From Candidatus Iainarchaeum sp. (lineage in GTDB: Archaea > Iainarchaeota > Iainarchaeia > Iainarchaeales > JAGVWC01), in the NCBI GenBank assembly GCA_018304465.1, contig JAGVWC010000010.1:243473-307472 (forward strand): a stretch of DNA of 64,000 bases. Reading direction: 5' to 3'. The translations under genes and the position numbers were made by a program. The notes under the pieces are model-generated. The model made no database searches. It was not told the origin of the DNA and worked only from the letters and a program-made list of their open reading frames with translations. Positions 1-64,000 of this stretch are shown here, piece after piece (the stretch's first letter is position 1; every line of letters starts with the position of its first letter).

Positions 1-2
1 AA

Positions 3-1040
3 GAAACTCCCGAAACCCAACCCAAAGAATTTTTTACCCAAACAACAGTAAACCTTTCAGAGGATCTTGTGCTAAAAGAATTCCAACTCGCCCCCAATTC
101 AATTCAAGTTTTGGATACTTCAACCGAAATGTTGGTTCTATCCGTTGATTCGAATCAATCAAAAAGACTACCCAACGACATCTCCACTGAAAATGCAATA
201 GTCATCAAAGGAAAAATGAACATCAACCAATCCCAAGAAACCCCCATAACAGATCCTCTGCACTCCGACACCTGCTACAAAAAGTATCTATTAACCGGAG
301 AATGGCCCACCACTGAATGCTCCGCTACCAACACAATTTGGATCGGAACCGATTCGATAACTCAAACCATCAACACAAACCCCTTCGCCTACACCTGCGG
401 AGACCAAAAATGCAGTCAAAATTTGGGAGTTATTCTTACACAGTATATTGTTCCTCCACTAAAAGAATTTTTTACTGGTACAGATGGAGGAAGGTATTTT
501 CGCATTTCCTATACTGAAAAAGGAAAGGGTCAAGATCTTGAAGCCTGTTTAAACAAATTGGGAATAGCGAAAGACGAAATTATTCAGCACATCAACAACA
601 AGATTCTTATCCCCCATACCCCGATAGAGAAATACAATCAGCATATTGGGCAATATAGAGAGAATGGGTTAGATTGCAGTGTCTTCTATGAATCGGTTGC
701 ATTTAAAGAAAGCGGCGGTACAAAAGGTTGTGAAAAAAGTTGCGAACCGCCAGAAAAGTATATCCGAAATCCCCCAATAAGTTATCCGTCTTTTATTCCA
801 ACAGAGCATTTAGACGATTGGGTTGAAAGAATAATTAGACATAACAACGTCGAAAATGGGTGGCCTACATTAGATAGGTTTAAACCTTTTTCAGACATTG
901 GAATAATTATCGTGGAAGGAGCAGGGGTAGCTGCGGGAGCACTAATACTATGGGAAGCTACAAAACCTGTTCGATGCTTACTTGCCGCTTTTTTAGCTCC
1001 TGAAACAATTGGAGGAAGTGTAGTATTATGCGTAAGTTGA
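3..1040 (+). CDS. 3' part of a large Cys-rich, probably secreted protein (candidate polymorphic toxin); runs off the window start
   Basis: Frame is open from nt 3 to the stop at 1040; Cys/Thr-rich; hydrophobic C-terminal tail (GAGVAAGALILW...LAPETIGGSVVLCVS); followed closely by a small orphan gene. Confidence 0.55.
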   Translation, partial: ETPETQPKEFFTQTTVNLSEDLVLKEFQLAPNSIQVLDTSTEMLVLSVDSNQSKRLPNDISTENAIVIKGKMNINQSQETPITDPLHSDTCYKKYLLTGEWPTTECSATNTIWIGTDSITQTINTNPFAYTCGDQKCSQNLGVILTQYIVPPLKEFFTGTDGGRYFRISYTEKGKGQDLEACLNKLGIAKDEIIQHINNKILIPHTPIEKYNQHIGQYRENGLDCSVFYESVAFKESGGTKGCEKSCEPPEKYIRNPPISYPSFIPTEHLDDWVERIIRHNNVENGWPTLDRFKPFSDIGIIIVEGAGVAAGALILWEATKPVRCLLAAFLAPETIGGSVVLCVS

Positions 1041-1045
1041 CAAAC

Positions 1046-1570
1046 ATGGAAAAAAAGTTCGATGTCAGCTTAGTTCTGGCTAACACTAAAAATGCCAATA
1101 ACCTAAAACTTCTGTATGAAATATTGTGTTTCTGTAAAGAAATCGGTGCAGTAACCCTTGAAATAGAGTTTGTGAACCCAGATATCTTTACGGGAAAAGA
1201 TTTTGTTAATCCAGTTTTTTTCGATCGCCTAAAGGTGTGCGTTAGCCTGCCAGGAGAACGGGTTCGATACGAAAAACCAAAAAGAAAAGAGGAAATAGGC
1301 CATGAAAAATTGCATTATCTTAAAGCTAATTTTGACTCTCTTTTTATTGAGTGGTATAAAGAAAATAGCCTAATGACTTTTAACGTATTTAATTTGCAAT
1401 TATTTGACAAAAACGGATCCGTTGTTGCAGACTTTACCGACGATCAGCTTAGTATTCACATATATTCTTTGAGTAAACAAGAGTTAGAAAAAGTAAGAAA
1501 AATTGCGAAAAAATATTCCGTAGATAGTACTACTGACACGGCTAAAACCTTAATAAAAAAATGGCACTAG
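1046..1570 (+). CDS. Hypothetical protein, candidate immunity protein
   Basis: ATG 5 nt after the upstream stop; AT-rich, ~175 aa, no recognisable motif. Confidence 0.5.
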   Translation: MEKKFDVSLVLANTKNANNLKLLYEILCFCKEIGAVTLEIEFVNPDIFTGKDFVNPVFFDRLKVCVSLPGERVRYEKPKRKEEIGHEKLHYLKANFDSLFIEWYKENSLMTFNVFNLQLFDKNGSVVADFTDDQLSIHIYSLSKQELEKVRKIAKKYSVDSTTDTAKTLIKKWH

Positions 1571-1699
1571 GGACTTCGCCCATATGACCCTAAGTAAGCG
1601 TGTGTTCCACCAAACCCGAATGCTCCAAATGCGTATCCGTATAATGCATTTCATCGCAATTACCACAAGCATAATAAGGCTGACATTGGGGATCACAAG

Positions 1700-2278
1700 A
1701 TGCAAAAAGGGATCGAATACGAATATTTTGCCGACGAAAATGAAGGCAGCATACGGTTTTTGTTTCAGGGCACAGGCAGACTTGACGCACTTGAAGTCGT
1801 GAAACGTATCGTAGGAAAAAAAAGTGCAGAAATTCCCGCAAACCAATACCTCGGAAAAGAATTCATATATGAAGGACAACGACTGGTGCTGTCGTTTGCA
1901 AAAAACGGTGTGAACATAAACATCAAAAGAGTTGGTGGCCAAGTATTTGGTGAAATGGATGGCCTCCTGCTAAAAGACAATACCGTCGTAATACTAGAAT
2001 CAAAAACAGGCACCGTGGCCAAAATAGTGGAAGACTTGAGCACGCAGCTACCAAGAAACATTAATGCCATCAACAACCTTTCTCAAAAAACAACAACAGA
2101 AGCGCTTATCGCGATCCCAAAAGGCACAACCGAAGAAATAAAAGCGCTTGCAATAAACAATTCCAATCTCAACGCGCTCATCAACCAAGGAAAAATACAT
2201 TTCATTGAAATAACGCAGACAAGCGATGAACTGCTTGCAACTGCGAATACGGTAAAAGACCTTATAGGTGGCGGGTAG
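1700..2278 (+). CDS. PD-(D/E)xK restriction-endonuclease-like toxin tip (orphan cassette)
   Basis: GEMDGLLLKDNTVVILESKTG fits the D...ExK motif; no signal peptide; abuts the next gene. Confidence 0.6.
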   Translation: MQKGIEYEYFADENEGSIRFLFQGTGRLDALEVVKRIVGKKSAEIPANQYLGKEFIYEGQRLVLSFAKNGVNINIKRVGGQVFGEMDGLLLKDNTVVILESKTGTVAKIVEDLSTQLPRNINAINNLSQKTTTEALIAIPKGTTEEIKALAINNSNLNALINQGKIHFIEITQTSDELLATANTVKDLIGGG

Positions 2279-2983
2279 ATGAAGGACGATACGATTAGAG
2301 AAGAATACCTAAAACTAAATAAAGACCATGAATCGTTAAAAGAGCAAAAAAGGCCCGGAAATGCGCATTTGGGGGGATTTTATGTACGATTAGATCCGAA
2401 TCGAGGAACCTCTTTATCTGGCTCAGTAAGCGAGTTCGGTGTTTGCGATTTTAGTTATGAGGAAAGAAAATTTTTTTCAGAAGAAGATCGGCAAAAAAAA
2501 GTATCCAAATTAATTGAAACCTTCGGATACGCAATCAGTCTTATTTTTCTGAGTTTTGGAGAGAGTGATATCGTTATTTGGCTACAACTCCCACTTGGCA
2601 GAAAAGAAATCCAAGAAATCCTGGATTTTCTACCTTCGACAGGGACATTCAAAAAATACGAAACCCCAATCATACACACCTTGGCAAATGACGAGCAAGT
2701 ACAAAAAGCACGCAACGATTTTTATCAAAAACTTTCTGAATGTGTCGACGGCCAGCAGACCGAACATTGGCGTTTTTCGAAAGACATCGAACAAGAAAAA
2801 AAAACCGCGTTTCAAATAACCATAAACGAAGTAAAAAACATTCAAATAGGCAAAACAACAGGACACAACATTACGCTGGAATTTATGAAAAACTGCTCTA
2901 CTTTTAAAAAATACATTTTCCCCCTTGAAGAAAAAAGTTTCAAAAAAACAATTGAAAGGATTCGAAATGCGCAGGTAAAATAA
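2279..2983 (+). CDS. Hypothetical protein, candidate immunity protein
   Basis: ATG immediately follows the TAG of the nuclease gene (TAGATG coupling). Confidence 0.5.
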   Translation: MKDDTIREEYLKLNKDHESLKEQKRPGNAHLGGFYVRLDPNRGTSLSGSVSEFGVCDFSYEERKFFSEEDRQKKVSKLIETFGYAISLIFLSFGESDIVIWLQLPLGRKEIQEILDFLPSTGTFKKYETPIIHTLANDEQVQKARNDFYQKLSECVDGQQTEHWRFSKDIEQEKKTAFQITINEVKNIQIGKTTGHNITLEFMKNCSTFKKYIFPLEEKSFKKTIERIRNAQVK

Positions 2984-3062
2984 CGGGTAAATTCATCAGG
3001 ATACACAAAATATAAAATTTGAGTATTTAGAGATAAAAACCGCAACTAGTGGAGGGGGATAC

Positions 3063-3326
3063 ATGAGTTGGATCACAGTATTATTCGGCATCGGGGGAAT
3101 CGCATTGGTAGGATATGGAGTTTATGTACTTTACCGGGTCCCAAAGCAGCTGCGCGAAGGAAAAACGCGTCTTACTGGAAAACTCATTACTATGGGTACC
3201 CCAGATATTGAAAAGGAAAAAAATCGGACAACTTTTTGGGAAGTTACGCTGTGGAATATTATTCGAGGGATTCTCTCGATTATATTTGGGGCGTTTCTCG
3301 TTCTCAGTATGCTTTCAAATCTTTGA
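3063..3326 (+). CDS. Small two-TM membrane protein
   Basis: GGAGGGGG SD-like sequence upstream; two hydrophobic helices. Confidence 0.65.
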   Translation: MSWITVLFGIGGIALVGYGVYVLYRVPKQLREGKTRLTGKLITMGTPDIEKEKNRTTFWEVTLWNIIRGILSIIFGAFLVLSMLSNL

Positions 3327-3361
3327 AATAATAGTTAACCTCAAAGTATGAGGGCCTTGGA

Positions 3362-4216
3362 TCACGGAAAAGAATTTGCATGAACTGACTTTGGAAATAA
3401 GTTGATTCCTTCGGTTCGCAGTTGTTCCGCCAAAATAGGATTCCGTGTAATAACCATTTTGATCGAGACGTTTTCCATGTAAAGCGAATAGACTTTTGCC
3501 ATGTCGAACTGTTCCATTGATTTTGTTTTTTCAAACAACGCATTTAATCGTTGTTTAAACTCCGTTGGATAAAAAATTTGAGCCACATAATCCCCTTCAA
3601 TCACCAAATCACCGTCCGCCGGATAAGTGACCTGATGAATGGATTGCTTGCCCATCTTTTGGGTAAACGTATTCCCAAACTGGTCCAACACCCCAGCACC
3701 ATGATACAACCCATAATAGGGAACTTGAAAAATTTTTTTCACTTGCTCCAAATCGCTTGGATCCAAACCCACCGGAAGCCAAGGATGACCCAACAGGCAA
3801 ACACGAGATTTTTTATCCGGATTAGGAAATTGATCATTAAAGACCCAAATAACAAAACGAATTAACTCAACCATACTATGGAATTCCAAATTCAGCACCT
3901 CTTTTTGCAACCAATCGGAAGGCAAAGAATAATTGGAATAGGATTGTAGACGCGCACTAAACGCCTTTACATTTAATATCCACTCAGCACTTAACGAAAA
4001 TTTCGACCCGTTTTTGACAACGACCCGCTCACCCTCCAAACTATGAAGCATTTTATGAACCGCTTGGTAGGAAGCTGAAATGGCATATTCTTTTTTGATA
4101 TCCGAAAATATTTCCTTCAAACTCAAAGGATGCCGAACGCTAAGTAAACTAATAATCGCGTCTTTTGTTGAAAGTGTTTTTTTCCCAAAACCTGGCAGAA
4201 CAATCGAAAGAGCCAT
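3362..4216 (-). CDS. Winged-helix transcriptional regulator with uncharacterised C-terminal domain (paralog 1)
   Basis: STKDAIISLL..HPLSLKEIF..SYQAVHKMLHSLEGERVV; similar to 9686-10531 and 10585-11436. Confidence 0.7.
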   Translation of the reverse strand: MALSIVLPGFGKKTLSTKDAIISLLSVRHPLSLKEIFSDIKKEYAISASYQAVHKMLHSLEGERVVVKNGSKFSLSAEWILNVKAFSARLQSYSNYSLPSDWLQKEVLNLEFHSMVELIRFVIWVFNDQFPNPDKKSRVCLLGHPWLPVGLDPSDLEQVKKIFQVPYYGLYHGAGVLDQFGNTFTQKMGKQSIHQVTYPADGDLVIEGDYVAQIFYPTEFKQRLNALFEKTKSMEQFDMAKVYSLYMENVSIKMVITRNPILAEQLRTEGINLFPKSVHANSFP

Positions 4217-4310
4217 CCAAATCACTACGTATAGAACATACAAAACATCGATAACCGGATTTATAAACATAACCAAGTAAAAAGTAGATAAAACTCAGAT
4301 TCTGATTTAC

Positions 4311-5318
4311 GTGGCCAAAAAAACCGTAAAAGATGCCTATGAAAGCATCTTCAAAAAAAGCGTCAAAGCCAGCGGAATATCCGTCAAAGGACTTGATTTT
4401 AACCAAGAAGTCACCTTGGAAAAACTGATTAACGCGCTTGGAACCAGCGGATTCCAAGCCACGCATTTAAGCCGCGCCATCGAAATCGTCAAAAAAATGC
4501 GCAAAGACAAAGTAACGATTTTCTTAGGATATACCTCCAACCAAGTATCCAGCGGAAACCGCGACATCATCCGCTATCTGGTTCAACACAAACTCGTGGA
4601 CTGCTTGGTCAGCACCGCCGGCGGAATCGAAGAAGACTTCATCAAAACCCACGCTCCGTTTTTCATTTCCGATTTTCGACTCGACGGCGCGAAACTACGC
4701 GAAAAAGGAATCAACCGCATCGGAAACCTGCTCGCACCCAACGAGCGCTACATCTGGTTCGAAAAATTCTTCCAACCGATCCTCCAAGAACTGCTTGACG
4801 AACAACTCAACACCGGACACATTTTTTCCCCCAGCGAAATCATCGACAAAATGGGAGAAAAAATCAACCACGAAGAATCAATTTATTACTGGGCCCACCA
4901 AAACAAAATCCCGGTTTTCTCTCCAGCATTCATGGACGGAGCCATCGGCGACAACTGCTACTTTTTCAACTACAACAAACAAAAAAAATTATTCATCGAC
5001 CAAATCGCAGACCATCACCGCCTGATCGAAAAAACACTCGACTCCAAAGAAACCGGACTCATCATACTAGGCGCCGGCCTCGTCAAACACACCCTGCTAA
5101 ACGCCAACATGTACCGCGAAGGCGCCAAATACACCGTCTACATGAACACCTCCAGCGAATACGACGGAAGCGACAGCGGCGCCGAACCCGAAGAAGCCAA
5201 AAGCTGGGGCAAAATCGCAGCAGACGCCAACACGGTAAAAGTAGTTGGGGACACGACAGTGTTGTTTCCCTTAGTGGTAACAGTTGCATTAAGGCACTTT
5301 CAAAAAGCAAAAAAATAG
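4311..5318 (+). CDS. dhs: Deoxyhypusine synthase
   Basis: GFQAT, GYTSNQVSSG, TAGGIEED, NRIGN, DGSDSGAEPEEAKSWGK motifs. Confidence 0.95.
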   Translation: MAKKTVKDAYESIFKKSVKASGISVKGLDFNQEVTLEKLINALGTSGFQATHLSRAIEIVKKMRKDKVTIFLGYTSNQVSSGNRDIIRYLVQHKLVDCLVSTAGGIEEDFIKTHAPFFISDFRLDGAKLREKGINRIGNLLAPNERYIWFEKFFQPILQELLDEQLNTGHIFSPSEIIDKMGEKINHEESIYYWAHQNKIPVFSPAFMDGAIGDNCYFFNYNKQKKLFIDQIADHHRLIEKTLDSKETGLIILGAGLVKHTLLNANMYREGAKYTVYMNTSSEYDGSDSGAEPEEAKSWGKIAADANTVKVVGDTTVLFPLVVTVALRHFQKAKK

Positions 5319-5332
5319 TGTAGGATAGTTAT

Positions 5333-6025
5333 TCAAAAATCCAGTAAACCACGTATATCAGTTTTATTTTTGACTATTGGCCATTTTCTTTGTTCAGCAA
5401 TTTCAGAAAGTTTTTTGTCGGGGTTCACAGTAACTGGATGTCCCACATGTTCTAAAACAGGAAGATCTTGTGAGGTATCTCCAAACCCAAACGAAGATTC
5501 TATGTCAATATTATACTTTTTTATCAAAGCATAGAACAAAGTTTCTTTATTTTCACGAATTACTAGATTCGTTTTGACATTCCCCGAATAAACACCATCA
5601 ACAATCTCGCATTCTGTCCCATATAAATCATCAAAGCCCAAGTATTTCAATTGTTTTATTACTTCGATAGGGGAACCGCTCATTGCAAGGACCAAATAAC
5701 CTTTTTGTTTCATTAGTTTTACAAGTTGTTTTGAGTGTTCAAAAATATTTTTTTTGTATATAGCCATGAATGCTGCCCCCAATTTTTCAACTTTTTGGTG
5801 ATCGCATCCTTTTAACCCTCTCGCAAACACTTGCGGGAGTTCGGTTGCAACTTCAGCAGCACTTTTTGTTCCTTTAATATATTCTGATAAAAGAAGTTGT
5901 ATTTTTTTATTGGATTCGGAGCCTATGCACCCTTGTTGGTCCAAATACTTTGGAAATTCACAAATGATAAAACCTTTAACAAGTACACCATCAATGTCAA
6001 ATATTGCTGCTTTTTGCGCATGCAT
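5333..6025 (-). CDS. HAD-IB family phosphatase (SerB-like)
   Basis: FDIDGVL, MSGSP, GFGDTSQD, VNPD motifs. Confidence 0.85.
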   Translation of the reverse strand: MHAQKAAIFDIDGVLVKGFIICEFPKYLDQQGCIGSESNKKIQLLLSEYIKGTKSAAEVATELPQVFARGLKGCDHQKVEKLGAAFMAIYKKNIFEHSKQLVKLMKQKGYLVLAMSGSPIEVIKQLKYLGFDDLYGTECEIVDGVYSGNVKTNLVIRENKETLFYALIKKYNIDIESSFGFGDTSQDLPVLEHVGHPVTVNPDKKLSEIAEQRKWPIVKNKTDIRGLLDF

Positions 6026-6050
6026 ACAAAAGTTCTCCTGTAAAATAATG

Positions 6051-6830
6051 TTAAAATATCTTGCCAGGATATTTATTTGCCAGAGAAACCATTTTTTTCA
6101 AGGTTTCAATACCTTTTGGTTCTTCAATGAGTTTACCAACATGAATAGCGTCAGCCTTATGTTTAAACATAAGATCAGCATCTTCAGGCGTTAAAATGCC
6201 ACTAGTTGGAATAATAAATAAATTCGTCTTTCTTGCCAATAATTCAACATGTGTTGCTGGCGGCCCAAGTTCGCTACCGGATCCACCAGCCATGATATAT
6301 ATTCGCATACCTAAATATTGGGCTGCTAAAGCGACAGATAAACTAATTTCGGGTTTTTCTCTTGGAATTGGAACGGCGCGTGCCAGCCAGTTAGCTGTTC
6401 GCATTGACCCCCGATCATCAAATACATACGCAGTAGGAATTGGTTCAAGAGTATTAGGCGTAACAGCAACTGAGTTCATTACCAACACATCACGCAAGAA
6501 AAATGGATTTTCTGAGTTCAAAACAGACATCCAATAAATTGCGGTTTTCCCTTCGTGGCCATTTAAAAAACACACTGCACTATTAGTCGGATAGGTTACT
6601 GTAGAAAAGTTATAATCCTTTACAGCCATATCTTGCACTATTTGTAATTTTTGTGGAGTGATAATGCTTCCGCCAAGCGCAATATGTTGAATACCCAAAT
6701 CAGAGATCGCTTGAAAAATTTTTGAAATTACTTCTACAGGAAGTTTGTCAGGATCTATTTGTGGGATCACTAGCGGGTGATCCTCTCGAAGAGAATAGAT
6801 TTTTTTTTCTACTTTTCCAAGGCGTTCCAT
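6051..6830 (-). CDS. Divergent geranylgeranylglyceryl-phosphate synthase (PcrB/GGGPS family TIM barrel)
   Basis: IDPDK, LGGS, MSVLNSENP, PIPREKP, AAQYLGMR match group II GGGPS; the YLEAGSG motif is changed to IMAGGSG. Confidence 0.8.
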   Translation of the reverse strand: MERLGKVEKKIYSLREDHPLVIPQIDPDKLPVEVISKIFQAISDLGIQHIALGGSIITPQKLQIVQDMAVKDYNFSTVTYPTNSAVCFLNGHEGKTAIYWMSVLNSENPFFLRDVLVMNSVAVTPNTLEPIPTAYVFDDRGSMRTANWLARAVPIPREKPEISLSVALAAQYLGMRIYIMAGGSGSELGPPATHVELLARKTNLFIIPTSGILTPEDADLMFKHKADAIHVGKLIEEPKGIETLKKMVSLANKYPGKIF

Positions 6831-6833
6831 TGT

Positions 6834-7982
6834 TTACTCAGCCCCTTCAAATAATAGCGCAAGATGACCTTTGGATACATCGACTTTAGGCTTTTTTAAG
6901 ATAATCTCTTTCCCATACACTCTAGAACATAGACCAGATAAAAATCCGCCGATCATTAAGAAGTCAATTTCTTTATAAAATTTAGTCCAAGGAAAATAAT
7001 TAATGATAACTTTTAATTTTTCTCCGCTTGAAAGAACTAAAACTTCGCCCCAGCCCAAAGCCGAAAGTAACTCCATTACTTCAAGCAATCTTCTTTTATC
7101 AATTTCAGGAAATAACTCTTGACCTATCCGAAACGCACAATCAAAAAGGATTTTTTTCATTTTTTCATTTTTCATTCCTTTTTCTAGCAGGTACATCCCG
7201 CTGACTTCCATTAAGAAAAAACGCTCCTTTTGTTTGTATACAATGATGCCTTCAGAATATGAAAACAATTTGGCGTTAAGATATGATTCAAAGGATTTTT
7301 TATATTGAATGTCCACTTCAGTATTAAAACTTCGATAAGTTGAAGCGTCCTCTAATAGATCATCTACTTGAGTTTCACTATATACTTGTTCTTTGAATTG
7401 CTTTGAAAGAACATCGACAGGAGCACAGGTCACCTTACAAAACTGATCAGACCCTTTGAACAAACTATCATACATATGACCTTCAATTTTTATGTCTTGC
7501 AGTATCCACGCGATAATTCCTGCTGCACCGGCAGTAGCAAGAAAAAAATCATACCCTAACTTTCTACACACAACAAAATTTTTCAGTTCATATTTCACAG
7601 TCTTATTTTTTACATCAGTCTCTTGCGAGATATTGCTCGCATAGGTGCCTTCGACAAATTTACTCGCAATCATCACCCAATCTTTTACTGCCTCGCCAGG
7701 GTGATCTTTAATATTTTCAAACCGCCCATTCAATGCAAAGCTATACCCAAACCGTTTGCCGATGGAATATAATGTTTGCTCACCTTCAGCCCCAAACTCA
7801 GTAACTAATTGCTTTTCAAGAGCAACAAAAAAACTTTCAGGGAGCAGAAGTTGTCGCAAGTTTACAGTGGTTTTTCCAGAGATTTTAAAATCTACAAAGC
7901 CAGGCCTATCAAAAATCAATGCCCGGGGGATTACAAAGCGTTTAACGTACAATCTAACAACGCTATCTTTTACATCCACCAT
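6834..7982 (-). CDS. Tandem V4R-like ligand-binding domain protein
   Basis: Two repeats of the V4R pattern (LYSIGKRFG..AGAAGIIAW..C; LSALGWGEV..GGFLSGLCSRVYG). Confidence 0.7.
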   Translation of the reverse strand: MVDVKDSVVRLYVKRFVIPRALIFDRPGFVDFKISGKTTVNLRQLLLPESFFVALEKQLVTEFGAEGEQTLYSIGKRFGYSFALNGRFENIKDHPGEAVKDWVMIASKFVEGTYASNISQETDVKNKTVKYELKNFVVCRKLGYDFFLATAGAAGIIAWILQDIKIEGHMYDSLFKGSDQFCKVTCAPVDVLSKQFKEQVYSETQVDDLLEDASTYRSFNTEVDIQYKKSFESYLNAKLFSYSEGIIVYKQKERFFLMEVSGMYLLEKGMKNEKMKKILFDCAFRIGQELFPEIDKRRLLEVMELLSALGWGEVLVLSSGEKLKVIINYFPWTKFYKEIDFLMIGGFLSGLCSRVYGKEIILKKPKVDVSKGHLALLFEGAE

Positions 7983-7984
7983 GT

Positions 7985-8731
7985 TTATCCGCCTGCTTCG
8001 ATAACAATGCCTTTTGCAGTAATATTATATGTTCGTGGACCGCCACGAATATCAGTTTTTCGCATTTTTCGAACTTCCAAGTTTCTATTCAAACTATCCC
8101 CAATCGAAACATGTTTGAGTAAAACTACACCGTCACATAAAAATTCACTAATTGTGTCCCGGCTCAAAAAATTTGTGGATTCAGGTAACTCAGAAATGAT
8201 TATTGATGTTGCTTTTTGATTTTTTAGTGCTTCAAGCATATCCACTATTGCTTTTCGAGTAGCAACTTCAGGCCCAAGCTGGAAAGAGAATTGGCTTTTT
8301 TGCATTCCCATTTTTTCTAAGATCTCAATATATGCAATCGTTTCTGCATAAATCCCATATGTCGAAATAGAATCCAAGACAATTCTATCCGGTTTAAACT
8401 CTTGGATTAATGCCTTAATTTCTTGTAATACCGCAGAGAAAATCATTTTGTTTGGAGTGTAAGTTACAACTTTCAATTTTTTTTCTTTTTCAAGTTTAAG
8501 CAAATCCCACCCCAATTCGTTTGATTGATCAATAATATCTTCTCTAATCTGTTCAAAACTAATCAAAAGCCCACGTTCATTATACTGCTTCACTCCATTT
8601 ACAAGGTATTGAGTAGCGAAGATGGTCTTTCCAGATCCTGTTAACCCTGACAGCAATACCAGATTCCCTTTTGGAAATCCCCCATTAATGAGTTCATCAA
8701 AACCAGATATCCCTGTTTTAACTCGTAACAT
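7985..8731 (-). CDS. KaiC-like single-domain RecA-superfamily ATPase
   Basis: KTGISGFDELINGGFP, Walker A GLTGSGKT, IVLDS, EVRKMR. Confidence 0.9.
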   Translation of the reverse strand: MLRVKTGISGFDELINGGFPKGNLVLLSGLTGSGKTIFATQYLVNGVKQYNERGLLISFEQIREDIIDQSNELGWDLLKLEKEKKLKVVTYTPNKMIFSAVLQEIKALIQEFKPDRIVLDSISTYGIYAETIAYIEILEKMGMQKSQFSFQLGPEVATRKAIVDMLEALKNQKATSIIISELPESTNFLSRDTISEFLCDGVVLLKHVSIGDSLNRNLEVRKMRKTDIRGGPRTYNITAKGIVIEAGG

Positions 8732-8823
8732 TCAACATCAGACTCGGCCGCGCTTTAAGATGTATTTAATGGCTTTAAACACCTATTTAAACAATGCTGT
8801 TAATCAAAAATCAGTTTATCACG

Positions 8824-9582
8824 TTAGAGCGCCAAATCATCTATCTTAATTGTAATTCCTTTTGGCGACATCTCGTACCGTAGCGAGCCTTTTTCGTGAT
8901 CAGTGTACCGCATTTTTCGGATTCGAACACTGCGAAACACCGAAGAACCGACACCCAAATAACTTAACACAATCACGCCATCCGCAATAAACTCGGACAC
9001 GCCATCCGCACTGAGTCGCGCGGCTTCTTCAAACAATTCCGACGTCAACATCGTGGTAACTCCGTAGGCTCGAAGCGACGACAACAACCGATACAAAATC
9101 TGTTTCGCGATCAATTGTTCGGTTCGCGGAATCGGAGAAACCGTTTCGGCAATCTGAACCATTGAAAACGCATCGTGTTCCGCCAAACCCCCGACAATCA
9201 TGGCATCCGTCAAGGTAGACATGGAATCCACCACAATGCGTTTGGGTTTGAATTCTTTTAGAATCAGATCAAGACGTTTGAGAAAATTATCCCCGCCGGT
9301 AATATCATAAAAAACAACCTTGATCAAGCCCCGCTTGATCAAACTTTCCAAATCCCAACCAAAACCGAGACCTTGCTTGATCAATTCGGATTCTGTTTGC
9401 TCCGTAGAAATGTATACTCCGCGCTCATTGTTTTGCGCGCCGTGGACCAAAAATTGCATGCAAAAAGTCGATTTTCCGGTTCCGGCGCCGCCTGAAATCA
9501 AAACCATGTTGCCTTCGGGAAGACCCCCTTGCAACGCTTTATCCAATCCTTCGATTCCAGTTTTGGTTCGTGAAACAGCCAC
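8824..9582 (-). CDS. KaiC-like single-domain RecA-superfamily ATPase
   Basis: KTGIEGLDKALQGGLP, GGAGTGKS, IVVDS, IRKMR; GTG start chosen from an upstream AGGTG. Confidence 0.9.
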   Translation of the reverse strand: MAVSRTKTGIEGLDKALQGGLPEGNMVLISGGAGTGKSTFCMQFLVHGAQNNERGVYISTEQTESELIKQGLGFGWDLESLIKRGLIKVVFYDITGGDNFLKRLDLILKEFKPKRIVVDSMSTLTDAMIVGGLAEHDAFSMVQIAETVSPIPRTEQLIAKQILYRLLSSLRAYGVTTMLTSELFEEAARLSADGVSEFIADGVIVLSYLGVGSSVFRSVRIRKMRYTDHEKGSLRYEMSPKGITIKIDDLAL

Positions 9583-9685
9583 GAAAACACACCTAATAGC
9601 CCATTGGCTGACAAGATAACACCTTCGAGGTTTAAAAACCTTATTGGTAGGCGGATTTGAAGAAAAAGAAAGAATTACTAGCATG

Positions 9686-10531
9686 TCAGGAATGGGCGTA
9701 AAGAGAATTTATCTGGTCAAACGCCATCTTTGCCATTTGCGGATTTCGATAAACCCGGACTTTAATGGAGACACTAAGTGGCTTTTTAGCTAAAAATCGG
9801 GCGTAATGCAAAAAAACATCCAACAAGTTATTCGTCTTATCATATAGTGATTCTAGCCAGCGTCTGGAGTCCGAAGAAAAATCCACTTCCCAGTAATATG
9901 AACCAATTACTCCGAAATCTTTTTCAAAATTTCCGGAAGGATTGATCCGCACGGAAAAACCTGCATCAGAATACATTTTTTGCGCCCAACGATTAAAGTT
10001 AGTGTCTCGCGTAATCACCACGCAAATCTGTCCAGGAGTTGCATCAGACATTTTTTTTAACAAAGAAAAATCAGAAAAACGAAACGACAAAGGAAACCAC
10101 GCATTTCGAATCAACGCCATTGTCTTGTCGCCTTTTCGAACTGATTTTCCAAGTGTGACGAAAATTTTTGCCATTCCAACGCAAAACTCACTTATATCAG
10201 AGAATTCAAGAATCGTATCAGAGCCAAAAGAGATGGGAACACGCCTTGATTTAGAGCGTCGGAACTCCGAGTCTAACTCGCGTGAAAAATTTTTCAAGCT
10301 CAAAACCCACTGGGGATTCAACTCGAATTTTTTTTGTTTTGAAACCAGAACATCTTCCGCTTCAAGAGAAACCAACATTTTGTGCACGGCTTGGTACGAC
10401 ACGCGATCTACTAGCGTCCAATCCATTTTTTCAAAAACGCCTTTTGCAGAAAGCGGGCCCTGCTGGCCAAGAATCAAAATAATTTGATCACGTGTGGAAG
10501 ACTTTCCTAAAAGAATTGGCAATACCCCCAT
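9686..10531 (-). CDS. Winged-helix regulator (paralog 2)
   Basis: STRDQIILIL..GPLSAK..SYQAVHKMLVSLEAEDVL. Confidence 0.7.
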   Translation of the reverse strand: MGVLPILLGKSSTRDQIILILGQQGPLSAKGVFEKMDWTLVDRVSYQAVHKMLVSLEAEDVLVSKQKKFELNPQWVLSLKNFSRELDSEFRRSKSRRVPISFGSDTILEFSDISEFCVGMAKIFVTLGKSVRKGDKTMALIRNAWFPLSFRFSDFSLLKKMSDATPGQICVVITRDTNFNRWAQKMYSDAGFSVRINPSGNFEKDFGVIGSYYWEVDFSSDSRRWLESLYDKTNNLLDVFLHYARFLAKKPLSVSIKVRVYRNPQMAKMAFDQINSLYAHS

Positions 10532-10584
10532 AGATAACCCACTACATAACAAGTATTTTAGAACTAACGGATAAAAGAGTACCT

Positions 10585-11436
10585 ATGCAAGAATTCTGGT
10601 CCATTCCGGCGGCTCACGGCAACACCACTGTCAAAGACTGGACCATCCGGATTCTCACCCAAGAATGGCCGCTGTCGTTAAAACAAATTACGGAGCGCGT
10701 CCAACAGCAATCCGGAAAAACCGTTTCTCAACAAGCCGTGTTCAAAACGCTTCAAGATTTGGTTCGACAAAAAGTCGTTGAAAAACACGACAAGAGTTAC
10801 GCATTAAACAAAGAATGGATCACGCACCTCGCGAAATCCGTTCAAGATCTCCAGACCACGTATGAAAACCACGCTGGCCAATTGCCCGCACTCGGAAAAC
10901 TTGACACCAAAACCGTAATCGAATTTCATGATCCAAGCGCCGTCGCGGTCACCGTCGCCCAGATTCTGGCCTCGCGCGTACTCACCCAAGGAAAACCGGA
11001 ACCGTTTTATGGAATCAAACGACACGGCTTGTGGCCGCTTCGATTCAGCTTTTCCGACTTCGAACTCTTAAAAGAAATGACCAAATCCATTCCGTGTTAT
11101 TGCGCCGTAATCGGAAATGACCCCTTTGACCGATGGGTGGTTGAACAATACCTTAAAGGCGGATTCAAAAAATCCAAAACCGGCGCCAAAGCCGAATTCA
11201 AAGAATGGGACATCATGGCCCACGGAGAATACGTACTGACCATTCAATACGCCAAAGAAACCGAACAAGCCATCGAATACCTGTTCAAACAAATCAACAA
11301 CCTAAGCGAACTATTCGAAAAATTCAGCCAAGAAGAACTGTCCAAATTCAAATTCCAAGCAACGTTAACAATCGAACGAAACCCGGACCTCGCACGGCTC
11401 ATCAAAGAAAAATGCATGAAAATATTGGAAGAGTAA
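10585..11436 (+). CDS. Winged-helix regulator (paralog 3), divergent from paralog 2
   Basis: TVKDWTIRILTQEWPLSLKQI..SQQAVFKTLQDLV; shares W(F)PLxFxFSDFxLLKxM with paralog 2. Confidence 0.7.
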   Translation: MQEFWSIPAAHGNTTVKDWTIRILTQEWPLSLKQITERVQQQSGKTVSQQAVFKTLQDLVRQKVVEKHDKSYALNKEWITHLAKSVQDLQTTYENHAGQLPALGKLDTKTVIEFHDPSAVAVTVAQILASRVLTQGKPEPFYGIKRHGLWPLRFSFSDFELLKEMTKSIPCYCAVIGNDPFDRWVVEQYLKGGFKKSKTGAKAEFKEWDIMAHGEYVLTIQYAKETEQAIEYLFKQINNLSELFEKFSQEELSKFKFQATLTIERNPDLARLIKEKCMKILEE

Positions 11437-11503
11437 AAACGAATACTGAAAGAAGAAGTACATACAAGTTCACAAAACAAAGAGATTAGCTAGTAGTTAC
11501 CCG

Positions 11504-12661
11504 CTATTGGTTTTGGTATAGGTCTTTGCAGGATTGGACTGCTTCTTGGGTACTGAGTTCGTCACAGAGCGCAGTGTTTTGAGCGTTGATAATGATTGCG
11601 ATGATGCATAAATCAGGATTTTCGAGTTGTTTGCATATGGCGGGGTCCATCCGGGTAATCGCAATTTTTTTCATGCAACGTTCTTTTTCGGTTGTGGCTT
11701 TGCATGCTTCCAGGTCGTCTTTGGCGACTGCAACGTCCGAGAAACAAGTCTCTTCTTGATTGAGGCCTTTGCATAAGTTGGCGTCTTTTTTTGCGACGGC
11801 TACGCGCGAGATGCAAATATCACGAAACATTGCGAGTTCGGGATTTTTCGGGAGGGTTTCGCATATTTTTTCATCTTTTGCTTGTTCTGCTTGTGCAGTC
11901 GTGGTTTGTATGGTGGACCACAGGCTGTCCAACGTTGTTTGGTATCCTTTTTGGGCGGTATCCAAGCACACTTGTTTTTGAGTCGGGGTCGTAAAATTTT
12001 CGCATATCGTGGCGTCTTTTGTTTTTTCGACTACCGCAAACATGCAATTGATGCGAAAGCCGTCTAGCCGAGCCTTGCATAGGTCGTCTTGGCAGGCGGT
12101 CGGATGTTTTTCCAAAGTGACTTCTTTGCATCCTTCGAGTGTTCCAGTCTGACCGCTGACGATCGCAATGCATTGAAGTTTATAGACTTCTGATATGATT
12201 TTGTTGCAGATTTCGATATTTTGCGTTCTGTTCGCATCTTCCAATAACGCATCGGTAACCCCGCTGCTACAATACGAACCAGACCCAAGTTTTTCGCAGA
12301 CGCTATAATCCCGAAGGGTAACTGCCACTCCTTGAATGCAAGTTTGTATACCGCTTTGAGAGGTTAAGGCATTACACATCTTCAAATCGCCTCGTTTCCC
12401 TCCGATCTCAGCCAAACACTGGTCTTTTCGAATCGAAACAAAAAAAGAATCCGTGAGCAAATCGCAGATTTGCATGTTGTCTGCTTCTACGGCAACGTTT
12501 GTAATGCAAATGGACCGATTAAGCTCTTGATCAATTGTATTGCACTCCGCCAAAGCGGATTCAACATCTGAATTTAACGCGGTGTTGCTCTGCCCTAGTG
12601 GCGGGCTAGTACATCCAACGAATAAGAGGGCGATGATCAGGAGTAACAACATACGATTCAT
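11504..12661 (-). CDS. Cys-rich repeat lipoprotein
   Basis: Lipobox LLFVGC; about a dozen ~25-aa repeats of C(I)xxVAVxxxDxxxC. Confidence 0.75.
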   Translation of the reverse strand: MNRMLLLLIIALLFVGCTSPPLGQSNTALNSDVESALAECNTIDQELNRSICITNVAVEADNMQICDLLTDSFFVSIRKDQCLAEIGGKRGDLKMCNALTSQSGIQTCIQGVAVTLRDYSVCEKLGSGSYCSSGVTDALLEDANRTQNIEICNKIISEVYKLQCIAIVSGQTGTLEGCKEVTLEKHPTACQDDLCKARLDGFRINCMFAVVEKTKDATICENFTTPTQKQVCLDTAQKGYQTTLDSLWSTIQTTTAQAEQAKDEKICETLPKNPELAMFRDICISRVAVAKKDANLCKGLNQEETCFSDVAVAKDDLEACKATTEKERCMKKIAITRMDPAICKQLENPDLCIIAIIINAQNTALCDELSTQEAVQSCKDLYQNQ

Positions 12662-13281
12662 TTTTCCACATCCTTTTCAGGTAGTTCTTTTCCTACTGCT
12701 TGCGCGATTTTTTCTTGATCTATTGGATTCTCGGGCTGAAACATATCCCGATAATTTGGCTGAAACATATTCTTGTACAACTGAAGCAGAATCCCTTTAT
12801 GGAATGGGACTATGCTATAAACACCTGCTTGTTTGACTTTATCCACATTTATTTTCTTTTTTTCTTTTTCTCCGAAATAAATGATCGGGTGAATATAATC
12901 GTAAGGCCGCCACTTATCGAGTTCGAGTTCATGATCTCCGATTCCCCACTCCGGATTTGCTTCTTCAATCACGGTTTTGATTATTTCTAAAAAATACTTG
13001 AAGGTTTCTTCCGGATTATCTAGAACTATGCCCGTTTTTTGAGTAAAAACACTGATGCTTGTGCTTCGCTTACCGGAACGTACATTAAACTGTGTTTCTT
13101 TTTTATTAATCTTCAAAGTATATCCGACGTACCCGTACTGGCGTTCATAAAGGCCGGGAAGCGGTTCTTCAAGAGTCACTGTAAAATTTTTCAACCGCAA
13201 TGCTTGCTCAATTTTTTTTAGGATTGGTTCTTTTTCGATGGTGGTCGGAACAAAAGTCATAAAGTCATAGGTATATCCCAT
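12658..13281 (-). CDS. Candidate immunity protein
   Basis: ATG overlaps the toxin stop (TAATG); aromatic/charged ~207 aa. Confidence 0.55.
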   Translation of the reverse strand: MGYTYDFMTFVPTTIEKEPILKKIEQALRLKNFTVTLEEPLPGLYERQYGYVGYTLKINKKETQFNVRSGKRSTSISVFTQKTGIVLDNPEETFKYFLEIIKTVIEEANPEWGIGDHELELDKWRPYDYIHPIIYFGEKEKKKINVDKVKQAGVYSIVPFHKGILLQLYKNMFQPNYRDMFQPENPIDQEKIAQAVGKELPEKDVEK

Positions 13282-15374
13282 TAGATGTCCCCCCATAGTC
13301 TTACTTTTACGCCAATATTCTCAAACTCGATTAATAATTTGGAATCGATAGGTTGTTTGGTTATAAGCCACGCCTCGTCTGCTATGCTTGGATTGTTTGC
13401 TACGTAGGAAACTAATTCTTGTAATTGTGCTTTTACCTCATCTATTTCAGGCGTTTTCATCGCAATGAAGTTTTCGTTTTTTACTTCGGCTAGAACTTTT
13501 TTGTTTGTCGTTGTTTCAAGATAAATGTCTGCTTTTTTGTTTGCGTACTCGAATTCTTTGATTGTGTTTCCGTTTGTTTTTAGTTTTTCAGCGGCTTCGA
13601 GTTGGGCTTTGTATCCTTTAACACTATCTTGAGATATACTAGACCCAATATCTCCTGCCACAGTATCAATTCCTTTGGTATTTTTAAAAGTATCAATTCG
13701 AATTAGCGTATCTGATGCTAAACTTTCTTTTTGCCCTATCTCTGCGATCCCGGTTATTCCTCGATCACTCCATTCGAGTGTGCTTGTTCCGGCGATTCGG
13801 CCGACTTTTTCTCCGATTTCTTCGCTGTAATTTGCGATTACAGTTTGGTATCCTCTTTTGTTCAGTAATTTTGAAAGGATGGTGTCAGAGGCAGCTCCTA
13901 ATCGTGTAGCGATTCCTTCGACTTTTTCGCTGAAAACGATGCGTAAGGGTTCGGGAATGCTCTCGAAGAATTGTGTGAGTTTTTCGGCATCGTTTCCGAG
14001 CGCTTTGGTGATGCGCCCCAATCCAGTGGCTGCTTTTTCGCCTGCCTCAATAATGGGTTTAGTCCATTCGAGTCTTTGAAGAAGGGTAGCGGTTTGGTAG
14101 CCAAATTTGTTTCCAATAATTCGGATCAGGTCGGTAAATTTGTCGATTTTTTGAACGATTTTAAGGGCTTTGATGGCGTCTGCAATTTTTCCAACCAAAA
14201 CCGCTTGTTCGATAACATAACCGCCAATGAATCCTTGGACGTACCCAACTTGAAATGCCCGATATTCGAGTCTCTGAGTGACTGGGTTGGCAGGGTTTCT
14301 GGTTGTTCCGACTTTGTAAATGTCTATGACCGCATTGCCGAGTGCGTCGCCGATATGTTCCAACGCTTGGGGGAAGATGCGAACAATGTCAATGACGCCG
14401 CTTGCAATTTGAGTAACTTGGTCTTGGCGGTAGATAAAGCTTAGGGCGCCGTTTAATACTTGTTGGGCAAAGTCCAAATCGTCTTTGGCGCCTTTGAAAG
14501 TGCCGTCCACGAATCCTAAAAACAAGCCCGTACAATTGGAGGCAATGGAGTAAATGCGTAAGGTTTCTTTGTTGGAATCGTATAAAAGTATGACGACTTG
14601 AGTTCCTTTGGAAAAAGATTCGAGTTCGCTATTGTTTTCGAACACTTGTTTTAACGGAATCGATTCCGATTGAATTTGAACATCCAATGGTACAAAACTC
14701 GTGAGCAATTCTTGGGAATTCAGACTGTTGGCAGAGATCGGATTAGACAGCAATTCGAGTTGTTCGGAGTTGAGTTGTTCAAGATTATCTTGAATTTGTT
14801 GCTTTTCGAGCGGATTCACGCCCCCCAATAACCAGGTCATTGGATTTCCGCACGAAGTGTAAAAATCGTCAAAGACCATGGTAGCCGGATTATCATAATA
14901 GTTACCCGGATCCGTTCCAAACAACAACTCTTTTTCGTAAACAAATCCATCACAATCCGCATCATCCAAACACCCTCCGATCACAACGGTTTTTTCCAAA
15001 TAACCGTTTTTGTACCCCACTTTGGACGCAATGAACCGATACGAATGAGCGCCGACCGGAGGCGCCACATCAGAATACAACGCGGTTCCATCACTACCCG
15101 TCACCACAGAACCAAACCGATTGGGGTCGTAACTTGGAATCACCCCCACTAAGACATCCGAAAGCGGAATACCCACCGTATTCGTTGTTTGGATCGAAAA
15201 ACGAATCGTTGGATCCCGGGAAGCACCATCGAATTCAAGCGCATAATCCACGGTAAACGGCACTGCTTCGGCGTTAAATTTTTCCTCTGAAAAAGATTGA
15301 AAAACAACGAAACTGACGGCTATCAACAAAAAAAGAAAACTCGCCACAAATGCTTTTTTCAAGACGCTGTCCAC
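13281..15374 (-). CDS. Secreted or membrane-anchored polymorphic toxin with C-terminal PD-(D/E)xK nuclease
   Basis: N-terminal TM/signal; beta-rich domain; CLDDADCDG..E...GTDP Ca-binding-like motif; Gly-rich helical linker; C-terminal KADIYL..VLAEVKN. Confidence 0.65.
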   Translation of the reverse strand: MDSVLKKAFVASFLFLLIAVSFVVFQSFSEEKFNAEAVPFTVDYALEFDGASRDPTIRFSIQTTNTVGIPLSDVLVGVIPSYDPNRFGSVVTGSDGTALYSDVAPPVGAHSYRFIASKVGYKNGYLEKTVVIGGCLDDADCDGFVYEKELLFGTDPGNYYDNPATMVFDDFYTSCGNPMTWLLGGVNPLEKQQIQDNLEQLNSEQLELLSNPISANSLNSQELLTSFVPLDVQIQSESIPLKQVFENNSELESFSKGTQVVILLYDSNKETLRIYSIASNCTGLFLGFVDGTFKGAKDDLDFAQQVLNGALSFIYRQDQVTQIASGVIDIVRIFPQALEHIGDALGNAVIDIYKVGTTRNPANPVTQRLEYRAFQVGYVQGFIGGYVIEQAVLVGKIADAIKALKIVQKIDKFTDLIRIIGNKFGYQTATLLQRLEWTKPIIEAGEKAATGLGRITKALGNDAEKLTQFFESIPEPLRIVFSEKVEGIATRLGAASDTILSKLLNKRGYQTVIANYSEEIGEKVGRIAGTSTLEWSDRGITGIAEIGQKESLASDTLIRIDTFKNTKGIDTVAGDIGSSISQDSVKGYKAQLEAAEKLKTNGNTIKEFEYANKKADIYLETTTNKKVLAEVKNENFIAMKTPEIDEVKAQLQELVSYVANNPSIADEAWLITKQPIDSKLLIEFENIGVKVRLWGDI

Positions 15375-15447
15375 AACAATACGGCCCTAAGATGAGGCCT
15401 TTAGGCGATTGTTTTTACGGCAAAAAACGAAGTCGCCAAAAAAAAGG

Positions 15448-16005
15448 TTATTTGAGTTCCAATTGGTCTTTGGGTTCTTCTTTGGAAAAATCGAATTCGT
15501 GCACGGGTTTGACGATGAACTCGCAGGTTTTTTGATTCAAGGCAATGCACTGGTGTTCCACGCAATCCAAGTCGTTTCGAAACAACGCCGAAAACACGCC
15601 CGCAAACACGCCCCGCAACACGTGATCCACGGGTTTTTTCGCCTTGTTCACCAAACTACCCGCAATCGGATTATGATCCACCACCAAAATCGCGCGCTTG
15701 TTTTCCACGTCCAAATGCACGATCGAAACCCCGCCGATTCCGCACGCCGAAAAAAACTCGGCCAAAAACCGGGCGTTTAATTCCACGGAATTCGAAAGCG
15801 AAAAACCCGACACCAACGACCCTGCCACTTGTTTTTTAACCGCAGCGTACACCGCCCGATTAGTGGCCGGATCCGAGATCTCGGCCAGCCCCACCAAAAT
15901 ATCCACGGGAAGAATCGCAAACGGCGTGTTCATCAAAAAAAACTGGTTATTGGAAAACCGAATACCATTCGTGAAAATAAACCGGTCAAAAAACGGATTT
16001 AACAT
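15448..16005 (-). CDS. V4R (4-vinyl reductase) domain protein
   Basis: PVDHVLRGVFAGVFS..CVEHQCIALNQKTCEFIV. Confidence 0.85.
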   Translation of the reverse strand: MLNPFFDRFIFTNGIRFSNNQFFLMNTPFAILPVDILVGLAEISDPATNRAVYAAVKKQVAGSLVSGFSLSNSVELNARFLAEFFSACGIGGVSIVHLDVENKRAILVVDHNPIAGSLVNKAKKPVDHVLRGVFAGVFSALFRNDLDCVEHQCIALNQKTCEFIVKPVHEFDFSKEEPKDQLELK

Positions 16006-16093
16006 ACTTACACCAAAGGAGGTTCCCCCATAAAAAAATACCGAAAGACCCAAAAGAAAGGCTTTTTTAAGGAAAAACAACCACCAATCTATC

Positions 16094-17050
16094 ATGACGA
16101 CCACGTTCACGATGGATTTGCATTCGCATGTCATCGAAAAAAAAGTCAAAGCCAAGGATTACTGGAAAAACGTCGAACAAAAAAAAATCGACGTCATGGC
16201 CATCACCGAACACGCCCACTTCGATATCCGAAAAGCCTTTGAACGCGTCGCCAAAGAAAAACCCCGCGACAAAATACTGGTTCCCGGCGTCGAACTCAAC
16301 ACCGACATCGGACACGTCTTGTGCTACGGGCCCGACGAACGCGTATACGACCACAAAGAATTATTCGAATTCGAAGTACCCATCGAAACCTGCGTCGAAC
16401 ACGCCAAACAAGACAACTTAGTCTTAAGCTGCGCGCACCCCTGGGGATACACCCAAGACAGCGCCGCGTTTTTAATCGGACCCAAAAAACTCATGAAACT
16501 CATTCGAAAATACCCGATCGGAATCGAAGCCTACAACGGCATGGTCGGACACCTCTCCGACATCATGTACGAAAGCGGCTGGATCCGCCGACCCAACAAC
16601 TTTTTGGGTTTTCTTCAAAAAAACCGGGTCACGCGAAAAATCGGAATCGGCTCCGTCGGAGAAAAACTCCAAAAATCCCTCGACCGCCTCGTGTACAGCT
16701 ACCTAAACCGCATCACGGCCAGCGTCGAACTCGGCGAAAGCGCTTCGTTTATCACCGCCGGAAGCGACGGCCACTCCGCGGACCGCCTCGGCGAAGGCAT
16801 GCTCAAAATCAAAAGCCAAACCGAACTCAACACCCCCGAAGACATACTCGACTTAGTGGTGCATCACAAACAAGACGTGGTCTGGTGCGGCGTTGGCGTC
16901 CGCGAAGTCCGACCCGGCGTACTCGAAAAAATTTCGCCCCAAAAAATCAAACGCATGGAACTCGTCGACGGCCTCAAATACCTGGCCATGCGAAAAATCC
17001 GCGAACGCGTGATCGCCGACCGAAAAAAACGCGAACAACCCCACCCCTAA
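16094..17050 (+). CDS. PHP-domain metal-dependent phosphoesterase
   Basis: DLHSH, AITEH, PGVE, GHVL, AHP, GSDGH. Confidence 0.85.
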   Translation: MTTTFTMDLHSHVIEKKVKAKDYWKNVEQKKIDVMAITEHAHFDIRKAFERVAKEKPRDKILVPGVELNTDIGHVLCYGPDERVYDHKELFEFEVPIETCVEHAKQDNLVLSCAHPWGYTQDSAAFLIGPKKLMKLIRKYPIGIEAYNGMVGHLSDIMYESGWIRRPNNFLGFLQKNRVTRKIGIGSVGEKLQKSLDRLVYSYLNRITASVELGESASFITAGSDGHSADRLGEGMLKIKSQTELNTPEDILDLVVHHKQDVVWCGVGVREVRPGVLEKISPQKIKRMELVDGLKYLAMRKIRERVIADRKKREQPHP

Positions 17051-17110
17051 AAAAAAATTTCACTAGTATTACCAAAAAAAAAACCTCTGTTTCGGAGCAC
17101 GAAAAAAACC

Positions 17111-17518
17111 ATGAAAATCTGCATCTGGCCCAATACTTCGTTACGACAAATACCGCTCGACACCATGGAGATTCATTTGGCACGCCCGATTTCCCGAAAA
17201 AAAATCACGGAAATCATCAACAAACGCCCCATTCACACTGTGACCCTCTCCAAATCCACGTTTGTGCGCATCAACGAAAAAACCCTTGATTTTCTGGAAA
17301 AACGAAAGATCAAAACCTTCATCCACAATAACCCCGGAAAACCCCTTCAGATCCCCTTAGAACAGATAATCGACGTCATTGAACGCGTCAAAGACCATCA
17401 AAGCCTGCGAAAAATCGAACACATCACCGGAATCCCCAAAAGCACCGTGCATTATCTTGTCAAATACGCCAAACGCACCAAAGCCAAAAAAGGCAATAAA
17501 CCCATTCATTTACGCTAA
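17111..17518 (+). CDS. DUF1699-like protein with C-terminal HTH
   Basis: EIHLARP..SKST..LE pattern; C-terminal SLRKIEHITGIPKSTVHY. Confidence 0.55.
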   Translation: MKICIWPNTSLRQIPLDTMEIHLARPISRKKITEIINKRPIHTVTLSKSTFVRINEKTLDFLEKRKIKTFIHNNPGKPLQIPLEQIIDVIERVKDHQSLRKIEHITGIPKSTVHYLVKYAKRTKAKKGNKPIHLR

Positions 17519-17647
17519 AAAACGGATTTAAAATGGTTTTGGCGCATAATACCTATGTCAAGAAAACCTCTTTTTACCACATGATTTTTATATCACAAAA
17601 CGCCTAATGTTCTTGTCACACGAAATACCCTGGGGAGCCAAGAGTCC

Positions 17648-17953
17648 ATGAAGAAAAAAAGAACCGCCAAAACAGTCAAAAAAACCATCGCCGCAAAAAC
17701 CGGCATTTCCAAAGCCGCCGCCAAACGAAAAAGCTCGTTTGAAGAACGATTACTCTCGCTTGCCGACGACGACGATTTCATCTTGCCCTTAATGAACGAA
17801 AACATGCGCGAAAAACTCTTAAAAGAAGAATTCAAACTCCGCAAAAAACAACCCACGGCCTGGACCAAAACCAAATACCGAAAATACGCGATGATCAACC
17901 GCCCCAAAAAAGAAAAAGCCCGGGCCTCCATCGAAGAAGAAAACGACGAATAA
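17648..17953 (+). CDS. Small charged hypothetical protein
   Basis: ATG start, host-like codon usage, Lys-rich N-terminus. Confidence 0.55.
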   Translation: MKKKRTAKTVKKTIAAKTGISKAAAKRKSSFEERLLSLADDDDFILPLMNENMREKLLKEEFKLRKKQPTAWTKTKYRKYAMINRPKKEKARASIEEENDE

Positions 17954-18177
17954 AAGTACTCGAGTTCTCAATCCGCTGTGAAATTCGAAAAAGATCTACT
18001 TTTTAGTTGAATATTGTTCAACCAAATATATATTAACCCAAAATATGTAATTATATATAGTGAATAAGGTAACTGCACACAACCCCATTAACTTAAAGGG
18101 AACAGCAGCCGATCTGGCAAAATCGCAAGTCAAGAAAAGTGATGGTAGAACAAATGAAGCAGGGGAAATGACACTGT

Positions 18178-19035
18178 ATGGAGAATATTGTTTCCACAAG
18201 CTATGGGTTTTCACAACCACCCGTTTTTCAACAAAATAAAAAAGGATTCAAAAATCAAAGTTTTTTTGTTTCTTCGGGTTCCAAGCGGTATGTTTTTGTG
18301 CCTATTGCTAACCCCTATTTTCTCAAAGCCTTGAAAATACTGCGCCAAAGAGGATTCAAAACCCCCGAACTTATTCAAACCACAGACAAAAAAGAATATG
18401 TTGAAGTCGGCGGAAAAAAATGGTGCTTACTATCTTACCTTCCCGGGAAACCAGTTCAAAGAAACAAAATTTCGCGCGCACAGGTTTTTCAAATTGCAAG
18501 GACTGTCGCACTATTTCATAAGACCTTTGAAGAGAAAGTCCGACCTTCACAAGCTTTTTTTGCGCCACGTTTTCCTGAGAATTGCCCGGAAGAAATCCAA
18601 AAAGAGGTTGGTGCACTGGTTGCAAATTTTAAGCGCCAAGCAACCGGCATGAAGTCCACTCTAATCCACGGCGACTTGGTTTTGGAAAATATTCTATTTA
18701 GCAAAGGAAACTTGTCTGGCCTGATTGACTTTGAACATCTTAGATACGGCCCCGCTATTTACGATCTAGCGGCAGTTCTAACTGAAATTCCCCCGAGCTT
18801 ACATGCTGATTTTATAGAGCAATATACGCGTCTCAATCCGTTATCCTCGACAGACATAGGTTTAATCAAACCAATGACTCGTTATTACACTTTGTTGTAT
18901 GCATTGTTCGGAATGGAAGCTTTGCCTAAAGTTACCCGTGGGCAAAAAAAGCGATTATTAGAAAAATTAAAAAGTAAAGGACTTGAAAAAAGGGGGCTTC
19001 TTAGGAATGCACAAAAACGAAGACGATCTCGTTAG
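18178..19035 (+). CDS. APH/homoserine kinase type II-like phosphotransferase
   Basis: IHGDLVLENILF, LIDFE, YDLA. Confidence 0.85.
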   Translation: MENIVSTSYGFSQPPVFQQNKKGFKNQSFFVSSGSKRYVFVPIANPYFLKALKILRQRGFKTPELIQTTDKKEYVEVGGKKWCLLSYLPGKPVQRNKISRAQVFQIARTVALFHKTFEEKVRPSQAFFAPRFPENCPEEIQKEVGALVANFKRQATGMKSTLIHGDLVLENILFSKGNLSGLIDFEHLRYGPAIYDLAAVLTEIPPSLHADFIEQYTRLNPLSSTDIGLIKPMTRYYTLLYALFGMEALPKVTRGQKKRLLEKLKSKGLEKRGLLRNAQKRRRSR

Positions 19036-21592
19036 TTTTTACGTACCAACATTTAATTCTGAAAAGACCATCCGGCGCTGTTTGGTTTCTATTCAAAACC
19101 AAAACATTACCCCGAAAGAAATACTTGTAGTCGACGCCGGATCCACGGACAATACCGTAAAAATTGCACAAGAACTTGGAGTAAAAACAATCGTAAAAGA
19201 TTCAACATTAGGGCTGGCAGCTGCGCGAAACATTGGAATACAAAACACAACTGGCGAATATGTGGCCTCTGTAGATTCCGATGTTGAACTATCTCCTGAA
19301 TGGTTAAAAATAGTTCTCAACGCCATCAAAAAAGAAGGCGTTGGGGGCGTAGGCGGTCGATTAATCGAAACAAGCAGTATTTACACAATTCAACAATGGC
19401 GTTTCTTTCATATGCAACAAAACTGGGGCGAAAAAGAAATAACCCCCAAATTCTTGTTTGGTGCCGACAACATATATCGCAGAGAAGCTCTGCTAAACGC
19501 GGGTCTGTATGACGAATCGTTCACTACAAATCACGAAGATGTTGATATCTGCGAAAAGCTGACAAAGAAAGGTTATAGACTTTTATACCTGCCTGAGGCG
19601 ACTTGTTTTCACCTCAGGGAAGACACTGTCAAATCCAACCTTGACAATTATTGGAACTGGTTTAAAGACGAAAACTGCGAAAAAAATCGATACGCAGATA
19701 TTCCTCAAAAGCTTGTGTGGGATATCGACGAGTCATTTAAATTGCTGGAAATGGACGTTAAAGAAAAAAAGTTCCACTTTGTTTATCCGAGTTTTCTGCT
19801 AAGCATTCACCACATACTGAGCGATCTAAATTTCTATTATTGCATTGGCCAAAGAGAGAATCAGCAATATTTCTCCGAAATTTTTAAACGGATTAAAGAA
19901 AACTTGATTCAAGAAATTGTTCCGTCTATACTTGAAAAAGAATTAATCATAAATGCAATTTTACGAGACTTAGAGTACATTACACCAGGAAAATTGGACC
20001 GTAAACGCTATGACAAATATCTAAAAAAAATAGAACTTTCCATAAAACCAAACCCAAACAATCTCGTTAGCAAGCTTGTTTCTTACTTTAAAAAAAGTAT
20101 CAAAAAAAAGGTTCCTGACCAAGAGCTATTCTGGAAAATGATTTGCGTTTCAATTCAACGCATTGAATACGAAAACAAAGAATATGCTGGATTAAAGCAT
20201 AACTATCGTGTTGCATTGTTAAACTTGCCATGGACCAAAGGAGATCGAAAAGGCGTCCGAGCTGGATCAAGATTCCCATTCACACTCGAATCTGAAACCG
20301 CTATCCCCTGCTATGTGCCGTTCCCTTTTTTCTTGGCATATACGCATTCCATGCTAAAGAACGCGGAAATAGGAGTCGTAACTACCGATTGTATTGGGGA
20401 AGGAATAGACGAAACTGAATTACGACTTCGAATTGTCACATATAACCCAGATCTCATTGTAGTAGAAACCGCAACTCCTTCATTCCAAAACGATATTCAA
20501 ATAGTTGAACGATTAAAAAAAACAAACAAAGGCTCAAAGATTTGCTTAACGGGGGCCCACGTTTCAACATTTCCGGCTAAAGTACTATTTGATCATGATT
20601 CTGTCGACTTTGTTATTACTGGGCAATTCGAAAATAAAGTAGTCGAATTGAGCAAAGCCTTGAAGGGAAAAACAGATTTAAGCTCGATTAAGGGCCTCTT
20701 TTGGAGAGACGGCGAGGAAATAAAGATGAGCGAAGCAAAAAGTTCAGGCCCATTATTTAGTGAATTTCCATGGCCAGAACGATTAACTTTGCCTTTGTAC
20801 GCTTACAATGACAAATTTAGTAACCAAATAGTCGAAATGCCAGAACCCAACGCGCAAATGCTCGCAAGCCGAGGTTGTCCTTACAAATGTAGTTTTTGCC
20901 TTTATCCCCAGGTCATTTACGAAGGAAAGTGCTACCAGTCCCGAGAGTCGGTTGATATCGTAGACGAAATGGAAGAACTAGTCAAACGATATGGGATTCG
21001 CGCCATACAATTTGACGATGATACCTTCAACATTAACGATTCTCGAATGAAAGAACTCGGAAATTTAATTCTGAACCGAAAACTGAACACAAAATGGACA
21101 TTTATGGGTAGAGCCGACTTGTGCGTTGAAGAAACAATGCGGTTATTTAAAAAGGCAGGATTAATTGCTTTAAAGTTTGGCGTAGAATCCGCAAACCAAG
21201 AAATCGTAAACCGTTGTGGTAAAAACCTGCAAATCAAATCTGTAGAGAAAACAGTCCAAATGTGTAAAATACTCGGAATAAAAGTCCATCTGACATTCAC
21301 TTTTGGCTTACCTGGCGAAACTAAAGAAACAATCCAAGAAACCATTGACTTTGTCAAGCGGGTCAATCCAGACTCAACTCAGTTTTCAATCACTACCCCG
21401 TTTCCGGGAACAAACTTATATAATGATCTAACCAAAGGTCAGAAGACAGACAACCTAGATTGGAATTTATTTGACGGAAATCGAACCGCCGTAATGCAAT
21501 TGGACAATTTGAGCGCCGCTGATTTGGAAAACGCCTTAATTCGAGCTGAAAAAGAATGGAAAACCTACATAGGACAGAGGCAAAAAAAATGA
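19007..21592 (+). CDS. GT2 glycosyltransferase fused to a B12-binding radical SAM enzyme (HpnJ-like)
   Basis: VPTFN, VDAGSTD, ARN, VDSD, ED in the N-terminus; RAGSRFP, GAH, SRGCPYKCSFC, FDDDTF, FGVES, FGLPGET, TPFPGT. Confidence 0.85.
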   Translation: MHKNEDDLVSFYVPTFNSEKTIRRCLVSIQNQNITPKEILVVDAGSTDNTVKIAQELGVKTIVKDSTLGLAAARNIGIQNTTGEYVASVDSDVELSPEWLKIVLNAIKKEGVGGVGGRLIETSSIYTIQQWRFFHMQQNWGEKEITPKFLFGADNIYRREALLNAGLYDESFTTNHEDVDICEKLTKKGYRLLYLPEATCFHLREDTVKSNLDNYWNWFKDENCEKNRYADIPQKLVWDIDESFKLLEMDVKEKKFHFVYPSFLLSIHHILSDLNFYYCIGQRENQQYFSEIFKRIKENLIQEIVPSILEKELIINAILRDLEYITPGKLDRKRYDKYLKKIELSIKPNPNNLVSKLVSYFKKSIKKKVPDQELFWKMICVSIQRIEYENKEYAGLKHNYRVALLNLPWTKGDRKGVRAGSRFPFTLESETAIPCYVPFPFFLAYTHSMLKNAEIGVVTTDCIGEGIDETELRLRIVTYNPDLIVVETATPSFQNDIQIVERLKKTNKGSKICLTGAHVSTFPAKVLFDHDSVDFVITGQFENKVVELSKALKGKTDLSSIKGLFWRDGEEIKMSEAKSSGPLFSEFPWPERLTLPLYAYNDKFSNQIVEMPEPNAQMLASRGCPYKCSFCLYPQVIYEGKCYQSRESVDIVDEMEELVKRYGIRAIQFDDDTFNINDSRMKELGNLILNRKLNTKWTFMGRADLCVEETMRLFKKAGLIALKFGVESANQEIVNRCGKNLQIKSVEKTVQMCKILGIKVHLTFTFGLPGETKETIQETIDFVKRVNPDSTQFSITTPFPGTNLYNDLTKGQKTDNLDWNLFDGNRTAVMQLDNLSAADLENALIRAEKEWKTYIGQRQKK

Positions 21593-23055
21593 CTGCGGAA
21601 AATAAGTATCGGGTTTCAAGCTACGTGGCTGAATACAAGAAAAAAGACCTCTTTGCGTATTACAATAATAAGAATCTTCAAGTCATTTATGGAAAAAAGC
21701 CTCTCAAAAAAATAATCGATGACCTTAAACAACCCCAAGAATTAGAAAACTATATTAAAAAGTTTCCAACTAAACGCGACGAGTTGAGACCCATATTACA
21801 CACGCTCGTGAGTGAAGGATATTTAGTTACTGGGACAGAGGATCCGATCTTGAACAGTTCAGAAATTGAAGAACGTAACCGAATCAACCCGAACTTATTG
21901 CGATTTTTGCTTACGTTTGATTGCAATCTGGAATGCAAGTACTGCCAAATCAAAACCAATCTTTTTAGTGAATATAACAAGCCAATTACAAGAGAAGAAA
22001 TCGACAAATCATTTGAATTGTTCAAGAAAAATACAAATGAATACCACACCATTTCGATGTCTGGCGGAGAACCAACGCTAAACTTCGAGTTAGTAAAATA
22101 CATTGTCGAAAAAACAAAAAAAGAACTAAAGCCAGGAAAATATCGTATCGTTTTGTCTTCCAATGGAACAATGATTACTGACGGCATTGCCGACTACATC
22201 GTCAAAGAAAATTTATTGCCAATCATTTCTTTGGACGGACGCGAAGAAGACAACAAAATGCGCGTTTACCGAAATGGTCTTGAATCATACAAAATCGTGT
22301 TAGCTGGGTTAGAAAAACTAAAAAAGCATAATTGTAAAAAAATCGCAATATCAATGACTATCGGAACCCACAACATAAAAAATATCAAAAAAATAATGAA
22401 AAACATTATCAATGAAATCGAACCAGTAAGCGTTGGCTATAATTTCGTTCACTACCCTTACTTTGACAATCAACATTACTCTCTTCCAAACATCGACGAT
22501 TACTCAAAAGCAGTCATTCACATTTTCACCGAACTCCGAAAGCACAAAATTTACGACGATCAGTTTTTTCGAAGACTCCAACCCTTTGTAGAGAGAAAAG
22601 TTCGGATAAAAGAATGCTCTGCACTTGGTGGGGCTCTTAATCTTGTGCCCGGTGGACTCATTGGACCCTGCAAAACACTCCTGACAAGCAGACATTTTTC
22701 ACAACCAATCAATATAACCGAAAAAATAGCGGATTCTAAAATCTTTACTGAATTTTCAAACCGAAACACATTATCACTAGAAGAATGTCAAAATTGCGTA
22801 GCCAGAACCATTTGCGGCGGGGGCTGTACTTTTGATTCATTTGTGACCTATCGTGACATTTCCCATGTAGACAAACGAAACTGCGATTACATAAAAAAAG
22901 TTCTGGAATTCATGATCTGGGACTTGTATCGGCTAGCCCAAAAGAAAAAGACAGAACTGTTAATTCCAACGCAAGTGGACCGTCAAAAAATGTACGGTGG
23001 TATTGCTCTTTCCAGTACAACTCTTGCGGAATCCGTTGGTCACAAAATTTATTAA
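21589..23055 (+). CDS. Radical SAM/SPASM domain protein
   Basis: CNLECKYC, GGEP, SLDG; SPASM cysteines C..GPC..CQNC..ICGGGC..C; N-terminal RRE/PqqD-like extension. Confidence 0.9.
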   Translation: MTAENKYRVSSYVAEYKKKDLFAYYNNKNLQVIYGKKPLKKIIDDLKQPQELENYIKKFPTKRDELRPILHTLVSEGYLVTGTEDPILNSSEIEERNRINPNLLRFLLTFDCNLECKYCQIKTNLFSEYNKPITREEIDKSFELFKKNTNEYHTISMSGGEPTLNFELVKYIVEKTKKELKPGKYRIVLSSNGTMITDGIADYIVKENLLPIISLDGREEDNKMRVYRNGLESYKIVLAGLEKLKKHNCKKIAISMTIGTHNIKNIKKIMKNIINEIEPVSVGYNFVHYPYFDNQHYSLPNIDDYSKAVIHIFTELRKHKIYDDQFFRRLQPFVERKVRIKECSALGGALNLVPGGLIGPCKTLLTSRHFSQPINITEKIADSKIFTEFSNRNTLSLEECQNCVARTICGGGCTFDSFVTYRDISHVDKRNCDYIKKVLEFMIWDLYRLAQKKKTELLIPTQVDRQKMYGGIALSSTTLAESVGHKIY

Positions 23056-24074
23056 ACCAAAAAATAGTCAAAGAACTGCTTGCAAGCGCGGTATTGAGGG
23101 ACCGACAAGTTTTTTCCTGTTTTAGTCAAAAAGACCGATGGTTCGGTTAAAACCCACGTTGAGCTATTTCGAATTGCATCAAAAAATCTATCCTTTGCCC
23201 TAAACGATAACATGAGGCTTTTAGCGATACCAAAAAAGGAAAGATTGTGCAGCATATCCGAATCGAAAAGGACTTTCGCTTCAATGGTGGATGGTTTGGG
23301 AATGAATCCGGGCGGTTTTCCTCTTTGTTTTGCGAGTTTTTGAAATCCTTCCAAAGAACCTGAATGTTGAAGAACACAAAGCGCCACGCGGTTTGCAAAT
23401 TCATTATTGAAGCTGTTTTCAAAAAGTTTTCTTCTTGCAATTTTACGACCGATATAGTGGTGGTTTAAGTCATTTCCAAATCCCTTTCCAATATCATGTA
23501 GCAGCGCGGCTGCGTCTACTACCAATTCATTCGCGTTTTCTGCAATTGCTACTTTTTTTGCAATGGATCGAACTTCTTGGACATGAAAATAATTGTAATC
23601 GGAACTGTTCTTCTTTACAAAATATTCCACGGGCCGCATATGCTGCTCGTAAAAAGCCAATATTTTTTGTCGCTTATTTTTATTTCCTAAGAAAGAGTAC
23701 GCCGCAAATTCCTCTTCAAACGACACTAGGGGAATATTCAGACCCTCGTGCTTAATGAAAATAATTTTTTCTGGATTAAATAATCGGATCTTTCCTCGCT
23801 TTGTCTTTTTGACCGGATCTCGAATCAAATGAACCGTTGGAGAAAAATTGAAGAAAGCCTGCTTACCCGTTGCTGTTTGTTTGGTCGAAATCACTCGATC
23901 TTTAAATTGATGCGTAAACAGCTTAAAAGACTTATAATCACAAATGACATCAAGGTCATCCCCCGTAACTTTGAGGCCTTGTACGCCCAATGCGAAGCTT
24001 CCGCAAAAAGCCCAGTTTCGGTTCTTTTTCAAGCAATTATTAATTATTTTCACGGTTTGGAACGTACAAAACAC
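23052..24074 (-). CDS. Nucleotidyltransferase + HD-domain fusion
   Basis: GSFAL..DDLDV NTase motif; H..V..ALLHDIGK..HH..H..DSD HD motif. Confidence 0.75.
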   Translation of the reverse strand: MFCTFQTVKIINNCLKKNRNWAFCGSFALGVQGLKVTGDDLDVICDYKSFKLFTHQFKDRVISTKQTATGKQAFFNFSPTVHLIRDPVKKTKRGKIRLFNPEKIIFIKHEGLNIPLVSFEEEFAAYSFLGNKNKRQKILAFYEQHMRPVEYFVKKNSSDYNYFHVQEVRSIAKKVAIAENANELVVDAAALLHDIGKGFGNDLNHHYIGRKIARRKLFENSFNNEFANRVALCVLQHSGSLEGFQKLAKQRGKPPGFIPKPSTIEAKVLFDSDMLHNLSFFGIAKSLMLSFRAKDRFFDAIRNSSTWVLTEPSVFLTKTGKNLSVPQYRACKQFFDYFLV

Positions 24075-24088
24075 CCAATAAATACCTA

Positions 24089-24793
24089 ATGTTTTACTGT
24101 AAGAACGGTATGGATAAAGTGTTTTTAATTGGTGGCAGTAAAAGCTGGAGCAAACGAATTGACGAATTTGTTACAAAAGACATTCCGCGCTCAGCTCAAA
24201 TCGCTGTAGTCGCAACCGCCGCTGTAAACGATCCTAATCCTAAATATGACCAATATACCTATTTTGAAGTCTTAAAGAAACAGTATCAAAAATTGGGGTT
24301 TGCAAAATTTGACCTTGTGAACATCGAAAAGAAAAGCGATTCGAATAAACCTTCAATCATCAAACAACTAAATCGTGCGGATGTAATCTATCTTGGGGGC
24401 GGAGACACACGGTTTCTCCTTAACTGCTTGGTAAAAACCAGAGCCGCGTCAACGATCAAGGAACAGGTTCGAAAAGGGAAATTGATTATTGGAAATAGCG
24501 CAGGGGCGATGGTCTTAGGCGAAAAAGTCCCTATAGAAATAGAACGCAGTAAGAAAAAAGAGTTTGAACTCTGGCCTGGATTAAATGTTTTATCTAAACT
24601 GTTCATACTGGCCCATGTAAATCGTTGGAACAGACAGCGTCAATTCAGAAGATTAGCAGATTCAAACCCAATACTCGTTGGACTTGGGTTACCTGAATAT
24701 TCGATTGCAAAAATATCGGACAAGAGGATTACTATTTATTGCCTTAAAAGCACAAGGTTGAAAAAGACATTCTCCAAGAAACATATCCGATAG
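24089..24793 (+). CDS. Peptidase S51 family (dipeptidase E/cyanophycinase-like)
   Basis: LIGG, YLGGGDT, GNSAGA, GL..L..H. Confidence 0.85.
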   Translation: MFYCKNGMDKVFLIGGSKSWSKRIDEFVTKDIPRSAQIAVVATAAVNDPNPKYDQYTYFEVLKKQYQKLGFAKFDLVNIEKKSDSNKPSIIKQLNRADVIYLGGGDTRFLLNCLVKTRAASTIKEQVRKGKLIIGNSAGAMVLGEKVPIEIERSKKKEFELWPGLNVLSKLFILAHVNRWNRQRQFRRLADSNPILVGLGLPEYSIAKISDKRITIYCLKSTRLKKTFSKKHIR

Positions 24794-24803
24794 GAAGAAA
24801 TCT

Positions 24804-25766
24804 ATGGCGCGAGTTCTTGTTACTGGCGGGTGCGGATTTATAGGATCCGAAGTGGTCAAACAATTATTGCAAAAGGGATACGATGTTAGAATTGCGGATG
24901 ATTTAAGCAAGCCGAAAAGCAAAACAGACGTACAAGCTGAATTTTTACGAATCGATTTAACGAATAAAACCAATACCCTGCGTGCGTTCAAAGGAATAGA
25001 TTATTGCATCAATCTTGCTGCTAAGATCGGGGGGATTGGATACTTCCACAAAATTCCTGCAACAATTCTAAGCGAAAACAATAAGATTTACTCCTCTACT
25101 TTTGAAGCCGCGGTTGAAAAAAATATTGAACGAATGGTATATATATCGAGTTCAATGGTTTTCGAGAGCACAACTAGCTTTCCAAGCAAAGAAACTGATT
25201 TGAAAAAAGTAGCTCCTCCAATCACGGCATACGGTTTTAGCAAGCTTTCTGGTGAAAAATACTGTCACGCATTCCATGACCAATTCAACCTCGATTACAC
25301 CATAATCCGGCCATTTAATGCATATGGCATTAACGAGTTCCCTGGTCAAGAAATCGGGTACGCACATGTAATTCCTGATTTGACTAAAAAAATATTGGCG
25401 GGACAGTATCCTGTCGAAATTCTTGGAAATGGAAAACAAAGCCGATGCTTTACTCACGTAAGCGATGTCGCAAGCGGAATCATAAAAGCAATGGACTCCA
25501 AAAAAGCGATTAATGAGGACTTTAACATCAGCACTTCAGAAGAAACGAAAATTATCGAATTGGCAAAAAATATTTTCACTCTGTGCAGTTCGAGGAAAAA
25601 ATTCAAAACAAAATTTTTACCCAGTTTTAAAGATGATGTCCAAAGGCGTATTCCTGACGTATCCAAAGCCAAGAACTTGTTGCATTGGCAAGCGAAAATT
25701 CCTCTAAACGAAGGATTAAAAGAGGTGGTGGACTGGCTAAAATACAAATTAAAAAAGACGATCTAA
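24804..25766 (+). CDS. NAD-dependent nucleotide-sugar epimerase/dehydratase
   Basis: VTGGCGFIG, SSS, YGFSK, RPFNAYG. Confidence 0.9.
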   Translation: MARVLVTGGCGFIGSEVVKQLLQKGYDVRIADDLSKPKSKTDVQAEFLRIDLTNKTNTLRAFKGIDYCINLAAKIGGIGYFHKIPATILSENNKIYSSTFEAAVEKNIERMVYISSSMVFESTTSFPSKETDLKKVAPPITAYGFSKLSGEKYCHAFHDQFNLDYTIIRPFNAYGINEFPGQEIGYAHVIPDLTKKILAGQYPVEILGNGKQSRCFTHVSDVASGIIKAMDSKKAINEDFNISTSEETKIIELAKNIFTLCSSRKKFKTKFLPSFKDDVQRRIPDVSKAKNLLHWQAKIPLNEGLKEVVDWLKYKLKKTI

Positions 25767-25950
25767 TTGAACAAAATTGTTTTTGTTTTGGGAATTGGCC
25801 GCGTGGGATTACCCATATCATTAGCCCTTTGTGAGGCGGGGTACACGGGGTATGGAATTGACGTCAGACCAGAACACATTGAAACACTCCTCGCAAAGAA
25901 ATTTCCGTTCATAGAAAAAGGCGCAAAAAAACTTTTAATAAAAACAGACA
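25767..25950 (+). pseudogene. N-terminal fragment of a UDP-glucose/GDP-mannose dehydrogenase
   Basis: VLGIGRVGLP..G.D..PFIEKG Rossmann start; similarity ends after ~60 aa at the convergent DHH gene. Confidence 0.7.
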
Positions 25951-25970
25951 ATTTTTTGGCGAAAAAAAAA

Positions 25971-26978
25971 TCAGATGATTTCGCGGACTTCGACGCTTTT
26001 CTTTTTTTGTTTCAACTCAAACACCAATAATTCCAAGGCCCGATGCAACACGTCTTCGGTGTTCGAATGAAACGAATTAAAACCCGCAGCCGCGACATGA
26101 CCATTGCCATGACCGCCAAACGCCGGCACCAATCCCTGCATGACCGCAACCAAACTCACTTTCGAATCCTTGACAAAACCACTCGACGAACGAGCGCTTA
26201 CAACCAACGCGTTCGAACCATGATCGATTCCCGCCACCAACGCCACGTCACAACCCAACGCCACCAGCGAAGCCGCGGCTTCGGACTCGAAAAAATTCAC
26301 GGTGGACAACGCCACCAAAAAACCGTCGACTTCAAACAACCGCATGCGGCTCGCCGAACGCAGTTTCGCGATGCGCTCCGAAACCGGTTCTTGGATAACC
26401 ACCAATCGCTTGATGGATTCCACGTCCGACCTGGATTCTTTCAAACAAAACGACAAATCATCCAAGACATGCGTATCCAACACGGATAGCATCGCCGTAT
26501 CCGACAAAATACCCGCGGCCAACGCCTGCAAGGCTTTTTTCGAAAGTTTCAATTTCGCTTTTCGAATTTCGGACAACACGACTTGCGACGCGGATAACCT
26601 GTTCGAATCAATTTCGACAAAAGCTTTTTTGGGCCGATCCGCTTCCGGCAAATGATGATCCAAAATCAACACCGGGCCATTAAACGAAGAAATGCTTTTC
26701 GAAAGTTTTCCCGCGTGACTAGGCGAATTAAAATCAAGCAACGCCAAAGCGTCAAACCGATCCAACACCGGGTCTTTCACGGCTTTAATGCCAAACCGGT
26801 CCGCGAGTTGTAACGCATGCAACCCCATGTGATCGGGAAACCCCACGGTACAATTACAGGAAAGGGTTTCTTTGAGCGCAATCGCGCTCGCCAACGAATC
26901 CACGTCGGTTCCGGCGTGACACAACAAAAGCAGACGGGTGGATTTGGAAAGTTTTTTGACAAACGATTCCAAAGCCAT
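25971..26978 (-). CDS. DHH/DHHA1 phosphoesterase
   Basis: CH..DVDS, LDF, LDHH, SDT, SARS, GHGNGHVAAAG. Confidence 0.85.
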   Translation of the reverse strand: MALESFVKKLSKSTRLLLLCHAGTDVDSLASAIALKETLSCNCTVGFPDHMGLHALQLADRFGIKAVKDPVLDRFDALALLDFNSPSHAGKLSKSISSFNGPVLILDHHLPEADRPKKAFVEIDSNRLSASQVVLSEIRKAKLKLSKKALQALAAGILSDTAMLSVLDTHVLDDLSFCLKESRSDVESIKRLVVIQEPVSERIAKLRSASRMRLFEVDGFLVALSTVNFFESEAAASLVALGCDVALVAGIDHGSNALVVSARSSSGFVKDSKVSLVAVMQGLVPAFGGHGNGHVAAAGFNSFHSNTEDVLHRALELLVFELKQKKKSVEVREII

Positions 26979-27024
26979 CGAACGAATCCCGATTCCTTTT
27001 TTTTATTTTTTAAATTGTTTTTCT

Positions 27025-27396
27025 TTATTTTTTCGATTTGGACGCGGGTTTTTGGGTTTCGTCGCTTTGCCCTTGCCCTTCAATATCGGATTTAAGCTTG
27101 TTTAATTTCTGGATCGTCGCGTCTTCCTGTTTTTGCAGGGTCTTGATGCGCAAATCCACGGTTTCTTTCTGATCCGCCAGTTCTTTCTTGGCGTCATCCG
27201 TGGTCACGGACACCAGAATGTTTCCAACGGCTTTGAAAACCTTTTTTTCGGAAGTTTTTTCCAATTCATCCAGCGACATCTTCAACGTGGCGGACTGCAT
27301 GAGGTACTGTTGTTTTTGCGAAGAAATACTGATCAATTGATCGCGGTTACGCGAAAAATCAGCGATCGCCTGTTGTTTGGATTGTTCGTCTGCCAA
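27025..27396 (-). CDS. pfdB: Prefoldin beta subunit
   Basis: Coiled coils with VFKAVGNILV; superoperon position. Confidence 0.9.
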   Translation of the reverse strand: MADEQSKQQAIADFSRNRDQLISISSQKQQYLMQSATLKMSLDELEKTSEKKVFKAVGNILVSVTTDDAKKELADQKETVDLRIKTLQKQEDATIQKLNKLKSDIEGQGQSDETQKPASKSKK

Positions 27397-27398
27397 AA

Positions 27399-27647
27399 TT
27401 ATAACCTCCGGGTTTGGTGAACTATTTTTTGTAGAAACGAAATGTTTTTAATCGCGAAATGAAGACTCGCATTGAGGGCTTTTTCGTCCTCGGCTTCCAC
27501 GTGAACCAAAAAACCGGATTCGGATTTCGAATACGTGGTCGTGGCCCGTTTTTCAAACGACGAATCCGACCAATCCGGCGAAAGCGATTCGAAAATCACG
27601 TCGCGGGACAGCGGTTCGCACCAAAAATGAAAACGGGCAAAAAGCAA
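27399..27647 (-). CDS. pcc1: KEOPS subunit Pcc1-like
   Basis: SLSPD..R..VEAEDEKALNAS; located between rpoP and pfdB. Confidence 0.65.
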   Translation of the reverse strand: MLFARFHFWCEPLSRDVIFESLSPDWSDSSFEKRATTTYSKSESGFLVHVEAEDEKALNASLHFAIKNISFLQKIVHQTRRL

Positions 27648-27662
27648 TGGAATCCCTTTTTT

Positions 27663-27791
27663 TTATCGCGCCATGACTTCTTTGACCACGGAGCTGCGTT
27701 GTTTGTATAAAATCTTGTAGGCGCAATTCGGGCACCGCACTTCGTACGCGATGCTTTCGATCATGGTTCCGCATTTTCCGCACTTGTACAT
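27663..27791 (-). CDS. rpoP: RNA polymerase subunit P (Rpo12), below the ORF-track cutoff
   Basis: Own translation: MYKCGKCGTMIESIAYEVRCPNCAYKILYKQRSSVVKEVMAR. Confidence 0.9.
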   Translation of the reverse strand: MYKCGKCGTMIESIAYEVRCPNCAYKILYKQRSSVVKEVMAR

Positions 27792-27806
27792 TTTTTTACC
27801 TCAAAT

Positions 27807-28163
27807 TCACTTTTTTTTGTTTTCGGATTCAGAAGACGGGGATTCTTCGTTTTCCCCGGTTTCCGTTACTTGGGTTGACAACAATTCACCCAAATTGGGC
27901 AAAAAGCTTTTCTGGGACACCATTTTGGCCACAATGCGACCCGTTAAGGTCTGTGGAAAATACGCGCCGCCGGTAAAACGGCCACCGCATTTTTTGCAGT
28001 CAAAAATTCCCGCGGCTTCGCGGCGAATCTTTTTGTATCCGCAACTGGGGCACTCCGAGTCTTCGTGCTGGCGTTGCTCGACTTTGAGCAAGCGTTTTCG
28101 GATTCCGACGCCGTAACGCGATCCGAACCGACCCGCGCTTTTGACTTTTTTGGTGCTACTCAT
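27807..28163 (-). CDS. rpl37ae: 50S ribosomal protein L37Ae
   Basis: GRFGSRYG, CPSC, CKKC, GGAY. Confidence 0.95.
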   Translation of the reverse strand: MSSTKKVKSAGRFGSRYGVGIRKRLLKVEQRQHEDSECPSCGYKKIRREAAGIFDCKKCGGRFTGGAYFPQTLTGRIVAKMVSQKSFLPNLGELLSTQVTETGENEESPSSESENKKK

Positions 28164-28208
28164 GTGTAGTTCTCCTTACTATCGTATCTTGACGAATTTT
28201 TTATAAAA

Positions 28209-28994
28209 CTATTTGAACGCGATTTTTCGCATTTCCTTGGTCTTTTTCAAGGCCGTTTCGATGCATTGGTGAATTTCGGCCGCTGAAAAACTGCCGGCAC
28301 CGCCTTTTTGGAAAGCCGACAAATACTCGTCATCCGTCACCGCGACCGTAAAACGGGCGTTGGAAGCCTCTTCTTCGGCCACCGTCGGATCGAGAATAAT
28401 CTTGTCCGCGACCTTGTAAAACGTGATTTCCAAGGGCAATCGCGCCAATTCCAGCTTTTTGCCGTATTCGCCTTTGACGAGTTGGAATTTGTCATCCAGT
28501 TTAGGCAAACGCGTTTCCGACAAGGCTTTCAAGGCCGCCAAAGAACACGCGTCAAAAAAGTTTCCGGAGTCGTTAATCGTATACAGATCGATAAAAATGC
28601 TCCAGACTTTTTCGCCGTCCTTGATGCTTAACTTGGAAAAATCCAAGGCATGCGATTCGCGGATTCCGCGGTCGACCACCCGCGCCATTTCAATGGATCG
28701 CGGCTGCGGCGGACCGGTTTCGAATTCCGGCGACGCGATCGGCAACATTTCCAATCCAACGCTGATGCTTCCTTCGTTCGGCGTATCCGGATACGGTTCC
28801 ACCGGCAAACACTTGGTTCCGCACACGACTTCGGTTTCTCCGATTTTCACGCGGCAAGATCCATCCGCGTTCTTGGAAATATCGGTTTCCACCGAAATTT
28901 TGCGGTACTCGTCAAACTTTCGTCCATCAAGACGCTTTCCTTCCCGAATCGCCTTGGCGGCGGCATCGGCTTGTAATTCCATCAGAATACTCAT
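28209..28994 (-). CDS. rrp42: Exosome subunit Rrp42
   Basis: RLDGR, ADGS, PYPDTP, ARVVDRGIRES. Confidence 0.95.
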   Translation of the reverse strand: MSILMELQADAAAKAIREGKRLDGRKFDEYRKISVETDISKNADGSCRVKIGETEVVCGTKCLPVEPYPDTPNEGSISVGLEMLPIASPEFETGPPQPRSIEMARVVDRGIRESHALDFSKLSIKDGEKVWSIFIDLYTINDSGNFFDACSLAALKALSETRLPKLDDKFQLVKGEYGKKLELARLPLEITFYKVADKIILDPTVAEEEASNARFTVAVTDDEYLSAFQKGGAGSFSAAEIHQCIETALKKTKEMRKIAFK

Positions 28995-29902
28995 TGTTCC
29001 ACCTCTTCTTCGAGTGCTTCTTCCATTTCCTGGTTTTCTTCGTCCAGGGTTTCGCTGGCATCCGCCGAAAGCATTGGACCCGCGGCGACCACGGGATTCA
29101 CTCGCGGCTTTTGCGGCAACGCTTGTTCGGAAACGCGCTCGGCTTCCACGGATTCGAGGAATTCCTTGGTTTCAAAACGCTTCTTTAACGCGGCTTCCTG
29201 CAGTTTCGCGATTTTTTTGCATCCTTCCAAACCCAAAGGCAACGCTTTTTCCCATTCGGCTTTGGTGAACAATCCGTCCATTTGCAGCAAGACGATTTCT
29301 TCGGTCGACGGAATAATCGCGATCGGAATATCCACGGCGTCCGGCGCGTCTTCTTCTTCCTTGGTGACGTCCAGCATGATTTGTCCGCCGGCGCGACCGA
29401 CCGTACAACCCGCAACGACGCCGCGCATCGGAATACCGGCATCCGCCAACGCCACCGCGGCTGCGGTCAAACCCGCAATTCGGGTTCCGGCGTTCGCATC
29501 GAGAATTTCAACGTGCACGTCAATCGCGGTGTTCGGGAATTGTTCCAAAAAAATCGCTTTTTGAAGCGCTTCGCTGCACACTTTCGAGATTTCGGTTTCG
29601 CGTCGACCGGGTTTCGGATTTTTCCGGTCGGGAACGCTAAACGTCGCCATTCGATAATAGAAATTCACGCGGCCTTTCAGCGGATCCGCCGTGTGCTTTG
29701 GCAAGCATTCCTTGGGTCCGTACACGGCAGCCACGACTTTGTTCTGGCCCCATTCCAAATACGCGCTTCCGTCCGCGCGGGGCACCACGCCGACTTCGAT
29801 CTTGATCGGGCGCAAGTCGGTTAAGCCCCGTCCATCCAGGCGCTTTCCTTTCTTGTCCACGTATGTCAATTCTTCTTCTTTTTTCTTGGCCATTTTCTTC
29901 AC
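28991..29902 (-). CDS. rrp41: Exosome subunit Rrp41
   Basis: RLDGR, ADGSAY, YGPKE, RRETEIS, AGTR. Confidence 0.95.
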   Translation of the reverse strand: MKKMAKKKEEELTYVDKKGKRLDGRGLTDLRPIKIEVGVVPRADGSAYLEWGQNKVVAAVYGPKECLPKHTADPLKGRVNFYYRMATFSVPDRKNPKPGRRETEISKVCSEALQKAIFLEQFPNTAIDVHVEILDANAGTRIAGLTAAAVALADAGIPMRGVVAGCTVGRAGGQIMLDVTKEEEDAPDAVDIPIAIIPSTEEIVLLQMDGLFTKAEWEKALPLGLEGCKKIAKLQEAALKKRFETKEFLESVEAERVSEQALPQKPRVNPVVAAGPMLSADASETLDEENQEMEEALEEEVEQ

Positions 29903-30552
29903 TCCTGCTTTCCGGACGCCGGCACGGGGGCGTCTTTTTTCAAATAATCCGACATTTTGTTCGTCAGATTCGACAAATGCGCTTCGTCATCGATTTTTTG
30001 CAAACCGACTTTTAGCAATTCCATGTCGCCGCCTTTGACCCAAACAAAACCGTTTCGTCCGATCATGACGTTACAACCGGTTCCGCGTTTTAACACTTCG
30101 AGCATGGACCCGTTTTTTCCGATCATGCGCGGCACTTTAACCGGCATCACGGGAATCACGGTTCCGCCGTAAAACACGCGAACAAACCCGAGTTCCACGT
30201 CATGGGTTTCGTTGACACTCATGACTTTCGCGGACACCACGGTTCCAACCTGCAAAGGATCCCGCAATTCTTTCTTGGACACAAACGCGTAATTCACGCC
30301 GTTGACGTCCACCAAATAACCCGGATACACTTCTTGCGCGACGATTCCAACGATCAAATCGTTCATCTGCGGAACGTATTTTCCGCGCAACGGAACCACG
30401 GACGCGAAATTTCCTTCGACCCGGCTGATTCCCAACGTATCCGAAAAAATCTTTCCGTCCCGGATATAGACGTGCTCGCCCAGACGCTTTCGCTCTTCCG
30501 TAACAAGCTCTCCTGGTACCACGATTTTCTTCGTCATTTTTTTCTCTCCCAA
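29899..30552 (-). CDS. rrp4: Exosome subunit Rrp4
   Basis: VVPGE, S1 and KH domains, KVPRMIGKNGSM, GRNG. Confidence 0.92.
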   Translation of the reverse strand: MGEKKMTKKIVVPGELVTEERKRLGEHVYIRDGKIFSDTLGISRVEGNFASVVPLRGKYVPQMNDLIVGIVAQEVYPGYLVDVNGVNYAFVSKKELRDPLQVGTVVSAKVMSVNETHDVELGFVRVFYGGTVIPVMPVKVPRMIGKNGSMLEVLKRGTGCNVMIGRNGFVWVKGGDMELLKVGLQKIDDEAHLSNLTNKMSDYLKKDAPVPASGKQE

Positions 30553-31245
30553 TTACTTCAACATTTTGCTTTCAATCGACCCTTTGGCCAAATGATTCAA
30601 TTCCGCCACGACGGCTTGCTGCAACCCGACCGGCATTTCCAAAATCGCGATCAAGCTTCCGTCCGACTGCCATTCCTGGCGCTTCACTTCATGCCGAAAC
30701 AACGCGGCACTGGCTCGCGCCGCATACTCCGACGGAATCTTCACGGCCATGGAAACGTTTTCCATGGAAATCGGCAAAATCTTTCGGATTTCCTTTAACG
30801 CTTCCTGGGCCTGCTGATTCGTCGACTTGAACAAATCCGGCGTAAACCGGATTTCATTCAACGCGTTTTCAATGCGCTGCGGCGGATGCGGCGTTTTGTG
30901 CTGCGGATCAATGCAATTCTGCGCCAAAAACGTAACAATTTCCTTGCGGCGTTCCTCGATCAAATGACGACGCTGATCCGTCGTCAAATGAACCTCGCCA
31001 TCCAACACGATTCTTTTCGCGATATCCTCGAAATTCGTGGTCTGGAACACCGATTTGATGTTGCCATCCGACTGCGCTTCGCCTTTCTTGGCGTCCTTAA
31101 ACACCGCGTCAATCGCCACCAAATCATTGATGGAAACCGGTTTTCCTTTTTTTAAGGCCAACGCCAAATCCGGGTCTACCAGCAATTCAAACTTCAAACC
31201 CGCATGTTCAAGACGAGCCACTACTGCATCTTCCACTCGGACCAT
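30553..31245 (-). CDS. Ribosome maturation protein SBDS/SDO1
   Basis: ARL..FELLVDP, VFKDAKKG, PHPPQRIE. Confidence 0.93.
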   Translation of the reverse strand: MVRVEDAVVARLEHAGLKFELLVDPDLALALKKGKPVSINDLVAIDAVFKDAKKGEAQSDGNIKSVFQTTNFEDIAKRIVLDGEVHLTTDQRRHLIEERRKEIVTFLAQNCIDPQHKTPHPPQRIENALNEIRFTPDLFKSTNQQAQEALKEIRKILPISMENVSMAVKIPSEYAARASAALFRHEVKRQEWQSDGSLIAILEMPVGLQQAVVAELNHLAKGSIESKMLK

Positions 31246-31301
31246 GTGTTTTTTTCCCCTTACGTGGAAAAAAACAAGCCGACCAAAACACAACGATTAC
31301 G

Positions 31302-32039
31302 TCATGCATTCTTGGATTTCGCCCACAACGATTTCAATTCGTCCGCCGAAACCCGAGTCAACGGCTTGTTTCGTTCAATAAACGCAAAATCCAGCCGGTT
31401 TGCATCCAGCTTTTCTTTTTCCGACAATCCTTTCTTGATCACCGACAACAAAATACCCACAGCGTCTTCCTTGGACATGTTTTCCTTGTAATCCTTTTCA
31501 AACAATTCCATGGCTTCTTTTTTCCCTTTTCCGATCGCGATCGCCTTGTATTCCGCCAACGCGCCGCTGGGTTCGGTTTCAAACAACTTAAAACCGGTTT
31601 CGTCAAAACCACCAAAAATAAACGAGACACCAAACGGTCGCACACCGCCATACTGGGTAAAATACTGCATGATTCCGGACACTTTCTTGGCCAACGCCTT
31701 GACTTGGATCGGTTCGTCGTAATAAATCATGTTTTCCTGGGATTCTTGACGCGCAAACTCAACCAATCGACGCGCGTCCCCGACCAATCCGCTTGAAACC
31801 GCGGCCACATGATCGTCAATCAAAAAAATCTTTTCAATACTCGTCGGAAGAATCAACCGCGTGGAAATCTTCTTGTCCGCGGCAAACATAACCCCGTTAT
31901 TGTAAATAACCGCAGCACCCAGGGTGCCTTGTTCCACGATTTTGGAGGCGTATTCGACTTGGTATAAACGGCCATCCGGCGAAAACATCGTCGCGGCGCG
32001 GTCATACGCTTGAGACTTTGGCGAAGCGGAATACATCAA
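31302..32039 (-). CDS. psmA: Proteasome alpha subunit
   Basis: YDRAATMFSPDGRLYQVEYA, RPFGVS. Confidence 0.96.
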   Translation of the reverse strand: MMYSASPKSQAYDRAATMFSPDGRLYQVEYASKIVEQGTLGAAVIYNNGVMFAADKKISTRLILPTSIEKIFLIDDHVAAVSSGLVGDARRLVEFARQESQENMIYYDEPIQVKALAKKVSGIMQYFTQYGGVRPFGVSFIFGGFDETGFKLFETEPSGALAEYKAIAIGKGKKEAMELFEKDYKENMSKEDAVGILLSVIKKGLSEKEKLDANRLDFAFIERNKPLTRVSADELKSLWAKSKNA

Positions 32040-32208
32040 AAAACCTCCCTAAAACAGTGTACAGCGATCTCTCTCAAATTTAAATAAAGATAGACGAATA
32101 ACCATAAAAACCCTTTGGAGGCTCAAAACCCAAAAAAAAGCCAAAAAACCCGTTTTTGGACGGTTGGACAGACAAACGCTTAAAAAAAAGAAAACAGGAA
32201 CCCGAAAA

Positions 32209-32577
32209 TCAGTTTTTTGAAAGCGCTTTTAACGAACCCGAGACCTTTTTGATTTCCGGAACCACGGGTTTGGATCCGATGTGGGTTAACAACAACAAAC
32301 CCGCTTTGACGTTTTGCAATTCGGATAATTCGCTTTTGATGATCGCAATCCCCAACTTGGGATCAAACCGCACCACGCCGATTTTTTGCTTGGACAAACC
32401 CACGGACCCGAATAATTCGCGTTGCTTGGCCAACACCGCGGACACCACGTCCCGCTGGGAAAACAATTCATTCGAATGCAACAACAACGCCACATACCGT
32501 TTTTTTCCGCGATACGATTTGGGCAACGGATTCGATTTTTTCTTTTTGGCCAACTGTTTCACGACGCCACCCATCAC
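32209..32577 (-). CDS. rnp2: RNase P protein Pop5/Rpp14
   Basis: KKRYV, LFG..G, VSGSLK; operon position. Confidence 0.8.
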   Translation of the reverse strand: MMGGVVKQLAKKKKSNPLPKSYRGKKRYVALLLHSNELFSQRDVVSAVLAKQRELFGSVGLSKQKIGVVRFDPKLGIAIIKSELSELQNVKAGLLLLTHIGSKPVVPEIKKVSGSLKALSKN

Positions 32578-33158
32578 GGATTGTTTGATTCTCCGGAATC
32601 AAAATCCGATTCCGAATAATCGGGCAACGCCGGCGGCACATACTTTACCGACGAAACACCAAGGTCTGACGCGGCCGCCAAAAACGCCTGGTACGCCTTG
32701 TCCGAATGCAACACCAAAAACACGTGTTTTAGGTACTGCGGCGAAAAAGCATTCACTTGTTTTACAATCAATCGCGCGCCGTCTTCAATCGCAAAACCGC
32801 CGACACCGCAACCCAACGCGGGAACACCCAAGGTATCGCATTCAAGCGAATCCGCGAGTTCCAACGCGTTCTGCAAGGCTTTTTCAATGATCTCCGCGGA
32901 CGCGGCCTGACCTGGTTTAATCACCGCGGCATGAATCACGAACTTCGCGTTCAATTTTCCGGCGGTCGTCGCGATCGCTTGACCCAATTCCACGGGACCC
33001 AATTCCAACGCTTCTTCTTCAACGTCTTTTCCGCCGCCTTTTCGCAACGCCAAAGCGACGCCTCCGCCCATTCGAAGCGTAATATCCGCGGCATTCACCA
33101 ACGCGTCCGCTTCCAAACGCGCCAAATCCCCTTTGTCAATACTGAGCTGCATAAACAT
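32574..33158 (-). CDS. Macro domain protein (ADP-ribose binding/hydrolase)
   Basis: GDL..DALVNAA..GGGVA, VIHA, PALGCGVGG. Confidence 0.9.
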   Translation of the reverse strand: MFMQLSIDKGDLARLEADALVNAADITLRMGGGVALALRKGGGKDVEEEALELGPVELGQAIATTAGKLNAKFVIHAAVIKPGQAASAEIIEKALQNALELADSLECDTLGVPALGCGVGGFAIEDGARLIVKQVNAFSPQYLKHVFLVLHSDKAYQAFLAAASDLGVSSVKYVPPALPDYSESDFDSGESNNP

Positions 33159-33209
33159 TTCCTCTGTCTACCAACATACGGTGCAAGACATTAAAATACT
33201 TAATTGCGG

Positions 33210-33761
33210 CTATGCCGACAACCAATCGCGGAAAAAAATCAAATCCGATTCGCTTCGGACAAACAAAGGCTTCGACGCCCCCGACACGACTTGAAAAAAC
33301 ACCTTTGTTTTTTTGGCCAACCGACTCCACGCCGAAACCGATTTATGCAATTCGATCGCGTCCACGGACGCCAAACGCAACAACGACTCCGCCAAAAACA
33401 AAAAACCCACATTGCTTTGGCGCGCGGTTTCAAACAACTGAACATCCAGCATCGGTTTTTCACCCAGCACCGGCAACAACACAAAATCCACGGATCGCGA
33501 CGACACCGCCAGATTCAACGCGCTTGCGGAATCCGGCCACACGGCCACCCAAAACTTTTGCTGTATCGCGCGCGACAACCACAACGAATCCGGGCGATTC
33601 AAAACAAAACAACCCGGCAAACCGGTTTTTTCGCACAACGATTTCAAAGCCGCAGCATCGGAATCGGATTTTATTTTTCGAGCCAGAACGAAACCATTCT
33701 TCGGAAACAATTTTTTCGCTTCCGCGACATCCGCTTCGGTTGACAAAAAAACCAAGTCCAT
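33210..33761 (-). CDS. rnp3: RNase P protein Rpp30-like
   Basis: N..AV..VD, VSGA..VRS..D; located between rpl15e and pop5. Confidence 0.65.
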   Translation of the reverse strand: MDLVFLSTEADVAEAKKLFPKNGFVLARKIKSDSDAAALKSLCEKTGLPGCFVLNRPDSLWLSRAIQQKFWVAVWPDSASALNLAVSSRSVDFVLLPVLGEKPMLDVQLFETARQSNVGFLFLAESLLRLASVDAIELHKSVSAWSRLAKKTKVFFQVVSGASKPLFVRSESDLIFFRDWLSA

Positions 33762-33836
33762 GAAAAACCAACCACCAAAAAGGAGAACAGAAACAGTTAA
33801 AGAGCTTTTTCCCGGGCTTTTCGCGAAAAGGTTGAG

Positions 33837-34445
33837 TTACTTGGTTTTTCCGCTGTTGGCGCGAACGCTTGGACGCACTTTTTCGGTTCCGCGTCCTTTC
33901 TTTCGCAATCCACGCGACTTCTTGGCGGCGCTCGTTAATCCGCGCGCGACACGATTGCGGTTCACGGGATCCGTAATCCAGGACAAATTCTTGTCGGATT
34001 CGATTTCGGGTGTTTGCGGATCCACCATAATGACTTCAAAATACTTGTCTTTGCCGTCTTCGCCGACCCAGTACGAATTCAATACTTCGCAGTTGACGAA
34101 CCCCGCTTGGGCGCGTTGTTCCGCGATCGACTGAATGTTTTTTCCGCGCGTCAGTTTTCTGACACCCATGCGTTTGGGTTTGCGGCCATTATACGGTCGG
34201 CGATGCAGTCCTGATCCTTTTCGGATGCGGACACGCACGACAAAAATGCCTTTTTTGGCTTTAAATCCAAGGCTTCGCGCGCGACCGGGGTTTGACGGAT
34301 GCGCGAGCCGCACCACGCTTTCGGTGGGTTTTCGGTATTCCATCAATCGTTCGCGGTACAACTGGCCAAAATCGTAATCGTTAGTCTTTTCGCCTTTATA
34401 GAGCGCTTGCAAGGTACTGGCCAAATGCTGCTTTGCTGAAACCAT
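33837..34445 (-). CDS. rpl15e: 50S ribosomal protein L15e
   Basis: ARSLGFKAKKG, EVLNSYWVGEDG, RGLTSA. Confidence 0.96.
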   Translation of the reverse strand: MVSAKQHLASTLQALYKGEKTNDYDFGQLYRERLMEYRKPTESVVRLAHPSNPGRARSLGFKAKKGIFVVRVRIRKGSGLHRRPYNGRKPKRMGVRKLTRGKNIQSIAEQRAQAGFVNCEVLNSYWVGEDGKDKYFEVIMVDPQTPEIESDKNLSWITDPVNRNRVARGLTSAAKKSRGLRKKGRGTEKVRPSVRANSGKTK

Positions 34446-34553
34446 AAATAACACTCGAAAAAAACGTTCTGATGAACAGAATCGGATAGATTAATTACCC
34501 CTGGCAAGGTTTTTAAGGTTTTGTTTAAAACCCTTTTTTCCGGGTATTTTCGT

Positions 34554-35570
34554 ATGGAAACCAAAACCTGCGAACGATGCCAAAAAACCGCGAAAGTCCA
34601 CGTTCCATACGGACCCCACTGGTTTTGCGCCGAACACTTCAACCATTTCTTTGAAAACCGGTTTCGTGAAACCATTCGAAAACACAACCTGGTGCGATAC
34701 GGCGAAAAAATACTCATCGCCTTATCCGGCGGCAAAGACTCCATGGTATTGTTGCACCAACTGCATAAACACTTCGGAAAACAAAACGAACTCCACTGTT
34801 TGATCATCGACGAAGGAATCCCGGGGTACCGCGACAAAGCGATCCGGCTGGCCACCGATTACTGTAAACAACTCGGAGTACCCTTCACTGTGGTTTCCCA
34901 CGAAAAAGAATTCGGCGTCACCAATGCCCAAGTCGCGTCCACTTTGGAAAACACCACCGAGCGACTCGGAAAAAGCGTGTGCAGTTACTGCGGCACGTTT
35001 CGCAAAACACTCATGAACAAATACGCCAAACAACTCGGCGCCCAAAAACTCGCCACCGGACACAACCTTGATGACGAAAGCCAAAGCGTGCTCATGAACG
35101 TGTTTGACAACGACGTGCAAAAACTATTGTCGCTTTCCCCCAAAGCGGATCATTTATCCGACGACTTGGTGGTACCGCGCATCAAACCCCTCTACGAAAC
35201 CCCTGAAAAAGACATCATCACGTTTGCCAGCCTAAACGAAATCCCGCATTATTCCGACGAATGCTGCCCGTATTCCTACAAAGCCAAACGAAACGATTTT
35301 CGACAACTCCTCAATTCCTTCGAACACAAATACCCTGGCACCAAACACTCGGTCCTGCGATTCTTGCAGGACATCCAACACGCGGTTCCCGCACCGGGAA
35401 AAAAAAGCCAATTAAAACCCTGTCCGGAATGCAGCGAACCCGCAACCGGCGTGCTTTGCCAAGCCTGCCAAAAGAAAAAAATCATTCGCCAATACGTCGG
35501 AATGAAAAAAAACAAAATTAAGGTCAAACCGATCGATGCCCTGACCTGCAATGAAACAAAAGGCATGTAA
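34554..35570 (+). CDS. ttuA: tRNA 2-thiolation protein TtuA/NcsA (TIGR00269 family)
   Basis: PP-loop SGGKDS, CSYCG, TGHNLDDE, CCPY, terminal Zn fingers. Confidence 0.9.
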   Translation: METKTCERCQKTAKVHVPYGPHWFCAEHFNHFFENRFRETIRKHNLVRYGEKILIALSGGKDSMVLLHQLHKHFGKQNELHCLIIDEGIPGYRDKAIRLATDYCKQLGVPFTVVSHEKEFGVTNAQVASTLENTTERLGKSVCSYCGTFRKTLMNKYAKQLGAQKLATGHNLDDESQSVLMNVFDNDVQKLLSLSPKADHLSDDLVVPRIKPLYETPEKDIITFASLNEIPHYSDECCPYSYKAKRNDFRQLLNSFEHKYPGTKHSVLRFLQDIQHAVPAPGKKSQLKPCPECSEPATGVLCQACQKKKIIRQYVGMKKNKIKVKPIDALTCNETKGM

Positions 35571-35591
35571 CCCCGAATCACCGGCAATGCA

Positions 35592-36683
35592 GTGCCTCCA
35601 AAGGAACTAATCTATCAAAATGCTTTTTCTGAAGTGAAAGAAAAACGAATCTATTTACCGAAAGAAGTTCAGAAAAAATTCTTCTTAGATGTTAAGCGTT
35701 CACTTGGAAACAATTCTTGGCCAGCACTTGCCAATCGCTTCGGAATAAACTACTGGAAATTTAAGAATTACAAAAAAGGAGATTTAACGGTTCCAAATTC
35801 ATGTTTTGAAGAATTCGTACGGGTATTGAATAAAGAAAAAACAGAAGAATACCGCGCACAAACCCATATGTTTGACGGAAATTGGGGCGCGGTGAAAGGT
35901 GGAAAACGGGCAATCCAAGTTCTTCGAGAAAAATATGGCCAAGAGTATTTAGATTCTCGACGTTTGAAAGGACAAAGAAACAGCCCCGTGATTGGCGCAT
36001 CCGTCTGCAAGAAAATTGTAATACCAAAAGAAATTAATTCAGAAATTGCCGAACTCGTTGGCGTGTATCTGGGCGACGGAACACTCACAGACTATTTAAT
36101 TCGCATTTCCTCCGACAAGCGGTTTGATCTGCGATACATGCAGTATTTGGCACACGTTGTGCAGAAGAACTTTGGTTTTATCTCGTTTATTCGCTTCGAC
36201 AAAAAAACCAATTCGGGTTATTTAGAAATTCCTTCCAAAAAGTTCGTGGACTATTTCAAAGAAACTTTCGGTTTTTCGACAGGAGACAAAATTAGAAACA
36301 AAGCCCGTATTCCCGACGTCATCTTGCAGAATTCAGATTGGACAAAAGCGTGCCTGAGAGGATTGATGGATACAGACGGGTCGTTTTCCCGGCGGGATAA
36401 TTATCTGTGCATGGAATTTACTTCATTTAATCCGACGCTCTTAAGCCAAGTGCAGGAAATTGGTTATAAAGAAGAGTTCTTTTCTTTCCATAGCACACGA
36501 CATACAGGATCAAACTCATGGCCCCGAATTCAGAAGTACTTCCGCGAAGTCGGAAGCTCAAACTTGCGGCATATCATCCGTTTTGACCAACGATTGCAAA
36601 ATAATCGCTGTTTGTACGTAAAAGAAACATTAAAATATTTTCCCCAATATGAAAATGTTACCATACCCTATTTTTCGGGCTAG
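35592..36683 (+). mobile_element. Free-standing LAGLIDADG homing endonuclease-like gene
   Basis: ELVGVYLGDG and CLRGLMDTDG; no intein termini; AT-richer than flanks. Confidence 0.8.
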
Positions 36684-36748
36684 TAGTCGATTGGTAAGAC
36701 GTCCGCTTGACGTGCGGAAGACAGGGGGTCCGATTCCTCCCTGGCCCA
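36677..36748 (+). tRNA. tRNA-Val(GAC)
   Basis: Acceptor GGGCTAG/CTGGCCC, anticodon arm TCCGC-TTGACGT-GCGGA, T-arm GGGGG-TCCGATT-CCTCC. Confidence 0.9.
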
Positions 36749-36776
36749 ACTATTTTTCAAAAAAAAGCCGCAACGC

Positions 36777-37886
36777 CTACATTCGTTTTCGGCCCATTTC
36801 CAAATCATTCAACCGGTTTTTGATGTCTTCGAATTCGCGGCGAAGCGAAGCCGCGTCGATTTCGCGCGAAATCCGGTCGACTTCTTCGAGTTTTTGGTTT
36901 GCGTCCGACGAAAGCTCGTTTATTTTTTCAATCGTCAAACGGTCAATGCGGTTATTCGCGTCCTTGACCCAACTGTTAATGATCGCGTGCTCCAATTCAA
37001 GGGTTTTCGTGGCGCGGTCCTCAATGGCCAACATTTTTTTCCGCGCGTCTTCCAACGTCAACACCAGTTCGGACTTGTACTTGACGGTGTCCGCATTCAA
37101 CTGAACCAGGGACTTGTCGCGCAGTTCTTTCGAATGCGCAAGTTCCTCCGACAATTGTTTGAACAATTCGGACGCGACTTTTCGCTCGGTCTTTATGGAT
37201 TCCTGCTCTTGCCGCAACTCGTCGCGGTTTTTTTTCAGTTCCGCAATCCGCTGATCCAGGGTTTCGACGATTTCACCTGATTTTTTTTCCAATTCCGAAT
37301 TCATTTTCGAAATCATCAATTTTTGGGTGTTGTCCTGCAACGCCGCCATTTTCACGGATTCCTTGTCCAATGCTTTTTGGATACGGCTCTCCAATGTCTT
37401 GTCCAGGTCATCCCGGATTTTTTTGATTTCCAAAAGCGAATCCGTCACGGTGTTAAGAATTCCTTTTTCCCAAAGCGAAGACACCGTTTGATCCGGGAGA
37501 GTCAACGCGGTTTTTTGGGAACCCGATGCCGTTTCGTCTTCAAACGAAGACACTGATTTTGTTTTTTGCGATTTGGAAGGAGGCGCTTCAATGGAAACGG
37601 TTTGGACAACCGGTTTCTTGGAATCCGGTTTTTTCTTTGATGTCACCGGCAAATCATTGATTACCGGCGGCGCAAAGGCTTCCTCGATTTGCGCGCGGGT
37701 TTCTTCAAGCGTTTCCTGCGGGTTTTCAAGTTCCACGGGCGCGTCGGTATCCCCCGCCAAAAGCGAGCGAATATAGTTTTCGGAAATTCCGAATTCTTTC
37801 AAATAAGAAACGATTTCGTCTTCCGAAACATTCAGGCGCCTAAGCTTCGCAATCGAGTCGAGCAAAACTTTTTTTTTGTCAGGCAT
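36777..37886 (-). CDS. Coiled-coil hypothetical protein
   Basis: Long heptad-rich C-terminal half after a low-complexity linker. Confidence 0.7.
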   Translation of the reverse strand: MPDKKKVLLDSIAKLRRLNVSEDEIVSYLKEFGISENYIRSLLAGDTDAPVELENPQETLEETRAQIEEAFAPPVINDLPVTSKKKPDSKKPVVQTVSIEAPPSKSQKTKSVSSFEDETASGSQKTALTLPDQTVSSLWEKGILNTVTDSLLEIKKIRDDLDKTLESRIQKALDKESVKMAALQDNTQKLMISKMNSELEKKSGEIVETLDQRIAELKKNRDELRQEQESIKTERKVASELFKQLSEELAHSKELRDKSLVQLNADTVKYKSELVLTLEDARKKMLAIEDRATKTLELEHAIINSWVKDANNRIDRLTIEKINELSSDANQKLEEVDRISREIDAASLRREFEDIKNRLNDLEMGRKRM

Positions 37887-37911
37887 GATCGCTAAAGAAA
37901 AAGCAAAACAA

Positions 37912-37920
37912 GTATATAAA
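37912..37920 (-). promoter_or_regulatory. TATA box for the coiled-coil gene (probably leaderless transcript)
   Basis: TTTATATAC on the minus strand ~27 nt upstream of the ATG at 37886. Confidence 0.5.
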
Positions 37921-38095
37921 CAAAACGACAGGGGCGTTACTTAAACGCGGATTGGACCACTGCCGGATCGAATCCCTGGGCGATTTTGGTCCGGGTCGGT
38001 AACGGTACAACGCCGCGATAAAAAAAAAAAAACGGACTCGCACTGACAAAAGTAGAGATTCTTTTTCCCAGGTTTTTCTTTTAAAGAAAAAGCTG

Positions 38096-38166
38096 TGGAC
38101 CAACCGGGAGTCGAACCCGGACCCCGTCCACGCCAAGGACGAATACTACCATTATACTATCGGCCC
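38096..38166 (-). tRNA. tRNA-Ala(GGC)
   Basis: GGGCCGA/TTGGTCC with G3:U70, anticodon arm CGTCC-TTGGCGT-GGACG, GGTTCGACTCC. Confidence 0.93.
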
Positions 38167-38257
38167 AAAAAAATCGATTGGCTACTAATTGTTTTGAAAG
38201 AAAGAAATAAAAAGAAAAAGGGACTTTCAGGCGTTTTTCGCCTGAAAGACCGTTGAT

Positions 38258-39331
38258 TTAGATGTAATCCAAACCGGTGTCGTTTCGGGCCTGGCTCTGC
38301 ACTTGGCGAGTCTGGGCTTTTTTATGGGAACCCGAAATATACGGCGAGTGGACTCCGGTGAAAATCGCGATGATTTGGATGCGGTTTTCAAACGTCGGAT
38401 CGACACGTGCACCCCAGATGACGGTTGCTTTCGGATCGATTTTTTCCGTCAACAGTTCACCCGCAGTGTTTGCTTCTCCCAACGTCAATTCCGGTCCTCC
38501 GGTAATGTGGATCAAGGCTCCGGTGGCACCGGCGATGTCAACATCGAGCAGTGTGTTGTTCAATGTGTCTTCAACGGCTTCTTCGACCTTGTTGACCGAT
38601 TTGTTTTCTCCGACCGCGATCATGGATAATCCGTGATTGGTCATAATGGATCGCACGTCCGCAAAGTCAAGGTTGATCAATGACGGTTGCGTGATGGTTT
38701 CGGTGATTCCGGAAACCGCGCGTGCAATGACTTCGTCCGCTACGCGGAAAGCGTCTTGAATCGGCAGGTTTGGAACCAACTGGACCAAGCGGTTGTTGTC
38801 CAATACGACAACGGTGTCCGCGATTTCGGCCAACAGGTTAAGTCCTTCTTCGGCTTTTTCGATTCGGGCGCGTTCCAAAATGAATGGATACGTGACCATC
38901 GCAATCACGATGGCGCCTTGTTCCTTGGCGAGCTTGGCAATGATGGGCGCCGAACCGGTTCCGGTTCCTCCGCCCATTCCCGCGGAAACAAACACCATGT
39001 CGGCGTTCTTCAATACTTGAAGCAACGCGTCTTTGCTTGCTTCGGCTGCCTTGGCTCCGATTTCGGGGTATCCGCCGGCACCAAGACCGCGCGTAACCGA
39101 TTTTCCGATCAATACTTTGGTAATTTCATCGCTGATAATCGACAAGTGTTGCTTGTCGGTGTTCACAGCAACCAATTGGGCACCGCGGATTCCCATGGTG
39201 GCAATTCGGTTCACACAGTTACATCCGGCGCCGCCTGCTCCGATCACAACGATCTTTGGCGTACCGAATTCTTCGACATTATCCTGGACTTGCGGTCGCG
39301 TAGATACCGCCGAGTCAATCATTGACTTCAT
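38258..39331 (-). CDS. ftsZ: Cell division protein FtsZ
   Basis: GAGGAGCN, GLGAGG, GMGGGTGTG, INLDFAD. Confidence 0.97.
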   Translation of the reverse strand: MKSMIDSAVSTRPQVQDNVEEFGTPKIVVIGAGGAGCNCVNRIATMGIRGAQLVAVNTDKQHLSIISDEITKVLIGKSVTRGLGAGGYPEIGAKAAEASKDALLQVLKNADMVFVSAGMGGGTGTGSAPIIAKLAKEQGAIVIAMVTYPFILERARIEKAEEGLNLLAEIADTVVVLDNNRLVQLVPNLPIQDAFRVADEVIARAVSGITETITQPSLINLDFADVRSIMTNHGLSMIAVGENKSVNKVEEAVEDTLNNTLLDVDIAGATGALIHITGGPELTLGEANTAGELLTEKIDPKATVIWGARVDPTFENRIQIIAIFTGVHSPYISGSHKKAQTRQVQSQARNDTGLDYI

Positions 39332-39744
39332 GTTGATTCAACCCCTCATTGGCAAAACATTTATCGCATGGTCCTGACAAAAAAAGCAAATACATTCTTT
39401 CTTTTCGCACCTTTTTTGCAGTACAATCGCCTCATACGGTGATCATGCTACTGCTATATATGCTGCCTTTGTAGAATAAAAACGTATCTCGCAAAAACAA
39501 TTGGAAAAACACGAGTATACATAATGGTTTTTTCGTCCAAAAATGATCTTGGCCCAACTCACAACCAAATGGAACCTGCTACATAACTCAGGGTTGTGTT
39601 AAAATCCAACCCCCTAAAACAACCGGTTACGACTCCGCGTTCTTAACCCCCCAACAAGCGCGGTTTCAGAGCGGTGGAAAGATACTTTCACGAAATTCGT
39701 CGATGGAACACGGTGAAAAGAAAAGAAAAAGAAGAATAAATTCT

Positions 39745-39978
39745 TTACGGGTTGATCAACAACACGTTGTCGCCGCGCAGAACCAGTTTTCCGTACTTGG
39801 TTTTGGTGCGCCCTTCTTCCAGTTCTTCCGCTTCCGAAAGCACCAGGTTCATATGAACGTCGAAAGCCCGCAACGTGCCGTGAAACGAAACGTTTCCCTT
39901 TAACACGACGAGCACCGGTTTTCCGATCGATTCGTTAAGCAAATCGAACGGACGATTAACAGCTGATTCATGCGCCAT
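39745..39978 (-). CDS. Sm/Lsm small nuclear ribonucleoprotein-like protein
   Basis: RPFD, G.L.AFDVHMNLVL, LRGDNV. Confidence 0.95.
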   Translation of the reverse strand: MAHESAVNRPFDLLNESIGKPVLVVLKGNVSFHGTLRAFDVHMNLVLSEAEELEEGRTKTKYGKLVLRGDNVLLINP

Positions 39979-40002
39979 AATGGAAATCCCCCATAAAACT
40001 AA

Positions 40003-42198
40003 TTACTTTCGTCTAAATAAGGATAAGAGCGAATTAAAAAACCCACTGAGACCACCGGTTTTTTTGGTTTCTTCCACGATCTTGGTTCCCACCAACCGCG
40101 CGGCCACGCCTTTAATGGCTTTGGATGCCGGAGAATTCGGAACGCGCAAAACAACGGGCGACACTTTTTCCTGCATAAACGACTTTCGCACTTCCGGATC
40201 AAACGGAATCACGCCAAAACTCGGAAGCTCCAGCACTTTTTGAATGTCCTGCGACTGAATCTCGCCTTTTTGACCATACACGAAATTAATCACGACTCCG
40301 ATCGGTTTTACGCCCAAACGCTCGGACATGGTTTTGGTTTTCACCGCGTCCGCAATCGAAGGCGACTCCGGCATCGTCACCAGCAACACTTCTTCGCTTG
40401 CCGACAACGCCGCCAACACGTTTTTTTCGATTCCTGCAGGCGCGTCCAGCAACACGAAATCAAACCGCGACTTGATCGAACGAATCACGCTTTCAAGGCG
40501 CTCGGAATCCACGCGCCGATAACTTTCAAGGCTTAAACCGCTTGGAATAAACTTAACTCCCGCCGGACCGTCATACAACGCGTCTTCCACCGACGCTTCG
40601 CCAAGCAACACGTCTTGTAACGTAATCGGAGACGACTGCATCCCCAGCAACAAAGACAAATTCGCCATGGCAATATCGGCGTCCACCAAGCACACGGAGT
40701 AACCCATTTGCGCCAAAGCGATTCCCAGATTCGCAGTGATCGTGGTGTTTGAAACCACGATTCCCGAAGCAAGAACAAAATGACCACCGAGTTCGCTCAC
40801 TTGGAAATCGTACACATACGGCCAATCGTATTGCTTTCGTTCCACCGATTCCACGCGACGAAAACCCATGGGACCTGAAATCAGGGTCTCTAACCAGAAA
40901 ATCGAGGCATGGACGATTCCAAGGGATTCATAGACATCCAAATACCGTCGAATCGTTTCACGCGAAAGCGCATAGTACTCCCATTCGTATTCGTAAACCA
41001 TTTGCTTTGAACAACCCAATCGTTTTCCAAGTTCGACCGCGGTCAGTTTCGCGTCGGTTCGGATTTTTTTCACTATTTTTCCAACGGGAAAGACATCCAC
41101 GTTCGTATTGAACGGCTTTCCATCCAGAATGCGGTTTTTTAACCGATTCTGTTTATCGGGATGACCAAAACCGATTTTTTCGGCAAAACGACAACAGTTC
41201 TTTCCGCGGATGCTCAATTGCCAGTAAGACGCTTTTTCGGTTTTTTTTCCGTTGGTTGCCCGCTTGAAGGTTTCCCGAACATCCGAAAAAACGCCAAAAC
41301 GAGTTCGTAGCAAGGAAGCCACCTGCAATACCAATCGCTTAGACTTCGAATCAAACTGAATTTCCCGTTCCCGATTGCTAACGGTTCCATCCGTATCAAA
41401 CAACGCGGAAATAAACGCGGCCACGGATTCATTATCGGAATAAAAAATCGCCAACGGAACCTCTTTTCCGGCCGCGGTCGAAACTTTCACGCCGTACTTT
41501 TCATACAATGCTTTCACTTGCGCTTGCCTGAAAAAAGAAATCCGATGCAAATTCCGGTTAACCAATTCGGAATATTTTCCGAAAACAGAAACAAAAGAAG
41601 AACGAACCAAAGGCAAAAAACTTCCGGGAGCGCAAAACACGTGGACCTTATAATCCTCCATGTAGCCATCGCCCATTACGAAACCCAGCCATTGCGCGAT
41701 GTTTTTTGGAACTCCATTCGAAGCCGTTACGTTGCGTTCTTTTCCAAAAACCAAAAGAAAATCCGTTTTCGGAACCATCTGATCCGCGCGCACTTTCCGA
41801 AGCTGGCCATTGCGCATGACAATAAACTCGTGCTCTGGCGTTACCGAAATCGAACCGGAAGAAGAAAAAACTTCAAGCAATTCGTTCGGAGCCGGTTTTC
41901 GCATCAAACACACCGGTTTTTTTTCCGTGTGACACAGCTTTTGACTCGCCGCTTCAAAAACAAAAGAATCCAACACCAGATCAGCGGGAGTTTCGATCAC
42001 TTCAAAGGATTCTTCTTTTCCTTCAACCGTTTTGACGATGATTTTTTTTACGGCCGCGGAATTCGTTTCAATCAAATCATCAATAAAAGGCCCGATCTGA
42101 ATTATTTGTCCATCCGCAAGGCTCACGTATTCGTCAAACGCCAGGCTTTTTCCAACGCCGCCTTTTCCCGAAGCAATCGTAATCGCGCGCATGTTCAT
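40003..42198 (-). CDS. minD: MinD-family ATPase containing an intein
   Basis: SGKGGVGK|intein|TTITANLG, VDADIAMANL, DAPAG, C-terminal amphipathic helix GFFNSLLSLFRRK. Confidence 0.9.
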   Translation of the reverse strand: MNMRAITIASGKGGVGKSLAFDEYVSLADGQIIQIGPFIDDLIETNSAAVKKIIVKTVEGKEESFEVIETPADLVLDSFVFEAASQKLCHTEKKPVCLMRKPAPNELLEVFSSSGSISVTPEHEFIVMRNGQLRKVRADQMVPKTDFLLVFGKERNVTASNGVPKNIAQWLGFVMGDGYMEDYKVHVFCAPGSFLPLVRSSFVSVFGKYSELVNRNLHRISFFRQAQVKALYEKYGVKVSTAAGKEVPLAIFYSDNESVAAFISALFDTDGTVSNREREIQFDSKSKRLVLQVASLLRTRFGVFSDVRETFKRATNGKKTEKASYWQLSIRGKNCCRFAEKIGFGHPDKQNRLKNRILDGKPFNTNVDVFPVGKIVKKIRTDAKLTAVELGKRLGCSKQMVYEYEWEYYALSRETIRRYLDVYESLGIVHASIFWLETLISGPMGFRRVESVERKQYDWPYVYDFQVSELGGHFVLASGIVVSNTTITANLGIALAQMGYSVCLVDADIAMANLSLLLGMQSSPITLQDVLLGEASVEDALYDGPAGVKFIPSGLSLESYRRVDSERLESVIRSIKSRFDFVLLDAPAGIEKNVLAALSASEEVLLVTMPESPSIADAVKTKTMSERLGVKPIGVVINFVYGQKGEIQSQDIQKVLELPSFGVIPFDPEVRKSFMQEKVSPVVLRVPNSPASKAIKGVAARLVGTKIVEETKKTGGLSGFFNSLLSLFRRK
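40747..42147 (-). mobile_element. Intein (467 aa) with LAGLIDADG endonuclease and HTH
   Basis: Starts SLAFDE; block B TPEH; WLGFVMGDG and ALFDTDG; ends YVYDF..VVSN followed by Thr. Confidence 0.9.
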
Positions 42199-42695
42199 CC
42201 CTTGGCCGGGGCATCCGCTTCTTTTTTGGCCCGGATCAAAAATTCTTCCACTTCGTTTGAAATCGCCCGCAATTCAATCGTCGTCAAATGCATCGGCGCC
42301 TTGATAATAAAAATTTTCGAATTATATTTGAACAGCATGTTCCAACTCGGGGACGCCTTGATCAGCACCACTTCGCTTTTCGGAATCTCCGACTGGACAT
42401 AATTGAACAACGCGCTTGCCGTGATGACTTCACTGGCACCGTTTCCCGTCGAACTGGCCAATAACGATCCGTTGGTTTGTGAAATCGAAATCGAATCTAC
42501 GATGTGTTTTCGGCGCAACCCTTCCACGAGTTCTTTCAAGTCGCTTGGCGCCTGATTGAATGCCTGCCGCGCAAGCAAATCCTGCAACGCCACCAAATGC
42601 TCTTGCGGCACGCGGGTGTCATCCATGTCCAACACGGTTTGGGCGAATCCGCGCAACGCATTTCCAATGAATTGTCGAACACCCATGACGATCAC
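42195..42695 (-). CDS. Roadblock/LC7-like hypothetical protein
   Basis: VDSISISQTNGSLLASS..SALFNYV pattern; coupled to minD. Confidence 0.5.
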   Translation of the reverse strand: MIVMGVRQFIGNALRGFAQTVLDMDDTRVPQEHLVALQDLLARQAFNQAPSDLKELVEGLRRKHIVDSISISQTNGSLLASSTGNGASEVITASALFNYVQSEIPKSEVVLIKASPSWNMLFKYNSKIFIIKAPMHLTTIELRAISNEVEEFLIRAKKEADAPAKG

Positions 42696-42864
42696 TCAAT
42701 TTACCTAATAGAGTTTTTGAATAAGAACAATAAAGACATTGAAGGTATTTAAAGCTTGGTTTTCCGTTCAAGAAAACGGAAAAAACACCCCGTCACGAAG
42801 AGGATTCCGACCACCCAATCCAATCGCCGGTTTTAGGCCATTTGGACAAAAAAAGACCCGGGTC

Positions 42865-43365
42865 CTATTTGAACAGTTCACCCAGCTCGATTTTTTTCAA
42901 CACTTCGAACTTTCTGGAATCCGCGGCCGCCGGACGGGATTCCTTGGGAATCAGCTTTTGAACCAGCTCCGCCGAATACCTCTTGGCCACCAAGGAACGC
43001 AACCCCGAACCCGGATCCTCCACCCCGATTTTTTCTTCCAACGCCAAAATCAATTCGACTTGCTGGCGCGACAAACCATACACATCCACGATTCCGTTTG
43101 GCGCCGCCAGCGCGTTGAAAAACAACTGTAACCCCGTCTGTGCATACGAAATAATGTCAAACGCGTCCAGCGAATACGCGCACGCGACCACTTTGCCTTC
43201 GAGCAAAAACAACAATCCTTCCTCAACCCCGCTGGCACCTTCAATGGTTGCAACCAAATAACCCGAAAACTTCTGTTTTTGCAATTCGAACACGCGCTCC
43301 GCGTCAAACTGGGACAACGGCGCCAAATGAACGACTGCATCCCCCACCGGAAAATTCAATACCAT
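42865..43365 (-). CDS. DUF2226-like protein
   Basis: FSGYL..G.EEG.L...G.VV..A..G.VDVY.L pattern. Confidence 0.6.
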   Translation of the reverse strand: MVLNFPVGDAVVHLAPLSQFDAERVFELQKQKFSGYLVATIEGASGVEEGLLFLLEGKVVACAYSLDAFDIISYAQTGLQLFFNALAAPNGIVDVYGLSRQQVELILALEEKIGVEDPGSGLRSLVAKRYSAELVQKLIPKESRPAAADSRKFEVLKKIELGELFK

Positions 43366-43369
43366 GACA

Positions 43370-43843
43370 TCACTTGGTTTTCTTCAAAATCACGACGAAA
43401 TCCGACGTGTTCTTTAGCGACGCGGCACTTGCTTCGTCCGCCAAACACACCACTGTGTCTTTTCCATACCGCTTGGCTTTCACGATCGCGGGCCAAAAAT
43501 CCGCGTCCCGTGACACGAACGCGATCACGCCGATATTGGGATTAAAAATCGCTTCCACGGCCTCGACCGCCATGGCCACGTCAATATCTCCCACCGTAAT
43601 GATCGATTCGAAACCCTGGTTCACCACGGCTTCCACGAGCTTTTCGGACGCAAACTGGTTCAAAAAAACTTTTCCGATCTTGATCTGCCCAAACGGCGCC
43701 AACGCCGCTTTCACGTCTTTAAGATCGATTCCAAGCTCTTTTCGCAAAATATTCGGACCGTCCACGAACACCGCAATGTTCTTGGCGGCTTTTTTCTTTT
43801 CTTTTTCCTTTCCGCCAACCCGTTGGCGCAATCCTTCCAGCAT
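43370..43843 (-). CDS. NYN/LabA-DUF88 (TIGR00288) PIN-fold protein
   Basis: FVDGPNILRKE, GDIDV, SRDADF, SD F. Confidence 0.9.
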   Translation of the reverse strand: MLEGLRQRVGGKEKEKKKAAKNIAVFVDGPNILRKELGIDLKDVKAALAPFGQIKIGKVFLNQFASEKLVEAVVNQGFESIITVGDIDVAMAVEAVEAIFNPNIGVIAFVSRDADFWPAIVKAKRYGKDTVVCLADEASAASLKNTSDFVVILKKTK

Positions 43844-43988
43844 CGCAAAACCCCACTAATAAACGCTGTTTTAGATTTTAAAGCTGCTGTCGAAGCCGCC
43901 CAAAAAGGTATTTAAACCCGATTACGGAGAAATAGGTAAACGCTTACTTAAAAAAAAAAACCAATTCTGTTTAGAGGACTGATCGTTC

Positions 43989-44384
43989 ATGGAAAAAAAA
44001 TTCGTCAAAGTCGGACAACTCAAAGAAGGCGGATACCTATTGATTGAAGGAATCGCCTGTCAAATCAAAAGCATTGAAAAATCAAAACCCGGAAAACACG
44101 GCGCCGCCAAAGCGCGTATCACCGCGGTCGGATTATTCAACAACCAGAAAAAAACCGCTTTAATGGGAACCACCGACGAAGGCGAAGTCCCCATTGTATT
44201 ACGCGGAAACGCACAAGTCAACGCCGTCATGGGCGACCTCTTGAATCTCATGGACATGGAATCGTTCGAAATCTTTGACGCGTCAAAACCCAAAGACGTC
44301 ACCGGCATCAAACAAGGCGACGAAGTCGAATACATGAAACTGGACGACCAGGTACGCGTATTGCGACGAAAAGGCGCGGAATAA
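43989..44384 (+). CDS. eif5a: Translation factor aIF5A
   Basis: Hypusine motif KPGKHGAAK. Confidence 0.96.
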   Translation: MEKKFVKVGQLKEGGYLLIEGIACQIKSIEKSKPGKHGAAKARITAVGLFNNQKKTALMGTTDEGEVPIVLRGNAQVNAVMGDLLNLMDMESFEIFDASKPKDVTGIKQGDEVEYMKLDDQVRVLRRKGAE

Positions 44385-44489
44385 ATCAATTCAATCCAGG
44401 ACCCGGTGAAAGAATCCCGGGGCCTTTGAAACCTTTTTTTAAATACCCTAATCATTAAATCCGCCAACGCATATCAAAATACATACCCT

Positions 44490-45176
44490 ATGCCGCACCC
44501 CAAAAAAAGACAGCAACAAATCCACTCTCGACAGCAACGCCGACAAAAACGCGGACAATGGCTGAAGCTTTCCGCCAAAGAACGCGAAGAGGTTAGATTC
44601 CAACGCGAATATTATCCCAAGATTTCCGATTACCTTCAACCCGACCAACGGTCAATATTTGGCGTAAGCGATTTGCACGAACACGATTTTTTGGAGGCCG
44701 TTGTAAGTCAACGCCAAAAAAAACCCAACGAACCCATCCACGTGCTAAACGAAGGCGCGGGAAGAAGCACTTTTTCCGCAGAACTCAAACAGTTGGCGAA
44801 CCTGTTCCAGATCCCGGTCCAAGTAACCGAAACGGACCTGCGACCGCTTTTTCGCGCGACCAAAAACGTGTCCCCCGAAGAAATCGTTTCCAAATTCGGA
44901 AAAAAAAAATTCCAGGTGATCGTTTCCACTTTCGGAGGATTCAATTATACCCGCGCGAACCGCCGACACGCCCTCGTGAACTTCATCCAAGCGCTTTCGC
45001 CAGGGGGACTTGCCAGCATCGTTTTTATGCACCAGCACTTGGCCGCGGTGTCCGCGGAAGTCCGACAAGTCCAAAAACGGTTTCCAGAAATTTCCTTTGA
45101 AATAAAACAAAACCGCCGGATCCATGCCGCGTACATCCTAACGATGCGAAAACCCGCCAGTTCACCCAACATCTAA
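44490..45176 (+). CDS. Class I SAM-methyltransferase-like protein with basic N-terminus (paralog A)
   Basis: VLNEGAG, TDL, FQVIVSTFG, LSPGG. Confidence 0.6.
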   Translation: MPHPKKRQQQIHSRQQRRQKRGQWLKLSAKEREEVRFQREYYPKISDYLQPDQRSIFGVSDLHEHDFLEAVVSQRQKKPNEPIHVLNEGAGRSTFSAELKQLANLFQIPVQVTETDLRPLFRATKNVSPEEIVSKFGKKKFQVIVSTFGGFNYTRANRRHALVNFIQALSPGGLASIVFMHQHLAAVSAEVRQVQKRFPEISFEIKQNRRIHAAYILTMRKPASSPNI

Positions 45177-45248
45177 GAACTCTAAATACGCGCGAAAAAA
45201 AGGGACGACACGAATAAATAATCCCCTTTCATTGGTATATCGGATTTC

Positions 45249-45920
45249 ATGCCACAACCCAAAAAAAGAACCGCGTTGATTCAACGCCGCCAAAACCAAC
45301 GGAAAAAACAAAGCCGCTTGCTAAAACTGTCCGAGTATGATCGAAAACTGATTTTGCAAGAACGGCGGTTTCACCAGTTGGATCCCGTGCCCAACATATA
45401 TACTACGCAGGAACGCACGCTTCGACAGGTGAACAAAGAACACGGAAAAAACTTTTCCGAAATCGTCCGAAAACTCGCAAAAAAATTCCCGAAACGACCC
45501 GTCGAAATTCTGGACGAAGGCACCGGACACAGTAAATTCCTCCAAGAGCTCGCACAACAACACCGCATGCCCAGCATGCGTTTTACCACAACCGACATTC
45601 GAGACATTGGAAAACCCGTCCACGACGCCGCTCCCGAAGAACTGGTGGCAAAATTCGGAAAAAACCGCTTTCATTTAATCGTTTCCACGTGGGGCGGAAC
45701 CCATTTTTCGCCGGTTCGAAAAGAAAAAGCCCTCGTGAACATCATTGCAAGCCTGGTTTCCGGCGGAATGGCCAGCGTCTGCGTTTCAAACGAAAGCGAC
45801 GACAACAACCCCGTTCGAATCGCCCAAAAACTCGCGCGAAAACTCAAAAACGTTTCGATCCGCGTCGAACCCCAGTACCGCGACCCGCGATACCGCGTGC
45901 TTTCGATTCACAAAAGATAA
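45249..45920 (+). CDS. Class I SAM-methyltransferase-like protein with basic N-terminus (paralog B)
   Basis: ILDEGTG, TDI, FHLIVSTWG, LVSGG; tandem paralog of A. Confidence 0.6.
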   Translation: MPQPKKRTALIQRRQNQRKKQSRLLKLSEYDRKLILQERRFHQLDPVPNIYTTQERTLRQVNKEHGKNFSEIVRKLAKKFPKRPVEILDEGTGHSKFLQELAQQHRMPSMRFTTTDIRDIGKPVHDAAPEELVAKFGKNRFHLIVSTWGGTHFSPVRKEKALVNIIASLVSGGMASVCVSNESDDNNPVRIAQKLARKLKNVSIRVEPQYRDPRYRVLSIHKR

Positions 45921-45947
45921 AACACATTTTGGAACGGCTTTGAAAGC

Positions 45948-48119
45948 TTACAAAAGACGGAATTTTCCGCCGCAAAATTTCGTGACCAGTTCCCCGATTT
46001 CGTTTGCGGCTTTTTGCAGCAATTCATCGGAAGTTTCCCGGTTTCCCTGCACGTAAAACACCAGGTGTTTGGTTGCCTCCTTGACTTTGGTGGCATCGCA
46101 TTGTTTTTCATCCAACCGACAAACGATTTGAGACGCGTCAAGCACCGCGAATTCCCCCGCTTTGACGGGTTTGAGTTGACGTTCCCCCAACGGAACAAAC
46201 CGTTCTTTTCCCGAGGTAATCGCAAAACGCAAGTCGCCTTGCACCCGATCGATGTCATGACAACCCACGACCAAACCGTATTTGAGCGAAACCACGTTGT
46301 ACGCGTCCACCGCGGTGTTGATCTGCGGCAACTGACCGGAACGCATGACCAGTTCATCCAGATTCTCAACGGAATTCGTCACGTTTTTGACATTCAGTTT
46401 TTTGTACACGTCAAAATATCCTTTTCGAATCAATTGACGCGTTTTTGCTTCTTTTCCAGAACCCGAAATCGCGGGAAGCGTTTCTCCCGCGGTTCGCTCT
46501 TTTAATTTTTCCAAACCTTCGTGTTTTTTCTTAATCGAAACGTTTTCCACAACACCGGAAACGATTTTCAAACCAAGGTCCGACACCTGCAAATCCACGA
46601 CCACCGAAATTTTGCGGGCTTTGGGTTCTGGTTTTTCCTGTTTTTTGAATTCAAGCTTCGGAAACAAAATCCGCGGATTCGACACCACGACTTTTTCAAG
46701 CAGTCCCGGTTTGCAATCCTTCAAAAACCCTTTTGAAAAACCGAACTGGGAATTTATTTTTTCGCACGTGGACGGAACCACGGGTTCCAGCAAAATCGCG
46801 CTGATCCGAAGACAATCCGCCAGATTATACAAAACTTTTTCGGCTTCTTTCCCCTCAAGTCCCCAAGGCTTTTGATCGTTGACAAACTTGTTTCCGGCGC
46901 CGATGAACGCGAATATTTCCTCAAGCGCGCGGTTAAACTGGAACGAATCGTACGAATCCGAAATCTTGTCCAGATTCAACGCCTTGAATAACGTCGGATC
47001 TGTTTTTTGCTTCGAAAGAGATCCGTTGCATTTTTTTTCGATCAACGCGCTCACGCGGCTGGCAAGGTTTCCAAGTTCGTTGGCAAGTTCGTTGTTATGG
47101 CGCTGCACAAGCGATTCTTCGGAAAACTGACCGTCAAATCCGAATGGGATTTCGCGCAGGAAAAAATATCGGACAGAGTCCGCACCGAATTTTTCAGATA
47201 AGTAATGCGGATCGATTACATTTCCCGCGACTTTGGACATCTTGTCACCGGCGTCGGTGTTGATGAAGCCATGCGAAACCACGCGCGGCAATTCGATTCC
47301 CGCCGACAAAAGAATAGACCACCAAATCACCGTATGGTGCCACACAATATCGCGTCCGATGACATGCGCGTCCGCCGGCCAAAAATCATTATACTTCTTG
47401 TTGGGATAATCCACTGTCGAGAGATAGTTGATGAGCGCGTCCATCCACACAAAAAAAATGTGTTTGGAATCGATCGGAAAAGGAATCCCCCACTTTAATT
47501 TCGAACGACTGACGCTTAAGTCGCGTAAAGGCCGGCGCAAACGGTTAAGCATTTCTTTCCGACGCTCAACAGGCACCAACAGAGCTTTTTTTTCCAAAAG
47601 TTCCAAAAGCTTCGGTTGATATTTGCTCATTTTAAAAAAATACGATTCCTCTTTCATCAACCGAAGCGGCGAATGATGCACAGGACAATTAACACCGTCT
47701 TCGGCTTCGGTTTCCGTGTAAAAGCTCTCGCAATCCACGCAATACAACCCCTCGTATTCGCCCTTGTAAATGTCGCCTTTTTCGTTCACGCGCTTGAAAA
47801 TCTCTCGAACCACTTTTTTATGCCGCTCTTCGGTGGTCTTGATAAAATCGTCAAACGAAATATTGTAGTCCGAACAAAGCTTTCGATACAGCGGTTCCAT
47901 TGCATTAACGAATTCCTGCGGCGATTTTCCTGCTGCTTCCGCTTTTTCGGCAATTTTTTGGCCATGGCAATCAAGGCCAGTCGAGAAATGGACTTTTTCG
48001 CCTTTCAAGCGATGCCAGCGCGCCATCGCATCCGCGCAAATCTTTTCGTACAGATGGCCTGCGTGCGGAGGAGCGCTGGGATAATCAATGGCAGTGCTGA
48101 CAAAGAACTTTTTTCCCAA
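45948..48119 (-). CDS. metG: Methionyl-tRNA synthetase with C-terminal B3/4 domain
   Basis: HAGH, GLDCHGQK, CVDC..CPVH knuckle, WMDALINY, KMSKV; C-terminal INTAVDAYNVVSLKY..HD. Confidence 0.92.
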   Translation of the reverse strand: MGKKFFVSTAIDYPSAPPHAGHLYEKICADAMARWHRLKGEKVHFSTGLDCHGQKIAEKAEAAGKSPQEFVNAMEPLYRKLCSDYNISFDDFIKTTEERHKKVVREIFKRVNEKGDIYKGEYEGLYCVDCESFYTETEAEDGVNCPVHHSPLRLMKEESYFFKMSKYQPKLLELLEKKALLVPVERRKEMLNRLRRPLRDLSVSRSKLKWGIPFPIDSKHIFFVWMDALINYLSTVDYPNKKYNDFWPADAHVIGRDIVWHHTVIWWSILLSAGIELPRVVSHGFINTDAGDKMSKVAGNVIDPHYLSEKFGADSVRYFFLREIPFGFDGQFSEESLVQRHNNELANELGNLASRVSALIEKKCNGSLSKQKTDPTLFKALNLDKISDSYDSFQFNRALEEIFAFIGAGNKFVNDQKPWGLEGKEAEKVLYNLADCLRISAILLEPVVPSTCEKINSQFGFSKGFLKDCKPGLLEKVVVSNPRILFPKLEFKKQEKPEPKARKISVVVDLQVSDLGLKIVSGVVENVSIKKKHEGLEKLKERTAGETLPAISGSGKEAKTRQLIRKGYFDVYKKLNVKNVTNSVENLDELVMRSGQLPQINTAVDAYNVVSLKYGLVVGCHDIDRVQGDLRFAITSGKERFVPLGERQLKPVKAGEFAVLDASQIVCRLDEKQCDATKVKEATKHLVFYVQGNRETSDELLQKAANEIGELVTKFCGGKFRLL

Positions 48120-48532
48120 GAAACAAACACCCTGAATAGTATACCACTTATCGCCCTGAAGATTTAAAATAGTGATTTACACCAGTAAAACCCGTCTTTC
48201 ACTCCAACGGATTTCGGCACGTGATTCGACTAGGCGCATGCAAACACGCCCCTTGACGGCGATGAAACCCGCCGCGCTTTAATCAAATATCTTTTTGATA
48301 GTTTGAAAACCAAAAACGATTCCATCAAAACGCCACGGCCCCACTACATGAACATCCGGACAAAAAAACAATACTTTGGAATCCGAACTCCATTTCATTA
48401 AATAAATCAACACTGAAAGTATTACACGAAAAACAAGCCGCTTATTCGGGGGAAAAACACGGCAAACAAGGGGTTTTCACCGGCAAAACAGCAAAACGCG
48501 TTTCTTAAACCGGCTTAGCCAATACTCTGTCT

Positions 48533-51500
48533 ATGAGTACACCGGAAAAAAAGATCGCGTCCGGCCAAAAACCCAAAATTTTTCGAGAAAACGTGGGAAA
48601 AGGAAACGCCATGGAAGACGAATTCGAACTAGACATAGGGCAATTAGAAGCCGAAAGCGACGAAAGCCCGTACATGGCCAAATTCAAATCTTTTTTTGAA
48701 AACAGTTACTTAAAAGACATCGAAAAACTCGCCAACCAATGGCCGCACCACAAATCCCTTGAAATCGATTTCAAAGACCTTGAACACTTCGATTTTGAAA
48801 CCGCGGACGAACTCCTCGAACACCCCGACGTATTACTCGAAGCCGCGGAAATGGCGGTTCAAAGCATCAATATTCCCGCGTTTGACGTCAAAGACTTCAA
48901 ACCCCACGTTCGATTTTACAATTTACCCAAAGACCGCGTTCCGTATCTGCGAAACATCGGATCCGAACACCTCGGAAAACTCACCACGGTCGAAGGCCTC
49001 GTCCGTCAAGTCACGGACGTATTACCCAAACTTAAAATCGCGGCCTGGCAATGCCGCCGCTGCGCCAACGTCTACAAAAAAGAACAGGAAACCGACAAAA
49101 TCACGCAACCCATGATGTGCGAATGCAAACACCGCGAATTCGTACTCCTACCCGAACAATCCGTTTTCATGGACTCCCAAAAAATACTGGTTCAAGAACC
49201 CCTTGAATTATTGAAAGGAAGCGAACAAGCCACGAACTTCGAAGTCATTGTCACCGACGACCTGGTCAACAAAATTCTTCCCGGAGACCGCACCAAAATC
49301 ACGGGCATCGTGCGCCTCAAAACCCCCAAAGAAAAAGGACTCATTTTCCAGCGATTCATGGACGCGCTGCACTTGGAAGAAACCGCCAAAGAATTCGACG
49401 AAGTCGAATCTTCACCCGAAGAAATCGAAGCCGTTCGACAACTCGCCAAAACCCCGAAAATTTACGACATCCTCATTCAAAGCATCGCTCCCAACATTTA
49501 CGGTCACAACGACCTCAAAGAAGCCATCGCATTGCAATTATTCGGCGGCATCACCAAACTATTGCCCAACGAAAGCAAGGTCCGCGGAAACATTCACGTT
49601 TTGCTGGTTGGAGACCCTGGTTGCCTGGTCGGAGACGAACGCGTCGCACTCGGAAACGGGGCCATTGAACGAATCGAAAAACTCGGAACCGAACACCTCC
49701 AAGAAATCAGCACTCAAGTCTTGACTGGCGAAGGACAAGCCAAACGAGACTGGGCGACCGCATTCCATTACTATGCGAACCAACCCGTCATGGAAATCAT
49801 CACTGAAAGCGGAAAAAGCATCAAAGGCACATTGAACCACCCCTTGCTATGCGTTTCAAAAGAAAACGGAAAACCCAAGCGCGATTGGAAACGATTAGAC
49901 GAATTCCAAATCGGAGACAAAGTAGCGGTGGTCACCCACATCCCTTGCACGATCAAAAGATACATTCCCACAGATTTTACCCAAAGACCAAAAACACTCG
50001 GACCCAAGTTTAAAGGAAAACTGCCCGCCAAAGTCACTCCTGAATTGGCCGGACTATTCGGATACATCGTTGGCGACGGCTGGGTCACCCAATACAAAAC
50101 AGGTTTTGTCGTCAATGACCAAGAAAAAGACCTGTTACCCAAATTGTTAAATGCAAGCCAACGCTTGTTTGGCATCAAACCGATTCCCCATATTCGAACA
50201 CTCCTGGAACGAAAAATGCCTTTATATTATTCGGAAATCAACTCGAAAGACATCGCGCAAAACCTGAAATTTCTCGCAGAAAAAAGAGTACCGGAACTAG
50301 TCATGAGATCCGGAAACAAAGTCGCGGCCGAATTCCTAAAATGGTTGTTCGAAGCAGACGGTTGTTGTTTCTGCAAAGGCAGAGGCCGCCGAGCCATCGC
50401 ATTGAAAGCCAAGAACATTGAACTGCTCCGCGACGTACAAATGTTGCTGTTGCGCTTTTCAATTCACTCACGCATCACTTCAAACGCACTTCAAATCAGA
50501 CGTGGAAAAGACATTCAAAAATACGTCCAACACATCGGATTTGCATCTGCCAAAAAAAGAGCAAAGCTTAAACAACTCGCCAAAGAAGCCAAATCGTTTG
50601 CCCGATTCAATTCGCAACGCAGCGAAAAAATAGTCAAAATCATCCATCACCCCGTCGAAGACGTTTTCGACATCGAAGTACCCGCCGGACACCGATTCAT
50701 CGCCAACGGAGTTATTTCGCATAACACCGCAAAATCACAGCTATTGCAAAGCGTGCACAAAATCGCGCCGAAAGCGGTTTACGTTACGGGGAAAACTTCT
50801 ACTGGCGCCGGTCTGTGCATTGCTCCCGACTCGCTGATTTTAAATGACAACGGATTCAAGTCAGTGCAGGAATTCGTCGAATCGAATTTCAACGAGACAA
50901 GCGCAAAAGAAGAAATCCCTAATGCATGGAGCAATGATTTTCTCGGAGTCGCACATTCATTAAGTAATACGCTTGATTTCGTGGAAGCGCCAGTCGAAAA
51001 AATCTGGCGAATCAAACCCCCCGAAAAGATGTTCAAGATCACTACCCGTACCGGAAGATCACTTTCCTTGACTCCCGCTACAAGCCTGATTCGAATTAAG
51101 AATGGAAAGATCGAGTGGATTTCGGCAAGCGAATTGCAAACTGGCGACTACGTTGCAACCCCCCGGAACTTACCCGAAGGAAACGTGAAAAAAATCCCCA
51201 CGATCCAGATTCTTGCTTCAACCCCAAACATAAAAACCGGTGATCCCTTGGCGGTGTGGATAAAGGAAATAACCGACCGACTTATTCCAAAGTATGGCAG
51301 TCTTCAAGCGATCGCAAAAAAAATTGGAAAAAGCCGTAATACGCTTTATGCGGTACGAAATCCAAAATTCTTCCATGGATGGGAATTAAAAACCGTTATC
51401 GCACTGGCTACCGAAGCAGGATATACTGAAAGCGAAATCAGCGAAAAGATTACAACTCTATTTATAAGCCACGGGAAAAATTTTCGCATTCCACGCCATA

Positions 51501-53440
51501 TCGATAACCCGGATCTTGCATATCTTGCCGGGCTTGCACTCGGAGATGGAAACTTCATCGAGGATCCCAAACGAGGTATGATTCGAATCGCTTGCGCCGA
51601 TCCCGAACTCTTGAATGAAGCAACCCGAATAATTCAAACCCAATTCGGCATTGAACCAGAACGTTTTGATGATGGAGAACGCGTACCGGGTATACGCGTC
51701 AATTACAAAGCTATTGCCGAACTCCTAAAAGCCTTCGGTTTACACCCGAAAAAAACCCAAAACCAAATTTCGCACTTGGCAACCGAGATGTCGAATCCGA
51801 TTCTTGCTCGGTTATTGCAAGGCCTTTTCGATACAGACGGATATGTTGCAACACACAAGAATGGCTCACCTTCGGTTGGAATCAGTTCAGTAAGCCCCCT
51901 TCTTGCACAAACCCTACAACTCGCACTGCTAAAATTCGGAATTATCTCAAGGAAACGGGTTCGGAAAATTGCTGGAAAGACCTCAGTTGGAAAAACCATC
52001 CACGTAACAAGTCGCAACGATGCACATGTAATCGAAATCACAGACAGACACAACTTAGCCCTCTTTAGTCAGCAAATCGGGTTCGCGCTTTCCAGAAAAC
52101 AAGAAGCACTGGAGAAAGTCATCGCAGGAATCTCTTGTTCCAACACGAACATCGATGTAATACCAGAGATCCACAACCAATTGAAAGAGCTCAACTTGGA
52201 CTGGGAGTATACGCATCAAAAGAGAAGAATTTCGACCGCACGACTGCAACAACTCACTCAAAACCTTCCTAACGACCATTTCCTAAAAAAACTGGGTTGC
52301 GCCAATATTTTCTGGGATCAAATCAAAACGAAAGAACCGTTCAAACCAGAATACCAATACGTTTACGACTTCAGCGTGAAAGAACATCACAATTTCATTG
52401 CCAACGGATTTTTCGTCCACAACACCGCGACCGCGGTAAAAGACGATTTCGGAGAAGGCGGATGGACCCTAAAAGCCGGAGCCCTCGTACTCGCCAACGG
52501 CGGAATGGCCATGATCGACGAATTCGACAAAATGGACCCCGAAGACCGGTCCGCCATGCACGAAGCCATGGAACAAGGAATGATTTCGGTTGCCAAAGCC
52601 GGAATCGTCACGCGCCTCAAAACCGAAACCACGATTCTTGCCGCCGCCAACCCGAAATTCTCACGGTTTGACCAATTCAAAAACTTCTTCGAACAAATCG
52701 ATTTGCCACCCACGTTGATTTCCCGTTTCGACTTGTTTTTCATGATCCGCGACGTACTGGACCGAAAACGCGACGAAGAAATCTCCGCGCACATCCTCAA
52801 AATCCACCAAACCGGCGCCATCATGCGCCAGCACAAGGTTTCACGCGATCATTTGAAAGCCGAAGACCTCGCCGACCAAAAAGCCATTACCCCCATCATC
52901 GACAACAACATGCTCAAAAAATACATCGCGTTCGCGCGACAACAAGTATTTCCCGTGCTCACCAAAGAAGCCATCAAATCCATTTCCGAATACTACGTGA
53001 ACCTGCGCGAACAAGGAAAAAAAGAAGGCACGTACTCGGCCACGCACCGACAACTCGAAGGACTCGTACGATTATCCGAAGCCAGCGCGCGCATCCGCTT
53101 GTCCGACACCGTCGAAGAAATCGACGCGGCCCGCGCGATTCGCCTGCTTCGAACCTCGCTCCAAGAACTCGTCACGGACAAAGAAACCGGACGCATCGAC
53201 ATCGATTTGCTCACCACCGGACAATCCACCAACCAAACCCAACAATTAAAAACGATTTTAAACATCGTGAAATCGCTTTCGCAAGAACACGACAAAGTAC
53301 TCGTGGACCAGGTACTCGAAGAAGCGGGCCAAGCCGGAATCGACAAGGAAAAAGGCCGCGACCTGATTTCCAAACTCAAACGCAGCGGCGAACTATACGA
53401 ACCCAGCCACGGCGTACTAAAACCCGTGCAACGGGAATAA
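48533..53440 (+). CDS. mcm: MCM replicative helicase with two inteins
   Basis: Zn finger, IAPNIYG, GDPG|TAKS, IDEFDKM, AAANP, SRFD, RQLEG. Confidence 0.96.
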   Translation: MSTPEKKIASGQKPKIFRENVGKGNAMEDEFELDIGQLEAESDESPYMAKFKSFFENSYLKDIEKLANQWPHHKSLEIDFKDLEHFDFETADELLEHPDVLLEAAEMAVQSINIPAFDVKDFKPHVRFYNLPKDRVPYLRNIGSEHLGKLTTVEGLVRQVTDVLPKLKIAAWQCRRCANVYKKEQETDKITQPMMCECKHREFVLLPEQSVFMDSQKILVQEPLELLKGSEQATNFEVIVTDDLVNKILPGDRTKITGIVRLKTPKEKGLIFQRFMDALHLEETAKEFDEVESSPEEIEAVRQLAKTPKIYDILIQSIAPNIYGHNDLKEAIALQLFGGITKLLPNESKVRGNIHVLLVGDPGCLVGDERVALGNGAIERIEKLGTEHLQEISTQVLTGEGQAKRDWATAFHYYANQPVMEIITESGKSIKGTLNHPLLCVSKENGKPKRDWKRLDEFQIGDKVAVVTHIPCTIKRYIPTDFTQRPKTLGPKFKGKLPAKVTPELAGLFGYIVGDGWVTQYKTGFVVNDQEKDLLPKLLNASQRLFGIKPIPHIRTLLERKMPLYYSEINSKDIAQNLKFLAEKRVPELVMRSGNKVAAEFLKWLFEADGCCFCKGRGRRAIALKAKNIELLRDVQMLLLRFSIHSRITSNALQIRRGKDIQKYVQHIGFASAKKRAKLKQLAKEAKSFARFNSQRSEKIVKIIHHPVEDVFDIEVPAGHRFIANGVISHNTAKSQLLQSVHKIAPKAVYVTGKTSTGAGLCIAPDSLILNDNGFKSVQEFVESNFNETSAKEEIPNAWSNDFLGVAHSLSNTLDFVEAPVEKIWRIKPPEKMFKITTRTGRSLSLTPATSLIRIKNGKIEWISASELQTGDYVATPRNLPEGNVKKIPTIQILASTPNIKTGDPLAVWIKEITDRLIPKYGSLQAIAKKIGKSRNTLYAVRNPKFFHGWELKTVIALATEAGYTESEISEKITTLFISHGKNFRIPRHIDNPDLAYLAGLALGDGNFIEDPKRGMIRIACADPELLNEATRIIQTQFGIEPERFDDGERVPGIRVNYKAIAELLKAFGLHPKKTQNQISHLATEMSNPILARLLQGLFDTDGYVATHKNGSPSVGISSVSPLLAQTLQLALLKFGIISRKRVRKIAGKTSVGKTIHVTSRNDAHVIEITDRHNLALFSQQIGFALSRKQEALEKVIAGISCSNTNIDVIPEIHNQLKELNLDWEYTHQKRRISTARLQQLTQNLPNDHFLKKLGCANIFWDQIKTKEPFKPEYQYVYDFSVKEHHNFIANGFFVHNTATAVKDDFGEGGWTLKAGALVLANGGMAMIDEFDKMDPEDRSAMHEAMEQGMISVAKAGIVTRLKTETTILAAANPKFSRFDQFKNFFEQIDLPPTLISRFDLFFMIRDVLDRKRDEEISAHILKIHQTGAIMRQHKVSRDHLKAEDLADQKAITPIIDNNMLKKYIAFARQQVFPVLTKEAIKSISEYYVNLREQGKKEGTYSATHRQLEGLVRLSEASARIRLSDTVEEIDAARAIRLLRTSLQELVTDKETGRIDIDLLTTGQSTNQTQQLKTILNIVKSLSQEHDKVLVDQVLEEAGQAGIDKEKGRDLISKLKRSGELYEPSHGVLKPVQRE
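49622..50725 (+). mobile_element. MCM intein 1 (368 aa, LAGLIDADG) in Walker A
   Basis: CLVGDE..TLNHP..LFGYIVGDG..LFEADG..SHN/T. Confidence 0.93.
50816..52423 (+). mobile_element. MCM intein 2 (536 aa, LAGLIDADG)
   Basis: CIAPDS..LAGLALGDG..GLFDTDG..VHN/T, inserted after GAGL. Confidence 0.93.
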
Positions 53441-53488
53441 CGACTGCACCAAAAACCCATTAAACCGTTTTGACCCAAACAAATAATC

Positions 53489-54106
53489 ATGATCAAAGTC
53501 ATCTTGTTTGATTTTGGAGGCGTATACCTCAAAGGCAGCGCGGCCAACTTCGTGAAACGATCCTGCAAAGCCCTCGGAATCCACACACCAAAAGAATTAC
53601 CAGTCGACTATGTCACGTTTCACTCCGGACTGAACCTGGGCGAAATGACCACCGAAGCATTCGTCCAACACTATTTCAACAGACCCATGACCCCGAACCA
53701 AACCAAAAAAATCGTTGACATTTGGGCCAGCACGTGGAAAGCCAACCCACACATGCAAAAACTCGCCCACCAACTGAAAAAACAGTATCGCTTGGGCGTA
53801 CTCTCCAATTCCGATTTGCTTAACACCCAAAATTACCATAAAGCAGGAGCCTACGATCCCTTCGAACAATTGATTCTGTCACACGAACTTGGAATCCTAA
53901 AACCGGACCCCAAAATTTATCGGATCGCAATTCGAAAATTCAACGTAAAACCATCGGAAATATTATTCATTGACGATCAAGAACGCTGCCTTGTCACCGC
54001 CCGAAAACTCGGAATGAAAACCCTACGTTTCACTTCTTTTTCAGGGTTCAAAAAAGACCTGCGAACACACGGGATTTGGCCTACCAAAAAAATTGCCGGC
54101 AAATAG
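53489..54106 (+). CDS. HAD-IA phosphatase (YihX-like)
   Basis: FDFGGV, LSNS, KPDP, FIDD. Confidence 0.88.
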   Translation: MIKVILFDFGGVYLKGSAANFVKRSCKALGIHTPKELPVDYVTFHSGLNLGEMTTEAFVQHYFNRPMTPNQTKKIVDIWASTWKANPHMQKLAHQLKKQYRLGVLSNSDLLNTQNYHKAGAYDPFEQLILSHELGILKPDPKIYRIAIRKFNVKPSEILFIDDQERCLVTARKLGMKTLRFTSFSGFKKDLRTHGIWPTKKIAGK

Positions 54107-54358
54107 CATTGGCTCCGAAAAAACCGCCTTTTTTTCGTCATTGCCGTTTGGAATCAACGAAAACGAATATTGCAACCCCGCCGGGTGAGGCGAGTTTTGA
54201 TCGGGAATCAAGGGATGGCAAACAGGAGGCAATGAAACCGATGCGACCGAATCCCAATCGGTCACCACAGGGCCCACGGGAGCGGTATTGGATAAAACCA
54301 ACACCAAGAGCACACCCAGTAAGAAACTCACGAAAAACGAAACTGTTTGTTCCAACAT
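54041..54358 (-). CDS. Possible small membrane-anchored protein
   Basis: N-terminal hydrophobic helix; fills the gap but overlaps the HAD gene 3' end. Confidence 0.35.
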   Translation of the reverse strand: MLEQTVSFFVSFLLGVLLVLVLSNTAPVGPVVTDWDSVASVSLPPVCHPLIPDQNSPHPAGLQYSFSLIPNGNDEKKAVFSEPMLFAGNFFGRPNPVCSQVFFEP

Positions 54359-54489
54359 TTTTGATCCCTCCGCGGAACAACCAACGAAAGGAACGCTATA
54401 ATCATTTGGACGCACCCCCGTCATTGCCGGTAAAAACGGGTTTTTTTGGCCGAACAAAATAAATAAACAAAACCCCCATACCAGTAATC

Positions 54490-55335
54490 ATGAACCAAAA
54501 ACTGCTTTCCCAATTCATTGTTATCTTTCTGGTGACCAATCTCTTGGGTTTGCTCGTGGCCAGCACGTTTATCCGCGAAAACATTTCGGTTCCTATCGTG
54601 AATCCCGACCGCGAAAGCTACGAAAACCCCCTCGGATTGTTCCTGTACATTCTGATTTCAACCGCAGTATTGCTTGCCGTAATCAAACTCTTGCCCAAAC
54701 GCACGTTTCTTTTGTTCAAAATCCTCGAAGGATTCGCAATTTTTTTCATGATCCCCATCGTACTCTGGGCGGTATTGTCGCTTTTTTTCAAACCCCAAGA
54801 ATTCGAACTGGCACTCCAACCTCTCGCGTTACTCGTCGTGATTTTGCGCAACACCCTTCCCGAACACCTGTTGCTTCGAAACATCATCACGTTGTTTTTA
54901 GCCGCGGGCATCGGCGTGTTCATCGGAACCGGAATCGGAACGATTCCCATCATCGCGTTTTTGGTGGCCATGAGCGTTTACGATTACATCGCGGTCTTCA
55001 AAACCAAACACATGATGACATTGGCCAAAGCCGTTACCGAAAAAAACCTCTCGTTCACCTTTGGCATGCCGACCCCCGAACACCAATTCGAACTCGGCAC
55101 CGGCGACCTCGTGATCCCACTCGCGTTTGCGGTATCGGTGTTAAACGAATACGTGGTGCAACTCGGATCCCCGCATTATTGGATCGCGCCGCTCGTGATA
55201 TTGCTGTTTTCATTTATCGGACTCGTCATTACGTTATGGCAAAGCAGTCAAAAAATCGGACACGCATTACCCGCCTTGCCGCTACAATCCGTTCTGATGA
55301 TTCTTGCCTACGCGGGGCTACGACTGTTCCTGTAA
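54490..55335 (+). CDS. Presenilin/signal peptide peptidase-like aspartyl protease (A22)
   Basis: Multi-TM; YD, LGTGD and PALP motifs. Confidence 0.92.
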   Translation: MNQKLLSQFIVIFLVTNLLGLLVASTFIRENISVPIVNPDRESYENPLGLFLYILISTAVLLAVIKLLPKRTFLLFKILEGFAIFFMIPIVLWAVLSLFFKPQEFELALQPLALLVVILRNTLPEHLLLRNIITLFLAAGIGVFIGTGIGTIPIIAFLVAMSVYDYIAVFKTKHMMTLAKAVTEKNLSFTFGMPTPEHQFELGTGDLVIPLAFAVSVLNEYVVQLGSPHYWIAPLVILLFSFIGLVITLWQSSQKIGHALPALPLQSVLMILAYAGLRLFL

Positions 55336-55355
55336 AAAAAAAAGAAAAAAAATCG

Positions 55356-55774
55356 TCACGAGGTAACGGTGATTTTTCCGAACATCTTGACACCCAAATG
55401 CTCGTGATACGACCATTCGCCCGCGTCGTTAAACATAAACGAGTAACGTTCGCCTTTGGCAAGACCCCGGCACGCATCGAAAATGGTCAGCGCCTCCGGT
55501 GAACCGCATTTTTCGATACCCGAACCCGGATACTCGGTGTGCGTCGGATGACGCGCGGTCGCGGGCCAATTGGGCGTATCCGTTTCGTTTACCCACGTCA
55601 CGGTTCCGCCGATTGGAATCGACACGTTTTGCGGTTCATATCCTTGCGCCGTGATTCGAACCGTGACATTGGCGGTAGGCGGATTTTGCCCCGGATTATT
55701 GGGCGGATTGGAATCCGGCGAACGGCAAGCCCCAAAAGCGAAAAACGAATCGTGTTGTTCATTGCATCCTCCAT
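55356..55774 (-). pseudogene. Cupredoxin (plastocyanin-like) protein whose 5' end appears out of frame
   Basis: YEPQNVSI..GGTVTWVN, HPTH, GEWSYHEHL..G.I.V; the signal-like start MNNTIRFSLLGLAV lies in a different frame. Confidence 0.55.
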
Positions 55775-55916
55775 AAAACAGTAAGTTAGTTATGAAAAGA
55801 AACGATACATTATAAATCAATTGTATCGCTTTTTCAAAAAAATTTGAATTGATGACCGGAGGAAAAACAACCCGTCTTGGCAAAAAAAATAAATAGCGGA
55901 ACACCGTGAATTAGTC

Positions 55917-56650
55917 ATGAAACCAGTCCGACACAAAAGCTTGCGCCGCTTCATCGCAATCAAAAAATAAGCAAAGGACTCGAGATCGCCGCCGCAACCA
56001 GCATGAGCCTTGGCCTTGTTGCCGCCGCTTCGCAACGGTGGGCCAGTGCAGCCCTAGCTAACGTTGCGGCCATGGCGATGCTTTCAAGCGCAGGCGCCGT
56101 GAACAAAAAACTCTATACGAAAGCCATCGGCAGACCGGCATTGGCCAAAGAAATGCTCAAAAAATCCACAAGCAAATCTCAAAAAATATTTTTTCAAGTC
56201 CTTTCGTCGTTTGGACGCATTGCACCCCCCTATCGCGCCGAAGCCGCCGTCATGATCAACGAACTGCTTCGCATCGGAATACCCAACGCAAAACGCTCCA
56301 ACGTCGATTACGCCGAGCTTTACCGCGCGCTTTTTCGCGGACGAATGCAAAGCGTTACCCGAGACAAAAACACGCAAGAAGTCGGAGAAACCGTGTTAAA
56401 GGAACTCGCATACGATCGCCCGCTCTCCCACTATTTTCCTGTTTTTTTGGGCAAACTTCCGGACATGATCGAACAACTGGCCAAAGACCCGAAAACGGAA
56501 AACCGCGCGATCGGATTAGAAATCTCCGTGAACGGCACCAAAACGAACAAAATTACAATCTTAAAATTTCAAAACCACTGGCGCGTCGTACGCGTTGACT
56601 GGCCGGCACGGGAACAAAAAGCGGACTCGCACCCGGCAAAGAAAAGCTGA
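55917..56650 (+). CDS. Hypothetical protein, probable frameshift at an A6 run
   Basis: ATG at 55917 reads MKPVRHKSLRRFIAIKK then stop; one extra A joins it to ORF 56003-56650. Confidence 0.45.
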
Positions 56651-56662
56651 CGGATCGGCGGT

Positions 56663-57244
56663 TCATCCGACAAAAATCTTTTTCAGCAATTCCAAACCGT
56701 AATACCCCGCAAGCGCGATCAAAACGTCGCGAATGATTTTTCCAACCAGCGTCGCGGCAAAAAACTTTTTGGCGTCCATGCGAAGGACGCCGGCCGCAAG
56801 CCCGAACACGTCAAACGGCAGCGGCGACAACGCCCCCAAAAAAACAATCCAGTTCCCGTGTTTTTTAATCTGGGACTCGATTTTAAGCAACAGCTTCTGA
56901 TTTAAGGCATCCGAAAATTTTCTCACGCCGCGTTGACCCAGATAACCAACGAAAAAACTCGACATCTCACCGATCGCCGCGCCAATGCCGCCGGCGATTC
57001 CCATCAAAATCGCAAACCCGACCCCGAGGTTGTACTGCGCGGCAAACGCTCCCGAACCAAACACGAGCAACACGACCGGGGCCGGCAAAAAAATCGTGGC
57101 GTTTCCGATGATCGAAACCACCATCACCACGCCAAACGCCAGCACATACCCGAATACGCCGTGCTCTAACACCAGCGAATGAATCAAAAAAAGCGCGTCC
57201 GAAACCAGTTTCTCGGAAAACGCCCGCAAATCATCCAAAACCAT
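56663..57244 (-). CDS. VTT/DedA (SNARE-associated) membrane protein
   Basis: G.GAAIGE, PLPFDV.GLAAG, GKIIR. Confidence 0.85.
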   Translation of the reverse strand: MVLDDLRAFSEKLVSDALFLIHSLVLEHGVFGYVLAFGVVMVVSIIGNATIFLPAPVVLLVFGSGAFAAQYNLGVGFAILMGIAGGIGAAIGEMSSFFVGYLGQRGVRKFSDALNQKLLLKIESQIKKHGNWIVFLGALSPLPFDVFGLAAGVLRMDAKKFFAATLVGKIIRDVLIALAGYYGLELLKKIFVG

Positions 57245-57306
57245 TCAGTATCGTATAACCCAAAAACGAACCCCTTAAAAAAACTAAGCCGAGGCAATTC
57301 TAGTAT

Positions 57307-57711
57307 ATGGAATACGAAAGAATGCTTGATCGGGTGTATATGTCGCTTCCAAAAGAAGCCCTTACCAAGGAACGATTCGAAATTCCCCGCGTGGACTCGT
57401 TTGTGGAAGGAACCAAAACCATCATCCGAAACTTCTCGAATCTGGCCAAACTGGTCCGCCGAACCGACCGGGAAATCTACAAATTTTTCACCAAGGAATT
57501 CGCCGTTCCCGCGCAAATCAGCGGCGAACGACTGATCCTAAACGGAAAATTTTTCGGAAACCAAGTTCAAACCGCTTACGAAAGTTACGTGAAATCCTTC
57601 GTGCTTTGCCACGAATGCCACAAACCCGACACGCATTACGTGGACCAGTCCGGCGTACGCATCCTAAAATGCGAAGCCTGCGGCGCGATTTCGTCCGTCA
57701 AACACATTTGA
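57307..57711 (+). CDS. eif2b: Translation initiation factor aIF2 beta
   Basis: ERFEIP, KTIIRNF, CHEC.KPDT, CEACGA. Confidence 0.95.
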   Translation: MEYERMLDRVYMSLPKEALTKERFEIPRVDSFVEGTKTIIRNFSNLAKLVRRTDREIYKFFTKEFAVPAQISGERLILNGKFFGNQVQTAYESYVKSFVLCHECHKPDTHYVDQSGVRILKCEACGAISSVKHI

Positions 57712-57771
57712 ACCAAACAACGAATTTAAAAAAACAAAACACAATCAAACTAACGAATAAAAGGTGAAACC

Positions 57772-58089
57772 ATCGTCAAAAAACCACGCGTACCGCAGCA
57801 AACGGAATTCAAAGTTCGGTTGCCGAACAGAAATGAAAACGAAATGTTCGCGTTAGCGATCCAACTCATGGGCGCAACCCAAATCAAAGCCCAGTGCGAA
57901 GACGGAAAAGAACGCATGTGCCGCATCAAAGGCACCATGAAGAAAAAAGTCTGGATCCGCGCCGGCGACGTACTCATCATCCGACTGTGGGACTGGCAAA
58001 AAGACCGCGCGGACATCATCTGGCGATACTTTGGAACCCAATCGGAACACCTCAAACGAAACGGATACCTCAACAACCTACCGGTTTAA
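57772..58089 (+). CDS. eif1a: Translation initiation factor aIF1A (probable ATC start)
   Basis: KVRLP..E, CEDGKERMCRIKG..KKVWIR.GD, ADIIWRY. Confidence 0.92.
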   Translation: MVKKPRVPQQTEFKVRLPNRNENEMFALAIQLMGATQIKAQCEDGKERMCRIKGTMKKKVWIRAGDVLIIRLWDWQKDRADIIWRYFGTQSEHLKRNGYLNNLPV

Positions 58090-58126
58090 AGCAACAAATA
58101 AATAACTCTTTCTTCCATCAGCAGTA

Positions 58127-58690
58127 ATGCTTCAAAAAAAACCAGGTCCTTTTCACGGAAAAAAACCCAAGGCGTTAACAGGCCCCGCAAACAAAAAAAA
58201 ACGCGCGCAATACCGTTCTTTGCGCGGAGCAACCTACCCCAAATACCTTCAAAAAGCGTTTCCTTCAAGACCAGAACTATTCCGCGGAATGATAAACGCC
58301 AGGAAAAAAAGTAAACCCGCAGTCGAAGACTATTTTCTTCGAAGACTGTTTTCAAAAAAATTTCAACAGAACTGGAAATACAGTCAACCAGATTTTGCAG
58401 GCGTCGAGTATCTTCAACGAGTCAGAGGAATTCGAACAGAAACGAACATTCCAACTCTGATCAAATTTTCAAAAATGATTTCGGAAATGCTGGACGAATA
58501 TCGAAAAGTACAAGAACGACTGCATCAACTTACCAGCCATATCAAGCTCCCGGTAAAATACACCCAAGGCGAAGGCGCTTTGGTCCGCCACGCGTTTAAC
58601 AATTGTTTTTCCCGAATTTCCCTCCTAAAAGAATACCAATCCGTCGCAGAAAAGAGAATCAAACAACTGCGTGCCCCCGAGATATATTAA
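58127..58690 (+). CDS. Basic hypothetical protein
   Basis: ATG start; fills the gap between eif1a and rio1. Confidence 0.55.
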   Translation: MLQKKPGPFHGKKPKALTGPANKKKRAQYRSLRGATYPKYLQKAFPSRPELFRGMINARKKSKPAVEDYFLRRLFSKKFQQNWKYSQPDFAGVEYLQRVRGIRTETNIPTLIKFSKMISEMLDEYRKVQERLHQLTSHIKLPVKYTQGEGALVRHAFNNCFSRISLLKEYQSVAEKRIKQLRAPEIY

Positions 58691-58715
58691 AATCCCCTTC
58701 AGCCCTACATTTGTA

Positions 58716-59489
58716 ATGCCCAAAGACGAAACAGCGCCGGAATACGAACGATACAAGGATTTGTTCTCCGAAGAAAAAGAACACCGCACGTTCGCCAAAG
58801 TATTCGATTACAATACGATTCAAACCGTGCATCATTTGGCCAAAAAAGGATTCTTCGAACAACTCGAATTCGTGCTTTCAACCGGAAAAGAAGCCCACGT
58901 GTTCCGCGCCGTGGATCAAGCCGGACAATTTCGCGCCATCAAAATTTACAAAACCGACACCAGCAACTTCAAACACATGCAAGAATACATCGAAGGCGAC
59001 CGACGATTCCAAAACGTGCGCAAAGAAAAACACGCGTTGGTTCGCGCGTGGACTCAAAAAGAATACAAAAACCTCGATCTTGCGACCAGAGCGGGAATCC
59101 GGGTTCCGTTGCCCATCGCGTTTTCCGAGAACGTCTTGATCATGGAATTCATCGGGAAAAAAGGAATCCCCGCGCCGACCCTCAAAGACCAAGCCCCCAA
59201 AAACCCCGAAAAATTCCTCGACCAAGTGCTGGAAGCCGTGGCGGGACTCTACAACGCCGGACTCGTACACGCGGACTTGTCCGAATACAACATTTTGAAT
59301 CAAGACGACGAACCCGTTCTCATCGACATCGGCCAAGGCCTCTTAACGGGACACCCGCGCGCCAAAGAATTCTTCGACCGCGACATTTTGAACTTATCCA
59401 GGTATTTTTCAACCCAAGGCCTAAAAACAAACGCAAATACCATTCGAACCCAAATCAAGCAAAAAACCGAAAAAGGAAAAACGAAATGA
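58716..59489 (+). CDS. rio1: RIO1 serine/threonine kinase
   Basis: STGKEA, AIKIY, YIEGDRRF, HADLSEYN, IDIGQ. Confidence 0.95.
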   Translation: MPKDETAPEYERYKDLFSEEKEHRTFAKVFDYNTIQTVHHLAKKGFFEQLEFVLSTGKEAHVFRAVDQAGQFRAIKIYKTDTSNFKHMQEYIEGDRRFQNVRKEKHALVRAWTQKEYKNLDLATRAGIRVPLPIAFSENVLIMEFIGKKGIPAPTLKDQAPKNPEKFLDQVLEAVAGLYNAGLVHADLSEYNILNQDDEPVLIDIGQGLLTGHPRAKEFFDRDILNLSRYFSTQGLKTNANTIRTQIKQKTEKGKTK

Positions 59490-60098
59490 TGCGAACGCGA
59501 CGAATAAAACTCGGCACCATGGAAGGATGGCGCCGGCATTTTGATCGCGCAAGTATTCAAACAGACCGCCAGGTAAAAAAAACTTTCAAGACCAATTCAG
59601 GAAAACCGCAGAGGGGTGTCCCGTCAGCATCTGTTCAACCGGTTTTTTCGCGAAACAATATTTCAAGATTTTTTTCCGCCCAAACAAGCATACTTTAACC
59701 GCCTGCAAAAGCACTGGCGATCCACCATAAATCTAACGGCAAGCGAACAAGTGCATGATTTTCGAACGGCCGTCATGCGGGAACTGAACCGGATACGATC
59801 GAGACGCCGAATTTCACTCCAAAAGGCCATAGCAGAAATGCGGCGAGATTTGAAAGTCGTTTCAGCGGAAAGAGAAAAAAATCGGGCGATATTGGATTTC
59901 GAACGGCAAAAACCCGAAAACCAAGCCGGAAGCGGAAAAATCGGAGAAATTTACCATGCCAGCCTGAACCAGATGTGGGCCGTTGAAACACAAGGCGATT
60001 TAATCGAATGGACGCTCCACAAAATTGCCACCAACGCCCCGATGCATCCAAACGAACTAAAATCCCTTTTGGAAGCCAAAAACCAAAAAAATGTGTAA
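59486..60098 (+). CDS. Basic hypothetical protein, probable frameshift at an A8 run
   Basis: ATG overlaps the rio1 stop; removing one A at 59575-59582 joins it to ORF 59616-60098. Confidence 0.45.
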
Positions 60099-60247
60099 AA
60101 ACCAATCGCAAGTCTTTTTAAGGTCAACAAGCTATAGAACTATTGACCCTTCCACCCCTCCGCCAACAACGGATTTTTAAAAGTTTTATAATATATAGTA
60201 TATATTGGAGCAAATCGACCTGTTTTTGCACCCCCGAGTTGAAAAAA

Positions 60248-60778
60248 ATGGAAGAAAGTGTTCGAATCCCAAAAGAGCGCGTAGGCGCCGTCATTGGAAA
60301 AAACGGCCAGACCAAAAAAGACCTGGAAAAACACACCGGAACCCGCTTAAAAGTCGATTCGGAAAGCGGCGAAATCACGATCAAGGGAACCGAAAAAAAC
60401 CCCATTGGATTCTATAATTCTTTAAACATCATCAAAGCCATCGGACGCGGATTTTCACCGGAACGCGCGTTTATGCTAACACAAGAAAACTACATGCTTG
60501 AAATCATCGACATCAAAGACGAACTCAACGCGACCGATAAAGAACTCGAACAAAAAAAAGGCCGCATCATCGGCACCAACGGAAAAACCCGCAACGAAAT
60601 CGAAAGCAAAACCGACTGCGCGATCGCAGTATACGGAAAAACGGTTTCCATTATCGGAGAAGCGGACAAAATGCACACCGCCAAAAAAGCCATCGACATG
60701 CTTTTATCCGGCGCCACGCATTCCAAAGTCTATGGATTTTTGAACAAAAAACAATCGTTTGAAACATTCGAGATCTAA
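60248..60778 (+). CDS. KH-domain rRNA processing protein Dim2/Pno1
   Basis: RIPKERVGAVIGKNG, AIGRGFSPE, GRIIG..GKTR, H..VY. Confidence 0.93.
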   Translation: MEESVRIPKERVGAVIGKNGQTKKDLEKHTGTRLKVDSESGEITIKGTEKNPIGFYNSLNIIKAIGRGFSPERAFMLTQENYMLEIIDIKDELNATDKELEQKKGRIIGTNGKTRNEIESKTDCAIAVYGKTVSIIGEADKMHTAKKAIDMLLSGATHSKVYGFLNKKQSFETFEI

Positions 60779-60803
60779 AACCAAGAAAACAAATGGTGAT
60801 ACT

Positions 60804-62558
60804 GTGGCCGAAAAAACAAAAATAAAAACAGCAACCGTTGAAGAAATCGAAGAAAAAGACACCGGAATGACCGCCGACCAGCTGGCCAAAGAATTCAAAG
60901 AACATTCCGTAGCCGAATTCTTCAAGAAAAACAAACAAATGCTCGGATTATCCGGAAAAATAAAAACCCTTACAACGATCATCCACGAATACGTTTCCAA
61001 TTCGCTGGACGCCTGCGAAGAAGCCCACGTGCTCCCCAGCCTTGAAATCAAAATCGCGGAACTCGGCGAAGAATACTACGAAGTCACGGTCACCGACAAC
61101 GGACCCGGTCTCACCAAACAAACCATCGGAAAAGCCCTCGGACAACTGCTTGCCGGAACCAAATTCCACCGCATGATCCAACAACGCGGACAACAAGGAA
61201 TCGGAGCCGCCGGCGCCACCATGTTCTCGCTCATGACCACCGGAAAAGCCATTCAAGTCATTTCCAGCGGCGGCGACAAAGGCACGTTCATGGCCGAACT
61301 CACGATTGACCCGAAATTAAACCAACCCAAAATCATCAAAATGGAAGACGTGGACCGAAAATTCTCGGGCACCGCGATCAAAGCCAAATTCAAGGAAATC
61401 AAATACCAAAGAAGCGAACAAGGACCATTCGAATACCTGCGCCGCACCGCAATCGCGAACCCCCACGCGCAAATCACCCTGGTGGAACCCGACGGAACCA
61501 AAACCACGTTTCCGCGAACATCCAAAGTACTGCCCACCAAACCATCCGAAATCAAACCGCACCCCAAAGGCATCACGGTCGACGAACTCTTGACTTTATC
61601 GCACAAAGCCAGCGGACACAAAATCAATTCGTTCCTCAAAAACGATTTCGACCGAATGGGCGACAAAGCCATTGAAGAAATCGAAAAACAAGTTCACTTC
61701 GACCTCAACAAAGACCCCAAAAAAATGAGCTGGGAAGAAGCCGAAGAAATCGTCAAAGCATTCCAAAAAATAACGTTCATCGCGCCCCGACTCGACGGAC
61801 TGCGCCCCATCGGCGAAGAAAACATCAAAAAATCTTTACAGGAAATCGTTCAACCCGAATTCATTTCCGTCGTCGAACGAAAACCCACCGTGTACAAAGG
61901 CGGATTCTCGTTTCAAGTCGAAGCCGCGGTTGCCTGGGGCGGAAACGCCGGACGCGAAATGGGAAAAGACGATTCCGGACAAGCCGTCCGCAAAGTCGAA
62001 ATCATGCGATTTGCCAACTGCGTCCCCTTATTGTTTGACTCCGGCGGATGCGCCTTGACCAAAGCCGTCAACAGCATCGAATGGAAACGATACGGCATCA
62101 AAGACGTCGACAGCGCGCCGCTCACCGTGTTCTTACACATCTGCTCGGTTCACATTCCATACACCGGCGCCGGAAAACAAGCCGTGGCCGACGAAGACGA
62201 AGTCATGGAAGAACTCCGCCTCGCCCTCATGGACACCGGACGAAAAATCTACCGATTCGTCGCGCTCCAGCGCCGCGAAGCCGAAAAACAATTGAAACGA
62301 AAATTATTCACGAAATACGCCAAAGAAGTCGCGATCGGAATCCACGAACTCACCAAAAAACCGACCAACGACATCGAACGAAAACTATTGGACATCGTAT
62401 TGCAAAAACTAAAAATCGAAGAACAACAAGAAGCAAAAGACGACCTGCCCGAAGAATTATCGGACGAAGAAATCAAAAAATTGGAAGCCAAAGAAAAAAA
62501 AGAAAAAGACAAAAAAACGAAAAAAAGCCGTTTGGAAACAGTAGAAGGTGACGAATAA
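60804..62558 (+). CDS. top6B: DNA topoisomerase VI subunit B
   Basis: SVAEFF, EYVSNSLDACE, DNGPG, RGQQGIG, RFAN. Confidence 0.96.
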   Translation: MAEKTKIKTATVEEIEEKDTGMTADQLAKEFKEHSVAEFFKKNKQMLGLSGKIKTLTTIIHEYVSNSLDACEEAHVLPSLEIKIAELGEEYYEVTVTDNGPGLTKQTIGKALGQLLAGTKFHRMIQQRGQQGIGAAGATMFSLMTTGKAIQVISSGGDKGTFMAELTIDPKLNQPKIIKMEDVDRKFSGTAIKAKFKEIKYQRSEQGPFEYLRRTAIANPHAQITLVEPDGTKTTFPRTSKVLPTKPSEIKPHPKGITVDELLTLSHKASGHKINSFLKNDFDRMGDKAIEEIEKQVHFDLNKDPKKMSWEEAEEIVKAFQKITFIAPRLDGLRPIGEENIKKSLQEIVQPEFISVVERKPTVYKGGFSFQVEAAVAWGGNAGREMGKDDSGQAVRKVEIMRFANCVPLLFDSGGCALTKAVNSIEWKRYGIKDVDSAPLTVFLHICSVHIPYTGAGKQAVADEDEVMEELRLALMDTGRKIYRFVALQRREAEKQLKRKLFTKYAKEVAIGIHELTKKPTNDIERKLLDIVLQKLKIEEQQEAKDDLPEELSDEEIKKLEAKEKKEKDKKTKKSRLETVEGDE

Positions 62559-63661
62559 TGGCAGTAACAGACAAAAAAGACAAAGAAGTAATCCAAAAAC
62601 TCGAAAGCGTCGGCGCCGCACTCCTAAAACAAATCGACAAAAAAGAAGACCCCCAAATCGAACTGCCGGTTCGAAGCCTCAACAACATTTATTTCGACAA
62701 AAAATCAAAAACCATCAAACTCGGCGACAAAACCTCAATGCGCAACTTCCTCAACGTCGCGCACACCCGCAAATTCATGCAAAGCGTGCTGGTCGCCGCC
62801 GAAATCAAAAAAGTCATTGAAGAAGAAGCCACGGTCTCCATTCGTGATCTGTATTACGCCCTCAAACACACGATTGACGGAACCACGGAAAACACGTTTG
62901 AAGAACAAGGCGAATCCGACCCGATCATTGAAGACATCGAAGCCTCCACCAACCTGTTACGCGAAGAACTACACTTGGCGGCATCCTCCAAAGGCGTTGT
63001 TACCGGAGACCTCAAAATTCGCGACGGAAAAGACACGATCGACCTGACCAAAATGGGAAGCGGAGGATGGGGCGTACCATCCAACGTGGAACCCGAACGC
63101 ATCGAATTCAAAGACGTCAACGCCGAATACGTGCTCTTCATCGAAAAAGACGCCGTCTGGAAACGATTCAACGAAGACCAATTCTGGAGAAAAAACAAAT
63201 GCATCATCGTCACCGGACGCGGACAACCATCACGCGCCGAACGACGACTGGTCCAACGATTAAACCACGAATACGAATTACCCGTATACGCCTTAATGGA
63301 TGCCGATCCCTGGGGAATGTACATTTATTCCGTGATCAAACAAGGATCCATCTCGCTATCCTACTCCGAAGAAAAACTCGCATGCCCCGACACCAAATAC
63401 ATCGGACTCTCCACGCAAGACGTCGAAACCTACAAAATCCCAAAAGAAGTCACCATCAAACTCAACAGCCTCGACGTCAAACGCCTAAACGAAATGGCGT
63501 CCTACGAATGGTTCAAGAAAAAAGAATGGCAAGACGAATTTGCGAACATGAAACAAAAAGCCGTCAAACTGGAATTGGAAGCGTTATCCAAAAAAGGAAT
63601 CCGCTTCATCACGGAAGAATACCTTCCGGACAAAATCAAACGAAAAGACTTCCTGCCGTAA
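62558..63661 (+). CDS. top6A: DNA topoisomerase VI subunit A
   Basis: SIRDLYY, IEKDA, DADPWG, ELEAL. Confidence 0.96.
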   Translation: MAVTDKKDKEVIQKLESVGAALLKQIDKKEDPQIELPVRSLNNIYFDKKSKTIKLGDKTSMRNFLNVAHTRKFMQSVLVAAEIKKVIEEEATVSIRDLYYALKHTIDGTTENTFEEQGESDPIIEDIEASTNLLREELHLAASSKGVVTGDLKIRDGKDTIDLTKMGSGGWGVPSNVEPERIEFKDVNAEYVLFIEKDAVWKRFNEDQFWRKNKCIIVTGRGQPSRAERRLVQRLNHEYELPVYALMDADPWGMYIYSVIKQGSISLSYSEEKLACPDTKYIGLSTQDVETYKIPKEVTIKLNSLDVKRLNEMASYEWFKKKEWQDEFANMKQKAVKLELEALSKKGIRFITEEYLPDKIKRKDFLP

Positions 63662-63965
63662 AACGGAAAGCTTTTTTTCCTGTTTTTCTTTGACCAAAAA
63701 ACGATTTTGTCAAACGAACCATCGAATTTAACCAAAAAAAAAACAATTTTCCGTCTTCAAACCGCCATTTTTGATCAAGCAATAGTTCCATTCGGAATTC
63801 CAATGGCTCAAACGGAAGAACAAACCTGCCCGACACCGATTGCTTCAATCCAACACCATTGCCAAAACAATTCCCCCGCATAAAAAGGTTTCCTTGTTTC
63901 AGGCTCTGTTGAAAATGTCTGTTTTTTAAGTTGAATCGGGTTTTGTGGTTTGGGTAAGGTTAAGG

Positions 63966-63990
63966 GGGAAACCAGTTCAGGTGGTTTCCC
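63966..63990. repeat. Perfect 9-bp inverted repeat
   Basis: GGGAAACCA-7 nt-TGGTTTCCC. Confidence 0.6.
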
Positions 63991-64000
63991 AAGTGAAGAA

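Follow-up and report, generated by a model that had tools for sequence, protein, structure and literature searches.

We describe a clade of PcrB/GGGPS-family TIM-barrel proteins from DPANN archaea, whose gene is probably a neofunctionalised offshoot of archaeal group II GGGPS (geranylgeranylglyceryl phosphate synthase, EC 2.5.1.41), with which the synthesis of archaeal membrane lipids begins. The best reading of these proteins is a prenyltransferase with a rebuilt acceptor site, to which we assign a probability of about 0.5. The member studied here lies in a 64,000-nucleotide stretch of DNA from Candidatus Iainarchaeum sp. (hereinafter the window), in a cassette encoding in order: a KaiC-like ATPase; a partner protein with a V4R/Bet3 fold; the PcrB-like protein; and a HAD phosphatase. 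The PcrB-like protein probably has a different job from that of an ordinary G1P-using GGGPS, a reading strengthened by the clade-wide substitutions, the long stem branch of the clade and scores below cutoff with all NCBIfam GGGPS models. An earlier note, made from the letters of the window alone, had proposed that the catalytic Glu is gone and that this is no ordinary GGGPS; these same features speak for both proposals.

The PcrB-like gene and the fold of its product

Re-translation of the window recovers the open reading frame with the strings that the earlier note had quoted, namely RIYIMAGGSG, PTSGI, HVGK, TANWL, DP, GGS and a SxLNS-type segment (Table 1). The product matches the Pfam profile PF01884 (PcrB; E 1.1e-17) over profile positions 9-215 of 226, its 64.7 bits exceeding the cutoff of 23.9. 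Its scores with the NCBIfam GGGPS models all lie below the respective cutoffs: 145.8 against 247 for NF003198; 96.8 against 161.55 for TIGR01769; 87.2 against 113.25 for TIGR01768; 91.5 against 353 for NF003202; and 82 against 388 for NF003201. The reading frame is uninterrupted in the window, and likewise in each of the 18 loci where either the complete gene or its first 207 residues are present; a search for longer or fused forms of the protein returned none at E<=1e-5, a negative result that carries little weight.

The AF2 model (pLDDT 95.9) has eight strands and a helix at residues 6-15 and, together with the Foldseek matches, conforms to the modified (βα)8 barrel with an N-terminal helix α0. 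The best Foldseek matches are the group II GGGPS of Mt, Ta and Tv (TM 0.85-0.92), which share the Pfam family and the modified TIM barrel with the PcrB-like protein, at about 25-26% structural-alignment identity for 4mm1 and T. acidophilum 6jo3. MoeO5 of the moenomycin pathway, which transfers farnesyl to 3-phosphoglycerate and is encoded in a bacterial antibiotic gene cluster, belongs to the same fold family (3vk5; Foldseek E 1.7e-11, TM 0.78-0.80), with 16% identity and no PDB sequence match at E<=1. The precedent for a change of acceptor that the earlier note had seen in MoeO5 is accordingly one of fold only. The product of Bacillus PcrB, the group I heptaprenylglyceryl phosphate synthase, is reportedly dephosphorylated afterwards, a parallel to the HAD gene of the cassette. 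This enzyme, too, has the same fold by Foldseek, with 16-19% identity and no sequence match at E<=1; it retains the G1P pocket, according to PMC9385802.

Table 1. Features of the window; positions are counted from its first nucleotide
Feature	Position	Strand	Remarks
wHTH-like protein, DPANN family	3362..4276	-
wHTH-like protein, further copy	9686..10552	-
wHTH-like protein, further copy	10585..11436	+
HAD-IB family phosphatase	5333..6025	-	PF12710, PF00702; TIGR01490 113.6 bits, above the cutoff of 98.3; DxDG motif
PcrB/GGGPS-family TIM-barrel gene	6051..6830	-	ATG start, 259 aa; from ORF, PF01884, AF2, Foldseek and clade conservation
β8 segment HVGK for V(T/I)G(T/N)	6132..6143	-	aa 230-233; H230 kept in 86/89 clade members
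β7 loop PTSGI for VGGGI	6195..6209	-	aa 208-212; the two phosphate-binding Gly replaced by T209 and S210
β6 segment RIYIMAGGSG	6276..6305	-	aa 176-185; Tyr replaced by I179, catalytic Glu by A181; GSG phosphate loop kept
TANWL	6384..6398	-	aa 145-149; W148 aligned with the aromatic hexamer anchor of mtGGGPS, clade-invariant
D138-D139-R140, β5 end	6411..6419	-	D138 and R140 newly invariant; candidate base and anion binder (putative role)
Four-residue insertion LNGH, β3-β4 connection	6555..6566	-	G91 conserved; in 0/143 canonical rows
D26-P27, retained Mg2+/prenyl-diphosphate Asp	6750..6755	-	by alignment; role as given in PMC9385802
Partner, V4R/Bet3/MopR-sensor-like fold	6834..7982	-	382 aa; no Pfam family; stop 3 nt before the ATG of the PcrB-like gene
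Single-domain KaiC-like ATPase	7985..8731	-	PF06745 E 5.1e-56; NCBIfam KaiC models below cutoff; stop 2 nt before the ATG of the partner
Second KaiC-like ATPase	8824..9684	-	PF06745 E 1.7e-54; 92 nt upstream of the first

Loss and gain of residues in the pocket

Residues were compared in a MAFFT alignment of 89 full-length clade members with 143 canonical members of the family, and pairwise with the M. thermautotrophicus GGGPS (4mm1; HMMER E 1e-24), the pairwise alignment being ungapped across the motif segments. HMMER pairs mrlfyleagsg of 4mm1 with mriyimaggsg of the PcrB-like protein, ivgggi with iptsgi and vvtgt with ihvgk; the group II motifs that the earlier note had given are right. The replacements that it drew from them, i.e. 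Tyr by Ile, the general-base Glu by Ala, VGGGI by PTSGI and VTGT by HVGK, go far beyond chance in these rows. The Tyr column (179) has Ile in 86 and Val in 3 clade members versus Tyr in 127 canonical rows; the Glu column (181) has Ala in 81 and Gly in 8 versus Glu in 105 and Asp in 37; the β7 loop has P208 in 87, T209 in 86 and S210 in 89 versus Val in 117, Gly in 133 and Gly in 137; and column 230 has His in 86 versus Val in 118. A shift of register that would restore the Tyr and Glu is excluded: the (Q/E)(Y/F)LGM and GSG motifs are equally spaced, and MAFFT places the residues in the same columns.

In family terms Y135 is equivalent to Af Y124 and Mt Y134, I179 to Af Y165 and Mt Y178, and A181 to Af E167 and Mt E180. 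PMC9385802 gives the Mg2+/diphosphate Asp of GGGPS as Af D13 and Mt D25, describes the Tyr/Tyr/Glu triad as strictly conserved, and makes it responsible for stereospecificity and catalysis. In our alignment 16 of the 143 canonical rows, one of them a fragment, have a residue other than Tyr in column 179 or a non-acidic one in column 181; the Tyr that the earlier note had treated as conserved is thus not strict in the family.

The donor side is retained. The D26 column is Asp in 89/89 clade and 141/143 canonical rows; Ser or Thr at position 55 and the first conserved Tyr, Y135, are present in 89/89 clade members, which also keep the GSG of residues 183-185. The IDP, GGS and VLNSEN motifs lie at residues 25-27, 53-55 and 103-108 of the PcrB-like protein, and W148, the hexamer-anchor Trp, is retained in 89/89; it corresponds to the Trp for which the variant chain of 5nf1 has Ala. 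Group II GGGPS and the PcrB-like protein have in common the DP motif for Mg2+ and diphosphate, GGS, the first Tyr, PRxKP, GSG and the aromatic anchor. The phosphate cradle is partly retained (S184-G185, G211 and G232): in terms of the standard phosphate-binding motif, the Ser-Gly of βα6 and the G232 of βα8 are kept, and T209-S210 stand for the Gly-Gly of βα7. The loss of G1P-binding residues claimed in the earlier note was therefore overstated, in that the β7 Gly-Gly and the second Tyr are indeed gone, whereas S184-G185, G211, G232 and Y135 are kept.

Further differences from the group II enzymes, beyond the Ile/Ala for the second Tyr/Glu and the Thr-Ser for the β7 Gly-Gly, include: the four-residue insertion after β3; new invariant residues (D138, R140, Q24, Y99/W100 and H230); the distinct conserved gene context; and the NCBIfam scores below cutoff. 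The canonical residues at columns 70 (Lys/Arg; K116 and R20 of 143), 96 (Asp) and 107 (Arg) are missing from the clade. In hexameric group II GGGPS the aromatic anchor, on helix α5', pairs with a cationic residue of the adjacent protomer, for which the lost basic residue of column 70 would be a candidate. On the catalytic face the clade has gained invariant polar residues: Q24, Y80, Y99, D138, R140 and H230. D138 and R140 are each found in 89/89 clade members, and their columns hold Ile/Val and Ser/Gly/Pro, respectively, in the canonical rows. Strand-end positions in the predicted secondary structure would place D138, R140 and H230 in the pocket. Column 233 is more variable (N36 S18 K13 T9 in 92 clade rows), the Lys of the window being a minority state. 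As far as the alignment allows one to judge, the acceptor side of the pocket is rebuilt, and the rebuilt pocket is under tighter constraint than the canonical one.

The clade and its near relatives

The clade takes in 91 other sequence clusters (E 4e-115 to 3.5e-34; 44-67% identity). It is set off by a gap in scores, the next matches having E>=7e-27 and <=34% identity, and the same gap is seen in a search of 1.84 billion representatives. Alignment and phylogeny against the PcrB family, a check that the earlier note had proposed, resolve the clade as monophyletic with a support of 100 in both trees, on a stem of 1.24 changes per site that is longer than any other of the 163 internal branches (median 0.10). 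Among 185,579 species, each represented by one genome, 20 loci carrying the clade gene were found, and no prior description of the clade or the cassette was found in the literature searched.

An alignment of 84 clade members has a mean column identity of 56%; 20 of its columns are invariant and 38 nearly so. Rebuilt and retained positions are equally fixed and the reading frame is intact in 18 loci, which together favour constraint over decay: on the sequence record, the substitutions are fixed in these DPANN archaea and maintained by constraint. The term pseudoenzyme of the earlier note finds no support here if it is to mean a relaxed, decaying site. The loss of catalytic residues, taken alone, would fit a pseudogene in decay, or else a product of chance or misalignment; clade conservation rules these out, with the intact frame, the 56% column identity and 20 invariant columns, an alignment ungapped between fixed anchors and the confident AF2 model all standing against them, such that we hold their probability to be negligible.

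The best-scoring matches from outside the clade (E 7e-27 and 1e-23) belong to a canonical-type subgroup, which groups together with the clade in an IQ-TREE quick tree (SH-aLRT 97). Its eight members (P0093, named Aenigmarchaeota by NCBI, P0124, P0133, P0135, P0143, P0160, P0131 and P0159) resemble the clade in column 230 (His/Gln) and in an aliphatic residue (Ile, Val or Leu) in place of the Tyr. They differ from it in retaining the catalytic acid (Glu or Asp) and the Gly-Gly (or Ala-Gly-Gly) β7 loop, in having F-P-G after β3 and E-P after β5, and in being without D138 and R140.

HMMs of the canonical family and of the clade, run over six-frame ORFs of the 64-kb window and, for the 20 loci, of the DNA up to 10 kb from the gene, detected no second, canonical GGGPS; there were three weak matches only, to other barrels. 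One ESM Atlas cluster of GGGPS-like proteins, found most often in Iainarchaeota, shows the overlap with PF00977 that canonical members typically have, a hint that canonical GGGPS copies exist in Iainarchaeota.

A conserved four-gene cassette

Gene context was counted over 21 sources, 19 of which are assessable for some genes. The four genes of the window's cassette are separated by spacers of 2, 3 and 25 nt, the last lying between the stop of the PcrB-like gene and the HAD phosphatase gene. The partner directly adjoins the PcrB-like gene upstream in 18/19 sources; the KaiC-like gene lies directly upstream of the partner in 18/19; and the HAD gene is downstream of the PcrB-like gene in 19/19 assessable sources. 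Tandem KaiC-like genes, as in the window, are also found upstream in two of the loci (L002 and L003). Sensing and signalling, more than metabolism, are the usual roles of KaiC-like ATPases and V4R-type domains, and KaiC-like ATPases were reportedly cast as signalling hubs by Makarova in 2017.

A flavoprotein of the geranylgeranyl-reductase family (TIGR02032 128-141 bits against a cutoff of 158.8), missing from the window's cassette, is present in 7/21 sources: within or beside the cassette in 6, and more distant in one (L016). The wHTH-like family is found near the cassette in 8/21 sources; its members in the window have no Pfam or NCBIfam match, and it is possible that they are regulators weakly linked to the cassette. 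The ESM Atlas offers only FilR1/TrmB-like leads for this family.

The surroundings of the cassette are otherwise unconserved. In the 20 loci, the 144 scanned ORFs lying up to 7 kb from the gene include no isoprenoid or lipid gene (UbiA, polyprenyl synthase, G1PDH or CarS) by Pfam, and neither a DGGGPS nor a GGPP synthase. The functional unit is probably the cassette, rather than the archaeal lipid pathway. The PADLOC anti-phage models detect no defence system among the proteins of the cassette and its neighbourhood: both KaiC-like proteins give only weak P-loop matches (E 7e-5 and 9e-6), and the ten other proteins matched nothing.

The partner protein

The partner has no Pfam match, PF02830 included, at E<=0.1. 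It is conserved, its 19 orthologues sharing 49-63% identity with the window's copy, with a mean column identity of 63% and 64 invariant columns. Foldseek relates the AF2 model (pLDDT 84.8) to the MopR/PoxR/DmpR phenol-sensor domains, the TRAPP subunit Bet3, the V4R protein MJ_1460 and H-NOX; the matches to MopR, PoxR, TRAPPC3/Bet3 and MJ_1460 have a probability of 1.0, E-values of 4e-4 to 1e-2 and TM-scores by target of 0.5-0.58. These are binders of small hydrophobic ligands, and JGI names some members of the partner family 'predicted hydrocarbon binding protein'. The repeated secondary-structure pattern of the model and the half-length Foldseek matches suggest two lobes in tandem. The partner differs from V4R domains in being about twice their size, in having no PF02830 match and no invariant Cys, in an invariant ISGKT loop close to the N-terminus, and in halves without mutual sequence similarity (N-half against C-half, hhalign probability 0.3%).

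Proposed function and its alternatives

In the reading that we favour, the PcrB-like protein would still ionise a polyprenyl diphosphate on Mg2+ and transfer the prenyl group to a phosphorylated acceptor bound otherwise than G1P is in the known GGGPS: this acceptor might be another compound, or a glycerol phosphate in another mode of binding. The lost Glu would have its substitute in D138 or H230, and R140 would bind an anionic group. The adjacent HAD phosphatase would then dephosphorylate the prenylated phospho-product; the flavoprotein would saturate it in some lineages; and the V4R/Bet3-fold partner would hold the hydrophobic product, working with the KaiC-like ATPase. A different acceptor is favoured by three lines of evidence: the rebuilt pocket being under tighter constraint than the canonical one, with its new invariant polar residues; the HAD gene downstream in all 19 assessable sources; and the flavoprotein in 7 of the 21. 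On the other side, the loss of the Glu counts against catalysis, and the sensing and signalling associations of the KaiC-like and V4R-type proteins count against a prenyltransferase, as does a flavoprotein confined to 7/21 sources with scores below cutoff. The HAD-IB enzyme may be a protein phosphatase whose substrate is the KaiC-like protein in phosphorylated form, which counts against a lipid-phosphate role, and with no prenyl-diphosphate synthase among the 144 ORFs within 7 kb the supply of the donor would be unlinked to the cassette.

The earlier note had offered both a different acceptor and a prenyl-diphosphate sensor, and the present evidence speaks in part for each. In the second reading the barrel would be a non-catalytic sensor that binds prenyl diphosphate or lipid phosphate within a signalling unit, made up of the V4R-fold protein, the KaiC-like protein as an autophosphorylating hub and the HAD protein as a reset phosphatase, with a nearby wHTH protein as the output. 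Ala or Gly in place of the catalytic Glu in 89/89 clade members, the strict linkage to a KaiC-like ATPase and a protein with the V4R/Bet3/MopR-sensor fold, the wHTH-like genes near the cassette, and the lipid/isoprenoid pathway genes numbering 0 within 7 kb in unconserved surroundings are all consistent with this. We nevertheless consider it doubtful: a sensor using the donor site only would not need an invariant polar acceptor pocket (D138, R140, S210, T209 and H230); the Mg-binding Asp and the phosphate loop are retained; and the flavoprotein within the cassette in several lineages points to prenyl-chain chemistry. A broader proposal, which we think unlikely, is that the four genes form an undescribed archaeal small-molecule system, in which the barrel would make or capture a prenylated phospho-compound as the ligand of the double-lobed V4R/Bet3-fold protein, the latter would control the KaiC-like ATPase, and the HAD phosphatase would reset the system; such a system may be a signalling device for lipid or isoprenoid status, or a lipid-handling device, of DPANN archaea, members of which have reportedly lost G1P dehydrogenase. 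In a bolder variant, the phosphorylated acceptor could be a part of the partner, namely its invariant, flexible ISGKT loop, docking in the phosphate cradle of the barrel.

There is also a slim chance that the protein is a divergent but genuine GGGPS, making GGGP from G1P or, where the absence of a G1P dehydrogenase is reported for the lineage, from G3P, with the base moved from β6 to D138/H230; the clade gene may then be the sole PcrB-family gene of its genome. The near relatives, which have Ile, Val or Leu for the Tyr, His or Gln in column 230 and still a Glu/Asp, imply that a part of the loss is older than the clade and can be tolerated by what is presumably a working enzyme, and the retention of Y135, GSG, G211 and G232 fits as well. 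Clade members are labelled GGGPS by JGI and NCBI; a Micrarchaeota study (PMC12892359) reports mostly one K17104/arCOG01085 gene per genome and places a loss of G1PDH in the ancestor shared by Iainarchaeota, B1Sed10-29 and Micrarchaeota. Yet activity is not known for any family member that has Ala in place of the Glu, both β7 phosphate-binding Gly are replaced, the clade's stem exceeds every other internal branch, and no DGGGPS, CarS, G1PDH or GGPP synthase lies beside the cassette. PMC9385802 ties stereospecificity and catalysis to the strictly conserved triad; the rarity of the clade (20 loci in 185,579 species) stands against the presence of GGGPS in all major Micrarchaeota lineages reported in PMC12892359; and the PF00977-overlap cluster of the ESM Atlas hints at canonical copies in Iainarchaeota.

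Implications

The clade offers a clean natural case of a TIM-barrel prenyltransferase with the donor site kept and the acceptor site, by our reading, rebuilt, for which an intermediate subgroup is extant. Its coupling to a KaiC-like ATPase and a new V4R/Bet3-fold protein would tie isoprenoid chemistry to archaeal ATPases of largely obscure function, and the system is small, with four soluble proteins, which makes it directly testable. The public names at JGI and NCBI call the proteins of the clade phosphoglycerol geranylgeranyltransferase or GGGPS/HepGPS, and in PMC12892359 the presence of GGGPS serves as an argument for membrane-lipid synthesis by some DPANN archaea themselves. If the clade makes no GGGP, some of these inferences of lipid synthesis in DPANN archaea would need rechecking.

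Identity, fold and phyletic extent

The PcrB-like gene is an intact ORF whose 259-aa product matches the Pfam PcrB model (E=1.1e-17) and reaches the curated cutoff of none of the NCBIfam GGGPS models (145.8 vs 247; 96.8 vs 161.55; 87.2 vs 113.25). Its closest solved structures are group II GGGPS enzymes, those of M. thermautotrophicus (4mm1; E=1e-24), T. acidophilum (6jo3), F. johnsoniae (4jej) and T. volcanium (6nke). At E<=1, a sequence search of solved structures picks up neither MoeO5 nor any group I enzyme. An AlphaFold2 model built from 84 clade sequences (pLDDT 95.9) matches GGGPS structures with TM scores of 0.85-0.92, whereas MoeO5 and PcrB match it far more weakly (E about 1e-11 to 1e-9, 16-19% identity).

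A search of 5.8 billion proteins recovers 91 other clusters of this DPANN clade at 44-67% identity (E 4e-115 to 3.5e-34), followed by a sharp fall to ordinary GGGPS (<=34% identity, E>=7e-27); the same gap is seen in an exhaustive HMMER search of 1.84 billion representatives. The few clade members with names are MAGs labelled Altiarchaeota or Diapherotrites. Scanning one genome per prokaryotic species yields 20 clade loci, all from DPANN MAGs (Iainarchaeum, Micrarchaeota/Micrarchaeia, Altiarchaeota, Nanohalarchaeota or simply archaeon); the best of these is 62% identical, and the window's own genome therefore lies outside the scanned collection.

Reconfiguration of the active site

The review PMC9385802 describes the G1P phosphate as bound by a TIM-barrel motif: β-α6 S-G, β-α7 G-G and β-α8 V-G-N (Thr in group II). 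It describes the triad Y124/Y165/E167 of Af (Y134/Y178/E180 of Mt) as strictly conserved and credits it with stereospecificity and catalysis, the Glu polarising the C3 hydroxyl, while Af D13/Mt D25 hold Mg2+ and the diphosphate, possibly with Mt E27/E28 and S54. The earlier note had proposed that three motifs of this site are replaced in the PcrB-like protein, and the HMMER alignment to 4mm1 bears this out: it is ungapped across all three segments, pairing mrlfyleagsg with mriyimaggsg at β6, ivgggi with iptsgi, and vvtgt with ihvgk. DP, GGS and GSG are kept, as is the Trp mutated in the 5nf1 variant, and a script confirmed the motif positions and window coordinates. The protein thus has D26, S55 and Y135, along with β-α6 S184-G185, G211 and G232, whereas the second Tyr is I179, the Glu is A181 and the β-α7 Gly-Gly is T209-S210. 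This division of kept and replaced residues indicates that the protein has retained its donor side and some of the phosphate cradle and has lost the parts positioning and activating glycerol.

A column-by-column comparison of 89 full-length clade members with 143 canonical family members generalizes these differences. The Tyr column has 86 Ile and three Val in the clade vs 127 Tyr in the canonical rows; the Glu column, 81 Ala and eight Gly vs 105 Glu and 37 Asp; the β7 loop, P87, T86 and S89 vs V117, G133 and G137; and the β8 column, 86 His vs 118 Val. The clade has invariant residues of its own on or near strand ends (Q24, Y80, Y99, W100, F137, D138, R140, W148 and F205) and a four-residue insertion after β3 found in none of the 143 canonical rows, and it has lost the canonically conserved columns 70 (K/R), 96 (D) and 107 (R). 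With 20 invariant and 38 near-invariant columns, the clade alignment shows a new site under purifying selection rather than a relaxed one.

Origin of the clade

A FastTree phylogeny of 165 sequences recovers the clade as monophyletic (support 100); at 1.24 changes per site its stem exceeds every other internal branch (163 in all, median 0.10). Among canonical rows without the Tyr or the acid, eight homologues (P0093, P0124, P0133, P0135, P0143, P0160, P0131 and P0159) combine Ile/Val/Leu at column 179 with His/Gln at column 230, and retain both the acid (Glu/Asp) at 181 and the Gly-Gly loop. The two best non-clade matches, P0093 (named Aenigmarchaeota) and P0124, are among them. A quick IQ-TREE run (68 rows, LG+C20, no bootstrap), in which a long branch is involved, places these eight on the clade's side of a branch with an SH-aLRT of 97. 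Their residues and tree position suggest that the Tyr-to-Ile and Val-to-His changes are probably older than the clade and can be accommodated by an enzyme that presumably works. Specific to the clade are other steps: the Glu was lost, the β7 loop became Thr-Ser, and D138 and R140 were gained. In the eight, β6 Ile/Val/Leu in place of the 'strictly conserved' Tyr is always paired with β8 His/Gln, where Val stands elsewhere. The two positions seem to covary, a sign that His/Gln may stand in for the Tyr hydroxyl.

A conserved four-gene cassette

The PcrB-like gene belongs to a cassette with genes for a KaiC-like ATPase, a 382-aa partner and a HAD phosphatase, which in the window, with a second KaiC-like gene at the head, form a tight run on one strand with spacers of 2, 3 and 25 nt from the nearer KaiC-like gene through the HAD-IB gene. 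We compared ORFs of the 20 loci with those of the window (21 sources). The partner gene immediately precedes the PcrB-like gene in 18 of 19 sources with upstream DNA, the exception being locus L016, where one flavoprotein ORF separates them. It is itself immediately preceded by a KaiC-like gene, again in 18 of 19; in L017 a flavoprotein occupies that position, with KaiC-like pieces downstream. All 19 sources with enough downstream DNA have a HAD-family gene on that side: 12 belong to one subfamily, six are HAD-IB like the window's and one is HAD_2, the assignments in L014 and L020 resting on BLAST clustering, as their own Pfam matches are weak or absent. Seven of the 21 sources have a geranylgeranyl-reductase-family flavoprotein, located between the PcrB-like and HAD genes (L008, L009, L012, L019), beside the cassette (L014, L017) or more distantly (L016); these score 128-141 bits against TIGR02032 (cutoff 158.8) and 176-220 against NF008519 (cutoff 303).

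Outside the cassette the neighbourhood is unconserved. The 144 ORFs scanned (>=100 aa, within 7 kb) include no G1PDH, CarS, polyprenyl synthase or UbiA-type prenyltransferase; purpose-built HMMs, run over the window and over 10 kb either side of the gene in each locus, detected no canonical GGGPS; and PADLOC returned nothing meaningful. Three wHTH-like paralogues of roughly 280 aa flank the window's cassette; this family, present in eight of 21 sources (five copies in L005), has no Pfam match; in the ESM Atlas it groups with hypothetical proteins of DPANN, and the weak leads there are to FilR1/TrmB-like regulators. Bona fide V4R-domain proteins also occur nearby in several sources; the one in L002 has two V4R domains in 410 aa and is encoded just after the cassette. 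Within 7 kb, NUDIX hydrolase genes occur in four of the 20 loci and AbiEii/HEPN/nucleotidyltransferase toxin-antitoxin-type genes in four (L002, L005, L014, L016), which suggests that the cassette often sits in variable genome regions.

Features of the window and of selected loci
Feature	Source	Coordinates	Strand	Match
KaiC-like ATPase	window	8824..9684	-	
KaiC-like ATPase	window	7985..8731	-	
382-aa partner protein	window	6834..7982	-	
PcrB-like gene	window	6051..6830	-	PF01884
HAD-IB phosphatase	window	5333..6025	-	
wHTH-like paralogue	window	3362..4276		
wHTH-like paralogue	window	9686..10552		
wHTH-like paralogue	window	10585..11436		
V4R-domain protein	window	15448..16155		PF02830
V4R-domain protein	L002	11946-13178		PF02830
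V4R-domain protein	L005	1415-2047		PF02830
V4R-domain protein	L007	3636-4205		PF02830
V4R-domain protein	L011	7374-7976		PF02830
NUDIX hydrolase	L008	5139-5600		
NUDIX hydrolase	L009	13359-14105		
NUDIX hydrolase	L014	7524-7994		
NUDIX hydrolase	L016	12210-12710		
Radical SAM/APH-type kinase gene cluster	window	18178..24074		
Dehydrogenase fragment	window	25767..26030		
363-aa ORF with LAGLIDADG domain	window	35592..36683		
tRNA gene	window	36677..36748	+	Rfam
tRNA gene	window	38096..38166	-	Rfam
731-aa ParA/Mrp-like NTPase with intein	window	40003..42198		
Methionyl-tRNA synthetase	window	45948..48119		PF03483 (E 2e-21)
1635-aa MCM with intein-splicing and LAGLIDADG domains	window	48533..53440		

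The partner protein

Neither Pfam nor NCBIfam yields a match to the partner, even at E 0.1. Its relatives, about 97, bear the same taxonomic labels as the clade. NCBI locus tags run consecutively with those of PcrB-like genes (JW778_00910/00915; NTY48_06535/06530), and JGI names some of the relatives 'predicted hydrocarbon binding protein'. Nineteen orthologues share 64 invariant columns, none of them Cys, among which is a loop near the N-terminus, P-G-F..F.I-S-G-K-T....R-Q (residues 27-44), which looks like a phosphate-binding or modifiable loop; its residues 35-38 have pLDDT below 50. In the AF2 model (pLDDT 84.8) the order of helices and strands occurs twice, and sequence similarity between the two halves is not detectable. 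Foldseek matches roughly half of the protein to the phenol-sensor domains of MopR, PoxR and DmpR, TRAPP Bet3/TRAPPC3, the V4R protein MJ_1460, H-NOX and BcsD (E 4e-4 to 1e-2, TM by target 0.5-0.58). Folds of the MopR/PoxR/DmpR-sensor, Bet3, V4R and H-NOX types bind small hydrophobic ligands.

Other features of the window

GC content is 40.8% in positions 1-26000 (35-39% in the cassette genes) vs 47.8% in 26001-64000. Exactly at this junction lies an N-terminal piece (87 aa) of a UDP-glucose/GDP-mannose dehydrogenase, which continues into a convergent DHH-family gene; the junction may mark the edge of an island, a rearrangement or a join made in assembly. In the low-GC part lies a cluster of genes for an APH-type kinase, an HD-domain protein and two radical SAM proteins, one of them an 869-aa fusion with GT2 glycosyltransferase and B12-binding domains. 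The methionyl-tRNA synthetase has an unusual appendage, a C-terminal B3_4 domain. At gathering score, Rfam matches nothing in the window but the two tRNA genes.

Functional interpretation

The best-supported reading of the PcrB-like protein is an active prenyltransferase with a rebuilt acceptor site. The fold, the kept donor residues, the fixed new residues and the cassette are direct observations; catalysis would persist with D138 or H230 in place of the lost Glu, and R140 may bind an anion. The self-contained cassette would dephosphorylate, sometimes reduce, and bind the enzyme's hydrophobic product, which would serve as the substrate of the HAD enzyme and be bound by the V4R-fold partner. 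The main rival is a non-catalytic, ligand-specific sensor within a KaiC-like signalling unit, which, the flavoprotein aside, the gene context fits equally well; the flavoprotein of some cassettes and the elaborately conserved polar pocket fit it less well. The earlier note had offered both a pseudoenzyme sensor and a prenyltransferase with a different acceptor, an interpretation that as a whole is partly supported, its prenyltransferase branch being the one favoured here.

A third, less likely reading makes the protein a genuine GGGPS whose base has moved and which may act on another glycerol phosphate. The intermediate subgroup, with Ile/Val/Leu and His/Gln but Glu/Asp kept, keeps this reading in contention, as do two points from PMC12892359 and its supplement: the ancestor of Iainarchaeota and Micrarchaeota is reported to have lost G1PDH, and K17104 is counted as one gene in most Micrarchaeota genomes. 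In the ESM Atlas, a cluster of GGGPS-like proteins that come most often from Iainarchaeota shows the domain overlap typical of canonical members, which hints, as a lead only, at canonical copies in Iainarchaeota.

The literature searched gave no prior description of the clade or cassette. The PcrB-like clade is a variant of a known enzyme family inside a conserved, previously undescribed cassette; it is of interest because DPANN genomes now annotate these proteins as a lipid-pathway enzyme, and because the system is directly testable.

Follow-up and report, generated by a model that had tools for sequence, protein, structure and literature searches.

A proposed AUC start codon for the translation initiation factor aIF1A in a Candidatus Iainarchaeum genome, and recurrent weak starts of the same gene across its order

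The genome considered here comprises 1,246,008 bases in 15 contigs and is 91.9% complete, and the window, by which we mean the whole stretch of 64,000 nucleotides that was analyzed, corresponds to bases 243473-307472 of its contig C15. The sequencing runs that hold this stretch are groundwater and soil metagenomes, with no RNA run listed among them. On the forward strand, the gene for aIF2 beta is followed, after a 60-nt A-rich spacer, by the gene for the initiation factor aIF1A, then by an ORF at 58127-58690, in which no Pfam family was found, and by a RIO kinase gene at 58671-59489. The features that bear on the start of aIF1A are collected in Table 1. The gene is present in a single copy in the genome and is intact throughout, and its product is a regular protein of the eIF1A family, with one OB-fold domain and full-length profile matches: PF01176 is matched at 68.2 bits (cut-off 30.2, E 4.8e-19), with the domain beginning at residue 29 of the stop-to-stop frame (P0001), TIGR00523 at 123.5 bits (cut-off 102.9), and NF003085 at 122.8 bits (cut-off 92). 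The protein shows nothing unusual; the gene is odd in its start codon.

Table 1. Features at the 5' end of aIF1A and in its immediate surroundings (positions within the window).
Feature	Position	Strand	Basis or remark
aIF2 beta gene, ATG start, directly 5' of aIF1A (60-nt gap)	57307..57711	+	Pfam PF01873, E 1.4e-31
A/T-rich stretch aatttaaaaaaac, candidate archaeal TATA-like element	57723..57735	+	read from sequence
In-frame TAA closing the aIF1A frame on its 5' side	57751..57753	+	sequence
Shine-Dalgarno (SD) sequence AGGTGA	57762..57767	+	complementary to 16S 3' end; 4 nt before ATC
GTG, out of frame and within the SD; rejected rival start	57764..57766	+	frame stops after 30 codons at 57856
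ATC, proposed start codon, read as Met by initiator tRNA	57772..57774	+	homology, run contigs, NCBI protein P0020
aIF1A coding sequence as proposed, 105 codons and TAA stop	57772..58089	+	PF01176, TIGR00523
A_AAA_AAC heptamer, two Lys codons; rejected -1 slip site	57778..57784	+	sequence
TTG, first canonical in-frame start, coding for L of the conserved VRLP; no SD	57820..57822	+	sequence, ORF list

Between the TAA at 57751 and the TTG at 57820, the aIF1A frame contains no ATG, GTG or TTG, and the only ORF with a canonical start in this frame is 57820..58089, of 89 aa. After the TAA the frame reads cga ata aaa ggt gaa acc ATC (57772) gtc aaa aaa cca cgc gta, and it continues with ccg cag caa acg gaa ttc aaa gtt cgg TTG (57820) ccg. 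Translated from the ATC, it yields (I/M)VKKPRVPQQTEFKVRLP; given a start at or before this codon, the protein has a segment ahead of the OB fold that includes the x-R-x-P motif, as in its relatives. An earlier, sequence-only reading of the locus had described a frame open to the TAA with no standard start ahead of the TTG in VRLP, an SD AGGTGA preceding an in-frame ATC, and an aIF1A that appears to start at AUC. All elements of that description of the frame are correct, the SD was confirmed with its 4-nt gap and its match to the 3' end of 16S rRNA, and the proposed start is supported by homology, SD geometry, profile coverage, sequencing reads and the NCBI protein. On this sequence evidence, aIF1A would be translated from AUC 57772, with a probability that we put at roughly 0.8 to 0.85; that methionine is inserted at this codon, and that initiation there is of low efficiency, we infer.

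Homology provides the most direct view of the N-terminus. A search retrieved 13 homologous proteins, with identities of 58-85%. In the first column of the alignment the window has I, and 10 of the 12 relatives have M, these being the full-length ones (58-83% identity); the remaining two (P0005 and P0011) are short calls. The nearest full-length relatives, P0002, P0003 and P0004, which are 80-83% identical, begin with MVKKPRV or MVKKPIV, next to (I)VKKPRV in the window, and the 16 codons on the 5' side of the TTG match the N-termini of the relatives (VKKPRV, QQ, EF). NCBIfam profiles also reach upstream of the TTG, from residues 10-15 onward, in a numbering (P0001) where the ATC is residue 7 and the TTG residue 23. 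NF003082 has its position 4 on residue 10, and TIGR00523 its position 5 on residue 15; the former offset means that profile position 1 falls on the ATC. If translation began instead at TTG 57820 or at ATG 57844, the factor would have 89 or 81 residues and no N-terminal tail, leaving the open frame ahead of it as a relic. Such a short form would retain the whole PF01176 domain, the TTG is the first canonical start in the frame, and the JGI, Logan and ENA callers choose the ATG (P0021). We nevertheless consider these short starts very unlikely. Neither codon is preceded by an SD, and the TTG lies inside the x-R-x-P motif kept by all relatives, so that a short start loses the conserved tail and part of the motif; the matching upstream codons lie before the TTG, and the NCBIfam coverage begins before it. 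The sole strain difference on its 5' side (57798 G>A) is synonymous, and a predicted 6-bp hairpin has the TTG in its loop.

The signals around the ATC were compared with those of the genome as a whole. The 16S rRNA of this genome ends in ...GGATCACCTCCT, and AGGTGA is a 6-nt SD by virtue of its complementarity to this end. A survey of 413 ORFs that have an early ATG found GGTGA 4 nt before the start in seven cases, 6 nt in five and 7 nt in six, other spacings occurring at most twice each; the commonest spacing is 4 nt, the same as between AGGTGA and ATC at aIF1A. With the 16S match, this spacing and the alignment of the codon to the M of 10 full-length relatives, the arrangement exceeds what would be expected by chance. 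Archaeal TATA-like elements usually lie at about -26/-27 from the transcript start, and the A/T-rich box at ~57726-57733 may set a transcript start near 57755-57756, with a short leader that includes the SD. The same box invites another reading, in which ATA 57757, also in frame, initiates on a leaderless or very short-leader transcript beginning near 57756 and adds five residues (M-KGET-I...) to the protein. ATA is moreover the commonest near-cognate start in the sister family f10, discussed below. This start is nonetheless a slim prospect, since the SD lies downstream of the ATA and is unable to serve it, the N-termini of the relatives align with the ATC and not with this codon, and leaderless initiation in tested archaea is strongly AUG-dependent.

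The least probable proposal is that GTG 57764 initiates and that ribosomes then make a programmed -1 slip on A_AAA_AAC, or else that the ATC reflects an error in sequencing or a gene in decay. Both the GTG and the classical slippery heptamer are present, but the GTG is within the SD and has no SD of its own, no structure is found 5-9 nt past the heptamer, and folding of 57735-57835 yields nothing beyond chance (z 0.15). The heptamer is simply two Lys codons that are encoded by the relatives too, and these start with MVKKP in the aIF1A frame. A programmed -1 frameshift was rejected on these grounds: no SD for the GTG, no stimulatory structure, and relatives in the aIF1A frame. Against an error or a decaying gene stand the ATC in the assemblies of three runs and the intact state of the only aIF1A copy. 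Taken together, the starts at TTG 57820/ATG 57844, ATA 57757 and GTG 57764 are improbable, and AUC 57772 is the preferred start in what follows.

The ATC is not an assembly slip. The Logan contigs of runs X5 (57566-58180) and X9 (57570-57871) show 0 differences from the window and keep the ATC, and so does the contig of run X10 (57723-57873), from another study and year and a diverged strain, which differs only at two synonymous third positions (57798 G>A, 57834 T>C). The depths of these three contigs are low, at 2-5.5, X5 and X9 are perhaps not independent of the source sample, and run X7 leaves the site uncovered (57771-57825). Because it is kept in contigs of three runs, the ATC is a genuine base, and the check in reads proposed with the sequence-only reading came out in its favor. 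The protein listed for this contig (P0020, in NCBI, UniRef and nr) has 105 aa, begins with MVKKPRVPQQ... and shows no other difference from the window; aIF1A thus already starts at the ATC in the NCBI annotation. P0021, of 81 aa from MFALAIQ (ATG 57844), represents the JGI, Logan and ENA calls on 14 contigs and falls in the same 90% cluster (that of P0011) as P0020. Callers restricted to ATG, GTG and TTG never gave the 105-aa form on those 14 contigs, as is expected if none of them carries a canonical upstream start.

In the nearest relatives, gene callers put a canonical start at this codon. One copy of a relative in JGI, P0022, begins with L, that is, with a Leu codon, which is probably TTG. 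For the relatives with 80-83% identity the start codons are known through their proteins only, as pattern scans returned no DNA of close relatives: the scan of genome contigs gave one spurious locus, and that of metagenome contigs gave four loci, none of them close, three being distant (31-39% identical) and one a short fragment. On these comparisons, the ATC appears to be peculiar to this lineage, at a start codon that changes fast, and not a conserved AUC.

To place this codon in a wider context, a search of the order covered 196 genomes, 186 of which had an aIF1A match, and the 5' ends of the loci were read. From 153 loci, 5 without the anchor motif and 2 that run off the contig were set aside, leaving 146; a further 20 loci gave 19 usable ones, 5 of them outside the order, for 165 in all. 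Start calls for the 146 loci are ATG 64, TTG 50, GTG 13, ATA 12, ACG 4 and none 3, where starts outside families f10 and f16 and this genome (G000) are automatic best-SD canonical calls. The three loci called 'none' are those of this genome (ATC), of G018 (CTG) and of G001 (unresolved). Near-cognates were counted only where homology to a conserved N-terminus identifies the codon (f10, f16, G000) or where a canonical codon is absent, and with this homology-fixed count AUA, ACG, CUG or AUC starts at least 20 of the 165 aIF1A loci. An automatic caller in which near-cognates competed was dropped, as it made many false calls inside purine-rich coding sequence. In a sample of about one genome per family, ATG is found in 8 of 30 loci, TTG in 15, GTG in 3 and ATA in 1, with 3 called none. 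The search of the whole class adds only 12 genomes outside the order, of which the five read by eye have ATG or GTG. In f16, the codon two before KKE(L/M/I)EK is CTG, CTG, TTG, ATG and ATG in five genomes, and one of the two CTG genomes is a closed one of 1.2 Mb. As read from these sequences, the aIF1A start of the order would be AUG in fewer than half of the loci and often UUG or GUG, with recurrent near-cognates that in every case follow a good SD. On whether relatives share non-AUG starts, the picture is mixed: near-cognates recur within the order, in f10 and f16, but AUC itself is not conserved, the nearest relatives are canonical by gene callers, and kin genomes are not independent.

The sister family f10 allows a closer view of this variation. 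Its 34 resolved loci start with ATA (13), ACG (4), TTG (6), GTG (3) or ATG (8), so that 17 of 34 aIF1A genes begin at ATA or ACG behind GGTGA. These starts immediately precede the conserved ANFNSQKRKN. With three exceptions, which are ATG or TTG loci that have a weaker SD-like stretch, GGTGA or a sequence close to it lies 4-7 nt ahead of them. Many near-cognate loci have an in-frame stop ahead of the start, formed either by the TGA within GGTGA or by a TAA that immediately precedes the start codon, and no canonical codon can serve there. Relative to the consensus, the first 10 codons carry 41 synonymous and 3 non-synonymous changes in 16 near-cognate loci and 47 and 1, respectively, in 16 canonical loci, among them switches between TCN and AGY codons of Ser. 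The synonymous excess in both groups indicates that the N-terminal peptide is translated and constrained by purifying selection. A gene tree of 32 loci, built without the start codon, is short and has support below 80 at 9 of its 29 inner forks; on it, the start codon must have changed 13 times or more, and 8 of these changes cross between the canonical and the near-cognate class. All near-cognate loci have an SD match of at least 5 nt, with a mean of 5.5 against 4.7 at ATG loci (one-sided p 0.014, uncorrected for kinship). Most f10 loci also have an in-frame ATG 12 codons downstream, which could yield a shorter form.

Control genes differ from aIF1A in this respect. In about one genome per family, aIF1 has ATG in 29 of 30 cases; the exception, G029, is without ATG and has an ATA 4 nt after GGAGGTGA. 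The counts for aIF1 are 29 of 30 in f10, with one GTG, and 12 of 13 in family f27, and the aIF1 gene of the present genome has a plain ATG. Read by eye, with 2-3 ambiguous cases, aIF2 beta has ATG in about 27 of 30 genomes at one per family. Crude automatic calls give ATG for uL29 in 27/30 f10 genomes and 24/29 relatives, most of the others having an ATG a few codons upstream, and for the Rpp29-like gene in 27/29 and 22/28, many of the others having an ATG near. The difference in ATG use between aIF1A and aIF1 in the family sample has a Fisher p of 1.5e-8, a significance that is overstated because kin genomes are not independent. Within the present genome, SD-aligned spacings of 4-7 are associated with in-frame ATG 99 times, GTG 22 times and TTG 32 times; as TTG is common genome-wide, the UUG part of the aIF1A trend is weaker than the near-cognate part.

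When ~1,210 long ORFs of this genome were put through a crude SD screen, only one other convincing near-cognate start emerged. It belongs to a gene at bases 102220-105261 (-) of contig C6, which seems to start at ATA behind AGGTGA and encodes a secreted protein of 1,013 codons whose signal peptide MQKKIVGLLLLLCLAVNANA is complete only from the ATA. Other candidates were rejected: the odd composition of an ORF on contig C11 (GGTGAaacATC) suggests a non-coding shadow frame, and those at position 21417 of contig C9 and position 33597 of contig C15 have a plausible ATG a few codons on. A GGTGA scan of the whole genome without ORF context was uninformative.

Initiation at this codon may be pictured as follows. 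Base-pairing between AGGUGA (57762-57767) and the 16S 3' end would position the 30S subunit and bring AUC, 4 nt downstream of the SD, into the P site. The initiator Met-tRNA, with its CAU anticodon, would read AUC despite a mismatch to its third base, and the product would be the full 105-residue factor MVKKPRVPQQTEFKVRLP.... Aragorn predicts 37 tRNAs in this genome, among them one ordinary initiator-type tRNA (CAT), one tRNA-Ile (GAT) and one tRNA-Ile (TAT), and an initiator-like tRNA reading AUC was not found among the 37. How much aIF1A is made would depend on how strictly the pre-initiation complex selects start codons. In E. coli, AUA, AUC, AUU and CUG are reported to give 1-2% of the output of AUG, and 0.02-3% in other constructs (10.1101/063800), and Sulfolobus aIF1 is reported to reject the near-cognate AUU (PMC4705826). 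Given a weak AUC and an aIF1 that rejects AUU, making an essential factor from AUC needs a permissive system or strong compensation.

By analogy with infC, which starts at AUU, and with eIF1, whose start has a poor context, the output of aIF1A might be set or fed back through start-codon stringency, an idea that we hold tentatively, at less than even odds. In its wider form, which is a little more doubtful, aIF1A of the order would have been selected for weak or near-cognate starts (UUG, GUG, AUA, ACG, CUG, AUC) behind a strong SD, and the synthesis of this A-site initiation factor would report on stringency and be corrected by it. The contrast between aIF1A, repeatedly weak or near-cognate, and aIF1, aIF2 beta, uL29 and the Rpp29-like gene gives autoregulation indirect support. 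Alternatively, AUC may be a real start with no regulatory meaning, near-neutral or slightly harmful, fixed by drift in a small genome and population and rescued by the strong SD; in that case, weak selection on the expression level of aIF1A, and not feedback, would account for the order-wide pattern. This is a serious contender, not far below an even chance. The start state flips often (13 or more changes on the f10 tree of 32 loci), a canonical codon occupies this position in the nearest relatives, and the C6 gene with ATA and the G029 aIF1 without ATG indicate that near-cognates are not strictly limited to aIF1A. Drift should also hit other genes, yet the four control genes mostly keep ATG, and the near-cognate loci retain a strong SD and a conserved N-terminal peptide, which points to a maintained function of the site. 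We favor a set-point or feedback role over pure drift because weak starts recur in aIF1A and seem peculiar to it, and because the SD and the N-terminal tail are maintained alongside them, but the choice is close. The two tails of eIF1A play mixed roles, and the binding of eIF1 and eIF1A is cooperative. In yeast, basic residues of the eIF1A N-terminal tail are reported to favor suboptimal sites (PMC5756025), and the feedback could on this account be positive instead of homeostatic. The sequence-only reading had treated aIF1A as an initiation-fidelity factor; the archaeal factor reported to reject AUU is aIF1 (PMC4705826), and for aIF1A the designation rests on analogy with eIF1A and IF1.

Translation Table 11 allows ATC, ATA, ATT and CTG as starts. 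Start-codon self-control is known for IF3 in bacteria and for eIF1 and eIF5 in eukaryotes, and these cases provide the main genetic evidence as to which factors set the fidelity of initiation. The closest parallel is infC, likewise an initiation-factor gene with a near-cognate AUH start and a normal SD (PMC4705826); in E. coli, infC and pcnB are reported as confirmed AUU starts (10.1101/063800). As at aIF1A, the infC codon varies among weak starts in related genomes, and output could follow the strictness of rejection. The two differ in that IF3 itself discriminates, which closes a direct loop, whereas aIF1A is the orthologue of IF1 and eIF1A and the archaeal discriminator reported is aIF1 (PMC4705826); here, moreover, the likeness is one of sequence, and the nearest relatives lack the AUC. 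The poor context of eIF1, together with the uORFs of eIF5, likewise involves a pre-initiation-complex factor that controls its own synthesis through a suboptimal start (PMC6237735, PMC4705826). There, an AUG in a poor Kozak context is met by scanning, whereas in the present case a near-cognate codon stands behind an SD and the factor is aIF1A, not aIF1. Near-cognate initiation as such is no novelty in archaea, ~30% of putative extra initiation sites in ribosome profiling of Haloferax volcanii being reported as near-cognate (PMC7261190). Ordinary GUG and UUG starts and rare near-cognate ones are scattered among genes, whereas here a single essential gene appears to be affected repeatedly across a whole order and the controls largely not.

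Full-text searches, with most subscription journals outside their coverage, found no paper on a non-canonical start of aIF1A, in agreement with the earlier remark that none had been described, and literature searches found no start-codon self-control of IF1, aIF1A or eIF1A in any domain and none comparable for archaea. The single ATC is already silently present in the NCBI annotation; what is new is the apparently gene-specific, order-wide pattern and its possible meaning. If true, a feedback role would be an archaeal counterpart of the autoregulation of infC (AUU) and eIF1, acting on the orthologue of IF1 and eIF1A, and the gene-specific recurrence of AUA, ACG, CUG and AUC at aIF1A would predict that dosage is coupled to start-codon stringency in archaea. 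The near-cognate leaders of aIF1A would be ready natural material for in vitro tests. Standard callers would be shown to cut a conserved N-terminal tail, as with the 81-aa call on 14 contigs, which affects DPANN marker sets and annotation. Even if only drift is at work, the locus would still be a clear case of near-cognate initiation sustaining an essential gene.

The start at ATC 57772 proposed for the aIF1A gene of the window is probably accompanied by a second near-cognate start in the same genome, in a gene for a secreted or surface protein on contig C6. The complete signal peptide of this protein is obtained only from an ATA codon placed 4 nt past AGGTGA, the first canonical codon being a TTG that lies within the hydrophobic core of the peptide. 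The genome also encodes a tRNA-Ile with anticodon TAT, which would read AUA directly; tRNA-Ile genes with this anticodon are uncommon among archaea. The coordinates of these genes, and of two features close to aIF1A in the window, are listed in the table.

Features near aIF1A in the window and elsewhere in the source genome (G000)
Feature	Location	Strand	Description
Perfect 6-bp inverted repeat	window 57814-57828		GTTCGG TTG CCGAAC; TTG 57820 in the 3-nt loop
187-codon ORF	window 58127-58690		between aIF1A and RIO kinase
tRNA-Ile, anticodon TAT	contig C15, 77728-77802, outside the window	minus	
1,013-codon secreted or surface protein	contig C6, 102220-105261, outside the window	minus	signal peptide MQKKIVGLLLLLCLAVNANA

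In three aIF1A loci of family f27 (L159, L202 and L188, from genomes G084, G086 and G085, respectively), an in-frame GTG falls within the motif AGGTG, and an ATA follows 5 nt past this motif, three codons beyond the GTG. Because the GTG would have no Shine-Dalgarno sequence of its own, the ATA may be the real start in these genes too, and the three loci were entered as GTG in the start-codon counts. The aIF1 (SUI1) gene of genome G029 (locus L081, contig C4, 12293-15586) has no ATG, GTG or TTG ahead of the zinc-knuckle cysteines, and an ATA is located 4 nt past a perfect GGAGGTGA. If this reading is true, AUA would be the start codon, in this genome, of the very archaeal factor for which rejection of AUU has been demonstrated (aIF1; PMC4705826). 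The arrangement was seen in one genome only, the remaining 12 genomes of its family having an ATG two codons downstream of the ATA position, so the lack of an ATG may instead be an assembly error. The sole further aIF1A found within the window's own family (L003, contig C28 of genome G001, 9098-12180) has no usable in-frame start, its GGTGA being followed by aaaa AAT tgg ggc. A TTG occurs 6 nt past the Shine-Dalgarno sequence, one base out of frame and beside a run of four G, which could reflect either an indel error in this 210-contig MAG or a real frameshift.

Around the window's aIF1A, the inverted repeat may be due to chance, since the fold of 57735-57835 as a whole was not better than that of shuffled sequences. 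Downstream, the 187-codon ORF matched no Pfam family and overlaps the GTG start of the RIO kinase gene (58671) by 20 nt. Upstream, most relatives have a DUF424 gene (PF04242, ending in ...IPHVQIF; for example, 1197-1487 of locus L092) separating aIF2 beta and aIF1A; in the source genome, which is 92% complete, the gap between these genes is 60 nt (window 57712-57771), and DUF424 was not found by protein query or family query. In one relative, the protein P0019 (P0005 cluster) was called with part of a GIY-YIG-type endonuclease, its N-terminal half, in frame with aIF1A, the junction in the protein record being ...YTKIRRP|VQQPGEQVRMRVPNK. MRVPNK is the N-terminus that this gene receives from other callers. 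This arrangement seems to represent an insertion at, or a fusion to, the 5′ end of aIF1A.
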